From Psilocybe cubensis (Eukaryota), in assembly GCA_017499595.2 (NCBI GenBank), contig CM038998.1, positions 620,001 to 684,000 of the forward strand: a stretch of DNA of 64,000 nucleotides, in the 5' to 3' direction. The notes beneath the pieces are model-generated. The model was not told where the DNA came from and searched no databases. It saw nothing but the letters and a program-made list of their open reading frames with translations. Below are positions 1-64,000 of this stretch, in pieces. The position numbers and the translations under genes were made by a program. How positions within the stretch are numbered: position 1 is the first letter of the stretch; each line of letters starts with the position of its first letter.

Positions 1-2983
1 ATCGTCCCCTTCGTCCTCCTCGCCCGTCTGCGATGCAGACTCCGCGCCGCTCTGCGACGGCACGGACGACGCGTACACGCGCGAGAGCCGGTGCGATTTG
101 TCGGGGTCAGCGGACTGCGAGCGGTGTACGCGGTTCGCTGTGGCAGCGGTAGCAGCAGCAGCAGTAGAAGTAGAAGTGGCATTCGCATTCGCATTCGTGG
201 TGGTGGTGGTAGAATCGTTGGGATTAGCAGAGCTAGCAGCGTGTTCGTTGGCCATGGGCGTAGCAGTAGCTGGTGTCGGAGGCACACCACCGTCCGCGTC
301 TAAAGTACCAGGAGCAGAGACAGACACTTCCTGCGCCCCGTCCTGATCCTGATCCCGAGCCCGAGCCTGAGCCTGAGCCTCTTCGTCAGCACGTATAGGA
401 GACCCATCCGCATCATCACCCCCCGGTCCATTCTGTGATACCACAAGATCCAGATCAGGCTGCACACCTGTCGCTGTCGACGGAGATGTTGTAGGAGCGG
501 CAGTGGTCGTAACGGCACTGTCGTCCGTAGCGTTATTTAACTTTGTCGGATGCTGCTGCTGCTGCTGATGCTGATGTTGCGAGTTATCATTCTCCACGTC
601 CATTTCCTCTTCTTCGATGATACCGCCGGCCACACGACCATGATCGCCCTCGCCCTCGCCTTCGGGGTGATCAAGCTCCATGAGCTGATCAATATCCTTC
701 TCCGCAAAAAATGCCGACTCGACCTCCCTCGTCCTGCCTTTTTCCCTCGCATGTACATTCACATTCACATTCACATTCTCCTTATTCTTCTTCTCCTTCT
801 CCTTCTCCTTCTCCTTATCCTTAGAACCATGCCCATGTCCATGTCCATGTCCATGTCCATGCGCCGCCAAATCCGACCTAACACGCTTAATCGCCCTCTC
901 CACTCTCACACTCTCCAAATCATCCGTGCGGACCCTCACAAACCTCTTCCACACCCGATCCATCCTCAACACATGCGTGTTCGAGATCGTCGTCAAATAC
1001 GCAGCGATCGCAGTCGACGACGGCGTGGCGTTCGTGTGCGCGTGGTGGCCTGTAGTAGTATGCGACTCGGACGTCTCATTGTCCTCTTTCGAGACGACAC
1101 CATCCTTATCAAGCGCATCAGAGGACGACACAGTCGACGCTAGATTCGTCGTGGACGGCGCAGCAGACGACCCATTCACATCCCCTCCAATACTCCCACT
1201 AACACTCCCACTAAGCGTCATCGCACCAAACGAGCCAAACGGATCGGGGCCCTCCTTCGCAGGCGTCATCACAAGCGGCGTATTGCCCCCCTTCTTCCCC
1301 ATCCCCATCCCAATCCCCATACTCATCCCCTTCCCACCCCCAGGCGACGCCAACCGCGAAAGCGTGTTCAAAAACGTCGACTTTCGTTTCTTCTCCTTCC
1401 CCTTCTTCTGCTGCGCGGGGGGCAGACCGGCGGGGTCGATGGGCAACGATGGAATTTTGAGGCCCGGGTGCGCACTGCGCAGTTTCACGTCGAGCTCGAT
1501 GAGCTCCGCGGCGGTGCGTGTGAGCGTCAGGTTGTGTGTGGGTGCTGGTGTGTGCAGCGTCGTCGCGGGTGTTATCACGGGTGATGGTGGTCGGTGCATG
1601 GGTGTAGACGGGCGCGAGTAGGTGCGCGGCGGCCGTGGTGGTGGTGATGGCAGAGATAGCAAGATCGGCGCGGGTGGTGGTTGTGTTGGTGGTGGTGGTG
1701 AGAGACGACGAGCGGGTGTTGGATTCGACGATGTCGGCAGCGTGGATAGCGACACGGACGATGATGCGGATGATGACGACGACGATGACGTCGGTGTGGG
1801 CGGGACAAAGTGGATGGTAAAAGTAGACGGAGACATCGTACAGTGGGAAAAACCAAAAGCGCCACGATGAGATGATGGGAGTGTAAAAGACAGAAAGAGG
1901 ACAAGGCAGGATTGAAAAAGCAACAAGCAAGTCAGCAAGCGTGTTCAATCCAGAGAGAAAACAACGGAGAAGTTAGGAAAAGTATGAATGAATGAGAGTT
2001 TCCCGATATATCAGCCCTCGAGCGGAAACCCACGCAGAGATATCAAAGAAGTGAATGCAAGCAGAAGCAAAGGTAAATCTAAAGTTGCAATCATGAAAAG
2101 CACAAGCCCTCTGCCCCAACAACATTGAACGAACCCATCATGAATCAGCGCACAACACCACAACACCAACAACAACATGCACCACGCGCAAGGCAACGCG
2201 CATACATGTAACACCGTGCATGCAACGCACAACGTAGCACGTATCATAAATTTATGACGATGCCTGTACATCATGGTCATGGATTCATGATCATGCCATG
2301 ACGATAAAGCGCGCCAATCCCAATCGATACCGATATCATCTACATCTAATTACAGCCGGAGCACCCTGTTTTTCAAGAGGGGCATCGAGCAGAGCATCGA
2401 CATCAATGCGGATGTTTCGATAACACCGCACCGCAGATATGAAGATATGAAAGATGAAAATAAAAAAATAGAAAAGGAACCATCATCGTCATCAAAAAAA
2501 GAAAAAACAAAAGATTTCCAACGGAAAGGAGGTTCAAGCGGGTCGTATGAACGCAGCAGGCAGCAAGCAGACAAACGGTCTTTGCAAAGCGACAAAGATT
2601 GAGGTATGAATGAATGAATGAATGAATGAAGTGAAGAATGAAATGAGGTGCACCACACAAAATGTCAAAACGTCAAAACGCCAACACCAAAAAAACCAAA
2701 AAAGACAATAAAAAAATAAAAGAAACGAGAAAAACCACTCACTCTTAACATAAAGACACCACACAAACGCATCATACGGCGTCTCCGCAACACTGACGCT
2801 CCATGGCCCATCCTGTGTGTCCATCCGCACTGGACCCCGCCGTCCCGCTGTCGCCGATGCAGAAACAAAGGCGGACGCAGAAGCAGAGGCAGAGGCGGAT
2901 GCGGAGGGAGAGACGGAGGCGGAAGCGGATGCAGAAGCGGACGTAGGGCCGGTCGAGGGCAAGTTCGTGTCTAGAGCTTTCAT
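1..2983 (-). CDS. 5' part of a conserved agaricomycete PX-like-domain protein, probably an AGC-family (Akt/Ypk/Sch9-like) kinase whose kinase domain lies left of the window. Exon 1 2983-2743, intron 2742-1545, exon 2 from 1544 off the edge
   Basis: Splicing A|GTGAGT...CAG|CA joins DTQDGPWSVSVAETPYDAFVWCLYVK to TPTHNLTLTRTAAELIELDVKL in frame. Downstream is IAAYLTTISNTHVLRMDRVWKRFVRVRTDDLESVRVERAIKRVRSDLAAH. The kinase identity is recalled from similar N-termini; no kinase domain is visible here. Confidence 0.6.
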
Positions 2984-3399
2984 TTCGTCTTAGTTCGAGT
3001 TCGAGGGTTGAGTTTGGGTTTATGAGTCCGAATTCGAGTTTGTGTGGTGGGTGTTGTGTAAGATATGGTGTGGTATGCTAGCGTAAGATGTTCGAAGCGT
3101 AGATGCAAGTCGGTGTGAGGTGAGGTAAGATAGCTCGAGCTGAGGCGATAGTGTCAGCAACAATGTAGGCGTAGGATGAAACCGTAGAACACACACTGGG
3201 TTGGCAAGCTAAAAGCTGATAGGTGAACGTCGATAGTCGATAATCGGTATAGGTGTAGGTGTAGGTATAGGTGGGCGGTGGGTATACCACGTCAATCTGA
3301 ATCCCTCTTCAGATCTCGAGACAAAGTCGAACCAAGAGTCGAGAGTCGAGCGTCGAGTCGAGGAGAAAACCCGAAAAAAGGGGTTGTAGGTGGTGGGGG

Positions 3400-4700
3400 T
3401 AGTAGTAGCAGTGGGTGGTAGTAATAGCAGTGGGTAGTGGGCGGTGGTGGTGGTGGTGGTAGTCAACTCCGTAGCGGTAGCGGTAGCGGAGTGGCACGAA
3501 AAGTTTCCCAACTCCTATCGAATCGAATCGAATCGAATCGAATCCAACACCAAAAGACCCTCTTTTCTCTTAACTTCACTCCTTCTCACTTATCTCCTAT
3601 CCCTTTTTCCTCGCTTTCCTTCTATCCTTTCTTTTCCTTCCAATCTAAACCAATCCTATCCAATTTCACCCCTCAACGGTCAACACCGAACCCAACCAAC
3701 GAAACAGAAACAAAGCAAAGCTGGAGGATGGAGCAGCAGAGGAAAGCGACGTGTCGTGTCGACGTCTCTATTACTGTCAACGCCAACGTCGATGTCGATG
3801 TCGATGTCGATGATGTGGTAGTAGCGATAGTGGTGCAAGCGCAAACACAACCAGAACCACCGTCACCGTTCACGTTCCCGTTCCCGTTCCCGTTCAACAG
3901 TCACACTCCTCTCAAACGTAACCAAGCACGCACACACGCACGCAAGTACGTACAGCTCAGCAAATAGGGAATAGGGAGGGGTGCGTGGGTAGGTGCGTGG
4001 GGGTGTGGATATTGGATATTACGATGCTACGATCCGCCAATCCGGCTCTGATGTCTGAATCAGGCTGAGGTGAGGTGAGGCGAGGCGAGGCGAGGCGAGG
4101 TGAGGTGAGTCAGGCAACTGGGTGGGTATGTGCGAATGTGAATGCAAATGCGAATATAAGCGAAAGTGTAAGTATAAGCGTAAGCGTAAGTGTAAGTACA
4201 AGTAGACGAACGACAAACAAACAAACAAACAAACGCACGAACGAACGAGATTGACTTGCCGAATGAATGAATGAATGAATGACTGGACGATTGGATGGGA
4301 CGACTGAACAGAATGTAATTTGTCTGAACTGGCAACAGCCTGAGCTACGACCCTAGCGACAAGACGCAGTGTGACTGTGGGAAACCAGTTACAACGGCAA
4401 ACCACCCAACGAAAAACTTGAATGAAAAATGAAAAATCGTGTTTTGCTTCGTGGGCGGCAGGCGGTAGGCGGTGGGCGGGTTGCAACCGTCTTGAGACTT
4501 AAACTTGTCCCGGCACAATTACCAGCTATACAAGGAGAGGAACTGAACAAACAGTCAAACAGTCGGGTCGGGTTGGGTATGGTGTTATGCTGTGTTATGT
4601 GGTGTCGTGTGATGGTATTGTGTGCAAGATAAAAAAGATAAAAAGATATGTGCTGTGATATGATATGATATGATTGTGATTTGATTGTGATTATGATGGA
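3400..4700. repeat. Microsatellite-dense upstream region
   Basis: Runs of (TCGAA)n about 3517-3543, (GATGTC)n, (TTCCCG)n, (GAGGT/GAGGC)n about 4067-4108, (AAAC)n, (GAAT)n, (GATAT)n. Confidence 0.9.
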
Positions 4701-5656
4701 TTAGATTCAGACGGAATCCCTCTGGAGTCTGTGACTCGTACAATGAAGCTTGAAGTGTCTGTCGCAAAGAATGTCCCAAAGAATCAGGATGGTACAGGAG
4801 CAGAGCCAAGTGCCCGAGCTCTAGCCAACAACCACAGTTTTACACAAATAGGCATAGACAGGGCAGGCCACGAAGCGAAACAGTTCACACGACCTCATCT
4901 CAAATTGTCATTCAATTTTCAAAAGTCCAAACTTTCAAAAAAGAAAAAAAGAAGAAAAGGCCGAGTCAGAGTTTTCAAGCGCAAGTAACGTAACTAACCA
5001 TGTAACAAACCCAATGAAATGCACAATTTTTAGTTACGCTACTCGTACTAGTAAGCCTCGAGGCTCCCAGGGCAGCGGGGCGATAAGTGGGCCGGACAGT
5101 GGGCAGTGCGCAAGCCGAAGAATCCGAAATCGAATCGAGTCCTCAGTCTAATCAAACGGTAATCCACTCCAAGTAAGGCTAAACTAAACCCGTCCAGGAT
5201 CCAGCAGCCATTTTGGTCAAGTAGTACTCAAGTAGTACTTGTACCTGGACTATATAACTAGTCAAAAGTATGATTACTCTTATTCTTACTGGTAAAAAAA
5301 TACTATAGTACTAGCTGCCCGAATCCAGTCTGATTGCCCTTCAGCGTTCTACGTCATACGTTCAAAGGACACCTATTCAGATCGTCCAATATCTCTCAGC
5401 TTTGAATCAAATAGGCGGAGACGAACACACTTGGTTGGAATACAAACAATTTATATGAAGATTGTGACTTGAAGTAGTGACCGAAGAATCCGACATCGAT
5501 TCCAGTCCTCAGCTCAGTTTAATCTACCACTCCCAAGTTACTAAGTTAGGCTAAACTAAACCCGTCCAGCAGCCATTTTGGCCAAGCGGTACTCATGTAG
5601 TACTTGTACCTGGACTATTTGAACTTGTCAGAAGTATAATTACCCTTATTCTTACT

Positions 5657-6650
5657 TAGTTATGAGTCCTCCTTTAGGAGGACTCGTTTTTATATCCTAG
5701 CCTGTTTTGTATGGAAAGCAAGAGGGTTACGCAGTGGTTACGCTCCCAAGACCGACACCAAACAGTGCCGCACGTTAAACCACATGGTGTTGATTTTTTG
5801 TCAACAATTGTATCCTTTTACTGTTCAAACTTCGGAGGAAGGTCAACCTAATGTAAAATGTGTCGAATGCGCTTGACGTTCTGGAACTCTTGTGGAGTGA
5901 GACCAGCTTGAAAGACTTATATGATGCTGTGCGAGAGTACATGGAGATCGGACCGAGAGTACAAGTGTTGAATGAAAAGCTGGGGGCGGCGAGTGACTTT
6001 GTCAGTTTAATTTTCGTCGAATGTAAAGATGACCAATTCACACTAACTTTGTTCTCGCTGGACGCTATTCATGACCATCTAAATAATTCCGCAATGAAGC
6101 AGATAACGGCTTTCCATAGTTTTGAACAGGTTTTGAAACGCTTAATGAGCAGGCGATCAATCGGCACGTTTTGATCGGAGATTGAATGAGGATTTTCGCC
6201 GTTCACATGCGCAAGAATCGCTGTCTTTGGTGAGTCGGCGATCAATCGGCTTTGAGGTCGATCTTTAAAACTCAGTTGTCAAACGCTTTTTGAGCCGGCA
6301 ATGGCTCGGCAAAAAGGTCGTAACTTCAAATATCCTATAACTTGAGAATCTGTTTAGATTTTCAAAGATTTCTTGTCGCTCCCGCATTGAAGGGTCTACT
6401 TAGTTCATACAGCAACTAAATTTCTATTTATCACCGTAACATCAAAGGCCTACTTAATTATCTAGACCCAAATAGTTCACTAGTTGGTCATCACCCTAGC
6501 ATTGAAGGCTTAATTATTTATGTAGCTACCTACCCCTTGAACATCAATGATTTCATTCTTTGCAGTCCAATCTTTGTCTTCAAGTCAGATAAAAGGGAGA
6601 AAATCAGCAAAATTCCGGACAAGCCCCTAGGGGAGCTTCCCGGGGCTTGT
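5657..6650. mobile_element. Putative non-autonomous insertion of about 1 kb, bounded by hairpins (Helitron-like inference), carrying a DUF155 gene fragment
   Basis: Absent from the adjacent paralogous copy (5290-5308). Left hairpin GAGTCCTCCT-TT-AGGAGGACTC at 5664-5685; right hairpin ACAAGCCCC...GGGGCTTGT at 6619-6650, followed by ACTAG. Confidence 0.5.
5821..6108 (+). pseudogene. Internal fragment of a DUF155 (Rmd1/Rmd8/RMND1-like) gene
   Basis: LFKLRRKVNL(M*N)VSNALDVLELLWSETSLKDLYDAVREYMEIGPRVQVLNEKLGAASDF / LDAIHDHLNNSAMKQIT resembles the DUF155 C-terminal region. In-frame stop near 5854; no N-terminus; no terminal TM segment. Confidence 0.7.
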
Positions 6651-7019
6651 ACTAGCTGCCCGAATAAGGACAAGTTGTTAGTCCGCAACACAGAGCACGG
6701 TAGCTTGCCTGCACTGAATAGTTGGCAAATATTCAAGGAGGCTAGTCACAATGGCTGGAACTTGAGGAGAGAAGTATGAGTTAAAATATATTGCTACATC
6801 TGGCGTCAGACAATAACAGTGAGCCTGTAAAGTCTGATTTCTGATTGCCCTTCATCGTTCTACGTCACCCGTTCAAAGGTCACCTATTTAGATCGTCGAA
6901 TATCTCTCAGCTGTGAATCAAATAGGCTGAGATGAACGCTCTTGGTTATATTGCAAACAATTTATATGAAAACTGTTGCTTAAAGTACTAGTAAAGTCTT
7001 CCAAAATGATACAAAAAAA

Positions 7020-8781
7020 TCACACCAAACATTGCCTCTTAGCTTTAGGTTGCGCAGCACTGGCATCCCTCTCACGTCCTCCATCTTCTTCTGCCTCTTT
7101 TTCATCAACTTTGAGAGGGCGCTTACTCGCACTGGCGGAGAGTCCATCCATATAGTTCAGTCGAGAGCTAGTAACAACTTTGTTATTTGCCTTTTCGTTC
7201 TTATCTTTCTTGGAAAAGTTGTACACATCTTTCGCTGAGCACTGTGGCATTTCGAAGAAATCCGGTGGATACCGACTGATCCTAGCACGCTTCCATAACG
7301 CGGGGTAGACTGGTGGCTTGGAGTCATTGTTCGGTGACTCCAATGCGGTAGGCGTTATACCAAGTGGCTGCATGCCTTCAGCTTCACGTCGTAGAAAAGT
7401 CGAAAACCACTTGTCGTCCGGGCTATCCCAATCAACCGTCGAAACAGGAGCAGGGCGCCGCTCGATTTTCAAGCGTTCGCGTAATCCGCCCTTTTTGGGA
7501 GGTTCGTAGTAGCGAGGATGAAACTCTTGACCAATAGTGGCGAAGACATCGTGCAAGCGAGATATATTGAATTTGCCCAGCGCAATGTCGACTCTATGTA
7601 TGGAACAGGCCATGATGGTGCAAATTTTTTGGGATCCTCCAATAACCTCTTTGTTTTCGGTGATGGTCATATCATTAAAGAGCGAGTCCATCTGTTTGTG
7701 AAGTTGCTCAGGGCCATGGTCGTGACGAGTATACCGGAGGACTTGGTATACGAGAACCCAAAAGATGGACTCCATATCATCCCCTAGGGAATGCATGACG
7801 ACGGGCTGAGACGAACGCGCCTGCAAAATCCTCGCAGAAATAAAACCCCAAGTACCCTATTCATGTCGTTATTATAATCTAGAACGAAGAAATGCAACGA
7901 ATACTAACTGTCTTTTGCAAATGCTTTTCACGCTTCTCGAGGAGCAAACACATATCCCAGTCAATGAGAACTCCTCTCCATTCCTTTGTCTCCTTATCCA
8001 TCACGATCATAATATTACTCGCGCTAATGTCTCTGTGTAAAATGCCTGCCTTGAAGGCTGCTTGAGCGGCTGGAGCGTAACAGTAAGTACAAATCTACAA
8101 GGTTAACCAGAAAAGAACATACCATCAACAACATCCGCAAGACATGAAAGGAGAACCTTGCACCAAGTGAACGTCGACAAATCTCGAGCAACGGTATTGA
8201 GCACAAGACGATGGCAAACCATAAATCCAAATCCAAAACGCTTGAATCGTCCACTATGGTTGAGACTGCCCCACCATTCCTGCGTCTCAGTCTTCAAATC
8301 ATCAACATCATTGCCAAGGCGCATGGACGCAATATTCGGAACTCCGTGTTCGTGAAGCCTTCGATATATATCAGCTTCAGGCGCTGTCCGCGCCGAATCC
8401 TCCTGCCACGAATCCTTCATGAAGCACATTTTTCTCTCTGACTTGTCGGGATGATCTAAAAAGGCCAGTGATCGTCTAGAGCCGCGGGTGAAAGGATTGA
8501 TGACACTAGGCCTGTATGCAGGTGCTGGGACAAAAAATGCTTCGGTTTGATTTATAGCTGAATCATTGACAGTGACGCGATAGAAATTCGACTCTTTCGC
8601 GGGTCTCCGAGGCCTGCCGTTGACATCGTTCTTGCGATGGCTGAATTTTGCACCTTCATGCCAGGACCGCTCGTAATAATTATCAAAAGCACTCGCCACA
8701 TCATCAGGAAGCGTTTGGGTCGGAACCCGAATGGCATTGGTATCGAATCCTCTTTGGCGGAGTGACAGTTGTCCAAAGCGA
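7020..8781 (-). pseudogene. 3' half of a fungal-type protein kinase (FunK1, Pkinase_fungal) gene interrupted by the KDZ element. Exons ~8781-8123, 8069-7910, ~7856-7020
   Basis: Motifs RFGQLSLRQRGFDT, FMKDSW, PEADIYRRLHEHGVPNI, HRLVL, ILHRDISASNIMI, GVLIDWD, KTGTWGFIS and HSLGDDMESIFWV, joined by GT-AG introns. Confidence 0.9.
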
Positions 8782-8790
8782 TGAAACTCA

Positions 8791-9159
8791 CTGGACTTTG
8801 TTTAAACATCGGTCTATGACATAAAAGGGCCGTTTAATCCCACGTGGGGTTTAAACCATGTTCATTCAAGTCTCTCTAGTCTATTTTGAACCATGTACTA
8901 GTTAGCTCTGAAATCATATACGGTTGGTGTACAAAAAAGTAGTCTATTAAAACAAAAATGACATAGAGACAAAGTAAAGTTAGAAGCATTCATCGCTGTT
9001 TAAACACAATCGACAATTAAACAGTCCAAAAAATTAAGCAATGTTTAAATGAACTGGTAAAATTAAACAGCTACAAAGGAATAAACAATGTTGAAGACGA
9101 CAGAGAAGATTAAACAGCAACCACAATTAAACGCTCTTTAAACCTGCGATGGATTCAAC
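8791..9159 (+). repeat. Left subterminal inverted repeat (369 bp)
   Basis: CTGGACTTTGTTTAAACATCGG...CTGCGATGGATTCAAC is the reverse complement of 20325-20693, with 3 mismatches found by eye. Confidence 0.95.
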
Positions 9160-9211
9160 AATGTTTAAAACTAAGATACAAATAAACGATGTTAATTGGG
9201 GCGAGGTGGAT

Positions 9212-11174
9212 TCAAGATGGCTTTTCCGGAGACGAAACTGGCTCCATATACCAAGTGTCCCTAAGCTTGCGCTTTTTGGGTGGTGGAAGAGAAGGATCTG
9301 TGACAAGCGCAGGTCCCAATGCAGCTTGCGTGCGCGGGCGGCCCGTACGTCGTACAGCTACAGGTGGTCCCTCCGTCCTAACTCTCTTTTTGGGCTTCTT
9401 CTTCGGTTTGATAGTGGCAGTGCTTGCAGCTGTGGTGGTAATATCATCACCGGCACCCTGTTTTGCAGAGTGGCCCTCCTTGGAGGCCGGAGAGCCTGCC
9501 GCCGATGGTCCAATGACAGTTTGAGGAACATTAGAGGACACATCTGTGTGTTGCATTGGAGGAGAGCATGACGGAAGAGGAGTCATGGGCGATAGTGAAG
9601 AAAGCGATGCACGAGGTGGTGTTTTCGGAGGTGGTGTTGAAAAACTAGCAGCCTGGTCAGAGGTAGGTGGCAAAAGTGAAGGGCGAGATGGAGTCTTCGC
9701 AGGTGGTGTCAAAAAATGGGCAACGTTAGTCAATCTTGATGGTGAAGATAAAGTCCCCGAAGGTGATGCATCATCGTAAGAGGGCGAGTGAGAACTTGGA
9801 GAAGGTTGCAATTTCTGTAACTCTGCTTGGCGCTGATGCTGCGCTATGCGGTCTTTCGAATAAAATTTGAACGGCGTGGCATCAGGTAGCAAACGCAGAT
9901 ATTTGGTTAGAGCCAGAATTTCGTCGGGTTCTAGCACTTGCGGGGACTTTAAGGCGCCTATTGGTAAATTGAATGTCTCTGTGTCGTAGTACATATCAGG
10001 GTTGGAATAAATCGCATCCCAGGGGATGGTCGCATCGCCATCTTGAGTATAGTCTATCGCAAAGTAAGTCAGTAAGGTGTTTACAAATGCTCCAAGATTG
10101 ACCTACGCCAGAGAGACAGAAAATAATCTTCGAGAATTAGAGCTGCAGACGATAGCGGTTGACCTTTCAAGTCAATAAATGGCAAGAGAGGGCAGCCGTT
10201 GGTGTCTCGCAGCAACCTAGTGCTGAGTTGGAGTTCTTGCCCTACAAAGGTTTGTCAGTATATCACAAGTAAATGACGACTAAAAGAATACCACTCACGA
10301 GGAAGAACTGACTTGGCATGATTGTTCCAGCGTTCCAGTGAAGCTGTATCATACTCAAATTTGCCATCGTCTATCAAAGCTCCTTCGTTGCTGTCGAATG
10401 CCGCGCTGACTTTGCCTCCAAAAATGTTGCCGCCTTTGCGAAATGCATATGATAGGGATAATACACATGAGCCGAGCTGTCCGCCGGTGAGCAGTCCTTC
10501 GAGGGCTTCCTGAGCCACACTGTCAAACTCTGCTCGATTGCTGCGAAGCATCGTCAGAACGTATCCTAAACAAGCAACATTGACTTACGCATCAATATCA
10601 TCCCTCATATGTCTAACTTTTTCCTCCCAAGCCTTGTGATCTTCTTTCGACCACAGTTGTTGAATTGCAATTTGACGAGCAGCTCCTCCAGGTATTCCCC
10701 GTTCCTGACTGATTTGGCGGTATAACGCCACAATTCTATCGTTGTTTTCGACAACAAAGTGGTCTCGAGGGGTGGCATTTGAAGAGAGTTGGAGAAAAGG
10801 AGTCTTGGCCGTGGATATAGTAGGAGTTTTTTGTAAACCCTTTTTCCCTTGCTTGACCTTTATGTCGTAGTTGAAGTGATTTGTCCACACACGTACTATG
10901 GCCTGACACGAATTGTAAGTAAGTCATAAAGAGAATTCATTCTACATACCGATGACCACTGTTTGAGAGTCTCGGTCTCGGATAACTTGCCCGCAAAAAT
11001 CTCCTCGGCGAGTAGAGAGTTGACAGTTTTGGCTTTCCAGTCTGATAGCTGCTTGCAGTGACCGCGCCATTCAGGATCAAGCTCCGCAACCTTGGCTCTG
11101 AATGCAGGTATGTATTCCTTGATGCGCGCCATCTGGGCATCCGAGAAAACGAATCTGGTGGCTTTGGCAGGCAT
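9212..11174 (-). CDS. Cargo gene A: uncharacterised 5-exon protein with an HMG-box-like segment and a GxPxLP...PWD...FKF C-terminal domain
   Basis: Four GT-AG introns join ORFs 10896-11174, 10585-10890, 10255-10551, a short exon (QELQ...EDYFLSLW) and 9212-9994 in frame. HMG-like stretch PRDHFVVENNDRIVALY...IQQLWSKEDHKAWEEK; P/S-rich, basic tail. Confidence 0.75.
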
Positions 11175-11441
11175 GAAGTCAGTCTAGTAAGTATACGTTG
11201 TAAGAAGGATCAGAGGTAGGGTAGGGGTCTGTACATACATATATAATGAAAAGTTATGACACCCTGCGCTTTGCCAGTGGCCTGATTAATCTCGAAATGA
11301 CCAGTTGTGGCCCATAATTCAGTAATGAGAAACGTTCTGAAAAGAATAGTATTCATCAGTGAATGGCACAGGTGGCCCAAATAGCCACTCGTACCAGTGC
11401 CTTAGAAAGTACACAACGGATCTAAAGGGCCACCAAAGGAA

Positions 11442-11777
11442 GCACCTGACGCCAAGTCGAGGTTGCGAGACCGACACAGAGTAAGGGCGGTATTGAGAGC
11501 GATGGTGATGAGAAAGATGGGGGTGCTGAAGCAACCGACGCAGAGTCGAGGTTGCGAGACCGACACAGAGTCGAGGTCGAGCGATGGTGATGATAAAGAT
11601 GGGGGTGCTGAAGCAACCGACGCAGAGTCGAGGTTGCGAGACCGACACAGAGTCGAGGCCTCATGAGCATGAGTAGGTATGGGCGGTATTGAGAGCGATG
11701 GTGATGAGAAAGATGGGGGGTGCTGAAGCAACCGACGCATAGTCAAGGTTGCGAGACCGACGCCAAGTCGAGGCCTC
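11442..11777 (-). repeat. Bulged-hairpin cluster 1 (about 8 units) upstream of cargo gene A
   Basis: Minus-strand units such as GCAACC-TC-GAC-TCTGC-GTC-GGTTGC, GACC-TC-GAC-TCTGT-GTC-GGTC and GAGGCC-TC-GAC-TTGGC-GTC-GGTCTC, within larger tandem repeats. Confidence 0.85.
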
Positions 11778-12006
11778 ATGAACATGGTGGTTGAGTGGTG
11801 AGTGGCGGGATGAAGGGTCGCATTACCAAATCGGACTCAATCACGTGACCTGCACCCCCCAAGTCCAACTCAGAGTTGAACTTCGAGTCCGCTGTCTTTG
11901 CCCACTTTATTCCCCCTCTGCTTTTGCTCCTCATCGCCCGCCCTTCTTTTGCCCCCTTTATTATTAACTGTACAACCAGGTAAGTATTTAGATTTTTAAT
12001 TTTCTG

Positions 12007-12200
12007 TGGACTCGACTTAAGGTCGTCCATGTGAACTCGACTATGCGTCGTTCACTTATTTTTTCCGTTTACTTTTTATGGACTCGACTTTATGTCGTCC
12101 ATGTGAACTCGACTATGCGTCGTTCACTTATTACTTCCGTTTACTTTTTATGGACTCGACTTAATGTCGTCCATATGAACTCGACTATGCGTCGTTCATA
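12007..12200 (+). repeat. Bulged-hairpin cluster 2 (6 units in three ~72-bp tandem repeats) upstream of cargo gene B
   Basis: TGGAC-TC-GAC-TTAAG-GTC-GTCCA alternating with GTGAAC-TC-GAC-TATGC-GTC-GTTCAC. Confidence 0.9.
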
Positions 12201-12251
12201 CATTTTCCCCCGTCAATCCAATGGATAACCGACACCGGATCCAGCAGAAAA

Positions 12252-14439
12252 ATGTCTCGCTGTATCACCCCTGAAGACCTGCTTAAAGATCCATCGATCC
12301 TTCTTCGAAAGAAAGGCCATGATTCCTCCGAGGGTGAGTTTCTGTTCTACAATTTCCAGTCTTTTTATCTATACTTTACCAGGTCTTCGCAGTTTTGAAG
12401 GCCAAGTTGGAGCCGTAGTGTGGGAAGGAAGTCATTTCGTTACAAGCCCGAACATGGATCATATCTGGGAGCCCCCCAGAGTATCCCGGATTACTTACAT
12501 GGAGGATATGCGGTACGGAGAACACGATCCCCTTCAATGGCCCCAACCCTTCATTGGGAGTTTTTGCTATCTTGCCGCCATTCGTCGAAGGCCCGACGAT
12601 CTTCGTGCAATCAATCGATTTTTTATAGCGTTTTATCGCTTAGAAGATTCTGACTTACTTGCGCAAGAAGGGGTTCTTAGCGGACTGTATACCTTGACTC
12701 CCCGATTGGTCTCCCTAGCGAAGAACTTTGTACAAAACAGAGTTATTGCAAAATCGAAAGAATATGAAAGCCAGGATGATGCACCCAAAAACGACATCTT
12801 GTTGAAGCTCCAACCGTCAATCCTTCGAACAGTCAATCATCTCGAAAACCTCCCAATGACACGACGAAAAATAAAATTCTTATTTGCCGAACTACAAAGA
12901 TATTTTCTGGAATTTACAGCCGCCTTTGAATACCTGACAATCTATCTCCCCAGGATCAAAGGTACTATGCCAGCTGCCACGGCGGCTAATAAAAAACTCA
13001 TTGGTGCTTTTGTTCAAACTGCGGCGGATGCGGACGACCTTTTCCGAGCGGGTATTCCAGTGTGGGTGATTCGTGAGGCCAAATGGGCAGGGAATGACCG
13101 TGTAGATTCGTTGTGCGAGGTACAGAAACCACAGGATTATCTTTGTCTGGACAGTGCTTTTTTGCATTTTCCAGTGGATTATCGTGACTCGTTGACCAGC
13201 CCGAACAAGTATATCACTTTCGGTCGATTCGCACGAGGCTTTCTTTCATACGGGGATGCATATAACCTGCGAGCGTACGAAGCTCCCATTCCGCAATCGA
13301 CCGGTTCAGAGCAGACCTCGTCAACCTTTAAAATAGGTCCTAGAGTGGCCACGAGCCGCGAGATCAGAAAATCAAAACAGCCGTGTAAGTCGCAATTCGT
13401 TTGAACATGAAGAAATTGTACCTCATTTATTACGATTATAGATCCTATACCACAGAGGCAGGATTTCTCAGAGCCGGTTAGTGTCTACTTACCACCATCT
13501 CAAGAAGCATGGGCCTCGGGGCTTTGCAAAATCAACACTGATGCCAAGAGGTCGCTCCTGGTCTCTCGTTCTATGGCTCAAGGTGGATACATTCTGCCTA
13601 ACCCTGAAGCCTTTATCGGAGTAACGACAAGCAACAAGCGCGAGTTATACATCACAAACTGGCTGAAGTACCGCTCGGCCCTCATGTATTGCCTTACAGA
13701 AAGCCAGGGACGGTGTCCGCTGAGTAGTCAACTGTGGCGAGATCTACTCAGACTCCCTGTGGATGCTCTCCCGTCTACCATAACTCAACCAGCCGCCACG
13801 GCATCGTCGTCGACAAGCACCCGAACATCTAGTAAAAGTTCTCAAAGGGGTGAGATTCTACAAAGAATTTTCGAAAACTTTGACTTTCATGCATCCGGAG
13901 TTGCAGTCAATGGTCACGAACACCAGGTCACGTGGCGAGGTCAAGCTCTGATAAAGGGCCAAGAACTGGATATAAACCTAGTACGAGAGGTGCTCTGGGA
14001 GTTATCAGAGCTCAACTTTCGGTTTGATCTCATTGCGTTGGACCATCATCTTTATCGTAGGACCCTCAAGGTTGAAAGAGAAGGCCAAATTCTCCAGTCT
14101 CGTGAAGACGATATTCTCCTTTGTTTCGCAGGTGGGCCCTTGGGCACATCTCCATTTCTCGCACACATCGCCAATGCGGATATCGGCATTGCCGCTGGTG
14201 ATTGGATGGTTCGTCGCGCATACATCATATACCTGCGGAATGCCATGCGAGACTGGGAGGGTTTTGACTCCGCGGCCAAGCAGTGCCATGAAGTAGATCT
14301 GTTCACCAGATCTTCGGATATTTTATCTTTTGCGGAACACCAATATTTGCTCTTTGAGGTTGTACTGGTCCGACTTTTTATTCAGCTTTTCTATGATGCA
14401 TTTGGTCGTGCGCCCGTCATACCACGTCGATTACATTGA
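12252..14439 (+). CDS. Cargo gene B: uncharacterised ~693-aa protein. Exons 12252-12333, 12383-13384, 13442-14439
   Basis: Splices in frame without stops. Motifs VTSPN, RYGEHDPLQWPQPF, AGIPVWVIR, LPPSQEAWASGL, LWELSELNFRFDLIALD and FGRAPVIP recall a repetitive agaricomycete family of unknown function. Confidence 0.8.
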
Positions 14440-14712
14440 ACTTGTACTGTTATTGTAGCTAATTTTCTTGAATTTTTTGGACCTTACAAGTTTTTCAATA
14501 TATGTATTACCTTTTTTATCTCTATAAACATCAAGCTGTTGATTTTGGACTCAAATCCCAATCAATAATGTCTAAATAAGGCCGATCGAATATTTGTTAG
14601 AATGTTGATTGAATTTCGTCCATGACCAAAATCGGAACAAAAGCGGAGTTTCAATTTTGAAATCCCTCGTTGCCATGTCGTTCCACTTTTCGTTCTCATC
14701 ATTTTCCACATT

Positions 14713-15131
14713 GACCTCGACTGTGTGTCGGTCGTGTAGGCTTGACTGTGCGTCGCCTACTGTCTGCTCTTCTCGTCATACTTGCTCTTCTCGCCATACT
14801 CGGGCGCTCCTCATCCTGGGTCCTGTCCTTCCGCCTTTCTCTCTGGTACCCCTGGCCATTGGTTTTCAAACATCCCCTTGACCTCGACTTTGTGTCGGTC
14901 GTATAGGCTCGACTTTGCGTCGCCTAACATCCCCTTGACCTCGACTGTGCGTCGGTCGTGTAGGCTTGACTGAGCGTTGCCTACTGTCTGCTCTTCTCGC
15001 CATACTCGGGCGCTCCTCATCCTGTGTCCTGTCCTTCCGCCTTTCTCTCTGGTACCCCTGGCCATTGGTCTTCAAACATCCCCTTGACCTCGACTATGTG
15101 TCGGTCGTATAGGCTTGACTTTGCGTCGCCT
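14713..15131 (+). repeat. Bulged-hairpin cluster 3 (8 units) upstream of cargo gene C
   Basis: GACC-TC-GAC-TGTGT-GTC-GGTC paired with (G)TAGGC-TT/TC-GAC-TGTGC-GTC-GCCTA(C), four pairs, interleaved with a duplicated ~110-bp block. Confidence 0.9.
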
Positions 15132-15387
15132 GCTACCTACCTTTCTCAAACAGGAACTCGGCGCCTTTCTCCGCAAACTTCTCCAAATGGCCAGGCCACG
15201 CTTTGTCGGTGGCCGCGACTCTTCAATCTTGGCGCAAACTTGGCGCAAACTTCTCTAGTTGGTTAGGCCACGATTCGTCGGTGGCCACTATTCTTCAATA
15301 TTATGCAGTGGCATGATGGGAGGGGTATACGGACACGCAGGTGCGTGTTTAAATTCAAAGACACACTGGCCATCCCACTAATTCTTT

Positions 15388-16612
15388 ATGCCTCCAGCTC
15401 CTCCTCCTGCATCGTTTGGACCTCTCTCTGGTGCGCATCCTGAGTACCGGGGGATCTACAAAACCGCTGCTTTGGAGAAAGTGAAACAAAACATCAAACT
15501 CTTTCTGTTACAACACACCAAAAACCCAGGACCGCAGAAACCTCACAAGCCTGACCATCCTGAATCTAGACCCCAACTTTGTTTCGGGGGTGGATCCCAT
15601 CGCGCTAATGCTGGACGGTGGCTTCAAGTTTGCCAGAAGCAATCGTGCTATATGCATCAACGACCGCGGTTTGTTACCGAACCTTTATCACCAGAGGTTT
15701 TGTCTGGACTTGATGCCCTGTTTGCCATTCAAGATGAAATTCATGCGTATATGCCACGTACCATGACATCAGCTAACAACCCAGTTGCTCGACCATGTGT
15801 TGCTTCACCATCATCTTCCTTGCCCCCTTCGTCTGCACCCAGCGCGTCCCCTGCCTTGTCCCCTTCGCCTGCGCTTAGCTCGTCTCCTTGTAGGCGCAAT
15901 AGGGCTGTACCGGCTGTTTTCTCCACACCCACATCACAACCCTCTTCCTCCAAGCGTCGTCTGTCGCCACCGCCTTTTGCATCAACTTCACAAGCTTCAT
16001 CCTCCAAGCGTCGTCTGTCGCCACCGCCTTTCACACCAACTTCGCAAGCTTCATCCTCCAAGCGTCCTCTTTTGCCATTGCCTGAGCCTGACTGTGTTTC
16101 CCCTTTCAAACGACGTAAAATTCTTGATGTATTGGATGAGCTACCACCACCTAACGTGCCTCAAGGTATAGACGAGGCGGAAATACGGCGCCGAATCAAT
16201 ATCTTGCTTGATGCCCTTGAACCTGCGGCTGCGCCAACTAGCCCCCCAGTAGCACCTCCTGCACGGTCTCCCTCCACGCCTGAAGCAGTAGACGAGGCAG
16301 AGATATTTGACCTTACTCGACCGGTTCTTGTTTTATTTATGTTGCAGGTTGGGTTATTGCTTTATTGTTTTATAATTCAATGCTAATTCATTGGAATAGG
16401 ATCATAGTCAATTTGAAGAAACCCTTTACCCGCGCCATGATGGTCGCCTCTGTCTGAACGACTACAAGCTTCTTCTAGGACGCCAGGGGTTTGAACAAGG
16501 TTTATACATTGAGTATTTTTGCTTCAACACAGATGAATGGACCCCTTGTCTGTGGGCCACCCGGCACCTGATCTCAGGCCACGATCAAATTTTGCGATTC
16601 CGTTATGCATAG
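15388..16612 (+). CDS. Cargo gene C: ~390-aa protein with a GRF-zinc-finger-like N-terminal motif, S/P-rich linker and small C-terminal domain. Exons 15388-16347, 16400-16612
   Basis: HKPDH...LCFGGGSHRANAGRWLQVCQKQSC...RFVT; repeats SSSKRRLSPPPF; exon 2 DHSQFEETLYP...LRFRYA* is in frame. Confidence 0.7.
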
Positions 16613-16857
16613 TGGCCAGAACTTAGAATATAATGAATATATCTGCTTTTACAAATTCCCTTGGTGACACGATTAATTCTGCCGATTCCTTATTATAGGC
16701 GTATGCTTGGCCACCAATGCCCAAGCAAAATGTATTGACTGAGTGGTGGCATGACCACAAAATTGCCGATTGTGGCACTTCGGGATGTAGGATGGCATAC
16801 ATCAACTGAAAGTACAATAAACCTTTCCTCTTTGCCAATATTTTGCCCCCACCCGTC

Positions 16858-19800
16858 ATGAAGCTAACCGCCAAAACACTTTTGAAGCACCGCGCGCAAC
16901 AAGAAGCCGAAAACGAGAGCCCTAAACGCCTCCGACCCACTGCACCTCATCTCACGGAATATACCTGTCAAAATTCAACTTCTATTACCCATACAACTAT
17001 TCTTGCCGACAACGGACATATACCTTCTCTGCAGTCCAAGGAGAAGGTTGAGGCCAAATTACCTCCCAGTGTCTCGGAACCTCCGGCTAAGCCTTCGGAG
17101 GTTGGTTGTTTTCACTTTGGAATTTTCCTGGTGCAACGTTGCTAATTAATATTGTGCACAGCTTACCGAGGAGCTTCAAGCATTCCAGGATAACAAAGAC
17201 GAACTTTTAGACTATCTTTTTGAGCGAGAACACCATCCTCTCATTGGAACACCCTGCCAATGTGGTCAGGGAACACGTTTAGTCTGCTGCACGGAATGTC
17301 TGGGACACAATGCCACTTGTCGTCTCTGCTTTATCGCCGCTCATCTCTCAATGCCATGCCACTGGGCTTTGGTTTGGCAAGAAGGGGAACACGGTGGATT
17401 CTTTGTGAAGCGAGACATATCGCAACTTATTCCAGGTGGCAATTTTGCCATCCCTCTTGGTCATGGAGGTCTTCGGTGTCCGGGCCCAGAAACCGAAGAA
17501 GAAAACGTGTTCTTCCAGATAATTGACCACAATGGTGTTCACGATACTCGCGTGCACTTCTGTACATGCCTTGGCCGGCCAAATCGTGTACGGCAACTCA
17601 TCCAGTTCGGTTTTTTCCCTGCGACACTCAAACAGCCAAAAATGGCATTCACACTCACAGTCCTCAAGCAATTCCACCTGCACCATCTTGAATCAAAGGA
17701 ATCAGCTTACGATTTTATTGGGGCTCTTCGGCGGCTGACCGATAACATGTTTGCAGCCAGTACCACCAATCCTTATCCCCAATTTCTACGGGTAATGCGC
17801 TTTTGGCGTGTTTTGATTGCTACAAAACGTCTGGGTCAAGCCCACGGTATTGACCAGTTGCTTCCTCATCGGCCACCAGGCAATCTGCTTGTGTTTTGTC
17901 CGGCTTGCCCCGAGGCCGGGCTTAATATGGAGAAGAATTGGGACCAGACACCTAAGGAATTCAGTCATTTAAACCAGATGCAACTTACCCTCGACGGAAA
18001 TTTTCACGCCAACAGATACAACAAAAATAGTTCTGATGACGATTATTCATTATATGAAGGACGTGCCTACTATCCCACTGATTCCGATTTTAAATCTTAT
18101 CTGCGTTCTTTACCTGCTCAAGACATTGCCGACAAGATTGATTGCCCTATCAAAGCTGTGAAGAATCGCAATCTTGTTATGGAGAATCTTTCGGAGACGG
18201 GTATAATCAATGTTCAGTGCCCACATGTCATAGTTGTGTCAACTGTGGATCTTCAACGTGGTGAAAGATTTGCTAACACAGATTATGCTGTGGCCCTGGC
18301 GCTCCGCCGGATTAGAGACACAGGAAAGAACAACAGTGACCAGTATCTTACCTGGCTGGCAGCGTGGATATCGTATGACATGGTGTGCTCTTACTGGGTG
18401 AACATTGTGTCACGTTTCAAAGTCTACTTCCCTGATCTGGTCGAAATTGTCAAACGTCTTTCGTTTTTAATTCCCCTTGTTCATGTTCATAATCACAAAG
18501 AGAATTGTGAATACCTTTATTCATCTGCGTATCAATCAGGCGCGGGACATTTCCATGGCGAAACAGCAGAACACGAATGGGTTGAACTTAATCAATTGGC
18601 ACCCCAAGTCCGTCAAATGAACAATGGCCATCGTCAAGACACCCTGATTGACCACCACGGGGATTGGAATTTCAAGAAAATGGCGAATATGGCCTCGTCG
18701 CTAGAGACAGACATTGTCCATTCCCGGAAGATTTTTCACAAAAAACGCGATGACTTTATTGCAAAGACAGCGCTGTATTCGGATCGTGCCCCGTTATGGA
18801 ATTGCCTTGATCGTGAACTGAGAACGGTTAGCGCAGACAAAGAGATTCAGTGCGTATTCCGACACAAGACAGGAAAAGGTGAGCGATAATCAGCTCGATA
18901 TTTAACATATCTCATTCTTGCAGTTCCTTCTCAGGCCAAAATATACGAAGGATTGGTTGACAGATTGAAGAAATTGGCCGACAAATCAGACAACACATTT
19001 TTGAATATGGAAAGTTCTGTACGTCTAATCAATGAGGGCATTATCATTGAACGAAAACAGTATGTGGTTTATATGTCCATTTATAAGCATCTCATGAGTA
19101 AGATAGACAGGAGTTGGCGTCAAAATTAGCATCTGAGGAATATCCCATGGCTCCGAAGGAAATGCTCAGTCGTCGTACCAAGCTAGCCAAACTTATCAAA
19201 GGATGGAAGACTCTGCAGCAGGATGTCATGGGCACTGCTCTGTGTAGTGTGGAAACTTCGTCAATTGATAAACCAGAATGCACAAAACTCTATCTTCCAT
19301 CTTCATTCTCGGCTACTGATCGTGCAAAATATGATCTGGAAGGTCTTGCGGCAGACGAGCTTCTCTTACGGAAAGGAAATATCTTTGATACCATTCGCAA
19401 CATTCAAGATACATCGAAAACACTATCCTCGATGCGTACTGAGAGGCAACAAAACGACCGTGGACAGACTGCTCGGACACGGTCAAAGTCGAAATTAGAA
19501 GATGTAGAACGCCTTCTAAGCCTGCAAATCCACATATATAATCTCTGTCGGCAAGCTCTTGTGTCCCTAGGCGGTGATGAATACTCCAGCATGTTCCCAG
19601 AAATGACTGTAGCCGACACGTACTGGGTACCTACCCATCTTCGACGTGAAATTGGTACGTCAAGAAAGTCAGATGGTCGGATATTCAACCCGGGTATTAC
19701 TGGCGGGGCGCAAGGGAGAGCTCCGGGTGTGTCTAATTATCTTGAGTCCACCATGGATGTGATACAAACACAAGGGTCCAAACCCAAACCTAGGAACGAC

Positions 19801-20346
19801 AAAAAGTTGGGCAAAGACAAGAAAGGCACTAATCGTGGTTCTGGCATATCTCCCCCCAAAAACGATGAAAAGGTCAAGAAAGATGGATGGATTTGGTCGC
19901 TTGCGGAGCTAGTGAACTTGACGCCTGAAGATATCGAGGCCTGGTCCGATGAAAGTGATCGGGTCAAATGGTTTCGTGCAGAAGCTGAAATGCGACGTTG
20001 GCAAGAAGAGAACGAAATCAACCAAGCACAATTTTTACGATGCATCCGTTCATTCCACGTAATGTCCAAGCACTGGACACAACTGGCGAAGATGAATGCT
20101 ACTGACCCCGGCCGTGTGGCATATGCAAAAAAAATGTCGGCTCGGTTTTCTCGGTTGGAAAGTGATGCGAAAGAGCGCCTTGTGCGAGCAGGATATCGAG
20201 AACTGGTGGATAACTACACTGGCGAGAATGCTCCGCTTCTCAGTGAGCATATGGCCGCTAACCGAACCGCAATGTACGCACCAATTTCCGACCTTCTGGT
20301 TTCATTTTCCACAACCCCATCTTCGTTGAATCCATCGCAGGTTTAA
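16858..20346 (+). CDS. CxC2-KDZ transposase, ~1111 aa. Exons 16858-17100, 17162-18878, 18924-19059, 19107-20346
   Basis: Cys cluster CQC...CTEC...CRLC...H...PCHW and HFCTC...QLIQFGFFPAT...AFT; CPACP; KDZ core LDGNFH, CPH...DLQRGERFANTDY, SYDMVC, IPLVHVHNHKENC, GAGHFHGETAEHEW; later WIW and VKWFRAEAEMRRWQEE. Exon lengths sum to 3336 nt, open. Confidence 0.92.
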
Positions 20347-20693
20347 AGAGCGTTTAATTGTGGTTGCTGTTTAATCTTCTCTGTCGTCTTCAACATTGTT
20401 TATTCCTTTGTAGCTGTTTAATTTTACCAGTTCATTTAAACATTGCTTAATTTTTTGGACTGTTTAATTGTCGATTGTGTTTAAACAGCGATGAATGCTT
20501 CTAACTTTACTTTGTCTCTATGTCATTTTTGTTTTAATAGACTACTTTTTTGTACACCAACCGTATATGATTTCAGAGCTAACTAGTACATGGGTCAAAA
20601 TAGACTAAAGAGACTTGCATGAACATGGTTTAAACCCCACGTGGGATTAAACGGCCCTTTTATGTCATAGACCGATGTTTAAACAAAGTCCAG
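20325..20693 (-). repeat. Right subterminal inverted repeat (369 bp); contains the transposase ORF stop
   Basis: Reverse complement of 8791-9159. Confidence 0.95.
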
Positions 20694-20703
20694 GGGGTTA
20701 CGG

Positions 20704-21983
20704 CAAAGCGAAGGTAGAACCCAAAGATCAAGTTTGGTCGCTCGATGTAGCTGAATCGGGTGCTAACAACGGCGCCTCGACGGTCCCATCGCATGAACCG
20801 CGCGAATTCCCCTAGAATCAACAAGGAAAAGAAATGGGACCTGAACGACATAGACATCGCTACACCAGCATAGGCGGCAATTTGACCACGCGTACGGATC
20901 GCACGCTGTGTATCTTTCTCGACTTCAGGGACCAGAGCGCGAGAGCCCGCAGATTGTGTGGAAGTGCCGGCGGTATTGACCAGGGGAGGTTGTTCGACAT
21001 CCTCTTTCCACTCGTGCTGAGAATCCTTTGACGGGGCGTGTTTAGCACCCTCTTCAGAGCTTTCAGAATCTCCTTTTTTGTTGACAACGCTGAGAGAGCT
21101 AGCACGCTTGTCTGCATTTCCGGCCCCATTTCCGGTGCTATTAGCACTGCTAGTAGAAATGGAAGAATCCCAACAACCAATAACGTCCATGAACGGGTAT
21201 TTGTTGTTTAGTAGTTCATTGTTAACGTGGTCGTGCTGAGAATCCTTTGGCGGCGCGTGTTCAGCACTCTCTTCAGAAACATCACCGAGATCTTCGTTGA
21301 AGGTTTCAGCATCTCCTGCAATTTCATCAACAACGTCGAGAGAACTAGGGGGCTTGTCTGCCTCCTCGGCACCTTTTTGAGAGGCGAGTTCAGCGCTAGC
21401 AGAGTTGGAAGGATCTTGGTCACCAGTAGCGTTCTCGTTGGGGTTCTCGGTGTTCGGTTTTTCATCGTTAACATGGGCAAATGCGTCGTACGTGTGGTCA
21501 ACTCTAAACTCTTCGTGTGTTTGTTGAAGAGAAAATGCGCATGAACCCTTCGAAGGTACGGATGGAAAATCTGATTGCCAATACGTAGACACGCCCACAT
21601 TCAATGACGCGCAATCAACATCGGGCTTTTTGAAGTGCGCAAACCGCAATTTCTGACTGTTGTCAATTCCAGTGACCCAGTCATCCAAAGCGTCGACCTG
21701 CCAAAAAAGTTTTAGTATAGCCTTCGTTATCAGACAAAGGTCTTACATAGTGCTTATACATAGAACGTTCTGGATGTCTTGCGCCATTGACTGGCGGTAC
21801 AGATTTGAGGTTGTTTTCTCTAGTTTCGCTTACAACTTGTTGTTGATAATGTGTTGGTGTGTTCTCGTCCCAGGGAAGAAAGTTGTCTAAGAATTCGAGT
21901 GGGTCCATCCCAACGAGATAGTGACCTCTGGTCTCATTTGCGATTTGAGCATACGCTTCGTCTGGCACTGGTGCCTGGCTCAT
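20704..21983 (-). pseudogene. 5' half of the interrupted FunK1 kinase gene. Exons 21983-21747 and 21697-20704
   Basis: HYLVGMDPLEFLDNFLP, KPDV, TRGQIAAYAGVAMSMSFRSHFFSLLILGEFARFMRWDRRGAVVSTRFSY...FGFYLRF are typical FunK1 N-terminal motifs. Confidence 0.9.
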
Positions 21984-23289
21984 GGCGGCCTGGATTTGGG
22001 TAGTAGATTTAACAGAGAGAGCGGTATTTCTTGAACAGGAGGTGGATTTCGGTCGATAGGAGTGACTGGTGCGGCAGTATCAAATTTAATCACCACATGC
22101 AGTGTTAAATAATCCATGGCCAAATATGGAAAACTTATTTACGTTTTGGCCAAATACGTGAAGGATATTGAATAAACTACTATATTTAGAAGGTAGACGA
22201 AAATAAATTTCACATAAATCGCAACAAATTATTTAACCGTGCACGTAGTAAAAAGCGACATGGTATCTCTATGGCATGATTGTCTGCTACGGGGGATATA
22301 TACTAATAGTCATTCCGTTGAAAATCGTTCGTAACCAATTAATATATTTCCACGCTCACGAAAACATATGTACAATCGGACTCAATTGCCAAGATACAAC
22401 TTGAACGTCCCATTAAGTTTACAATGCAAGAAGATTTTCCGACGGTGGTCGGCTGACAGTAGGGGCACTGTGTTCTGGAGAGGAATTCAGCTCATTTAAG
22501 TTTGCTTAGTAGTATTTCCCCTTTCCGCAATCATTCCAAGGGCATTGGCAGTTTAGAACAATAGCCCAACCTTATCCGAATCTGACCTCCAGTGGGTAGC
22601 TTTGCTATAGGAACTTAGATGAAGGTACATATAACAACTATATTTTCTTAAATTACATAGACACACTGTCATAAACATACACCTCGCGTTATGTTTTTTT
22701 AGTTCAATTTCTTGAATTCAAGCGGCCTTACTCTACGCGTTCGATACGCGTCCAATATTGCTTCCACGTGACCGGGACCATGGTTTAGGAGAGAATCAGC
22801 AATGAGAGCGACGTTAGCTTGAGCAAATATGGTTGCGAATGTTAGGTTGAGGGTCCAACAAGTGACCACACGCTTCAAGTAGGCTGAAAACTTGATTTTG
22901 ACTTAAGGGCCCCTTGCAAGCGGTCCGTACTTGATAGCTGAGTGGACACAAATTTGGCATCCTGCCCTTCGCCTCGTTTAGTCTTACCCGACTGCCACTA
23001 GAATATAGATGTTTAGTTGAGTTTAGTATCGCTTTGCAGGGCGTAGTGCAGAATAGCATCAACTTCATATGGCCCACCACACCCGACACTAGATGAAGAA
23101 TAAGAAATAGCCCAGAAAGACTGTGACTGTTGAATTTGAATACCCATAACGGTATCATCTTGTCTTGCGATCGATCTATATTGCGCACTCGTTGTTTTCG
23201 TGAAGTGGGTCCAAGCGATTGACAATACCAGTAAGTAAAGGCTGACCATGGCCACAGGAGCAAAGATGGATGGGGGTGCCACTCAGAAA

Positions 23290-23904
23290 GACTTGGACGA
23301 GTTATCGTTGGGAGAATGGACTCACCTCCACACGTTCCAATCACACAAAGCTGATCCTCCCTTTTCGGTCCTATAGCAGCCCAGTAATCTCGTACAAAGC
23401 GCTTGCTACAGTCAGACATTAGTGATATGTGACCCCAATTTGACATTGGTAAAGCTTTCACCGGGGATTTGGCTCCACCCAACATATACCCCGAGAGAAA
23501 ATGCGCCGGTGGGACGCAGGCCCAACTATGTCTTCTTACATTCGTCGACATATACCTTTGAAAATTTTGGCAAGGACCTCGAAAGGCAGATTGTCGATGA
23601 AATTGGCGCTCGAGCTGATCCCGTCGGTTCTTCTATTTTTGCTAACTGTGCGTTTTGTCCAATCTATGAGACAGGAATCCGAATTCATGGTTTTGGTATT
23701 ACTGACCATGATATTCAGAACGTCTCGTAGCCTGATGACAATGTAAAGTACAGTTCAGAAACAATGGACGTGTTCTTCAAACGATTTTTCAATGGGCCAA
23801 TCCAGCCAAGCTTCGCATTACATTTAGCCAGACACCAGTGCACAAGGATTGTTTCCATCCTCCATGATCCCAATCTAAAATATGTCTTCTATCTCAGCGC
23901 ATAA
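23290..23904 (+). pseudogene. Possible degraded coding remnant of unknown family
   Basis: Protein-like frame ICDPNLTLVKLSPGIWLHP...IYETGIRIHG... continues past a stop at 23730; no recognisable domain. Confidence 0.25.
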
Positions 23905-24846
23905 AAAGATTTAGAGCCTTACACGACGTTGTTTTCCTGACGTTCAGATCCGAGTCCATTTCCTCTTTCAACTCTCAATCTTCGTAAAATCCTAGCACAA
24001 TAAATTGATGTATTACTTGTTGTTTTTCTTAATTCTGGGGTAGTCTCATCGCTTGATGTTACATAGTCTCACCTGAGATCTCATGTGCGAAAGCTCAGCT
24101 CGGTTACAAAATCGATCGTAGTCCAAATTGATTCCTGGAGGTAACGGCAGAAAAATGAATCCGACATGGCAAAAATGGACTGGCGTAAAAAATCTCTGAC
24201 TTGGCTGACGACACAGCTCGCCGAAACCTCCATCCATATGATGTATCTGGTGTGCCCGTGACAACCTAATTGCGTGTTGTCATAGCCATCTTGCACCGTC
24301 GCCTCACAAAAGCAATTGGCGAGAGGTGAAATGAATTATACCGAGATATCTCCAGAGACAAGCTCGAATACCTATATCGATGCACCCTGGGGTTGGAAAG
24401 ACAAGCTCCAACCGTTATCTATGGTGGACTTGGTGAATTGGCACAAAGAATAGATCCCATCAAGGTGTACCCATGTGAAATTGTTCCAATGAGTTTAACG
24501 TCTTCATTTGAACGAATTATATTTCTACAAAAGTTCAGTTTCATAGAACGTAATTCAGGTCGTATTCCAGAACTGTCAACGAGTCCTTTGAATTTTAATT
24601 AATAAAACGTGCTCAACTCGTGCGTATCTATATATCATAATGGCACGTTGACTCCGACGCTTTCATTCGGATGTTTTCACGATTAAAAGTGGGTCAGAAG
24701 TCAGTTGCTTCAAGTTCTCTTAACGACAGCTTATGGACGTTTAAGTTTTTTTTAACTCGCGATAAACGTCGAACGGACCTACGCAATATATCCATCCGAC
24801 CGTCGCATATTCCTTATGTACAGTGGTAGAAGTATGTCCGAGAATT

Positions 24847-24897
24847 ACCCCGAAATCTGGGGTCGAGCTTGGGACTAGCGTTTGGAGGCGTATAAAA
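24847..24897 (+). promoter_or_regulatory. GH6 copy 1 core promoter: inverted CCCCG/CTGGGG pair (CreA/Cre1-like SYGGRG) and TATA box
   Basis: ACCCCGAAATCTGGGGT at 24847-24863, TATAAAA at 24891; conserved in the paralog's promoter. Confidence 0.5.
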
Positions 24898-25006
24898 TGG
24901 TGTCTGGGAGGTTTTTTGCCCTTACTATTCTACTTCATCTTCATCTACTTCTTTTGTGTCATCGTCGCTCCTTTTTCAACTGTTCTCCAGCCTCTTCAAA
25001 CTTGTT

Positions 25007-26314
25007 ATGCATTATCTACATTCACTAGCTTGCGCTTTGGCGCTTGCTCCCTCTGTTGCGTTTGCTGCACCTGCCTCGTCAGGCTTCCTGGAGAATCCGT
25101 ACATCGGCAAGGAAGCATACGCAAACCAGGAATACGCGAATAAACTGGAAGAAACCATCCAGTATTTTAACGAATTAAATGACGACCTTAATGCGGCAAG
25201 GACGAGGACAGTCCAGAAAATCCCTACCTTTGCTTGGATATCGGCTTCATCAGACGTAAGCTTTTATATATTATGCAAAGAATATTTATAATGGTCCTTT
25301 GGTTTCTAGGTCGACAAAATAGAGGGTCTTGTCCAGGAAACTCTCGCCGCTCAGATAGAGACAAAAAAGCAGCAGATTCTGCAACTCGTGGTTTATAACT
25401 TGCCTGACCGCGACTGCTCCGCCGGCGCTTCTGACGGGGAGTTCAAACTCGATGAAGATGGCCTCAGCAAGTACAAAAATTACATTGACAGTACGTATTC
25501 GCAGCCTTTCAATTTTGCTAGGCTGATTCCCATGACCATACTAGCTATTGCCAATGAACTGAGCACCCCCGATGCTGAAAAGATCAACTTTGTTGTCATC
25601 CTTGAACCTGACTCGCTCGCAAATGTTGTTACCAGCCTGGGCGTTCCCAGCTGCGCAAAAGCTGCCCCTGCCTACAAAGAGGGAATCTCGTACGCCATTG
25701 CGAAACTCCAGCTCCCTAATCTCTCCATCTACATCGACGCTGCTAACGGAGGCTGGCTCGGCTGGGACGAGAACCTCAAACCTACCGCCACCTTGCTCGC
25801 CGAAATCCTCCAGAGGGCTCAGGAGATCAAAGCTGGATCCACAGTCCGCGGCGTCGCTATCAACGTCTCCAACTTCAACGAATACCTCGCCCTCGTCCGC
25901 GAGAATTTTACGGAGCTGTCAAATAGCTGGGATGAAAGTCACTATGCCCAGTCACTTGCGCCACACCTCGAGGAAGCCGGCTTCCCCGCTCACTTCATCG
26001 TCGACCAGACGCGCGCGGGCAGGGGCGGCATCCGCACCGAATGGGGCCAGTGGTGTAACGTACGAGGCGCAGGCTTCGGTACACGCCCGACGGCGGACCA
26101 GGCGGTGCTGCAGAATCCGTATGTGGACGCTATTGTGTGGGTTAAGCCTGGAGGCGAGTCTGATGGTACGTCGGATCGCAATGCTTCCCGTTTTGCTGAG
26201 ACTTGCGCGGGGCCGGTGGCGCATGTCCCTGCGCCTGAAGCTGGGTCATGGTTCAACGAGTACGCTGCAAATTTGGTTATGTTGGCCAACCCTGAGTTAG
26301 AACCAACGTTCTAG
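25007..26314 (+). CDS. Secreted GH6 cellulase (cellobiohydrolase II family) without CBM1. Exons 25007-25255, 25310-25490, 25545-26314
   Basis: Signal peptide followed directly by NPYIGK; GH6 motifs VYNLPDRDC, ILEPDSL, YIDAANGGWLGW, WGQWCN, VWVKPGGESDG, PAPEAGSWF. Confidence 0.95.
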
Positions 26315-26899
26315 AGGTTATGGATTGGCCTCGAGGATATAAATATTGACTTATGTAAATACATAAGATTGTATGTTTGTATCGTTTTGATAACTACAAG
26401 GGCGCATTAATATCCGTTAACTAATATTGAATGTAATGTACAAAATGCGATTTTTCTAGTGCATGATATGATCGATGAAGACTTCAGATAATTCCTCAGA
26501 GTCTTTGAAGAGCTCAACATAGACGACCATCGCGTGTTTAAATTGAATTTAAACCACAAGTTTCTATTCCTCATGACGCTCACTACGCACTAAGCATTTT
26601 ACCTGCTTGGCGCGTGAGCGGTCCCAATGAGTGATAGGCGCCCCTGTCATTTTAGTATATATTAAAAAATAATTTTCTCACAGCCACGGAGCCAGTTGTG
26701 GCGGACTTGTTTACTCCTACAAAACCAGATGACAGGCCCTCTATTCACCATAGGGTTCAGGTCCACTATGCATGTAATTTGCAACATCCGTAGGCGCCCT
26801 CCAGTAAACACGTTTGAGCATACGATATGAAGAACAAATGCTCCATCCACTTGTCTCTAAGGCTCCACACATCGAAGAGAACGTCGTTGGTAAGTTTCA

Positions 26900-27340
26900 C
26901 CAGCTCATAGAACATAGCCCATATCACAATGCAACAGCTAAGCTCGACGGAACCAGGTAGACGAAAAAGTGGTATGTTCCAGGTTGGGATGCTCGTTCAA
27001 TGTCCTGTAATGCAGCGCGAATGGAGGATGCACAGAAAGTGACGTGAACGACGACAGAGCTCTGATGACGCACACCAGGTCCTCGCCTGAAACCTTTTTC
27101 TTCCAGAATGACCGGTCCAGTAGATATATATCTGGATTTGACTGTAGCAACGACCACAGGCGCGGACACGTCCAGGCAATATGGCGCCACTTGATGCGGA
27201 TATATCACAGGGGGTAGGAGGCAAAAGAACACTTGAAGGGCGACAATTCTTCATCTTCTTCAGATAGGTAGAGCTCAAAGATACTTGTTAGTTCTTGATG
27301 GCAGCCTGCAGATGAGATTCGATTCTGATTGGTGCTGCTT
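26900..27340 (-). pseudogene. Degraded F-box-like gene
   Basis: NLICRLP(frameshift)ELTSIFELY...L*YIRIKWRHIAWTCPRLWS resembles the agaricomycete F-box consensus, with a stop and a frameshift. Confidence 0.6.
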
Positions 27341-28259
27341 TGCAATGATAACTGTATTGCGGTGGCAACCTGTTGTCTCAATATGTCAATTGGGAAAAGT
27401 GTTTTGCACCAGATATACTGGTGCGATAGATCCCACATGTACATTGCTCATTTGCAAGTTTGTACCGAGACCAACCAAAAGCGCAATGAACATCGTGGAG
27501 GTCCGCTAGAATGGAAGAATGGAGTCATAAAGCCTAGAGCGTCAACACGTTTCTTCGCCTTTTTCTCACGGTGCATCCAAACTCCGCTAGCGCTCCGGAC
27601 TCAGTGCCGCGGGCCGACCCTTTAGCAGGGACCAACTGGGCACCCCACCGGGACAGTTGAGATTTCTATCCCACCCCGCATCACATCCTATAATGCTTTC
27701 TCCACGAGGTCACAACAATTTCGCGCATGCCTATCTCTAGGCCCGAGAAGGGCCACTCAATCAATATTAATCTGCTGGATTATCGAGCCGCATCATTCAG
27801 GCAGGCAAGAGATCAATTGGGTTGGGACACCAGCGCTAGGGTGGCAGGAAGCGTCTGGAATATTGGAGAGCAAGGTCTTAAGTAGGTGGCCCTCTTTCTT
27901 ACCACACTTCTCACTCTGCTGCGCCATATTTCACTCGCTCCTCGCTGCCATCAAGTTGCCGGTCAAGCAAACTTGATCCTGTTGGGTCCCGTGAATCTGT
28001 GCGCATGGGTAGTAGGCAAGTTGAAATCTTCTCTACCCATTATCCTACTCATATATACCCTAGGGTGGACCTTTCTCGAACAACACAGGCGACGGAAATG
28101 TTGGCACGGCGCAGAACGACATTCAGGCCTCAATCAGGGATCGAATAGCGACGCTTGGGCCATCGAGGGGATCACGAGCGAAGCAGGCAGCAAATTGGGT
28201 TGACGTCCTTCCTTCCTTACCCTTTCCGCGCGTATAGCTACTTTGCCATCCATTACCTC

Positions 28260-31080
28260 TATTGACCCACAGCGCAGAGTATCAGACGAGGAATCCCATT
28301 TGCAGCACCCCAATCCGACCCACTGCGTATACCTCTCGCCGTGGGAAACGCTTCAACAAAAGGCACCAAAGTAGTAATTCTCTCTTGACTTCCCACTTCT
28401 GCGCAGTAGACTACATAACACTATCCTGCCCTTTCCTTGCCCAAACCCTCTCTGTTTTTTCCCCCATCTTTATGCGGATAGCTACATTGGCGTCTATTAG
28501 TCCTATTCACCCACGGCTGCAGCGTTAAGTTAGGATTCCGAACGAAGCACCCCCAATCAATCATCAACATCTGGCCGACAAGCTCAAGCCGCTGTCTACA
28601 ATCAAGATGGGTCTCCGTCGTTGTCAATTTCGTGCAGTCGACTTGAAGAAGCTGCGCACCCACAATTCATCGATCAGCCGCGAGGCTGAGGCTGAGACTG
28701 GAGGCGACACTAGCGGGCCCTCTCCTTGCGCAAAGGCTGACTTTTTGGCCCCATTCCTACGCGGCTAGCTACATTGACGTCTTTTAGTCCTATTCATCTG
28801 CATGCGGCAGTATTATTCAAGGAATTCCAATTGCAGCGCCCCGATTCAACAATCAATGTAGTCCCTTGCCGTGGGAACTCGTGGTACCAAGGAAGCAAGC
28901 AGCACAGTGAGTCGACCTCTCGTTTTACCATTCTATCCTCACGCGAATATGTAGATTGACGGAGAACATATCTATGCACCCACATCCTAGAGGGATAGAC
29001 GAAGAAGCAGATTTGAAGCATCCAAAATCGGTGGCACCAGTTTTCCGCCATTGTCAATCTCGTATCATCGACTCGAAGAAGCTGCGCACCCACAATTCAT
29101 CCCCGGAGACTGAGGCTGAGGCTCGACGCGGCACTAGCTACTGGAAGCCCTCTCCTTGCGCAAAACCTCTCTTCTCACCTCATTTCCAGGCGGATAGCTA
29201 TATTGACGTCTATCACCAGCCGATACTAGTAGCTTCCCAGCCAGCCCCTGCGCTTTTAACTGTGCGATACAAAAACCCGATGCTGAAGAGTGTGAATCTA
29301 GTTGACAAGCCGCTGTTCACAGTCAAGCTCGTTTGCTGCCGTCGTTATTGACATGAAGAAGCTGCGCACCCACAATTCATCGATCAGCCGCGGAGGCTGA
29401 GGCTGAGGCTCGAGGCGACACTATCCAGCCGCCTCCTTGCGCAAAGGCTCCCTTTTTGCGCCTCATTTTTATGCGGCTAGCTACATTGACGTCTATCACC
29501 TCTACTTATCCACACCCCAGAGTCTCATGCAGAGAATCCAAAATGTTGCGCCCCAATTAACCCTCAATGTTAACCTTGTGCCGTGGGAACCTATCGTACC
29601 GAGGAAGAAGGCAGCACAGTGAGTTTGACCTCTCATTTTTCCACTATATTTTTACGGGGATATGTAGATTGACAGAGGTTATATCTATAGACCCACAGCC
29701 CAGAGGGATAGACAACGAATTCGAATTGAAAGACCCGAAATCCCCTCGGTCACCTGTGCCATATAAAACCCCCGAGGCACAAGAGCGTACCGCACTGCAT
29801 AGGTCATCGTTGCCATTGAAGATATCGATATCGTCTGGTGGAGAAGCTCAAGACGCTGTCGACAATCAACATGCTTTTCCGACGTTTTCGATCTCGTGTG
29901 GTCGACTTGAAGAAGCTGCATACCCACAATTCATCGATCAGCCGCGGAGGGTGAGGCTCGATGCGACACTAGCCGGTCCTTTCCTTGCGCAAGCCCTCTC
30001 TTTTTTTATCCAATTTTTACGCGGCTAGCTACATTGACGTCTAACATCACTATTAACCCACAGCCCAGCGTACTATCCAAGGAATCCAAATTTTAACATC
30101 CCAAATCCACCCTCAATGTTAACCTTGTGCCGTGGGAACTTATGGTACCGAGGAAGAAGACAGCATAGTGAGTTGGACCTCTCGATTTTCCACTTTCTTT
30201 TCACGGGAATATGTAGATCGACAGAGAACATACCTATGCATCCACAGCCCAGAGGGATAGACGAAGAATTCGAATTTCAGGACCCACAATTAACTCTCGG
30301 GCACCTGTGCCATATAAAACCCCCGAGGCTCAAGCGCGTACCGCACTTTGACGTTTCGTTTTTTTCACTCTGTCTTCACGCGAATATGTAGACTGACGGA
30401 GGTTATATCTGTGCATCCACAGCCTAGAGGGATAGACGAAGAGCCCGATTTGAAGGACCTGAATTTGACCTTCCTCGGTCACCCCGTCCGCGTCAACCGC
30501 TGCGCGCTCAACTACGCCATATAAAGCCCCCGAGTCTCAAATGTGTACCGCACTGCATCCGGGTCATCGTCGCCATTGGGGATATCAATGTCGTCCAGTC
30601 GAGAACCTCAAGCCGCTGTCTACAATCAAGATGCTTTTCAGCCGTTTCCGATTTCGTATGTCCGACTCGAAGAAGCTGTGCACCCACAATTCATCGATCA
30701 TCCACGGAGGCTGAGGCTGAGGCATGAGGCCTTGAGGCTCGATGCGGCACTAGCCACTGGCAGCCCTCTCCTTGCGCAAAGCCTCTCTTTTCACGTCAGT
30801 TTAACGCGGAGAGGTATATTGACGTCTATGACCTGCAGATATAGCTTCCCAGCCAGCCGCTGCTCCTTTTCTCATTCAACTGTGCCATACAAAAGGCCCA
30901 AGTCCCTCAAGAGTGTGCGTCTACTCGACAAGCCGGTGTCCAAAATCAAGATGTCAAGCCTGTTTGCTGCGTTTGTCATTGACATGAAGAAGCTGCACAC
31001 ACACAGTTCATCCGCGGAGGCTCAGGCCCAGGCTCAGGCTCGATGCGACACCATCCAGCCTTCTCCTTGCCTAAAGCTCA
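28260..31080 (+). repeat. Degenerate complex tandem array containing repeated intron-like segments
   Basis: About six copies of GAAGAAGCTGCGCACCCACAATTCATC...GAGGCTGAGGCTCGA...CTCCTTGCGCAAA (near 28645, 29075, 29355, 29910, 30670, 30985) and 3-4 copies of CCGTGGGAAC...GTGAGT...ATGTAG...AGAGGGATAGAC. Confidence 0.85.
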
Positions 31081-32085
31081 AGTCTATTCATCAAGACCCA
31101 ATTTTTCCAGAAAACAAACTTTGTTCGTACTGCCACCGAAGACCCGGGCCACACCATGCTGTTCTCATCCACGCATAGCGATTCAGAGGTACCCTCAGAG
31201 TGACTCGTCAAGAGACTGACGCTGCGAGATACATGGTCTAATGTTTTGGCTATGCAGAGGTTTCCAGAAAGCCAGAGCGCGTTTATCAGGATTTAGTGCT
31301 GCTACCGCCGAAGCTCCGAATATCCGAAAAGGAGGGCTAATCAGGGCTGAGCGCGGCTTTGTGTGCGCATATATCTTTCTTGCTGCTTCAGCGCTTACGG
31401 AAAGCTGGGAACTTTATCAACGAACGCATCATGAAAAGCTCTTCTTTCTGCTGCAACTTACGCTGCCAAAGCAAAGCATGAACACGGCCCGCAAACTCGC
31501 GATCACTTAGACTGTCAACACGGGCGAACGACTTCATTTAAGCTTGGCTTGCAATCTGAATATGGATACTTGACGACAATTTAGACGCTGATAATTATGG
31601 ATCAGATCACGGCAGGATCACGGAAACAAAGTCGCTATGACGGAATATACAAGGGCGGAAGCAGGTTTGAGAATAGGGGCAGCCAAATATAATTGGTTGA
31701 TCATGGAATCATCACGATCGACCAGACGCGGCCCCTGTCTTGCTCAAGGATCTGCTACACCTTGTTTCTTCCGACATTGCACTTCGGAGCCGGCCAGCCA
31801 TGCTCGAGGCGCTTGTATCCACGACCCACTGATGCTCAATCTAGGAGGGTTCCCGTCAAAAAAAAAAGCGCATGGTAAATGACATTTGTGGGACGCGATC
31901 TCACGTGACTGATAGCGCGTTTTGGTTGGACACACACAAAAGTGGAACCCGCGTGTTAATTTTCGTTTGGCAACAATTTCAACTTACATAAATAATCACC
32001 CCCTTCCTTCGCGTAGCGCGTCTCCCCCTTCATTACCTTTTGCCCTCTTCCTCCACGCTGTGCACTGTTCTTGTTTTGCAACACA

Positions 32086-33627
32086 ATGAACTCGTCTCCG
32101 CCTCAGACAGTGTCAGAGCCGATCTATCTCCCACCGCCCCCAGCGCCAGCAGTCGCTCCTCAAGGGCCCACACAGCTCGCGAGGACCGACTCTGCGACGA
32201 GCTTTTCGTCAGAGGAGGACGCGTCGATGAGCCCGAGTCCTGTGGCTGTCATGAACAGCGCGCGGCGCACTCGTAAACGGTTCACGAACACCCAGCTCAC
32301 AATGCTCGAGAATCTCTTCCACCTCAATTCACACCCGTCGCGCGAGGATCGCGAGGCGGTCGCCAGAGACGGCGGCATGTACGTGATTTTTTCTCTCTCA
32401 CCCCCTTTTCTTTTTCTCGTCGATGAGGCCCCTATCGGCACTGTTTATGTTATACTATACTCGCGACGCGTTTTTTTATCTTTAATTTGCCAACGATGGT
32501 TCTGATTTCTGACACACGCGTTTCTCTCTCCTTTTTTTAACCTACCCGGCGGCTCCGTCGTATGTAGGGAGACCAAATCTGTGACGATCTGGTTCCAGAA
32601 TAAACGGCAGACGGAGCGCAAGACAGCTGCGTCGAACAACAATAACAACAACAACAACGGTGCGAACGGGGGCAGCTCACACGGCGCCACGTCGCACGCC
32701 GTGCCCAACATCACCAGCACCATCCACACATTCAGCCTGCACGGCGAGGGCGCACACGGGCAGGGGCCCTCCTCCCGCACCGCCTCGCCGCCATTCAGCA
32801 TCAGCAGCCGCAGCAGCATAACCTCGGCGTCGATATGCACCGCAACGACCACAGCCTACTCGTCCTCGCGGCCGTCGCTCGACCGCGTCGCCTCGCGCTC
32901 GGAGCTGCGCGCAGCGGCCCCGCGCACGCCGTCCCGCCGCCCCGCCCACCCAGGCACAGGCGCGATATGGGACAACATGCCCTCGTCCCCGCTCGCGCCG
33001 CCCATCAGCCCGCCTGCCCGCGAGTTTATCGATTTTGGCAAAAATGCGCGCACGCGCCGCACGCTTGAGTGGGCGTGTGCGGCTGCGAGGCTGGTGGATA
33101 AGGATGGGTATGCGAGTGGGATGAGCGCTGGGTTTGGTGCGGGCGGGGGTAGCGGGGGCATGTATGCGTCGTCTTCGGCGCCTGCTGCGCCGGTTAGGCC
33201 ACGTGCAAGGACGGTGTCGAGGGAGAAGATGCGTGTAAGGGCGGGCCCAAGCCAACACCACCAGTCGCACTATTCGTACTCTCGGGATCCTAATGGTGCT
33301 GCCTCAGATAGCATCTCCAGCTCGCGCAGCCGCGAGCGGGACACATACGCTCCCGCGCACACGCACTCGTACGTGCGTTCGCGCGATACGGATATGGATC
33401 TCACGGACGAGGAGGACCACGAGGCGATCACGCCGCCGAGCACTTGGGGGAAGGATGACAGGCGATGGACGCCCGCTGGCGCCGGCGAGGGCAGGCCGAC
33501 GAGTCTGCTGGCGATGACGGAGGCGGCGAAGGGCGGGATGTCGCCGAGGGATATTCGGGCGCGGGTGGATGATGATGATATGTTCAGGGCGGCGCTTGCG
33601 CTGTGTGGGCTTGGGCGGAGGACGTAA
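32086..33627 (+). CDS. Homeodomain transcription factor (non-mating-type; Yox1-like by inference). Exons 32086-32378, 32568-33627
   Basis: Spliced homeodomain RRTRKRFTNTQLTMLENLFHLNSHPSREDREAVARDGGMETKSVTIWFQNKRQTERK; short motifs RTLEWAC and C-terminal AALALCGL. Confidence 0.9.
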
Positions 33628-35331
33628 GTCCGAGTTCGAGTTCGAGTTCGAGTATGAGTGTGGGTGCGGGTGGTGGTGGTGGTGGTGATGATACCTGCTT
33701 GGTTGGTTGATACCTAGGCCTAATACCTCGCTTGCCAGCTTATAGCGAAATACAAGAAGAGCGAAGAAGGAGGAAGAGAAGATACCTAATGATGTCGATG
33801 AACAAACCAAACAACCCATGTGCAATGAAACAAATCAAAAAAATCAAAAAACGAAAAACGAAAAAAAAAAACTGTCTGACAACCTGTGTATATAAAAAGC
33901 GTCTGTTTCCTGTTTCCTGTTTCCTGTTTTCTTTTTTTATCTTTGATCCTTTGCTCTCTGTCAGAGACAACGTTTACGTTTTTTTTAAAATCTATTTTTT
34001 CTTCTTTGTTTTGTTTTGTCTTTTTTTTTTCTCGCCTCCTTTTTTTGGTTTACTCGTCCATGTTTTCTATCGCGTTGTATGCTTTCCGCATTCTTATTTT
34101 CTCGTGTTGTTATTCTGCTGCTTGTAATATCGTTGTGTTCGGATATGGCGTTGGATTTTTCTTCAATCTCCTCCTCCAACATCCCATTCTATCCTCGATT
34201 CTTTTCCTCACCCAAACCCAAACCCAAACCAAACCACATGTACATAGGTTCCGGGTCTCTCCTTTCCTCCCTTCCTTTCTCCTCCTACACAACTTCACCC
34301 CAATATACCAACGACATCGACAACGACACCGACATCGACGTCGTCGTCGTCATCGTCATCGAATTAATTATGTTTTTTTTTTCTCGTTCAATCTGCTGCT
34401 GCTGCTGCTCGTAGTATTACAGGACCTCAGTTGGTCTTTGCTCTGTCTCTGTCTCTGTCTCTGTCTTTGTCTTTGTCAACAACACACGTACGGACTCTGA
34501 CATATTCACTTCTATTCCTATCCCTACCTACCCCTCCGCGTTCAGAATAACGAATCGCGCGGCTTGATCATTGTGTATATAAAAAGTAGATTGGATTTGT
34601 TTATTATGTAGGTAGATAGTTATTACTATGCTATGTGTGATATTGTTATTGAATGGCTGTAGTCTGTGACTGTTTGGACTCCAGTTGACGAGGAACGCAG
34701 TTGGGTGTTGGTCGACTTGGAGTGTAAGTCCTAGATCATCATGGATGGTGGATGAATCGATGATGGATCACTGTGGGTGTGGGCGTGGGAAGTCTGTTCG
34801 TCGAGTTCTTGGTCTGGACTCTGTGTTCGCTTCGGTTCAAACTCTGCCCATGAGGATTCGGAGTCTCAGATTCTTCACTCTCAGAGCCGTGGCCATTTGG
34901 GGAGGTTTAATTGGACCGGGATACGGCTCGGAATACCGTCAAAGCGCTTTTCAACCAACTTCCTTTTTTTATAATACAAGTATCTCGAGACTCGAATCTT
35001 CGCGTGGACTGGGACGGGGACGTGTAAGCGCGTGTGGTCGGCGTTTGCATCTTGTTTTCATGAATGTGTGACCGAAGATGGATACGACCCCTGCGGGTCT
35101 CTCTATGAGGTGTTCTAGTTTGCTGTGATGTAAACAAGTCTGCCACAAATGACTCCGCGCAGTGCTTTATCAGTGTATGTGAGAACTTCATTTTTAATAT
35201 ATGCCAAAAATATCGCAAGTTTCAGCGCCTATCAAAGTATATTCATTTGGGGCCGGCTCAGGCGCCAAGAGGATAGAATAACTTGAACTAATACATACTT
35301 ATACTCTCAAGGCCAGTTCAAGACGACTAGA

Positions 35332-36661
35332 CTAGTATGTCGGCGGCAGCTCGGGGTTAGCCAGCCTGACCAAATTCGCAGCATACTCATTGAACCACGA
35401 GCCAGCTTCAGGCGCCGGAACATGCGCAACAGGCCCCGCACACGTCTCAGAAAACCTCGGCGACCCACGATCAGACGTGCCGTCCGACTCGCCTCCCGGC
35501 TTAACCCACACAATCGCGTCCACGTACTGGTTCTGCAGCACACCCTGGTCGGATGTAGGGCGCGTGCCGAAGCCTGCGTTGCGCACGTTGCACCATTGGC
35601 CCCATTCCGTGCGGATGCCGCCCCTGCCCGCGCGCGTCTGGTCGACGATGAAGTGCGCGGGGAAGCCGGCCTGCTCGAGGTGCGGCGCGAGCGACTGGGC
35701 GTAGTGGCTCTCGTCCCAGCTGTTCGAGTACTCCGTGAACGGCTCGCGCACGCGCGCGATGTACTCGTTGAAATTGGACACGTTGATCGCGACGCCGCGG
35801 ACCGACGCCGATGAGTTGATCGCGCGGGCTTGTCGCAGGATCTCGGCGAGGATGGTCGCGGTGGGACGCAGGTTCGAGTCCCAGCCGAGCCAGCCGCCGT
35901 TCGCGGCGTCGATGTAGAGGGAGACGTTGGGGTGTTGGAGCTTGGCGATGGCGTAGGCGATGCCTTCTTTGTAGGCTGGCGCGGCTCTCGAGCAGGCGGG
36001 GACGTTCGAGCCGGTGACGATGTTGGCGACGGAATCGGGCTCGAGGATGACGACGAAGTTGATATTTCTCGCTTCGGCGGTGTTCAGTTCATTGGCGATG
36101 TCTGTGGGTGTATACATTTAAGCATAATAAACATGGTGGATTGAAAGGCTGGGAATCACGTACTGTCAATGTATCTTTTGTACTTGTTGAGCCCGTCGTT
36201 GTCGAGTTGGAACTCTCCGGCTGAAGCGCCGGCGGAGCAGTCGCGGTTAGGCAGGTTGTAAACCACGAGCTGTAGAATTTGCTGCCTCCTCGTCGCTGTC
36301 TGTGCAGCGAGAGTCTCGCTGATGAGCCCCCTTATTTTGTATACCTAAAGTCCGACAACAAGCCATGTGTTAGTTTCGAAGCATTCTTCGTATATTAGCA
36401 AATAAAACGTACATCTGATGAAACGGATATCCAAGCAAAGGTGGGGATTTTCTGAACTGTCCTCGTCCTTGCCGCATTTTGGTAGTCGTTCCTCTGGTTG
36501 AAGTACTGGATGGTCTGATCCAGCTTCCTTGCGTATTCCTGGTTTGCATAGCCTTCCTTTCCGATGTATGGATTTCCCTGGAAGCCGGATATCGAAGGTG
36601 CAGCGAAGACAACGGAAGGAGCAAGCGCCAATGCACAGGCGAGAGCTTGTAGATAACGCAT
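35332..36661 (-). CDS. Second secreted GH6 cellulase without CBM1, paralog of 25007-26314. Exons 36661-36413, 36344-36164, 36101-35332
   Basis: Same exon sizes, intron positions and catalytic motifs (YNLPNRDC, LEPDSV, KPGGESDG). Confidence 0.95.
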
Positions 36662-37470
36662 CGCAAGTTTCAAAGAAGCTGAGTACTTCAAGAAGAAGGA
36701 ATGACGACGATACTGAGGAAGTATAAAAAATACACGAAACACTTCCAAACGCCTTCTTATACGCGTTCCAAAATGCTAGTCCCAAGCTTGACCCCGGATT
36801 GCGGGGTAATTCTCGGACATACCTGTACCAAAGTATGAAGAACATATGCGACGGTCGGATGAGTATATTGCGTACGTAGGTCTGTTCGATGGTTAGGGCA
36901 AGCAAAAAGAATCTTTATAATTTCTATAAGCAGTCGTCAAGCGAGCTTTAATCACTTGACTCTTGACCCACTTGCAAGGTTGGAAAGCGTCCGAGTATAA
37001 GCGCCTTCGTCGACGTGATACTTACTATGAGGAAGTATACGTTTTGATAATTTGATTACCAATGGAGGTCGTCGGCTGTATTCCGAACTGAATTACGTCC
37101 CGAGGAACTGAATTTCCATAAAAAATCAGCTAGAAATACGCGTTTAAATGAAGGCGCTAACTTGCTCAAAGGTGCAGTCTCACGGGGGTACTCACCTTTG
37201 TGGGTCCTATGCCTTCTGTTAACTCACCAGGTCTTCTTTTGATCACAATTAAAAATAAAAGCAGACTTTACAACCCCAGGTTGCATCAATATATGTAGGT
37301 GCATGAGTGTGATTCTGGAAATTCCTCGGTGTATTTCATTTACCTCTTGCCGAACTCTTCTATGACAACATGCAATTAGGCTGTCACGGGCCCACCAGAG
37401 ATATCATATGGATGGGGGTGTCGGTGAGATGTGTCGTCAGCCAAGTCGTACAGATTTTTACGCCAATTCA
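36662..37470 (-). promoter_or_regulatory. Upstream region of GH6 copy 2, alignable to 24180-25006
   Basis: Shared blocks, e.g. GACTTGGCTGACGACACA, CCATCCATATGAT, CCCGTGACA.CCTAATTGC, CATCCGACCGTCGCATAT, GAGAATTACCCCG..ATC.GGGGTC.AGCTTGGGACTAGC. Confidence 0.8.
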
Positions 37471-38385
37471 TTTATCATGCTAGCACAATCGATGTTCGCA
37501 AAGGTGCGTCGGATTAGGTTTGTCGCCGTGCTTTCCAAGATTCAATTTTCGTTACTGTATGTGTGCATCGAAGTCGTATTCGAAGTGAGCTTGCGCACGG
37601 AAAATTTACGTTCATTAATCTCGGATAAGCTCAATTGAATAGCTTTGAAGCGTTCAAAAGTTGCGCGAAAACGTCTTTACCCTCGTCTTTAGAAATGTTG
37701 TCTGATTAATAGTACAGAGTTCTGAAAGCCAAGTCTTGCCCGGCACCATGCAAAAAGCGAGTAACACCCGACGTGAGCTATACACACTAAATATTAAATA
37801 AAAACTTCTGAGATACAGTACTCTGGAGCTGCTTCGACTTCACCGGCTCTTCTCCTGCTTTGAATGCGACAGTGGCTTTGGGCTGTTAGGAAGTGAGTTT
37901 GATTGAAGCGCCTATCTTGTCATCAGTGATCAAACGGAGATTCAAACATTCGCTTTTTTCCATTTTGCGGTGTTGCGCACCACTGTCGGCATCCATGATA
38001 TGTTCTCAGTTCGTTACAATTCATTCCATCTCAAAACTACTTTTACCCAACATGTTCCCCATCGGAGAATATCTGCAAGACAGAAAGCATGGATATCTTT
38101 GAAGGCAAGGAAATTAGAATCAAGGTATTGCAACATTCTAGTCGGAATCTGAGTCTGTTCTACACCGTGATACAAAAATTTTTCTTCATCTTTATGTTTG
38201 CACCCATGTTTCCTGTAGAGCGGTAACTACGCATACTTTCTCTAGATTGCTTTGCCAATTTAGTTTGAAAGAGTTAACTTAGAGGTCTCGGAATATACCG
38301 TGATCACGTGGATCAAATGATGCATTGGTCCTCGTCGGAGGAGCCGCTTGACCCACCACTGTTTGTACTTATAGCACCGCCCACG

Positions 38386-39159
38386 ATGAGAACTCCACTA
38401 CTTTCTTTGCTCTGGGGTCTTTCCTCACTATATATCACGTTTGCTTCACAAGACCACCAAATAGCCATGACAGAACCTGAATACACCCCACAGACGACGG
38501 TCCAGCCCACGCTCTCAGACTTGCTTACGATCGAACCATCGGCGTCGATATTCTATTCCTACGCCAGAGAGTTGGAGATGAGCTCGATGCTCTCTAAGCA
38601 GGACTCGAAGTTGACTTTATTCGTGCCCACAAATAAGGCTGTGATGGCTCTGGCGAGGAAACCGTGAGTTGTGGCTGTTGGCTGCGGCCTCTTCATTGTT
38701 CAAGTTTACGAACGCATATCCTTTCTCTTTGTCAGTCATCAAGGACCTGAACAACCTATAGAGGTTGAAATTTCCGATGAGGAGTTCCACAATAGAGCCA
38801 AGAAACATGTTGAACGCTGGGTTTCTGCTCATATCGTTCCTGTAAGTGCTGATTGTGCTGTTGCATCCTTTCATCGACTTACGATAATAATTGCAAAGGA
38901 ATACCCATTGTCTCTTGACGGGAACAATCACCCTACGCTTCTAGATGGGAAATCCATTTCATTCAAGCCTATATCCAAAGTTAGTGGCCATGGGGCAGAA
39001 TGGAGCCGAGTAACGTTGGATAATGGTGCCAAGATAGTAGGCAAGAAAGAGGTACAGTTCCGCTCTTGTTTTTCCTCCTTAAACTACTGACTGTTTTGCA
39101 TATGGAAGGGTTTGAATGGAGACTTGTATCTCATCGACGGAACAATTTCATTGGACTGA
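38386..39159 (+). CDS. Small secreted fasciclin (FAS1) domain protein, 4 exons
   Basis: Signal peptide; TLSDLLTIEPSASIFYSYARE, TLFVPTNKA, WVSAHIVP, NGDLYLIDGTI match the FAS1 H1/H2 motifs. Confidence 0.85.
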
Positions 39160-40667
39160 GGATAGGTTATCGTTTTTCTGTACTTTTGTCTTTCTTGTAA
39201 TTGATTGATTGACCTTGTTGCACCTCGCCGTGAGCTGTTCTTGAAACAAACAGAGGCCGCAATCCAACTTGAACGCAGCAGGCCACGTACGTGTGACCAC
39301 CCACCGGGTGTCTGTGCGTTAGTGTCAGAGACGAACAGAAACGCTGGAGCGGGATGCACCATTTGAAATGACACGGGTCAAATATCACTTATCATTGTTA
39401 CACTACCTTGCGGCCCATATTCACCCCAGCAAACCTACAGTCTCAATCATACACCTGGAAATTCGCCGCATTCATAAGTATTTTCCTGATGCAATCCTCA
39501 CTACTTCGGCGTCTCGCACTTTCTGAATTTACTTTCACGAATGCCGTGTTCACAAGAACAAAAATGATTGCATTTTCGCAAGCGTAACTCTTCTGTCGTT
39601 CAATATGACGTGTTCATCAAGGCAGACGTTGCTTCACAGATTCTTCGACCACATATGATTGGAGCCCCGATTCAGAAAAACAGTTCCGGGTGAACGTCTA
39701 ACTGTTTTGCCTATCAGGAGTCCTTTCAATGGTTCGCTCGGTCCCTACCCTAAATGACACGGTTGTCGTTACGGATCGTGTCCTCTTCATGATTGATATT
39801 TAGGGGATTCATGACGACCTGACGGATCTTGAAGAGCAGATTTTTGTGGCAGTAGCCAAAAAAGATTCCAACGAGAAGAGGGGGTTGATATTTGTGGCGT
39901 CCGCAAGGGATCTGGCTCTTGTAGGACCAAATGAATTCATGCTAGATGCATCGTTTACCTCTGATCTTACTTTGGATTTGTAAAATCCTTCTTCGAGGTA
40001 TGGTGTTACTCTTGTCATTCTGTTTGCGCTTTCCCTACTTAACAATGGTTGGCAGACTCATTAAGCACGGTCTGGGAGTACCTGTGCCGACGTGTTAACT
40101 CCCCATTCTGGCCCAATGATCACATTGTTCTCGATTTCTTTGAGTCCAAGGAGGTTAGATACAGGGAAAGCTTAGAACCTGTAAAGACTCCTGACAAATT
40201 TCACCGCAGGGGCTTCACGCGGCTATCACTGGTGTTCATTGTTGTCATTGAATGATACAGATCCTGAAGCTTGAAGCCATCTTGCAGAGCTACACAATCG
40301 GTATGCTGTGTCATATCCTTGGTCCCACAAGTCTCTGAGCTAATATACACGCGGGTATCACTTGTATTCATTGTTGATGTTCGACGTTCAAGGTTGAAGC
40401 GTCTGGCGCTTGAAGCCATATCGGAAGGCCAACCAATCAACATGCAGCGTCATATCTTGGTCCTACAAGTCCATGAATATGTATCGTCACTCTCAATGCT
40501 ATGACATCGTCTAATGACTTCAAGATTCAATTACTCAATGCATATATCTCTTTCACGAGTTTGGTTCAAATGCAAGTACTTAAGCCGATCCCCAAACTCC
40601 CTCCACTTTATCCCAAAATCTCCACTTAATCTTCTCTTCTTCTCTTCTCCAAAACCTTTGAATAAAT

Positions 40668-42172
40668 ATGCCAACCATCGACAAAGGTGATAAAATTCTG
40701 GTCACCGGAGCCAACGGATACATCGCAGCCTGGGTGACCCGTTTACTGCTAGAGCGAGGATATGCTGTTCGCGGAACTGTACGCTCGGAAGACAAAGGGG
40801 AATTTATGAAAAATTATTTTAACGGCGTCGGAATAGGAGAAAAGTTTGAAACAGTCATTGTTGATGATATTAGCAGGGTATGTAGATATAGAGATAGACC
40901 TTTTCAGGACTAATTTTCTGTTGTGTTTAGGATGGAGTATTTGACGAGGCTGTTAAGGGTGTCCATGCCATTGCCCATACGGCCTCACCTTTCCATTTCA
41001 GATCCAAAGAACCAAAGGGTAAGTGTCGTAGAATTTCTATTTTGACCTTGGTGGATGGACTCTTGAGGAACGTGTATTACAGAAATCATCGAGCCTGCCG
41101 TAAAGGGTACTATAGGCATTTTGGAAGCTACCATTAAACACGGGTAGCTATACCCCCTGAACTGCATGTTCCAATTTGAAACTCCCTTCATTTCTAGACA
41201 CGATGTAAAACGTATTGTCATCACATCTTCAACGGCGGCTATCATGGGCAACCAGGCTGAGATTTTCACTGAAGCTGATTGGAACAACGTTTCAGTAAAA
41301 GAAGTAGATGGAAAAGGTTCCGAGGCCAGTCCTATTCATATGTATTGCGCTTCTAAAGCTTTAGCTGAGAAAGGTAAACTTCGGCGTCAAATAATTTCGA
41401 TGGAAACACACTGATTAAGTGTTACATTTTCTGCTAGCTGCGTGGAACTTTTACGAAAAACATGCTGGTGCGATAAAATGGGACATAACAACTTTGAATC
41501 CGCCCTACGTGAGCAGGAGCTTTTTCGTTTTCAGCATTAGTCGGACTGACCATCCACTTTGCCAACCAGGTCTTCGGGGTAATTACTTTTTCTGAAATGG
41601 GCCATATATCATCTTTACTGACTACCCTTTCGAAAAGCCTGCTATTCATGATGTTAGAGCGGTGGAAAGTCTGAACACCTCACTGGCACTGTGGTACGAC
41701 TACGTCGTGAAAGGAAGTATCAAATCCAAGGAAGCGCTCGCAGACTCCAACTCATGGGTGGATGTCCGTGATATTGCCCTTGCTCATGCTATAGCGCTAG
41801 AGAACAAGGAGGCCGGTGGTGAGAGGATCATTATCAATGAAGGTTAGTTAACTTTGCCTTCTTCCAGCGTCAAGTTTTGAGTTTCATTTTGGCAGGAGGA
41901 TATATTTGGCAAGAGTGGCGTAAGTCCGTTGACGCTTTTAATAGGCTGACAGAGTTGACTCTTGGATAGTTTCCATTGCTAACTCCATCACTCCCTCGCC
42001 TCTTCCATCGCGTGCCTTTCTCCTCGGCTTTCCTGAGATTCTGGAGGGAAATCCAGTCAGCAAATTTCGGTTCCAAAAATCTAAGGAGGAACAAATTCTG
42101 GGAATTAAATTCTACACTAAAGCAGAAACCACCAAGGATATACTCGACGATTTTGCTAGACGGGGATGGTAG
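40668..42172 (+). CDS. NAD(P)-dependent epimerase/dehydratase family aldehyde reductase (GRE2/ARI1-like extended SDR), multi-exon
   Basis: [40 protein letters not shown] (YxxxK), [11 protein letters not shown]. Confidence 0.9.
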
Positions 42173-42303
42173 ATGTTTTCAGAAAAGAACATTTCATAGC
42201 TTAAATTGATGGTATCTCTTAACATTTTCCTTGCTTGGTCTCTTGCAGGCCGGTAAATATATGAACAATTGACTTTACATCCTCGAGTCAACCCCATCGC
42301 CCA

Positions 42304-43128
42304 TCAGACAAATTGGTAACTAATATGATCCAATCAGTACAGGCTTAGAACACAATTAGAACACACGCTCACGAAGTAGGTATATCTTTTTGCTTCAGGC
42401 CTTTGATTGGTATAGGAATACCAAGCTTTCCTTTGATAGTAGCCGCGCTGTCCATCCGAGAGTTCGTTAGTTTGTTGAATACTGCAGGCCATGGCATGAT
42501 ACTGACCGAAGATAAACATCCGTAGAGATCAAGTCCAATTTTAGTAACGGAATAATATCGAGTGACTTCTCTACCCCTTGGTCGAGCAGAACATCTGGAA
42601 CTTTGCCGGAATTTGCACTGTTAAGCGCCTTGACTACAACGGGCGTGGTGAATGTGTGATCAAAGCTCGCATAAACTGTCCCGTTAATGCCGGCTTTGCT
42701 CACAACACGATCAATCGTGAGTTCCAGTAGAAGCGGGTTTTTGACTAATCAGACGAAGGAAATGTACGATCAGTTAAACTTCGAAGACGTTGGCGTCGTG
42801 TGTTCCTACTGTCAAAATCCACCCTACAATCAATCAGACACCTCAATATTCGAATTTCAATGGATACTCAGCAAAGGTACTAACGAAAGTAAGTTATTTC
42901 CAAAGGTTTCAACCTTTACAGTGTAGCCATGAGTCACTTCATTACTCCATACCTGGAAGAAATAGAGCTTACCGAGATGTATGCATTAATTTTAGTTACG
43001 AGCCCTAGACCAATGGCATTAATGACATCGCCAATGAGGTCTCTACTTCCAATCTCCGTTGGGGAAGCGCCTACGGATAGCAGAAGATACCCGATAAAAC
43101 CGACAAGAAACGTGGAAATAGGAGCCAT
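42304..43128 (-). CDS. Small secreted protein, paralog 1 of 3 (LEA2/DUF3712-like beta fold by inference)
   Basis: Signal peptide; KNPLLLELTIDRVVSKAGINGTVYASFDHTF; multi-exon. Confidence 0.75.
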
Positions 43129-43768
43129 TATTTAGGCGTTCTGACGACTGGACAGATACGAGTACTGCGTTGGGAAAATACAAGAACAATATTCCATCTT
43201 CCATGTCGGCTATTTATAAAACGCAAGGTTCAACCTGATGTAGCTCCGGTGCTCATTTCTTCAACTTTTGTTTAATGATGATTGCATCCGCGGCGCTTAG
43301 AGTTTCGCATGATTCTACATAGCAGGTCATCTGGAATAAAAAGTGAATTAAACTGAACAGGTTACACGCGATATACCAATCAGATGACCACGGCGGTTGC
43401 ACGGCCTTAAGTTGTTACACCCCAGGGTACATCTCAGGTGTCGATAACTAAAGTGATTGTCGTTGAAGCGTTGTGTGCGTGCTGATTTCAAAGAATGGAA
43501 ACAATTTGACGAACAAAAGGGACACACGCATGGTGTACAAATGATCCACAGCGGAAAACACGGCCACCGGCAAATGTTCTCATGAATCGACTGCGTCTCA
43601 CCATCAGATGCGGGGAAAGTGATACGATGCGGAGAAGTGTGATGATATATTTTGCACTGTACCAGAAGGATAATTCAAAAGTTCGGATATCATATATGAG
43701 ACCCGCAATTTCTGGTGAATCATTTGGGACCTTGAAACTGTACCGAACGGGGTTATAAAATCGATGAC

Positions 43769-44571
43769 TCAGTCGAGCTCCAAGGTGTAGCTATAGCACT
43801 GTAAGTACCTATTTAAATGTAATTAAGAGTATAATACTCACTTTGTGGGTACAGCAGTTTGCTTGAGGCCCGTAAGCGCGATGGGAATGCCCAACGCGCC
43901 ACCGATAGTAGCCGCACTAACCAATTGATGAATGAATCTTTTTAGATGTGGCACCCTTTGATAGTAAGTAAGGTACTAACCGGACATTAGCATTTGTGTC
44001 AGGAAGATCCAGAATCCCAAATGGTATAATGGAGAGGGAGGCTTCCCCACCTTGCGGCAGTTGGACGTTGTTGATTAAGCCCGAATTTTTGGTGGCGAGA
44101 GGTGGAACAACGAGTCCTGGCTTGGGGAAAGTGTGGGTGAAGGTAGCAAATATGGTACCATTCAGGCCAGCAACCGCGCTGACACTGTCAAGAGTAAGCT
44201 CGATCGGGAGAGGGTTTTTTACTACTCTAATGATCAGTTTTCCGTTCCACGATAATACCTATCTTTACTGACCGTCAAAGTTGACTCTGCGTTGGGCAGC
44301 TTCAGCAAACGATGAATGTTACGGTGTTGGAAATGAAATACTTACGAAATGACGTTGGTCGTCAGTGATTCCAGCTAAAGTATGATTGAGAATGCAGTAT
44401 ATGATTTATGCAGAGGATGCTTACAGTGACGAATGCATTTATATCTTTCACTAGACCAATGTTGAGAAGGTTGATGATATCTGCAATGCCCAAATCAGTA
44501 GCTGGAGCTGCAGGTGAGGCTGATGCAGCGCCGGCCACCAGAGCAGCAAGAAGTACGCGTAAACCAAACAT
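43769..44571 (-). CDS. Small secreted protein, paralog 2 of 3
   Basis: MFGLRVLLAALVAGAASA; KNPLPIELTLDSVSAVAGLNGTIFATFTHTFPKPG; ends YTLELD*. Confidence 0.8.
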
Positions 44572-45691
44572 GGCCTTCGTAGTATACAGAATTTACGAGC
44601 GACTAGTCAATGAATGGGCGCTTTGAGAGCGATGGCGACACTGGAGAGAAAAACTGCAGACGATGTGTATTTATATGCTCGCACCAGCAGAGGAACTGTT
44701 AACCATGCTGAAGCGAGGACAGTGTGAGCTACAAAGGCTGCTTCAATGTAGTTGCTAAAGTTAGCACCGCATCAGGTTAGAAGCTTAACGACATAATCAT
44801 GCTCCTGGAATCATAGCAGACCCCAAGAATGATAGAAATTCCTCTGCGAAGCCCAGAGCATAAAATTCCCGTGATCGTCTGTGGGAATCAACGCGTCATT
44901 TCGAAGTCATATGCCGATTGTTAAGGGAAACCTTGTAGGCTAACGTGGGTTTCAAGTACGATGCCACATGGGCTGCATTGGTCAGGCGGAGTATAGGGTC
45001 GCAGATGGAATACTATCCAGCTTAATGGTGATTTCGGCTCTTTGCGGCGCACGCTAGCTGTCTGTGGAATCTCGGTGGAATCGGAGGCGCAGAATTATCC
45101 AGATTTGTGTGCTTTTTCCTGTACAACTGTGAGCACGTTTCAAACGAGTAAGACCATTGACACGCCAAACATGTATTGAAATCTGGTGGAAATACGGGTT
45201 AGTATGTTGGCAACTTCATTGGCTTGCTGGTAGCCATATAGAGCCCAATTTGATCCGCTGGAGTAGAAGCAAGAAATATTCGGTGAGAGATACAATGGTT
45301 TGAAGGCTCCATCATGTCCTGAGCAAAGCTGCAGTTGGAGGCAAGAGGCCGATTGAGGTTGAGTGAGAAGTTGCTCTGACTAAGCTCTGACCGCATAGTG
45401 CAACCGATGATCACATGACTTTTGAATAATATCAGGTGATCAGTGACGCAACGCGAACAGCGACGCGCCTAAGGCTATGCGATCAAAATGAAAACTTGAT
45501 CGTTCGAAATTGCTTCACTTTTGAAAGTCAACTATTCATATAAACATAATGCAGCAAATTTTCATTTTTGTGCTCCGAAAACTATTCATTCAAAAGAACG
45601 TTCTGGGAAAATGAGGCAAACGTGAATGAGTCTGGTCCTTTCAGATCCCTCTCCAATCCCCTGATAATCAGTTGAACGATGGAGACAGTGC

Positions 45692-46536
45692 TTAGTCAAG
45701 CTCGAGCGTATAGCTGTAGTTTTGTAAGTAAGAAGATTTGGATGTGAGGATAAGAAATTAATCTTACTTTGTAGGAACTGCTGTTTGCTTAAGACCATCC
45801 AGAGCGATGGGAGTACCAAACAATCCACCAACAGTAAAGGCCCTGTTACCCAAAGCAGCATGAATAAGCCTTTGATCACTCAATGAAATTATATATCTGC
45901 AATTTTTTCATACCTAACATTGGCATTCGTATCAGGGAGATCCAAAATGCCGAAAGGGACAATGACGAGAGATGCCTCCGCTCCTTGAGGAAGCATGACA
46001 TTGTTGATTATGCCAGAGTTCTTAGTAGCAAGAGGGGGAACTACTAAACCAGGAGCGGGGAATGTATGGGAGAACGTAGCAAAAATGGTACCGTTGAGTC
46101 CCGCTACTGCGCTGACACTGTCCAGAGTCAACTCAATTGGGAGGGGGTTTTTGACTAGAATGTTTCAAAAAAAAGCATAAGCTCTACAAAGCTCGATTGG
46201 AAAAAAGAACATCTGTACCATCGAAGTTGACCCTAAGAAGAGATATTAGCTATCAGGTTATACCCAACTACAGAGAATACAATTCGACTGACGAGATGAC
46301 ATTGGTGGTCAAGGAATCAAGCTATGAAAGATTTTTTTTTTAAGTCAACACAACTAGAGTTTGCAAAAACAGAGATTTACCGTAATGAATGCATTGATAT
46401 CTTTGACAAGACCAACGCCAAGGGCATTGATGATTTGTGCCGGAGAGAAAGGATCACTAGCAGTGGCTGCTGGTGAAGCACTTGCAACAGCTAGAAGTCC
46501 ACCGAAAAGCGCCAGAAATGAGTTGAAGCGAGCCAT
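45692..46536 (-). CDS. Small secreted protein, paralog 3 of 3
   Basis: MARFNSFLALFGGLLAVASA; KNPLPIELTLDSVSAVAGLNGTIFATFSHTFPAPG; ends YTLELD*. Confidence 0.8.
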
Positions 46537-47307
46537 GCTAAGTCGAGGTTAATAGGAGTTTGGTGAGTGGAGTAGTACGAGAGAAACAAAAATGTAGTTA
46601 GCACAGTAGAAAATCATCAGACACTGTGCACTTATATAGAGGAGATTATATTTTAGAATAGTGAATCCGGGGCAGAGGTATTCAAGCCAAGTTGAATGCA
46701 CAGTCATCGACTGCACCCGTACGTTTCGGCACAAGTGTCGGACAGGAATAGACGCTCGCGCACAGGCCGTGTTAAGGGTTAACTGCTCGCACGTCAGCGA
46801 GAGCGAACACAGATTGCGGCTGCTGACCTCATCCCAAAATTTCGCAAGAAGAAAGTCACACCAGTATAATTAATAATGAATAAACAGCGAGTCATCAAGC
46901 AACTGAGCTGGATGGAAGGCCCACATGGATTTCACATGTCTAAACCTGGTCTTGACTTTGGTGTTCTGAGTTCTCACCTTCCATTCAAAAATATGCGAGA
47001 GATGGCAAGCTATTTGTACTTGGGAAAGCTGTTCAATGTCCGTTCGTCACTAAACATGATTGCAGTCGCGACTGGTACCGATGAGAAGGCGTTGATATTA
47101 ATGGCAATGCTCGGGGCCCGATAGTGGTCGAATCTGTAAAAGAAACCAGGCCGCGGCGGTATCCGTTCAACTAAACTAAGGCATCACCGCTGAATTCAAG
47201 AAGTGTTATTAATTCCGGATTAACAAAATAAAGGAAAGTTCTACACGAAGAAGAGAAAAAGATCCACAAAAGCAAAAGGGACAGCAAACGTTTGCACACA
47301 TCTGTTT

Positions 47308-50300
47308 TTACACAGACAGGGGCTTGCTATCTTTTTGAGCTAACAGGACAGCATCATCAGCTACTCTTAAGTTCATAGGAGGAAGCATACACGCAAACTT
47401 ACCCATCGTTATCCTATCACCCAGCGAGAGAGCGATGCCCTGTGTTTTGCTACGAATGCGCACGTGACCCGTGATTGTACCATTTTCTGTGCGCTCTACA
47501 CTGAGATTGGCCAGGGCATCCTCACCTAGAACAGACAGCATGAGCTCAGATAACAAAAGCAAAAGAGGCCAAGCTTACCGAACAGACTGCGGGCGTACAT
47601 GTTCGCCGACAAGAAGTCGCACTCTCCTGAGGTGGCACCCTCGGGTGTCAGGCACGACATATTGGTAGCTTTCATAACGTGCTTCAAGTATTCACGAGGA
47701 TCACTAAGAATTCCGGTGAGAAATATTGTGCAAGTGTACAAATGAGTCGAGCTTGACATACGACATGGGGTTGTTGACATTAACCCGGTTTTCCCATTCA
47801 AATTCTGTCCACATGCTACGGAACTGCAAATAGTAAAAAATTGGTTCCATGAGAAACAAGCGTCACATAAAGATGTAAGGACATACCTGAGCCTCGTTAC
47901 AGTACGCTGGTTTGATGTAGTCCATGATATCGATGTGGATATCGTTGAGGATGACACAAGCTTCCGACATGTTAGGACCCTCCCAAAGTATACTTCCAAA
48001 GATGACGCCAGTCTCGGTCGAAGAAACCTTGATTGTTGCTTTGATGCTTTGGAAGCCATGCGGGGCAATGGTGTAGACAGCAGGGCGCTCTACTATCTTG
48101 AGATCACCCAAAGTCGCAAAGTCCAAGCACAGATTTTGCAGGGTGTTTCCTGTCTGGTTGACCAAAAGGACATCTAGAAAGAGGGAAAGTAAGTCGAATG
48201 AAGCAAAAAATCTCCTTCGAATGAGTATGTACCAAGTAAGATATCGAAACCATGCATCTTGACATATGCTTCTGCATATATGGGATCGGAGAAGCCTACA
48301 AAATATGCATTAGCTGTGGTCAATCACAACTCGAACTAAGATTACCTGTCAACTGTGAAATGCGGCTGAGGTTCGACATAAAGTCTTCCTGAACTTCCGC
48401 AGATCCAGTAGCACGACCAACATCTTCGTCATACTAAATGTGTATTCAACGTCAACAGAATGTCACAATGCAAGAGAAACAGGACCAACATCAATGGCCT
48501 CATCAGCAGTCCTCTTCGAGAACTGACGGAAGGATAGCAAATCGTCTACTTGAACAGTAACCGCCTTCGCAGTCTCGGCATCTTTCTTCTCAGCAGCACG
48601 TTTCTATAACCCGAGATATTAGCGATAAAAGTGGATGAATGAACACAAAAACAACCTCTTGTGCACCCAGCATCTTGGTGAAAGCAGTCTTCGTATCCTC
48701 CAAATACATCTCCTGAACAGCAGGCTGCGACTCCAAATCACTGAGGGTCTGAATGCAAGTCATGATGCGCTCGTTGGAGTCTTCGTCGATTTGTACGGTC
48801 ACAAATTTGGATTGGCCAACTCGGATGATGGAAGTCATGATTAACATTGACTGAGAACAAAGTGAGCAACACAGTCAATATATGCGCAACTGAATAGCTA
48901 ACAGCAAAACACCGACCTCCGCCCTCAGCATGTTAGAAGCGACCTGGTCTTGAGAGGCCTTGTCGAAACGAAGCACCAATTTCGTCAGAGCAGATGCCAG
49001 CACGGCACCGGTGAAGAAATCTCCGCCAAGAATCAACGCTGTCAATGAAAATCAGTCCAAAATTGTATAATCGGCAAGTGAGGGTTGTGTACTCCTCAAA
49101 GGCGGTTTCGCAGCTGCCTTAACTGCTTCGAGCCTGGCAGCGCTTGTGCTGGTGTACGCAGTCTCGGTGGCATACGTTCCATCAGCCAGAACCTTTGGCC
49201 TGCTGCTACCTTCCGTCTTTGGCTTCTCTGATTCTTCCTCTCCGTCTCCACCAGCCTCATCCAACAAGCGTTGTTCCGAAGCGAGAATGGGGATCTCGCC
49301 AATGACTTTACGGACTTCACGCATCGTACTGTGAATATCAGCCACGGATTCGACGTATTCACCCAAGATCCAGAGCACGCCGCGGAAGACTTTGCCTGAC
49401 TTGATTTCTGAGAGCGTTGAGATAAGTTTTTCGCAAATGGTTGATCGGAGGTGGGGGAATTTCTCGACGACTTCCCTGCAGATGATAGTCAAGGAAGGTG
49501 AATATTGGAAATAGACAGAGATACTTACCGTACGAAGGCAACAACGTCGAGGGCAGAAGGGTTATTCGAATCACCCAAGAATTCCATGAGAGCATGGACA
49601 ACACTAGCAGCGACTTCAGAGAATTTAATCGCAGTAACGTGAATAGATTGGATAAGAAGTTGGCGGTATTCTGGGGCCTGATTATAGAAGTTTAAGATAT
49701 AAGCGTGTGTGAATTGGCTTTGAAGATTCACCTTTTCGAAATCTGCCTCTTGAGTCTTCTGAAGTTGTTTCTTGAGGAACAGGACAACTTCTTCCACGTT
49801 CCGACTCGAGGTCATGCTTAATACGATGCTAATGGCTTTCCGTCGGACCTCCATGTCAGCGCTGCAGGTAATTCAGTTAGAACAGGAGATAGAAATACAA
49901 CGTAAAGAACGTGCCTTGACAACACTTGTAGAACATCCATAATCAGCCCATCAATAACCTGTCCATGTTTCGAACGCAAGTTATCGAGTCGATCCAAGAC
50001 AATGAGTTTGACGTTATTGTCTGACTCCTTAATGACGAGTGAGATGAAAGAGGCTGCAGCAGCTATAGGGAACGATCAATGAGTCGCCTAAGATGTTATT
50101 AAAATTTTAAGTATCGGACCTTTAACTGCTGCGGGATTTTGAGTAAGGGTAGTAAGGGTAGTAGCTGCTTCGTATTTGACGGCATGAGATGAGGCGTTAA
50201 GCAATTCAAAGATACAGCGGATATATCGTGACTGTGGGCGGGTCAGTAAAAAAGTGGAAAAGAGGCTGAGGGACGTACGCGGTGAGTTGAGTCATTTTTG

Positions 50301-51166
50301 CAGTCCAACCTGATGACCTCAATGATGCTCATCTGCAAAGCTTCATCCAAAGTTCCGATGGAGTCGTATATGCTCAAAATGTATTCGACAGCTTTTGGCA
50401 TGGCACAGTGGGCGAGGAAAACGAATGCATTGCGTTTGCATGAAGAGTCGCTCTCTGCAATGAGGAAAGTATACATGAGTTCCGCCGCGTCGGGAATGAG
50501 GTGCTCGAATTCGCGGTAAATTGAATACAGGGCAAAAACTGCGTTCTTGCGGACGTATGAATGACGGTGCTCAAGGCATGCGCGACAGGTGGGTATCAAA
50601 GGCTCCAGAAGTTCTTGGTCTTTGGCGATCTTCTGGAGGAAGCGGAGGGTTGCACCTCGGATATACTCATTAGGATGTTGCTACGCGAACGTTAGTGTAC
50701 TCTTGCACTTTGATTCAGCAATCGAGACATACCAGGTCGTTTCGGATGGCATTCCTAAACAACAAATCGTATTGAGAGAGAGATTTTGGAAGTATTTTGG
50801 CCGCGCACGTACACAACAAGAATCATCTCCTGCTTCAACTTCCCGTTCTCGTCATATTTAGGGCATACCTCCCAATAGAAATGTAGGAGCTTCTTGAGCT
50901 GCTTATTCCGCGAAGGCATAACGAATTGAATGACTGGCATCATTAATGTGGGCTATAGTTCGATGAGTATTGGGCATTAGACGTATAGGCAACACGCTCA
51001 CCTGAGGGTTTCCATTGATAGTCGATATAATAATCTTGCGCAACGTGTCGATTTTGACCTCGTCAGATCCCTTCTCAAGAGCTGAACGAAGCTCTGAGGC
51101 TGAAGGGTACTCAGCACTGGACTCAAATACCACCGTATAGCATGATGAATCCGATGATGAGGCCAT
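47308..51166 (-). CDS. SEC26: Coatomer subunit beta (beta-COP), multi-exon
   Basis: [133 protein letters not shown]. Confidence 0.97.
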
Positions 51167-52175
51167 TGTGAACGAAATCTACCGACGACCAGCGATGGAG
51201 GATGTGATGAGGTGCAGTCCAGAAGCGTGGGAACTTTCAGAGACGCGACGTGTCGGGTTTCGCTCATGACTGGCATTCTCAAAACTCCAACTCATTTTCC
51301 AGTGGCGTGCATCGATATGGGTATATACTCTCAGAAATACTCGATGTCTTGATCTCTTACACCAGGATTGGGGACCTCGGGCGGCGGTCGTTCTCGTGCC
51401 TGTAGAAATTACATGTCCCAAAATACTATCAACCGCACAAGTACCGTATGTGTTAAATGCCAGCTCCAGAAAACCCTAACTACGACAAAGATTGTATATT
51501 ACAAGCGTTATAATCGCCATAATACTGTGTAAGCTTTTGATTACCGCACTTTTCGCATTGTATTAAAAGCCTTTTCATGCTAGGTGAATGGATTTTGACC
51601 TCATGCATACACCCCAAGTCCGACACAATTAGTGGGAAGGAATCACAAATGGCCCTATGCCACGACTTAGAAATAGCGACTCTTTTGATTGTCTGGGGTG
51701 CAGTACTGAGGTGAGATCTTGGTTGCAATCAAAACCTCGTTTAGACTCAAGGACAACTCAGTAGTGCGCAAGATGCAAGAATCGGCAGTATCAAATTCCA
51801 GAATCTATTGAGTTTTGTATCTTTAACATTTTTTCAAACCGATCTTTTCCACTTGCCTACCACTTCGTGTAAAAGAGTACGTATCTTTCTACTCGATGTG
51901 CAGCGTCCTCAGGTTGTAGGCATGACCAGGGAATACGATCAACGGCAACGAAACAGCGCGCAGACCATAGCCGGGATTGTTACATCAAATTCCATCCCAA
52001 ATCCATGGTTTCGAGCAAAAATAGATCATTTGACATTTCCCCCACAGTACGGTTTGCTTGGCAGAACTCGCCCATGTACCATACTTGGGTGTCTTGATGT
52101 GTTCGGATTGATGTTAGCCTTGATAAAAAGGCCCCAATGCTCCCTAGGACGCGTTACGGTACCTCCCACTTTCTT

Positions 52176-54210
52176 ATGATCGATCGCCCAGGTACCTACG
52201 GTGCTCTTCTTTTGGGAGCTTTGTTGGCAGCTTGGTATGTCCTTTAACTAAGGTCGTTTTTCCAGTGTCTAAATGACTCTCGCATGATTATCAGCTTTTC
52301 AGGGATCATTGTCAGCCAATGCATCGCTTATTTCAAGTTTTTTCCTCAAGATTCAAACCTACTCAAAGGATTGGTGAAGTCTTTGGAATGCTTCACCATT
52401 AACAATCGCTCATTTCTCCCTTTTCAGGTCCTAGTAGTATGGTCGGTTTATCTGTCTAGCACCATGTCAATGAGTATTGACGTCCGTTGACAGGACTCTC
52501 GACGTGATCCATACAGGACTTGTCTGGTCCGCATTGTGGCAATGCATGATCACTCACAACGGGAACGTCAACTACGTGGATTATATCCCCCTGTGAGTTC
52601 TCCAGGCTAATTACGGCCCGTCGAGTCTAACGTGATCCAAAAATCGCAGTAGTATTGCCGTGTGTTGAACAAATCTGTCTTTCGTTCCCCATTCTTGCAT
52701 TAACCTTCGTCTTTCAGTTTAGCGTTGTGCTTACAGTATGTTCTTGCTTTATAACTTTCGATGATCCCTTCATAATCTTGTCCCCTTTCTTACAGGCAGG
52801 CCTAACTTTTATCACACAATGGTATGAACTGCTCAATTCTCTGATCCATTAATTGAATAGCATCATTTTAACGACACTTCAGTTTCTATTCTCATCGTAT
52901 CTGGCGTTGTGAGCATGATTCAACTTCAACATTCACTTGACCGAATACGACCTTATCGTTCTCGTTTTTTTCAGTGAGCATGGGAAAATGGTATCTTACA
53001 TTCCCAGTGGTAAGCTAAGGGCATCAAGGGCATCTTTGAACCCTGATATCGCGGAGATCATTCGACTTAAATATATCTTCAGATTTTACTGGCTTTGGGT
53101 CGTCTAGGTCCGTGAATATTACCTGCTTCAATATTTCATTATTCTGATGGCAAAGCCTATGCACACCCCATACTCATCACCATCAGCTTTAGCATCAGGT
53201 AGAATCGCCCCTATCCAATTGATATTTTGATTATCCTACTTATTACGTCGTAATGAATAGTATCTAGTGGGGAGATGTTTGTCCCGTTGTTCTACCCTTT
53301 TGCCATTCTTCTGTAACAAACCTCTTTCAGGATCCGACTCAAAAGCTATACCATGTTCCGACAGGAATTCATGGTGAGTTGTCTTTGGTTTTCCCAATTC
53401 ATTTTCGACTTGACTTCGGTGTAGTGGCTTTTTTCTCTTGGCCTTGGTCTCTCGTCCGCCGGAGATATCCTCATCACGGTTGTCTTATTTTTCCTGCTTC
53501 AAGGGAGTAGATCTAAACTGCCGAAGTATGAACGTCCACATCTCATATTTTAAATGTGCTACTAATGGCTATCTTTCAAGCCTCAATCTCATTATTGACG
53601 CGTTGATTCTTTATACATTCGAAATAGGATCACTAACAAGGTTAGAAAATTCTCAAAATTCTTTCACAATATCTGTTTTTGAACTAATACGTTGCATAAG
53701 TGTCGCTGCAGTGGCCACCATGATTTGCGTGAGACCTTAACCAAAAGTTGTATGAATTTAACTAACGTTTGTTGTAGTGGATCGTGCTGGATCAAAGCCT
53801 CATCTTTCTCGGACTTCATTTCGTTATTGGAAAGCGTACGTAACACTTCTTACAAAACCAATCATACAAGTGTTGACAAGTATTGTCGCAGTCTATGCAA
53901 ATTCACTTTTGGCGAGGTTAGATGTCGTCTCTAAGAATTATAACCACGAGTATCTAAACTATAAAGCATTTAGCTTGCACGCTCGCAAGGATTTCCGTCG
54001 CTTCGGGCCAATGAATCACGATTTACCGAGCAATAATTCACGCTGGGCCTCACCGTTTCAATTCTTTGTGCGTAAAGAACACGATCACATCATTGCCTAT
54101 CTTCAAACTACTGACTATTTTTAAAGAATGAGAGCGATTCTCGCACTGCTGAGAGTCCTGGAACACAAATTCTCGTGACGAAGAGCGTAGAGTATGATTC
54201 TAAGGTGTAG
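52176..54210 (+). CDS. Multi-pass membrane protein of the agaricomycete DUF6534 type; many short exons; 3' end approximate
   Basis: GTYGALLLGALLA, SGIIVSQCIAYFKFFPQD, TLDVIHTGLVWSALW, LGLGLSSAGDILIT, IIDALILYTFEIGSLT, GLHFVIGK, YANSLLA. Confidence 0.75.
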
Positions 54211-55714
54211 GTTTGTTCTCGTCGCAGGGGATGAGCTGCGCACGGCTCGGAAAAACGAATCGAGTCAGATGTATTATTATTTCAGTGTATTCTTGCAGAT
54301 CATGCATATGGGTTATGTAGAACAAAGATTAAAGCTGCGCGATGGTCAATCATTGAACTTTGTTGGCTTCAATTGACTGTAGCTTTGGATTTCGAGGGTC
54401 AGAATCATATGCAGCATGGCAAATGAAAGCTGACTAACCATGGTAGTTATTCTTTCACAACGTGATCCTGGCCATCTTTCCGAGTATATTATCCATGGTA
54501 TCCCGCACAATTTGACGCCTAGACATCCCGCACTTGTTACTCTCAATGTGTTGCACAAAGCTATGGAAAGCGAGACTGTCAAGCCTCGAAAGCCGTTGCC
54601 AAACATTGACCGGGTGAGCTTGCCGGGTATTTGTTTGATCCAGAGGCACAACCTGACCCGGAAACCCGCTTGCGTGGCATTTCAACTTGTCTGGGCACCG
54701 TCGTCTCAGCCATTGCCAAGCTGTAGCACTCCTGTTTGGGCGCCTCAACCCGACCACTTCTTGCGCCTTTCACTCGAGGCTTTCCCGGCCATCGTGTTTG
54801 CAATCCTGTCGCTCACTTGATAACACCAAGGATCATCCCTGGGCCAGGGTTATCGTGTGAGCGACAGTCAATCAAACCTGCTGTGCCAGAAGAATTGCAT
54901 CGTGCAGCGCTGGATTGCGTATTTTTGCGCACATGCCATGACTATTGGAATGAGGAAAATGAGAAGGGAGAAACTCTCTCTGGGTGTTGGGTCACTACGG
55001 TGCGTTCTGATTTGATTCCAACACATGGGCAACACTGACAATAATGCCATGCGCCTGCATGCCGCATAGGAGTTTTTCACATACACAGTTGGCCAGTAGG
55101 GCTGTGCATTCACCTTGTGGTTCTGCCCGTGTTCCCGCGCTTGCTTTGTAGCTGCACTGTGTGACGGTGTATAGCGTGGCACGCCTTCAGTTCCCATATA
55201 TCTGCCTACATTTGTACCGGCAACTCTGCATGCGCATACACGCTCCGTAGTGAACACACCACAGTCCGTAGTGGCGGTGTTGGATGGAGCGTGCACATCC
55301 AGGCAGAGATGCTTTTGTGTATGCTTGTGGCATGCCACTATAGTCTGCGCTGAAGACATTTGTGTATGCATTGAGGTTATGCCAATCCATCCGTGAAAGG
55401 CAGTATTTTTGAGAATAAGGCAGCTGGGGCAGCTGTTACTCTTTTTGCAAGTGTCTTTTGTTGACGGCTGCTTTTGGTCTGAGATAGATGTAAAAGAAAT
55501 TTCATTGCTGGTGGCCTAGAAATTTTCGGGCACGGAAATACGCTAGCGCCACCAGAGTAATTGATCTTCTTTTTTATGTCTACCTCATATTATAATTTAC
55601 GAAAGTCAGCACAACTTTACTCAAGTGGATATGGGCAGACAGTTTCTGAGAAACAAGAACGGCGATTGTTTAAGATTAAGGCATACTAATCAGACTAATA
55701 GTCATTCTGTATAT

Positions 55715-56320
55715 CTATTCTGTATTGATGGGCTCCAGATCAAACCAAGTGCAGTACTCGTTGCATTTGTGCTGAGATGGAAATTTCATGAATGCTTCTT
55801 CAACATTGCCTTCACCAAAGAGATTTTGCAATGGATTGCCATTGCCGTCTTTAAGTTTGCTACAGAATGTATTAGCATAAACTCAAGCCAGTATTTACAA
55901 GTTGCTTACGGATGGGTCATAACCTGTGGGTCCGTCAACAAGTCTCCAGCGCCTTATATGTGCACATAAGTCAGTTATTCCACATAAACAAATATTGAAA
56001 TAATCACGGCACCTTGAAAGTCTGAGAGAAAAACTTGACCATGAGACTCGACAAACTGCACATGCTGAACAAAGCAAAGGAACTTTGATGTGTCATATCC
56101 TGGCTCGCTTTCTTCAAGAAGTGGAACGGCGTCTGCATTATGGATGTACTTGATAAAAGGCAGTTCTGTTGGGATGAGTTCTTCGAGAAGATAGGCTGCA
56201 GAGTAGGATGTTGAGGCTGCTTGCTGTTTGCCTTTGCCAAATGAATAAGCAATGCATGCCTTAACAAATCGAAGCTTTGGAATTGAAAAGGGAAGATCAT
56301 CCGAATCGAGATTGCCACAT
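55715..56320 (-). pseudogene. C-terminal half of an alpha-kinase (eEF2K/MHCK-like), 5'-truncated
   Basis: IPKLRFVKA, YLLEELI, FIKYIHN, FVQHVQF, FLSDFQG | LLTDPQVMTHP | LFGEGN...HKCNEYC..FDL; similarity stops near 56320. Confidence 0.85.
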
Positions 56321-56968
56321 AGTGTTGTAACATTGTACTGTACCATACGATACAATGTACATAAAGATGGGATCATATGATATGCATTCGATGAATACAT
56401 TGAGACAGTGAATAATACACATATAAAACTAGTAATCTGTACTGTTTCATATGGTATGGATTCATCGAATCATTGTATACTTTACTATATTTTTGATTTA
56501 TAAAAGTTGACAAAGAGTAGTACTACAAGCTGTTTACTATTAATTCACATGCTCAAAGTTGCGGAAAACAAGTCGAAGCATATCATAGGGCAAACCCCGA
56601 CTCAGATGGCGGGATTTCAAGATTCCTCAAAGATTTCAACACAACCCCGTCACATTGGCGCAAGCCGCAAACTAACATAGGCACTGCACATGCCTGAGAG
56701 TTTGCACACGCCTGAGAGTTCAGACACATGTATTGTTTAAAGTAAAAAAAAATGCATACAATATACTATTCAGTACACTTCCGCACATAAAAGTTGAAGT
56801 TGTGCCACAGAGGTCAGTGTCAGCGTCGGAAATTGTTGCCATCGTCGGAAATTAGTCTGGTGTCGGAAATTCTAAACTTAATGACCTTGAACTCCGTTGC
56901 AATTTGTAGTCACTTAAATTTGATATTCAAACTTCGGGAACAAGAATTCATATTACAAAAAAAATAAT

Positions 56969-57569
56969 CTACTGTTGCTTATCATTGGTACCGCTTTTCT
57001 GCCCCTCGTTCACGCTATGGCGTTCTGCAATAAACTGTAGAGACTTCCGTATATGCCTATCTAATGCGCCTAAAGCCTTGCGATGAGTATTTGCCAGCTG
57101 TAATTTCTCCACCTCGGCAAGGTACAGTCGGTGGGCAGCATCCTTGTAGGAAATTCCCAAACGCTGTTGCAGGCTACAGACTTCCGCATGAAGGGACAAT
57201 CGTTCTTGATCGGTCAACGGCTATTTGAAATGTAAAAATGAAGAATTCAAACTAAATCAGAGGAAGACTCACAGGTTCTGGAGGTACATGAAGATTCCCT
57301 CCTAAGGTGTTGTAGATTTGAGTGTTCTTAGCGGCAGGGTCCTAACACATTTTTAATCAGTAGCACTCCAAATAATTGCTGGGAATATGGCAAGGACTTA
57401 CGATTCCCGAAGCTTTGGTAACGCCGATATTTGATTTAGCAAGCTGAACGGCTAATGCCTGCTCCAAAGACTGAGCCATGAACTCTGGAACAATGTAGTC
57501 CCGATTGTCTGGGCCGAGGACAAGTATGTAGCCATCGGGGAGTTCGTATTCAAAGGTGTTCTCAGCCAT
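56969..57569 (-). CDS. Small 3-exon uncharacterised protein (LGISYKDAAHRLY motif)
   Basis: MAENTFEYELPDGYILVLGPD...GI | DPAAKNTQIYNTLGGNLHVPPEP | PLTDQERLSLHAEVCSLQQRLGISYKDAAHRLYLAEVEKL, with GT-AG introns. Confidence 0.7.
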
Positions 57570-57823
57570 GGATATGAGTAGTGGGTACTAGGGGGGATGG
57601 AGAAAGGTGGGACCGGCACCCAAGCAATTTTATATGTTATCGGCATCTTTAATAGGGGTCGCGTAGTTTTTGAAATGTTAGAGCACGTGATCGTTCACGC
57701 GTCTGATTAGATTAGCTTGAAATTCAGTCGAAGATGCAAGCCTCTGCTCAGATCATTCTTTCCTTTTGTCCATCACAACCTCCTGCATAACAACCCCACT
57801 CTTTCTTTCTGCCCTGCATACCA

Positions 57824-60800
57824 ATGGCTTCTCCCTTCCCAAATGCCTCAGCTTTACGACTCGTATTGGCCGATATCGATGCAGGAGTGAAGAATGCTAT
57901 CAAAAGTGGGGGGATTGAAGAATATATCAAGTTGGTGAAGGGAAAAGTGGTGCGTAAATTGATTTCTTTTACTAAAATTTGCTCTGAAATGCTGGGTACC
58001 GCTTAGAAACAGCTCTTCGAAGCTCAAAAACTTGGTATTTTTCGCGAGGTCTTCGAAGAGTTTGGCACCTTTCTTTGGAGTGTCATTGTTGAATATAGGA
58101 CAGCTCAAAAGCAGAAGACATTCGATCGCGAAACATTTTTGGCAACATATAGGCTGAAACTCCAAGTTCTTGAGGCTTCCTCGAAGGGATCGTCTGGTTC
58201 GCCTGCAAATGCCCGTATTCCCGCCGATGCCCGCGTTCCCGCCTCTGCTCGTGTTTTCAACACAACTCAAAACCCCGCTGCTGCTGCCCGTGTTCCCAAC
58301 GCCGCCCAGGTACCTGCCCCTGCTCGTGTTTCCGACACTCAAATCTCCCCCGCCGCCCAGGTTCCCGCTTCTGCTCGTGTTCCCTCCACTCAAGTTCCCA
58401 CCGCCGGCCAGATTCCTGCTGCTTCCCGTGTTCCTGCCGCCACACAAGTTCCCGCTACTGGAGTAAACTCCGCTGTCCCGCAGACCAAACATGATGGTTC
58501 TGCTTTAGTAGCACGGTCGGGGTCTGGCTCTAAAAGAGAGGTTGCGCCCACTACATCTGCTGGTGGAAAAGGTGAGTTTATATTCATCTATCTACCCCAA
58601 CAGTTAATCAAATTATCTCTCAAGTGTCCTCGTCGGCGAGAGCTATCAAACCCCTCCCCAAAACCGGCCTCCCCCAAACCGCTGGTCCAAAGCTGACGGA
58701 TCTCGCGGAGATGGTAGACCACCTAGAGAAGTCTGTCGGGAAAAATAAATCCGGCAAGAAAAAGAACATGAGGTCCACACCTTCAGACTTGGATCCAAAT
58801 TTGCCACTTGTAGAGAAGTATCATATTTTGGCAGTCAAGGCTCTGGATCAACCAGACTCACCTATTCATGACTTTCAGAAAAAGAAGCAGGCTTCGAAGA
58901 AGGCAGATTGGGAGACGAGGAACGATTGGAACGACTCCGCGTCGGAGTGGAAGGATTCCGACCCATCGGATGGCGAAAACCCTGCCAGTGGTTCCAAGAG
59001 GAAGAGGAAGCACAACGCAAAGGAGGAGTCGACGTGCAAGCGGTGCGTCGAAATGGAGTATGAGTGCAAGCAGCGGGATAGTGTATGGAAAAAGGGCAGT
59101 TCAAAGGCCTGTTTTGAGTGTTGGAGAGACAAAAAAAAGTGTTCATTCCGTGTAAGTTACATTTTGTACAGATTTTATTCACTAAATGACTTGAAAATAG
59201 ACCAAGAAATCGGAATCCGGGGATGGAGGCATTGATGGCGTTGGTAACTCGAAGACAAAACCCATCAAACAGCCCTCCAAACAGGCTTCATCTTCAAAGT
59301 CTCAGGCGGGCAAGTTCAAATCGGCAAAGTATATCGAGTCAAGCGACAAGGAAGACACGCCTGCACCCCCCAAGAAGAAGAAGAAGATATCGGATAATAA
59401 CGACAAGGAAGACGCACCTCGTGCAGCACCAAAGGTAAAGGCATCGGAGAATGCCCACTCTGAGGGCAAGGCAGGTATGCCAACTCAGGAAATCATCGAA
59501 ATCCAGTCCGACAGGTCCGACAACGATATTCAACTTTTGCAAGTCCCGCAAAAAGACAAAATCCGCAAAGCTCAACCCGACGACAATACGATTTCACATA
59601 AGAAGATCCGAAGGGAAGAGAACACGGCGGGCAATCATTCAGGTTTTTATTTTCATGTTTGAATCTTTTAGTACCTATGTCTAATTTCTTTTGAAAAGGT
59701 TCCCAAATTCTCGCTCTCAAAGATATCTCCGATGTCAACTCTGTGGAGACAACGGAAAAATCTACCAAAGGTATGTTCCTACTTTGAATTCATTTTGAAA
59801 GTTATATTGAAGAAACCCCCGACGCCAACGCCGACTCCTCAAGACACTCCTCAAATTCCAAACACGCTGTCCAGTTACCCATTCATTTTTGAGATGGAAA
59901 AACGACTTACGGTTCTCGAGAACAGACAGAGTTCCTACGAAGAACACTGTGCCGACATCTACACGCAGCTTGAGGAACTAAAAAACGAATTTGAAGAACT
60001 TGAAAAGTCCGCCGGGTTTCAACAGGTCAAGATTTGGAATCAAGATGAACAGCTCAATTCGATGGAGCGTTCAATTGCGCACCACAAGCAACTTGCTGAT
60101 GGCACGTCGTCATCACTGAATCGCACTATAGACCTTCTGAAGGCCGTTCGGAAGGATGTTTCAAGATTTCAAGGGCAGATCGATGGAGTTGTGGAAAGGC
60201 TAGAAAACGTGGAGGGGCGTTGGGTCGACTATGCCGACTCAAACGTGGAATACGCATCCAAGCATGATGGCTTTGGTGCATTTGATAGCATTCAAGCTAC
60301 AAGTGGTCCCAATGACGCCTCCAACGCCTCCGACGCCTCCGACGCCTCCGATGCGCCTTCCAACGCCTCTGCCTCCGAAGCCTCCGACGCCTCCGCCTCC
60401 GACACTTCCAATGTTTCCGACACAGAAACTGAAGAACAACAGGCAGAAACAGGTGTGACTACCCTGAACCTCTATGACATTGAAACAAATGCTGACACTG
60501 ACACCGAAGACAATTCAGATGCCGATGCTGAAGCTGACCCAGACCCAGAGGCTGATGTCAACGACAATGCTAATGACAATGCCAACGCCAACACCAACAA
60601 CCAGGGTGACGCTGATGCTGATGTTCCAGCTAATACTGACATCAAACCCGATGACCCAGCGTCTTCAACCACCGGCATTATTCCCGATGACCCAGCTTCT
60701 TCAACCAGTGGCATTGTTTTGGAGAGAAAGTCTGATACCCACACATCTGGCAGCAGAAAGGATGTCAACCCAGCAACGTCGAACACTGAAGGTGAAGCTC

Positions 60801-60991
60801 TCAACTCCGTCAATGCACACGCCAATGCCGACAGTAACGAACACGCCACAGAGTCAGGCTCAAACATGAGTCTTGACTCGGAGTCTTCGAATCTCAACGG
60901 CGAGATTATCCCACCAAAGACAACTGTTTTGCCAGACTATAAGTCGGATAACTCACCAGTCTCAACGCCCCAGTCGGATATGGTTTTGTAG
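57824..60991 (+). CDS. Multi-exon low-complexity protein with PARV repeats, a Zn(II)2Cys6-like cluster, a coiled coil and an acidic tail; exon boundaries approximate
   Basis: CKRCVEMEYEC-x14-CFECWRDKKKC near 59035-59142; heptad-rich EKRLTVLENRQ...LEELKNEFEELEK; D/N/S/A-rich C-terminus. Confidence 0.65.
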
Positions 60992-61100
60992 GACTTAGAC
61001 ATGGGATGGGATGCCTTTTAGTATACTGTTTTCAAGCTGTGTAGTTTGCCCCCTTTTGTAAAAAAAATAAATATTACTGTCTTTATCTATTCATGACTAT

Positions 61101-63370
61101 CTAACTGGTTCTCTCCCGTACACGACGCATCCTTTTACCAGAGATAATTAAGGACTCTTCAACTTCCGGCCTCTTTCTGCGGTTTCCTTTGGGTTGTGCC
61201 GATTCGTTGGATACGTGTGAAGACGGGTCTGCAGTTAGACTGCCATTTGCAAGAAGAGTCCTTTCTATATCTCTTGCTTCGTCCAACAGGCGATGGTTTT
61301 CTTCAGCTTGAGCAATTTCCTCAGGAGTAACTGGCTTACGTCGGGGTCGGGGTTTAGGTCGGGAATTTGGCAACTTGGCGGGTTGTACACTGTCGGAAGC
61401 CGGAGGTTCTGGTTGTGGAGCGGCCGGTGGCGGAGTGGGTATGTTAGCTAGTGGTATGCCTCCATTACCACTACTATTTATTGCTGTTGATTCTGGGGGC
61501 GGATATACAAATGTTTGTAGATGAGAAAGAGCAGGGTTGCTCATGTCAAGGTTAGAGGTGGGACCAGATGCCAGACTAAATTGGTGTATTTCCGACATGT
61601 CTTGAAGTCCAATTGGATTTGGCGACGGATTACTCGGAAATGTTTCTTGAGGCCTAACAGAGACTTCGTGCCCAAGGAGTTGTGGATCAATATGCATGTT
61701 ATCGATGCTAGTAATTTGTGTTGAAGGTACTTCGAATGAGAGGAGACCAGATGCACCTGGCATTTCCTCTATGTGTATGGGTCGAGCTTCGACTTGGGTT
61801 GGTTTTGATGATTTCTTTGCTCTGCGGCGACTTTTTTTGGGAGCGGGAATGGGACGCTTTGGCTCATCAAGTCTAATATCTTCATCGGGATACTGGCTGA
61901 ACATTATCTCCTCTCCTTTGCGGTGTTTTTTGACCTTTCGGAATCGGAAAACCTGATTGAGTGAAAAGGTTTCCTGTCGTTGACGCAGATGAGTCAATAA
62001 CATACGAATATCTTCAATAGTCATGTTTCTAGGTGGTGCCAATTTTAGTCCATGAGGCAAGTAGTCGGGAGATATGAATGCGGATTGTTTTTTGGCAATG
62101 TAATCATATGGAGGGTGTTTGCTTCGGCCATTTGTTGCAAGACCTATAGTTAAGATTGTTGCAATTTTCAGTCAACGTAATGATTATGCTAAATACAAAC
62201 TTACTGTAATGTTGACTGAAGTACAACCCCATGAGAGTTTCAAGTTGTCGTTTATTCAATTTGTCGGCCTCAAAGTCCCGCGGTAACTTGGGGAAACCCT
62301 GTGCATCCTGGTCAAGCATTAGAATGCTGGATCCATCACCATCACCTCCACCATCTCTGGCTCGATTCTTAGCATTCAATAGTCCGCGCACATAAAGTCC
62401 GATTAATCTCTTCAATTGTGTCACTTCGGCAGATTTTTGGTCCTCAAACGATGTTGATGTGACTCCAAGGATATTGGCAATTTCATCATGGCTAGATTAA
62501 AGACGTCAGACATAGTGCTTGTAGTATTGAGACAGAACTCACACCCGGACAGCTAGCTGTCCCGACTCTGTAAGCTGTGTAACAAATGTAATAGTCATAA
62601 GACCCATTTCCGCCCAATTCCGCTTTGAAGCCTCATCCAATTTCCGAAACGCATGCTTGTTGGCATTACTAGAAGATCATTAAGTGATTAAGAACATTTA
62701 ATTATAATATTAAACATACGCTCGCTTCTGCTCATCGGAATATTCAACTGATTCTAAAGCTTTCCCCTCGAGGTCAAGTTGTTTGAGTTCGTTGTCGGAC
62801 ATGCGTGCAAGAATATTTCCCATAGCTTTCATTCTGTTCTCAAAAATTCCTGGAGTGCCAGCAGTGACTGAATCAATACCCAAAATTGTGGCTATCTCTT
62901 TGTAGACCTCTTCTTTTCTTGTTCGCCAGAGAATAGTTGTTCGTTTTTTGGGGTGGCCTGTGAGTTCCGCTTCGGTCGGCTTTGCTGAGCGCCAATTGTT
63001 TCTTATCCATTTTAGTAATTTCTAAATCCGATCAACAAAGTTAATATCATGTTGGGCGCTAACACTTTGGTACCTGAAATTCCGACTAAATAGCCAAACA
63101 AACCTTTGCTTCCTGCTGGGCAAATTCCTCTGTCTGGGAAACAATTCGACTCCCAGTCTCAATCCAATAGTTGAACAGGACTGGAAGTATGCAACATACA
63201 ACCTCTTTTCGCCCACGGTTACTTCCAGCATCCAGATACTGTTGTTTGAATGCTTCGATTTTCTCGCGTTCCTGATGATTATAGACTTTCCGTCTCCTGT
63301 CATGTGTACGAAAGACATCATCTAGCAAGAGAGTTTTGTAATCCTCTGTGAGAGAACCAGTAGCGTCCAT
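61101..63370 (-). CDS. 5-exon uncharacterised protein, distant homolog of cargo gene A
   Basis: In-frame splicing; DAQGFPKLP...GLYFSQHY|S...PPYDYI...[11 protein letters not shown]...LLTHL...FRF parallels gene A DTNGCPLLP...DYFLSLW|H...IPWDAI...LPIGALKSP...LTKYL...FKF. Confidence 0.75.
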
Positions 63371-63605
63371 AGTCTCCTATGTATGTATATATAATGTTAT
63401 TATTCACATATTGAAGGACGTGAAAATGATAAATCTGTAAACTTACTTTGAAAGTCTTGTCACTTGTCTTGAGCAAATACTTGGGGGGAGCAAAAACAAA
63501 AGAAACCAAAAAAGATTCTGCAACAAATATATATTCTCCCGGACCATGTAATTTGATTTTCTTAACATTTTGGGGTTGCCATCTGATAATCAGATATCAG
63601 ATGCC

Positions 63606-64000
63606 ATGTCTAGCACATTCCTCTCTCTGACTACTACCACCATGACAAAAAACTCTCGCAAGTCAAAGAAAAAGACCCTTTACGAGGATGACCCTGATGC
63701 AGCAGATGTCATCACATACAAAACACAATCCAGGACAACCCGAAATGGGAGAAGAGTTGAAGAGTTAGTTAAAGTCCCGCTAACCAGAACAGAACGGTAT
63801 CACGTTAATGGGGATCAACCACCGTCTGTTTCTGTGGATGACAATGACAATGACTCAGGGCCAGCACCTATGGATTACGATGATGTGAATGTGGATGATA
63901 CTGTGGTCCCAAAGGCCCGAAAGGTATGAGTTTGGAATATATTCTGCATACAATAAAAGTACTCACATAAATATTAGACGCAAAGAGATTATATTCTCCA
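63606..64000 (+). CDS. 5' end of a probable CxC2-KDZ transposase gene (start codon uncertain; runs off the edge)
   Basis: Basic/acidic N-terminal exon ending PKARK, intron GTATGA...TTAG, then TQRDYIL, resembling the segment before CxC2 domains. The domain itself is not in the window. Confidence 0.45.

Follow-up and report, generated by a model that had tools for sequence, protein, structure and literature searches.

The described systems closest to the element analysed here are KDZ1-3 of Cryptococcus neoformans, which are 9-11 kb long, with terminal inverted repeats (TIRs) of 139-241 bp together with target-site duplications (TSDs) that measure 8 bp in KDZ1 and 4-8 bp in KDZ2 and KDZ3. As described, they carry a CxC1 domain, are placed in the Dileera clade and have been observed to transpose in the laboratory (bioRxiv 10.1101/2024.08.15.608186, 10.1101/2025.05.19.654958). 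A second group is formed by Kyakuja-1_LB and Kyakuja-2_LB of Laccaria bicolor together with further TET-carrying Kyakuja families, reported to have a 7-bp TSD, 5'-CA..TG-3' termini, a TET/JBP dioxygenase and no TIRs (Kojima 2025, PMC12730594). Zisupton of fish has a KDZ-class transposase, TIRs and an 8-bp TSD (Bohne et al. 2012, via Kojima 2025, PMC12730594), and the Zisupton-type architecture, as quoted for Cryptococcus KDZx1, combines CxC4 with SWIM. The initial annotation of our locus stated that knowledge of fungal KDZ elements comes mostly from protein domains; this is outdated, given that both the Cryptococcus elements and those of Kojima 2025 are base-precise.

Here we describe a KDZ element of approximately 11.9 kb from Psilocybe cubensis, with four genes between its inverted ends, in a 64-kb stretch of genomic DNA (hereafter, the window). 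We conclude, with a probability of roughly 0.9, that this is a cut-and-paste DNA transposon of the CxC2 type, present at full length and probably autonomous, and that it is a young insertion in a coding exon of a FunK1 kinase gene. It has the PF18758 domain, a CxC domain, TIRs with a short TSD, and mobility, the features by which the KDZ class is recognised. CxC2-type KDZ is the commonest KDZ type in mushroom genomes and is common in Agaricales; judged by titles and abstracts, none of the papers found on P. cubensis and transposons is on this element. The features of the locus are collected in Table 1.

Table 1. Features of the KDZ element and its insertion site (window coordinates).
Feature	Position	Strand	Description
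Whole KDZ element	8781..20703	+	11,923 bp (11,922 bp with start at 8782)
Left TSD copy	8774..8780		CAAAGCG, 7 bp; 8 bp if A8781 is target
Left TIR	8781..9159	+	379 nt; 14 TTAAAC/GTTTAA motifs in 8781-9200
Gene A	9212..11174	-	Ser/Pro-rich C-terminal part, basic KKRK-type stretches
A-B intergenic repeat arrays	11408..12211		11 CGAC-N5-GTCG motifs
Gene B (JR316_0000173)	12252..14439	+	693 aa; large family
B-C intergenic repeat arrays	14711..15155		5 CGAC-N5-GTCG motifs, in opposite orientation to those at 11530-11773
Gene C ORF	15382..16386	+	334 codons stop to stop, Pro/Ser-rich
CxC2+KDZ transposase gene (JR316_0000175)	16858..20346	+	1111 aa, four exons
Right TIR	20325..20703	-	379 nt, ends ...GGTTACGG; 13 TTAAAC/GTTTAA motifs in 20285-20703
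Right TSD copy	20704..20710		CAAAGCG
FunK1 kinase 5' half	20704..22081	-	Paralogue alignment
FunK1 kinase 3' half	7020..8780	-	Pkinase_fungal

A KDZ transposase gene inside a FunK1 kinase exon

The kinase gene provides the most direct view of the insertion. Its N-terminal half breaks off after ...LIFGFYLRF, where the element sequence takes over, and its C-terminal half reads ...RFGQLSLRQRGFDT. Cutting out 11,930 bp joins the two minus-strand frames to give ...FGFYLRFGQLSLRQRGFDT..., identical to the intact paralogue JR316_0000131; the initial annotation had likewise read the kinase ORF as restored on removal of the element. Relatives are continuous across the junction: in the paralogue P0125, residues 123-409 align to 21697-20702 and residues 405-944 to 8786-7032, and both P0125 and the P. 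cyanescens protein P0126 read FGFYLRFGQLSLRQRGFDT unbroken. In P0126, the Pkinase_fungal match covers residues 282-651 and includes the junction. Pkinase_fungal (PF17667) is matched by P0002 at 1.4e-07, and by P0125 and P0126 at 1.7e-36 and 2.4e-38, the latter two matches both spanning the junction. The kinase halves had been described as open, and this does not hold at the extreme 5' end of the gene, where the frame changes relative to the paralogue near 22013-22025; the kinase may therefore carry a second lesion or an assembly indel.

The identity of the element is given by its transposase. KDZ (PF18758) is matched from profile position 2 to 217 of 217 by the ORF at 17150-18889 (1.4e-46; 4.3e-46 with the whole protein), and the CxC stretch matches CxC2 best (1.7e-29), followed by CxC1 (2.9e-08) and CxC3 (2e-4); neither CxC4 nor SWIM is among the Pfam matches at E up to 1. 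The three domains anticipated from the letters alone (KDZ, CxC2 and Pkinase_fungal) are thus all recovered by profile searches. Transposase homologues of approximately 970-1160 aa align end to end except at two short introns, and in a 40-sequence alignment the protein keeps all invariant columns (E449, Y486, D487, C490, H522, H526, C530 and E548). Its reading frame stops 20 nt into the right inverted repeat. We infer that the protein is catalytic, that it binds the TTAAAC repeats and that the element is probably autonomous. The 1111-aa transposase would recognise the TTAAAC-studded 379-nt ends, excise the element and join it into a staggered cut of 7 or 8 bp in the target, and repair of that cut would leave the flanking duplication.

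Ends, target-site duplication and mobility

An inverted repeat was detected independently at 8785-9159 and 20325-20699 (375 nt, 99%). Compared without gaps from 8781 and 20703, the arms extend over 379 nt with 8 mismatches, five of them within 10 nt of the tips and three (at 8866, 8876 and 8890) in the other 369, which makes exact the earlier estimate of about three differences in 369. At their tips, over 10 nt, the two ends are therefore poor inverted copies of each other. Five differences in so short a stretch are unusual for a TIR element, and the same asymmetric ends are seen in other copies. An exact scan of metagenome contigs with a 22-nt stretch of the ends gave no matches. Among 58 related metagenomic loci, a GGTTACRG terminus behind TTAAAC-rich DNA was found in seven by scan and in three more (L015, L036 and L037) by reading.

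Four public DNA runs (X1, X6, X9 and X11) provide the data on mobility. The empty-site joint 8773->20704, which skips 11,930 bases and has 8 ambiguous bases, is present in two of the four: in X11 it is carried by 7 raw reads with 6 starts and 37 nt on the shorter side, and in X9 by one contig with just 20 nt on the shorter side. It is absent from X1 and X6. The skip is precise in both runs, the outcome expected by the initial annotation when it proposed read-mapping for the empty site. Copies at other places end at the same bases. Loose ends fall exactly at 20703 with three different flanks in three of the four runs (X9, X6 and, with 10 reads, X11), and loose left ends fall at 8781 (X6) and 8780 (X1). 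X9 also contains an internally deleted copy with a joint at 9740->17077, and the genome of the window has a second, C-to-T-decayed copy on another contig (JR316_0012746, 0012747 and 0012749) whose transposase is 98% identical. Given that copies elsewhere end at the same bases, the family has moved recently. In other isolates the site is still empty and copies lie at different positions; measured against the age of the species, the insertion is young. The recency first proposed for the insertion stands because the site is polymorphic; the near-identity of the inverted ends, which had been offered as a date, does not date a cut-and-paste insertion.

These data bear on two other accounts of the locus. 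Precise excision in the other isolates would make their empty allele a derived state, and cut-and-paste elements do excise and this family is mobile. However, excision of DDE elements usually leaves a duplication or a scar, and the joint takes out exactly the element and one repeat copy with no footprint, restoring residues that both the paralogue and P. cyanescens conserve; we regard excision as very unlikely and take the empty site as ancestral. Alternatively, the assembly might have joined kinase flanks to a copy from elsewhere. Among the 24 pieces listed (148 further), none crosses 8781 or 20703 with kinase flank, so the occupied state comes from the window's assembly alone, and the X1 element contigs are 0.3-0.8% off the window where the X1 flank contig is identical to it. 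Nevertheless, kinase sequence adjoins both element ends, and an assembler would not make a TSD on both sides of an insert in a frame-preserving register within an exon. An artefact is therefore the least probable account that we considered, and we continue with a genuine insertion.

The right end at 20703 is fixed by the three flanks from other loci together with the GGTTACRG terminus conserved in relatives; for the left end, 8781 is taken from the matches of X6 and X1 and from the register in which the two ends align, giving termini that read 5'-ATGAAAC...GTTACGG-3'. The length of the TSD depends on this left end. The initial annotation placed an 8-bp TSD, CAAAGCGA, at the flanks, and eight identical bases are indeed present at 8774-8781 and again at 20704-20711, so that an element at 8782-20703 with an 8-bp TSD would resemble Zisupton and Cryptococcus KDZ1. 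Eight is the length made by Zisupton, Dileera and KDZ1, and the range of 4 to 8 bp in KDZ2 and KDZ3 indicates that two lengths are possible within one family. The comparison with other copies points the other way. X6 and X1, at other loci, match the window at 8781, and X1 also at 8780, which is expected if A8781 is an element base and otherwise needs chance matches. In X6, the only other copy with both flanks shown, the flanks share just 7 bases and differ in one (A versus G). That difference is a transition and, since C>T/G>A changes are heavy in this copy, it would be compatible with an 8-bp duplication. Finally, a start at 8781 puts both 379-nt arms in the same register and aligns ATGAAAC to the conserved CCGTAAC terminus. 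We therefore consider the 8-bp duplication possible but the weaker candidate, and suggest a TSD that may be of 7 bp, in which case 8781 is the first base of the element. Of the boundaries first proposed, the right one recurs unchanged in X9, X6 and X11.

Metagenomic elements do not contribute to this question. Both ends are present in no metagenomic locus other than L031 and L036, and neither of these two complete elements has a clean duplication adjoining both ends: L031 has no flanking repeat, and the 8-mer GCAGAGTA found on both sides of L036 lies one base away from where L037 puts the end, and it overlaps with bases that are common with the left end of L031. We rejected both loci as TSD evidence because they may be chimeric assemblies of multi-copy elements.

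Gene content and related elements

The four internal genes are open, as first described, once short introns are allowed, and three of them match annotated P. cubensis proteins at approximately 100%. In the comparison set of 58 metagenomic relatives, 17 loci have at least 3 kb upstream of the transposase, and 11 of these have a gene A-like ORF there on the opposite strand. By this comparison, the transposase lineage has in gene A a conserved partner on the divergent strand, and the two genes, gene A on the minus and the transposase on the plus strand, make up a core that is common to related elements of other fungi. Gene B is probably acquired cargo because it is not linked to the transposase in related loci. 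Relatives of the N-terminal part of gene C occur in 4 of the 58 loci, and its 54-bp coding tandem repeat differs in copy number between copies. Both gene C and gene B, the latter with repeat arrays of its own on either side, seem to have joined the element later. The CGAC-N5-GTCG arrays were considered as a family trait and rejected, with 1 match in 367,976 nt of related loci.

Searches outside the KDZ family returned little on these proteins, and any roles of genes A to C are putative. Neither genes A, B and C nor 15 relatives of gene B match a Pfam family, and no internal ORF has a Pfam match to Tet_JBP. Sequence and profile searches of the PDB gave nothing below E 0.4 for the transposase or for genes A and B, and thus no solved structural relative for end recognition by KDZ elements. 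The N-terminal alignment of gene B has no invariant histidine, which speaks against a TET/JBP dioxygenase at the sequence level, where a distant PE-type relative could escape notice. In Atlas searches, P0124 and P0292 matched only basidiomycete clusters, at a score of 0.94, or rows at chance level (0.76, with a model pLDDT of 0.29), and Rfam has no match anywhere in the window.

The locus has several uses. As a base-level reference copy of a CxC2 KDZ, it can help, through its ends, target duplication and gene content, to annotate the many proteins that at present are labelled 'CxC2-like cysteine cluster' and count as hypothetical. It exposes an error in the reference genome, in which JR316_0000172 wrongly fuses gene A to the 3' half of the kinase, a chimeric protein of a transposon gene and half a kinase. 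Isolates of P. cubensis are polymorphic for the family, which can thus serve as a strain marker, and the same polymorphism suggests ongoing activity. How KDZ elements recognise their ends can be tested by way of the conserved terminus and the conserved partner gene A.

Comparison with described transposons

The reading of the initial annotation, an autonomous-looking and recent KDZ element in a FunK1 kinase exon, is borne out by the Pfam domains, by relatives that are continuous over the junction, by the empty-site reads and by the shared termini. In common with Cryptococcus KDZ1-3, as these are described, the P. cubensis element is large, has long TIRs and a short TSD, encodes a CxC+KDZ transposase and extra ORFs without known domains, and is inserted in a coding gene. 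It differs from them in that CxC2 is its best match with CxC1 weaker, in its 379-nt TIRs, in its TSD of 7 or 8 bp, in its agaric host, and in that its mobility is read from population polymorphism only. With Kyakuja-1_LB and Kyakuja-2_LB it shares its place among agaricomycete KDZ elements, and a TSD of 7 bp, the likelier length here, would be a further point in common; unlike Kyakuja as reported (Kojima 2025, PMC12730594), it has 379-nt TIRs, ATGAAAC...GTTACGG ends and no Tet_JBP match. With Zisupton, as described, it has in common the KDZ-class transposase, the TIRs and, if the boundaries first proposed hold, the 8-bp TSD; in contrast to the Zisupton-type architecture, CxC4 and SWIM were not found in it.

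A more distant parallel is found in CACTA/En-Spm and PIF/Harbinger elements, which encode a transposase and a second conserved element protein and have many short subterminal repeats in their ends. The two-gene layout and the subterminal repeats of the P. cubensis element are like theirs, although the transposase families are unrelated, and by analogy gene A might bind the element ends. An extension of this idea, which we offer tentatively and think unlikely to hold as a whole, is that agaric CxC2-type KDZ elements are a distinct subgroup with long TTAAAC-studded ends, a CCGTAAC/GGTTACRG terminus and an obligatory divergent gene A that would act as an end-binding or nuclear-targeting accessory factor like CACTA TnpA, that the P. 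cubensis member is currently active, and that gene B came in its own small repeat-bounded insert. Taken against the described systems, the element is a fresh, clean example of a transposon type known already from other fungi.

Interrupted kinase gene and its empty site

We compared the interval 7000-22500 of the window with four of 12 public sequencing runs (X1, X6, X9 and X11) and find that an allele of the FunK1 kinase gene without the KDZ element exists. The empty-site joint from 8773 to 20704, which skips 11,930 bp and has 8 ambiguous bases, occurs in seven raw reads of X11 (six starts; shorter side 37 nt) and in one X9 contig (shorter side only 20 nt), and was not found in X1 or X6. The empty site sought in other isolates was recovered, as were copies with the same ends at other sites. 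Reads or contigs leave the element at 20703 into three different flanks, in X9, X6 and X11 (10 reads), and at the left end foreign flanks join at 8781 (X6) and 8780 (X1). Based on the joint and the shared ends, the sites that the family occupies differ between isolates, and outside copies confirm the element ends. None of the pieces listed for these four runs crosses the filled junction into kinase flank, and support for the occupied state therefore comes from the assembly; X11 depth on the element is about 0.7 of flank depth. X9 holds an internally deleted copy (joint 9740 to 17077), and the same annotated genome has a second copy on a 2.56-Mb contig (JR316_0012746, 0012747, 0012749) with identical gene order and a transposase 98% identical (1040/1063) but changed at its C-terminus.

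On the minus strand, the N half of the kinase ends ...RPNLIFGFYLRF and then enters the element, the C half having the sequence ...RFGQLSLRQRGFDTNAIRV; taking out 11,930 bp preserves the kinase frame, as the initial annotation had held. The C half is 100% identical to P. cubensis JR316_0000172 and 86% identical to the paralogue JR316_0000131 (P0125), which shares its 4.68-Mb contig and reads uninterrupted ...LIFGFYLRFGQLSLRQRGFDT..., and a P. cyanescens relative (P0126) has ...FTFYLRFGQLSLPQRGFDT... at the junction. In tblastn, P0125 aligns in two blocks, residues 123-409 to 21697-20702 and residues 405-944 to 8786-7032, the few overlapping residues corresponding to the duplicated target. Related kinases do align across the junction, and the misalignment that would have counted against the insertion is not seen. 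The Pkinase_fungal match of P0126 covers residues 282-651 and the junction falls near 340-343, so the element sits inside the kinase domain. Near 22013-22025 the window shifts frame relative to P0125, and the runs vary by small indels at 22084-22097; the interval 22013-22097 is either a second kinase lesion or a variable or low-quality stretch. Separately, the kinase 3' exon region has loose ends at 7723, 7890/7896 and 8008 in X11 and X6, and X11 depth is raised over 7000-8033, which suggests rearranged or extra kinase-like copies in other isolates.

Element ends, target duplication and age

The repeat CAAAGCGA is present at both ends (8774-8781 and 20704-20711), as first described. A repeat finder independently ranks one pair of arms, 8785-9159 and 20325-20699 (375 nt, 99% complementary), as the window's strongest inverted repeat. 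When compared without gaps from 8781 and 20703, the arms reach 379 nt; of their 8 mismatches, five fall within the outermost 10 nt, and the remaining 369 positions hold three (8866, 8876, 8890), in agreement with the original count of about three. The window also contains a large degenerate inverted duplication (24187-26314 and 35332-37458; arms of about 2.1 kb, 75-86% alike) that contains glycosyl hydrolase family 6 genes (25310-26314 matches Glyco_hydro_6 at 9.5e-98); within the roughly 9 kb between its arms lie a repeat-rich stretch (28200-31100) and homeodomain ORFs (32017-33627).

An 8-bp target duplication had been proposed, and eight identical bases do flank the element in the window. 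However, the flanks of the X6 copy share only TCCTTCA, followed by A on the left and G on the right. This A is already inside the stretch aligned to the window, and an X1 contig from another locus also agrees with the window at 8781. Were A8781 part of the target, chance would have had to place it in three independent copies; as the first base of the element, it makes the window's eighth match a one-in-four coincidence. Starting the element at 8781 also places both 379-nt arms in one register, with ATGAAAC aligned to CCGTAAC of the opposite end. From this one informative flank pair (X6) and the line-up of the ends, we lean towards a 7-bp duplication with the element starting at 8781. The length may vary within one family, given that duplications of 4-8 bp are reported for Cryptococcus KDZ2 and KDZ3 (bioRxiv 10.1101/2025.05.19.654958, 10.1101/2024.08.15.608186).

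The inferred recent insertion is supported by site polymorphism, the intact duplication, intact genes and strongly one-directional base changes in other copies, but not by the near-identity of the arms, because a cut-and-paste element carries both along. Relative to the window copy, X6 (another species label) shows 127 C>T and 125 G>A changes (252) versus 17 T>C and 10 A>G (27), and by reading of aligned residues more than half of the second copy's 23 substitutions (JR316_0012749) fit C>T/G>A. This pattern suggests that the window copy is close to the active form of the family. The bias looks as if the other copies had undergone methylation-linked deamination or a RIP-like process.

Element genes and related loci

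Features of the element
Feature	Coordinates	Strand	Remarks
Gene A	11174-9212	-	no Pfam family
Gene A-kinase splice in models	9233-8792	-	JR316_0000172, UniRef variant
CGAC-N5-GTCG arrays	11408-12211 and 14711-15155		both sides of gene B
Gene B	12252-14439	+	JR316_0000173, 693 aa
Gene C	15382-16386	+	no Pfam family
Transposase ORF	17150-18889	+	Pfam KDZ 1.4e-46, CxC2 1.7e-29

The domains named in the initial annotation were all recovered, CxC2 and KDZ in the transposase ORF and Pkinase_fungal in P0126 across the junction; CxC1 and CxC3 match the same transposase stretch more weakly than CxC2. The interval 16858-20346 aligns to full-length relatives (about 970-1160 aa) from Agrocybe, Pholiota, Mycena, Coprinopsis and others, apart from two short introns, one of which contains the apparent stop. 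The annotated transposase JR316_0000175 (1111 aa) agrees with the window, retains every invariant column of a 40-sequence alignment (including D487, E449, E548 and the C/H cluster) and has its stop codon 20 nt into the right inverted repeat. At 18032-18078, nine X11 reads lack 45 bp, without loss of frame, where the KDZ domain begins (DGNFH region); one or more copies in that run therefore have a 15-codon deletion. Gene C contains a 54-bp coding tandem repeat (15924-16087) whose copy number differs between copies, with 54-bp-skipping joints in X1 and X6.

JR316_0000172 (P0124) and an alternative UniRef model (P0294) splice gene A over the left repeat to the kinase 3' half. This fusion reflects either an error of annotation or a genuine read-through chimeric transcript; gene A of the second genomic copy (P0293) has the natural end ...YMEPVSSPEKPS, the same as the window ORF. 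Gene B falls in a family that comprises 935 clusters (E up to 1e-3); neither it nor any of 15 relatives matches Pfam, and sequence and profile searches of the PDB found no relative of solved structure. No histidine is invariant in its N-terminal alignment, which is evidence against a 2-oxoglutarate dioxygenase, and a Pfam search found no Tet_JBP match among the internal ORFs of the element.

A transposase alignment of 12 sequences, scanned against metagenome contigs, yielded 58 related loci. Among the 17 loci that extend at least 3 kb upstream, 11 carry a gene A-like ORF there on the opposite strand, a linkage also hinted at by two fused gene models; gene B-like sequence occurs in 0/58 loci and gene C-like sequence in four. 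This distribution suggests that gene A is a core partner of the transposase and that gene B is cargo. Sixteen of the window's 18 CGAC-N5-GTCG matches (0.66 expected) fall in the arrays, the outer of which are inverted relative to one another, as if gene B had come in its own small repeat-bounded insert; relatives do not share the motif (one match in about 368 kb of related loci). Of the window's 49 TTAAAC/GTTTAA sites, 27 lie in the inverted-repeat arms, as do 17 of its 23 TTTAAAC sites (10.6 of the latter expected window-wide). In seven of the 58 loci, four or more TTAAAC/GTTTAA motifs precede GGTTACRG within 300 nt, and two contigs terminate exactly at GGTTACRG. By reading, loci L036, L037 and L015 have this terminus, L037 being the L036 element with a different flank.

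Comparison with known KDZ elements

Two preprints describe Cryptococcus KDZ1-3 as 9-11 kb elements with TIRs of 139-241 bp, TSDs of 8 bp or 4-8 bp, a CxC1+KDZ transposase and additional ORFs without assigned role, and report their transposition into drug-target genes (bioRxiv 10.1101/2024.08.15.608186, 10.1101/2025.05.19.654958). According to Kojima 2025 (PMC12730594), Kyakuja ends have a 7-bp TSD and CA..TG termini without TIRs, and Zisupton and Dileera, as quoted there, an 8-bp TSD. In Pleurotus, CxC2 is reported to stand ahead of every intact KDZ gene. Our literature search found no description of the element in P. cubensis. Based on these comparisons, the element is a new, well-delimited member of the known KDZ class.

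Follow-up and report, generated by a model that had tools for sequence, protein, structure and literature searches.

Three arrays of short bulged hairpins lie among four genes in the window, by which we mean the whole 64-kb stretch of Psilocybe cubensis DNA that was analyzed. Gene A (7023–11174, minus strand) encodes a FunK1-type kinase with Pkinase and Pkinase_fungal domains; over the N-terminal exons it shows 100% identity to a 1,088-aa P. cubensis protein bearing these two domains, and an apparent 55-nt GTATGT...TAG intron, recognized by eye, immediately precedes its ATG. Gene B (12252–14439, plus strand) is an orphan of about 730 aa modeled from reading frames only, with its ATG at 12252, a 54-nt intron at 12329–12382, and another intron near 13402–13450. 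Its product matches no Pfam family or known fold: when the N-terminal half was modeled with AlphaFold (pLDDT 66.5), nothing in the PDB matched the fold at E ≤ 0.001, and the C-terminal half gave no usable match in the protein Atlas. Gene C (15316–16609, plus strand) encodes a small orphan protein that starts at either 15316 or 15388, the former entailing a 57-nt GTGCGT...CAG intron; an N-terminal stretch of about 120–165 aa is conserved, and the 20 homologs, all of them standalone proteins, are 86–330 aa long. The 5′ part of a KDZ transposase gene with CxC2 and KDZ domains follows (16859–18889, plus strand), and its ORF at 17150–18886 matches the KDZ and CxC2 models of Pfam with E values of 1.4e-46 and 1.7e-29, respectively.

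Pfam analysis of 36 stop-to-stop ORFs in the window identified KDZ/CxC, fungal kinase, GH6, and coatomer domains and a weak homeodomain match, and no tyrosine, serine, or HUH recombinase and no Rep/helicase domain among these ORFs. Beyond the kinase part of A, genes A, B, and C match no Pfam family; no nucleic-acid-binding domain was detected in any of the three, no RNA-binding domain was found in them or in the neighboring ORFs, and searches for TET/JBP by Pfam and by PDB sequence gave nothing. The locus is single copy in two DNA-like read sets. A second P. cubensis copy, 2–5% diverged, has an A-like gene, B, and C one after another, and this order is the sole indication that A–C may be cargo of a KDZ element.

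Hairpin units and their arrays

Each unit is built from an outer arm of 4–6 nt, a TC or TT bulge, GAC, a TNNNN loop, GTC, and the complementary arm. A script tolerating one core mismatch found 21 complete units in the window, in clusters of seven, six, and eight units (arrays 1–3, respectively), and one truncated remnant was recognized by eye, in agreement with the preliminary description of this DNA, which had counted about 22 bulged hairpins in three clusters. The constant parts named there also held up in an alignment of the 21 window units: 17 units have a TC bulge and four a TT bulge, the 5′ half of the upper stem is GAC in all 21, the 3′ half is GTC in 20 (GTT occurs once, in the unit at 14959–14985), and T opens the 5-nt loop in all 21. 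With the units of a second fungus, described later, the total rises to 32, and every one of these has the 2-nt 5′ bulge and a T at loop position 1, and none has an A at loop position 5. The arm pairs in the window are GCAACC/GGTTGC, GTGAAC/GTTCAC, GTAGGC/GCCTAC, (G/A)TGGAC/GTCCAT, (T)TGACC/GGTC(GT), and GAGGCC/GGTCTC, the last of which contains one G-T. A double change to ATGAAC/GTTCAT that had been reported is real (unit 12174–12200), with its 3′ change coinciding with the very boundary of the tandem array.

The pattern GACTNNNNGTC occurs 33 times in the window compared with 6.5 ± 2.9 times in shuffled sequences (0 of 100 shuffles reach 33), and 20 of the 33 occurrences fall within 11448–15127, each on the gene-sense strand of its own cluster. 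A covariance model run with filters off against the whole 64-kb window recovered the 21 units at E ≤ 0.03, all in the sense orientation, and no further copy, the next match having 14.5 bits and an E value of 0.07. Searching 11000–15600 on both strands against Rfam (cmscan, E ≤ 1), including the iron-responsive element and the histone stem-loop, gave 0 matches. Fold energies per unit range from −5.7 to −10.0 kcal/mol as RNA and from −3.1 to −5.9 kcal/mol as DNA, the latter being marginal for extrusion from a duplex, and the antisense and sense strands of the units fold equally. Two CpGs per core are kept in most units, and the CpG observed/expected ratio of 0.8–1.1 is unremarkable and thus gives no sign of heavy methylation decay.

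Array 1 (11441–11778, minus strand) comprises three a/b pairs in which the a units have a GACC or GAGGCC arm and the b units a GCAACC arm; a further b unit with a decayed 3′ arm (11441–11467) adjoins the truncated a remnant. The array is oriented in sense to gene A, whose ATG follows 267 nt downstream of its end. Array 2 (12005–12200, plus strand) comprises three a/b pairs (TGGAC and GTGAAC arms) with 24-nt T-rich spacers between them; it is likewise in sense with its gene, B, whose ATG follows 52 nt downstream. Array 3 (14710–15134, plus strand), sense to gene C, comprises four a/b pairs (GACC and GTAGGC arms) embedded in a longer C+T-rich repeat of about 205 nt that carries a reverse CCAAT, and a C+T-rich tract comes after every array. 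Units always occur in a/b pairs, as had been noted, whereas the spacing of 22–25 nt given earlier does not stand, because the cores are exactly 25 nt apart in 10 of 10 window pairs. Since the arrays are tandem duplications, with periods of 82/115 in array 1, 72 with 2.8 copies in array 2, and 57, the 21 units reduce to about six independent arm types, among which, as originally claimed, the arms differ and pairing is retained. Each window array points toward the next gene, A, B, or C, and the restriction of covariance-model matches to the sense strand bears out the initial statement that the hairpins lie in sense orientation upstream of three non-transposase genes. Their absence before the transposase gene had been stated as well, and the whole-window covariance model found no unit in the region of about 250 bp upstream of the KDZ gene.

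Arm pairing and recurrence in a second fungus

A pattern scan of metagenomes matched at least 120 loci; among the matches listed, 118 lack bulged arms and represent either bacterial DNA rich in G+C or other repeats, and one, L073, joins the window as the second locus of the family. L073, a contig from soil metagenomic data that belongs to another Agaricales fungus, contains 11 units of the same design, all 11 scoring 35–38 bits, compared with 25.6 bits for the best of 123 other pattern-selected loci. Its arm pairs ACGAG/CTCGT, ACGAC/GTCGT, and TTGAC/GTCAA are absent from the window, and over both loci there are about nine arm types. The layout is also that of the window, with a divergent array pair and then a third array, and the two loci share no protein homology. 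One array and about 40 nt are directly followed by a 5′-truncated host gene for eIF2B-epsilon, which is at most 76–78% identical to that of any named species and 62% identical to that of Psilocybe. The fragment covers residues ~375–737 only, begins at an intron 3′ end, and is flanked by two direct copies of an array segment; the missing 5′ part is not present on the contig. We considered and rejected a small inserted element as the identity of this segment, since no target-site duplication was seen around it by eye. Over the window and L073, all five arrays with a judgeable downstream gene point toward that gene. A further locus, L119, has one good hairpin and two other units that are unpaired, beside a LINE-type reverse-transcriptase ORF in A+T-rich, animal-looking DNA, and was set aside as probably unrelated. 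Scans of a prokaryote collection and a viral collection gave five matches, none with arms, and 0 matches, respectively.

Paired cells make up 95.6% of the alignment compared with 80.2% in shuffles and 24–52% in slid-partner controls, and 46 cells carry a double change compared with 14.8 ± 4.2 in shuffles (0 of 500 reach 46). Two of the five covariation measures are not above shuffles: six pairs have a double change versus 4.5 expected (65 of 500 shuffles reach this), and there are 14 further pair types versus 13.6 (275 of 500 shuffles). These counts were made both with and without L119. Between arrays 1 and 3, the arms of the a units are identical and those of the b units differ at three of six pairs, all of which are compensated. 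As a control for bulged arms, 2-nt-bulged arms of at least 4 were found in seven of 857 cores of non-family loci, the window counterpart being 18 of 20 sense cores with arms of at least 3. That selection acts on arm pairing rather than on arm sequence, as had been proposed, is supported by the paired cells, the double changes, and the slid-partner controls as well as by the new arm pairs in the independent Agaricales contig.

Several mispairs had been described as G-T on the sense strand, and among transition mispairs read on that strand G-T is indeed in excess over A-C, with about 14 versus about 4 events in a hand tally (one-sided binomial about 0.015; 11 vs. 3 without SNPs). Tandem copies do not yield wholly independent events in this tally, and contigs placed on repeats contributed three of the 14 G-T events. 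C-to-T deamination biased to the non-template strand could be an alternative source of this excess.

Candidate roles of the arrays

TSSs and introns at this locus are inferred by eye. The donor-like motif GTAAGT precedes array 2 by 26 nt and copy 1 in L073 by 18 nt; given a density in the window of 39 per 128 kb of strand, its presence at two of six arrays has a post-hoc P of about 1e-3. The copy at 11980 may open a putative 5′-UTR intron of gene B (11980–12247, plus strand) that would hold all of array 2 and would end in a pyrimidine tract and CAG at 12244/12247. The reverse CCAAT boxes of array 3 and the C+T-rich tracts, on the other hand, look like fungal promoter DNA, a context in which the units would lie upstream of the TSS.

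The arrays point to an undescribed control or recombination signal, and their units may constitute a new family of structure-selected cis-elements. We tentatively favor, with less than even confidence, the reading of the units as putative protein-binding stem-loops on the sense transcript, in a 5′ leader or first intron. Each unit is a stem-loop of ~25 nt in which a lower stem free in sequence is followed by a 2-nt bulge on the 5′ side, an invariant (C)GAC/GTC(G) upper stem, and a pentaloop that begins with U/T and is mostly UNUGY; two abutting hairpins form a module, and the modules were multiplied into arrays by tandem duplication. The active form is most likely a single-stranded nucleic acid of the sense strand, for which the primary transcripts from A, B, and C would be the best candidate carriers. 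A candidate protein would recognize the constant apical part, the arms needing only to pair, and its binding would provide shared co- or post-transcriptional control for three non-transposase genes that is absent for the transposase gene. Retention of pairing with changing arms, recurrence in L073, the bulged-arm control, the sense-only matches, the G-T excess, the orientation of the arrays, the GTAAGT donors, and the stability of the units as RNA count for this reading; in addition, a loop with T at position 1 and never A at position 5 is asymmetric and ill-suited to a symmetric double-stranded DNA site. Counting against it are the promoter-like context, the equal folding of the antisense strand, the deamination alternative, the two null covariation measures, the number of loci (two), and the lack of both an RNA-binding domain and an Rfam match.

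It is somewhat unlikely that the units are instead promoter elements acting at the DNA level, that is, sites upstream of three genes that a host factor or the Cys-cluster domain of the KDZ transposase reads either in double-stranded form or as a hairpin that the non-template strand extrudes when the promoter is open or supercoiled. Such elements would fit the position of the arrays 52–267 nt upstream of start codons, the reverse CCAAT boxes in each long repeat of array 3, the C+T-rich tract after every array, as at fungal start sites, the retained CpGs, and the divergent arrangement of A and B, which resembles a bidirectional promoter and has the same layout in L073. However, a duplex reader explains neither the covariation of the arms nor the sense-strand G-T excess, 9-bp palindromes with a bulge make weak DNA hairpins (−3 to −6 kcal/mol), the core spacing of 25–28 nt in the window and L073 does not correspond to whole helical turns, and GTAAGT just upstream of two arrays suggests that those arrays lie inside transcripts.

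Structure-specific sites at transposon ends, in subterminal regions, or at points of gene capture, which would mark the borders of captured segments in an attC-like or end-bypass-like manner, appear improbable to us. The eIF2B-epsilon fragment that follows an array and lies between two direct array copies, the flanking of gene B by arrays 2 and 3, and the constant bulge, which recalls the extrahelical bases of attC, all speak for such sites, but arrays 1 and 2 lie between A and B, homologs of which are consecutive in the second P. cubensis copy, and are therefore internal; there are 6–8 units per array and not one per cassette, no inverted partner array occurs in 64 kb, and neither a tyrosine, serine, or HUH recombinase nor a target-site duplication around the L073 segment was found. 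Kyakuja ends, moreover, are described as CA..TG without repeats in PMC12730594. We give little credence to a functional attC counterpart in which single-strand DNA sites would serve a eukaryotic cut-and-paste element in cassette assembly or shuffling; the cassettes would be array-bounded segments, such as gene B in the window and the truncated eIF2B-epsilon in L073, and the bulge would mark the active strand. We also consider it quite improbable that the arrays are mostly a neutral by-product, in which tandem duplication amplified a short palindromic CGAC-N5-GTCG protein site and its palindromic flanks persist not through selection but through biased mutation, with quasi-palindromes being “corrected” by intrastrand template switching. 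Such correction is well established as a source of mutations, the arrays all arose by recent tandem duplication, the known arm types number only about nine, and two covariation measures fall within the shuffle range. Nevertheless, correction should erase the bulge, which is found in every unit from both fungi; the core, the placement of the bulge, and the start of the loop have been conserved between two species that differ by about 40% in a housekeeping protein, and the sense-strand mispair bias is unexpected.

Comparison with known systems

To our knowledge, control of the accessory genes of mushroom multi-gene DNA transposons (KDZ, Plavaka, and others) is wholly uncharacterized. A shared structure-selected signal that stands before three accessory genes and is absent from the transposase gene would provide a handle on how these elements coordinate or silence their passengers and on RNA versus single-stranded DNA recognition, unusual for eukaryotic cut-and-paste elements. 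Because the unit is small, sharply defined, and scannable, its distribution and partner protein should be findable by standard tools. Hairpins of this kind were not found described in the literature covered, including text of PMC12730594, PMC11343200, and PMC12810828. The feature of a KDZ (Kyakuja-type) carrier that is present in the window is a KDZ transposase with a CxC domain; a carrier of this type would also be expected to have CA..TG ends and a 7-bp target duplication around the arrays and genes A–C.

Integron attC sites are imperfect palindromes recognized by structure, with variable arms, fixed extrahelical bases, and one active strand. The units resemble them, as a resemblance only, in being imperfect palindromes with a constant 2-nt 5′ bulge and covarying arms beside mobile gene units. 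The analogy to attC drawn in the preliminary description fails, however, on two defining features, since by Pfam the 36 window ORFs analyzed include no tyrosine recombinase (IntI) and 6–8 sense units stand upstream of ORFs here, whereas attC is present once per cassette behind a promoterless ORF; furthermore, the hairpins are much shorter and the host is eukaryotic. The subterminal repeats of CACTA/En-Spm and other cut-and-paste transposons are TnpA-type binding motifs conserved in sequence and present in both orientations no more than a few hundred bp from the element ends, and in En/Spm the subterminal region doubles as the promoter. Both cases involve a DNA transposon with a short CpG-containing motif in many copies, some of them in inverted pairs, but here the arms covary, all 21 units are sense without a partner array in 64 kb, and arrays 1 and 2 are internal as judged from the gene neighbors in the second P. 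cubensis copy. Bacterial REP/RAYT and IS200/IS605 systems have comparable short bulged DNA hairpins with covarying arms that are read as single strands and require an HUH Y1 transposase, for which the window has no gene by Pfam. Helitron 3′ ends have a single hairpin 10–12 nt before CTRR and are accompanied by a Rep/helicase gene, whereas the window has arrays, no Rep/helicase domain, and, by eye, no CTRR after the arrays.

The layout of array 2 is similar to that of the A-repeat of Xist, a mammalian lncRNA in which tandem G+C-rich cores with two proposed short hairpins are separated by U-rich spacers, an analogy of architecture only, as the sequences are unrelated. Bulged stem-loops in leaders that bind a protein are known from the iron-responsive element with IRP and from the coat-protein operators of phages MS2 and PP7. 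The units described here differ from these in the sequence of bulge, loop, and upper stem, in being arrayed six- to eightfold as a/b pairs, in matching no Rfam family, and in their context, a fungal transposon-linked gene set. What they have in common with these stem-loops is a short hairpin with constant bulge and loop features on a paired lower stem of free sequence and, on the reading favored here, a location toward the 5′ end of the regulated transcript and the sharing of one element by several genes.

Anatomy of the hairpin units

A mismatch-tolerant script identified 21 complete units between 11441 and 15134, where one truncated remnant also lies; the preliminary description had counted roughly 22 hairpins in three clusters. 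They form array 1 (11441-11778, minus strand, ahead of gene A), array 2 (12005-12200, plus strand, ahead of gene B), and array 3 (14710-15134, plus strand, ahead of gene C). The core pattern GACTNNNNGTC matches the window 33 times versus 6.5 ± 2.9 times in shuffles, and 20 of the 33 matches fall inside 11441-15134. Aligned over 27 columns, the units show no variation in GAC, in the T that opens the loop, or in the GT of GTC; the bulge preceding GAC is TC in 17 of the 21 units and TT in four, and GTT replaces GTC once, which bears out the constant bulge, stem, and T-initial loop described previously. Drawing the two-base bulge as CT ahead of a 4-bp CGAC/GTCG stem is equally valid. The units are invariably paired as a and b, with a ahead of b along the sense strand of each of the three arrays; their spacing, previously put at about 22–25 nt, is exactly 25 nt from core to core in 10 of 10 pairs. 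The b-unit loop reads TNTGC, and the a-unit loop TNTGT, or TTAAG and variants.

Other short motifs lie in or beside the arrays. The a/b junction of array 2 reads ATGTGA, a start codon followed at once by a stop (12029-12034 and 12101-12106), mutated to ATATGA in the third copy, and a 17-codon upstream ORF begins at 12221 in a different frame from gene B. The stretches that separate the arrays from the start codons of genes C and A hold another type of palindrome, as two 40-nt repeats, each with GGCCAC...GTGGCC arms and a 9-nt loop containing TTTGTCG-like letters (15186-15300, plus strand), and as a GTGGC...GCCAC hairpin ahead of gene A (11373-11398); both upstream regions are rich in TGGCCA/GGCCAC words.

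Independence and covariation of the arms

Each window array is a tandem duplication (Tandem Repeats Finder periods 82/115, 72, and 57), and array 3 is also embedded in a repeat of about 205 nt; the independent arm types of the window therefore number only about six (GACC or GAGGCC; GCAACC; TGGAC; GTGAAC; GACC again; GTAGGC). The spacers have nothing common to the three arrays, among which the hairpin pairs alone recur. Arrays 1 and 3 share their a arms exactly; of the six pairs in the b arms three are changed, and every change is compensated.

Covariation statistics were computed for the structure named above, using 25 distinct rows supplied by the window and by L073, a soil-metagenome contig of another Agaricales fungus. 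Paired cells (95.6% vs. 80.2 ± 1.6% in shuffles), double-change cells (46 vs. 14.8 ± 4.2), and the covariation score (0.573 vs. 0.259) were each matched by none of 500 shuffles, the cell counts being inflated by duplication-related rows; with slid partners, 24–52% of cells paired. The numbers of pairs with a double change (6 vs. 4.5, reached in 65 of 500 shuffles) and of further pair types (14 vs. 13.6, reached in 275 of 500) did not exceed shuffles on these 25 rows. The proposed covariation of the arms is supported by the first three measures.

The covariance-model scan proposed in the preliminary description used a model built from the units and covered the entire window, with filters switched off. 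It recovered the 21 units alone (E ≤ 0.03), every one of them in sense orientation, and the best further match reached 14.5 bits (E 0.07). Ten units matched over the whole model score 33.7–39.2 bits and the other eleven 15.7–29.6. Among the matches listed, 123 other core-pattern loci score at best 25.6 bits, and a 2-nt bulge with arms of at least 4 occurs in seven of their 857 cores. We consider it likely that the units are a real, structure-selected cis-element family.

Gene context and a metagenomic relative

The window DNA is fungal, with short introns. The KDZ transposase ORF (17150-18886; KDZ, E 1.4e-46, and CxC2 domains) belongs to a gene apparently starting at 16859; this gene is preceded by a separate upstream stretch of about 250 bp, in which the covariance-model scan places no unit, as had been noticed by eye. 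Over its first exons gene A (ATG at 11174, minus strand) shows 100% identity with a Psilocybe cubensis protein of 1088 aa that carries Pkinase and Pkinase_fungal domains. Gene B, whose ATG reading-frame analysis puts at 12252, is an orphan with 21 homologues, all "hypothetical"; gene C is an orphan with 20 small, standalone homologues. On another P. cubensis contig, A-like, B, and C proteins 95–98% identical to those of the window occupy three consecutive locus tags, so A, B, and C travel together in at least two copies, which supports a unit that is repeated and probably mobile, with arrays 1 and 2 internal to it. Two DNA-like sequencing runs contain the locus as one copy only; all their differences across 4.8 kb are transitions, and the four in array 1 (11573, 11637, 11644, and 11759) are CpG transitions lying on short contigs that fit several repeat copies, and might not represent real alleles.

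A 54-nt tandem repeat (2.9 copies, 15924-16077) in the gene C coding region encodes a Ser/Pro-rich repeat with a KRR motif. The public 837-aa P. cubensis model P0166 (14323-16609) fuses the C-terminal half of B to C with exons crossing array 3, using a 57-nt GTGCGT...CAG intron ahead of the main ORF of gene C; the fusion could reflect either an error of gene prediction or a read-through transcript. From about 25 kb onward the genes are of host type and include two GH6 genes and coatomer beta. The cellobiohydrolase-type GH6 ORFs (25310-26311, plus; 35332-36114, minus) are inverted and about 10 kb apart, and a G+C-rich stretch between them (32506-33624, plus) holds an ORF that matches the homeodomain weakly (E 0.004, short of the Pfam cut-off).

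A metagenome scan with a two-core pattern gave at least 120 loci, and among the matches listed L073 is a true relative. Its three arrays, one on minus (1512-1620) and two on plus (2074-2155 and 3908-4016), comprise 11 units, which share the window design (5-bp arm, 2-nt bulge, CGAC, TTTGC, GTCG, complementary arm), with arm pairs new relative to the window ((A/G)CGAG/CTCGT, ACGAC/GTCGT, and TTGAC/GTCAA) and a period of 27–28. The layout is also the same, a divergent array pair about 450 bp apart followed by a third array in direct orientation; the three array segments are nearly identical among themselves. Window proteins have no match on this contig. It carries an eIF2B-epsilon fragment nearest Agaricales (76% to Pluteus, 62% to Psilocybe), which covers residues ~375–737 only and begins at an intron 3' end about 40 nt past an array segment. 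Downstream of the minus-strand array, an exon-like stretch (1270-1406, minus) with a VVVLGGG-type dinucleotide-binding motif and a terminal GTAAGT donor, but no in-frame ATG or Pfam match, may be a second 5'-truncated captured gene.

Low-G+C metagenome contigs (L003, L072, L078, L097, L102, and L108; also L025, L060, and L095) contain arrays of GTCGAC words 5 nt apart that form larger palindromes, and may represent another eukaryotic repeat family that shares the CGAC/GTCG core. On L119 a 25-nt tandem repeat (115-191) has a first copy forming a perfect bulged hairpin of the window design, probably a chance likeness; the repeat sits where a LINE-type reverse-transcriptase ORF encoded on the other strand presumably has its 3' end.

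Possible roles and known systems

Our favoured reading, held tentatively, is that the units would act as stem-loops bound by a protein in the sense transcripts of the three accessory genes. Transition mispairs, several of which had been described previously as G-T on the sense strand, comprise about 14 G-T versus about 4 A-C events on that strand in a hand tally, with a 9 versus 2 split at the two core CpGs; this excess was taken to favour a single-stranded role of the sense strand, although deamination bias of the non-template strand could mimic it. Counted on the same side, the GTT of the window is a derived C-to-T change, since a public gene model points to GTC in the other copy. GTAAGT precedes array 2 by 26 nt and L073 copy 1 by 18 nt (post-hoc P about 1e-3), and pyrimidine tracts with AG come after the arrays; both were counted for transcription through them. 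Folding energies per unit are -5.7 to -10.0 kcal/mol as RNA and only -3.1 to -5.9 as DNA.

Against an RNA role, sense and antisense strands fold alike, and the sequence in and beyond the arrays, with its reverse CCAAT boxes and C+T-rich tracts, resembles promoter DNA. A promoter element read as DNA, which the boxes and tracts favour, ranks second and seems rather unlikely. The ends of the putative element were not found. Service of the units as an end or capture site, third in order, is improbable; that they are largely neutral palindromes is slightly less probable still.

We found no Rfam match to the units, and the literature searched gave no description of such hairpins, in keeping with the earlier statement that none is known in KDZ elements. 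On the features tested the units fail as attC, REP/RAYT, Helitron, or CACTA-subterminal members. They resemble attC sites, and likewise leader operators such as the IRE and coat-protein hairpins, in a fixed bulge and in the proposed recognition by shape.
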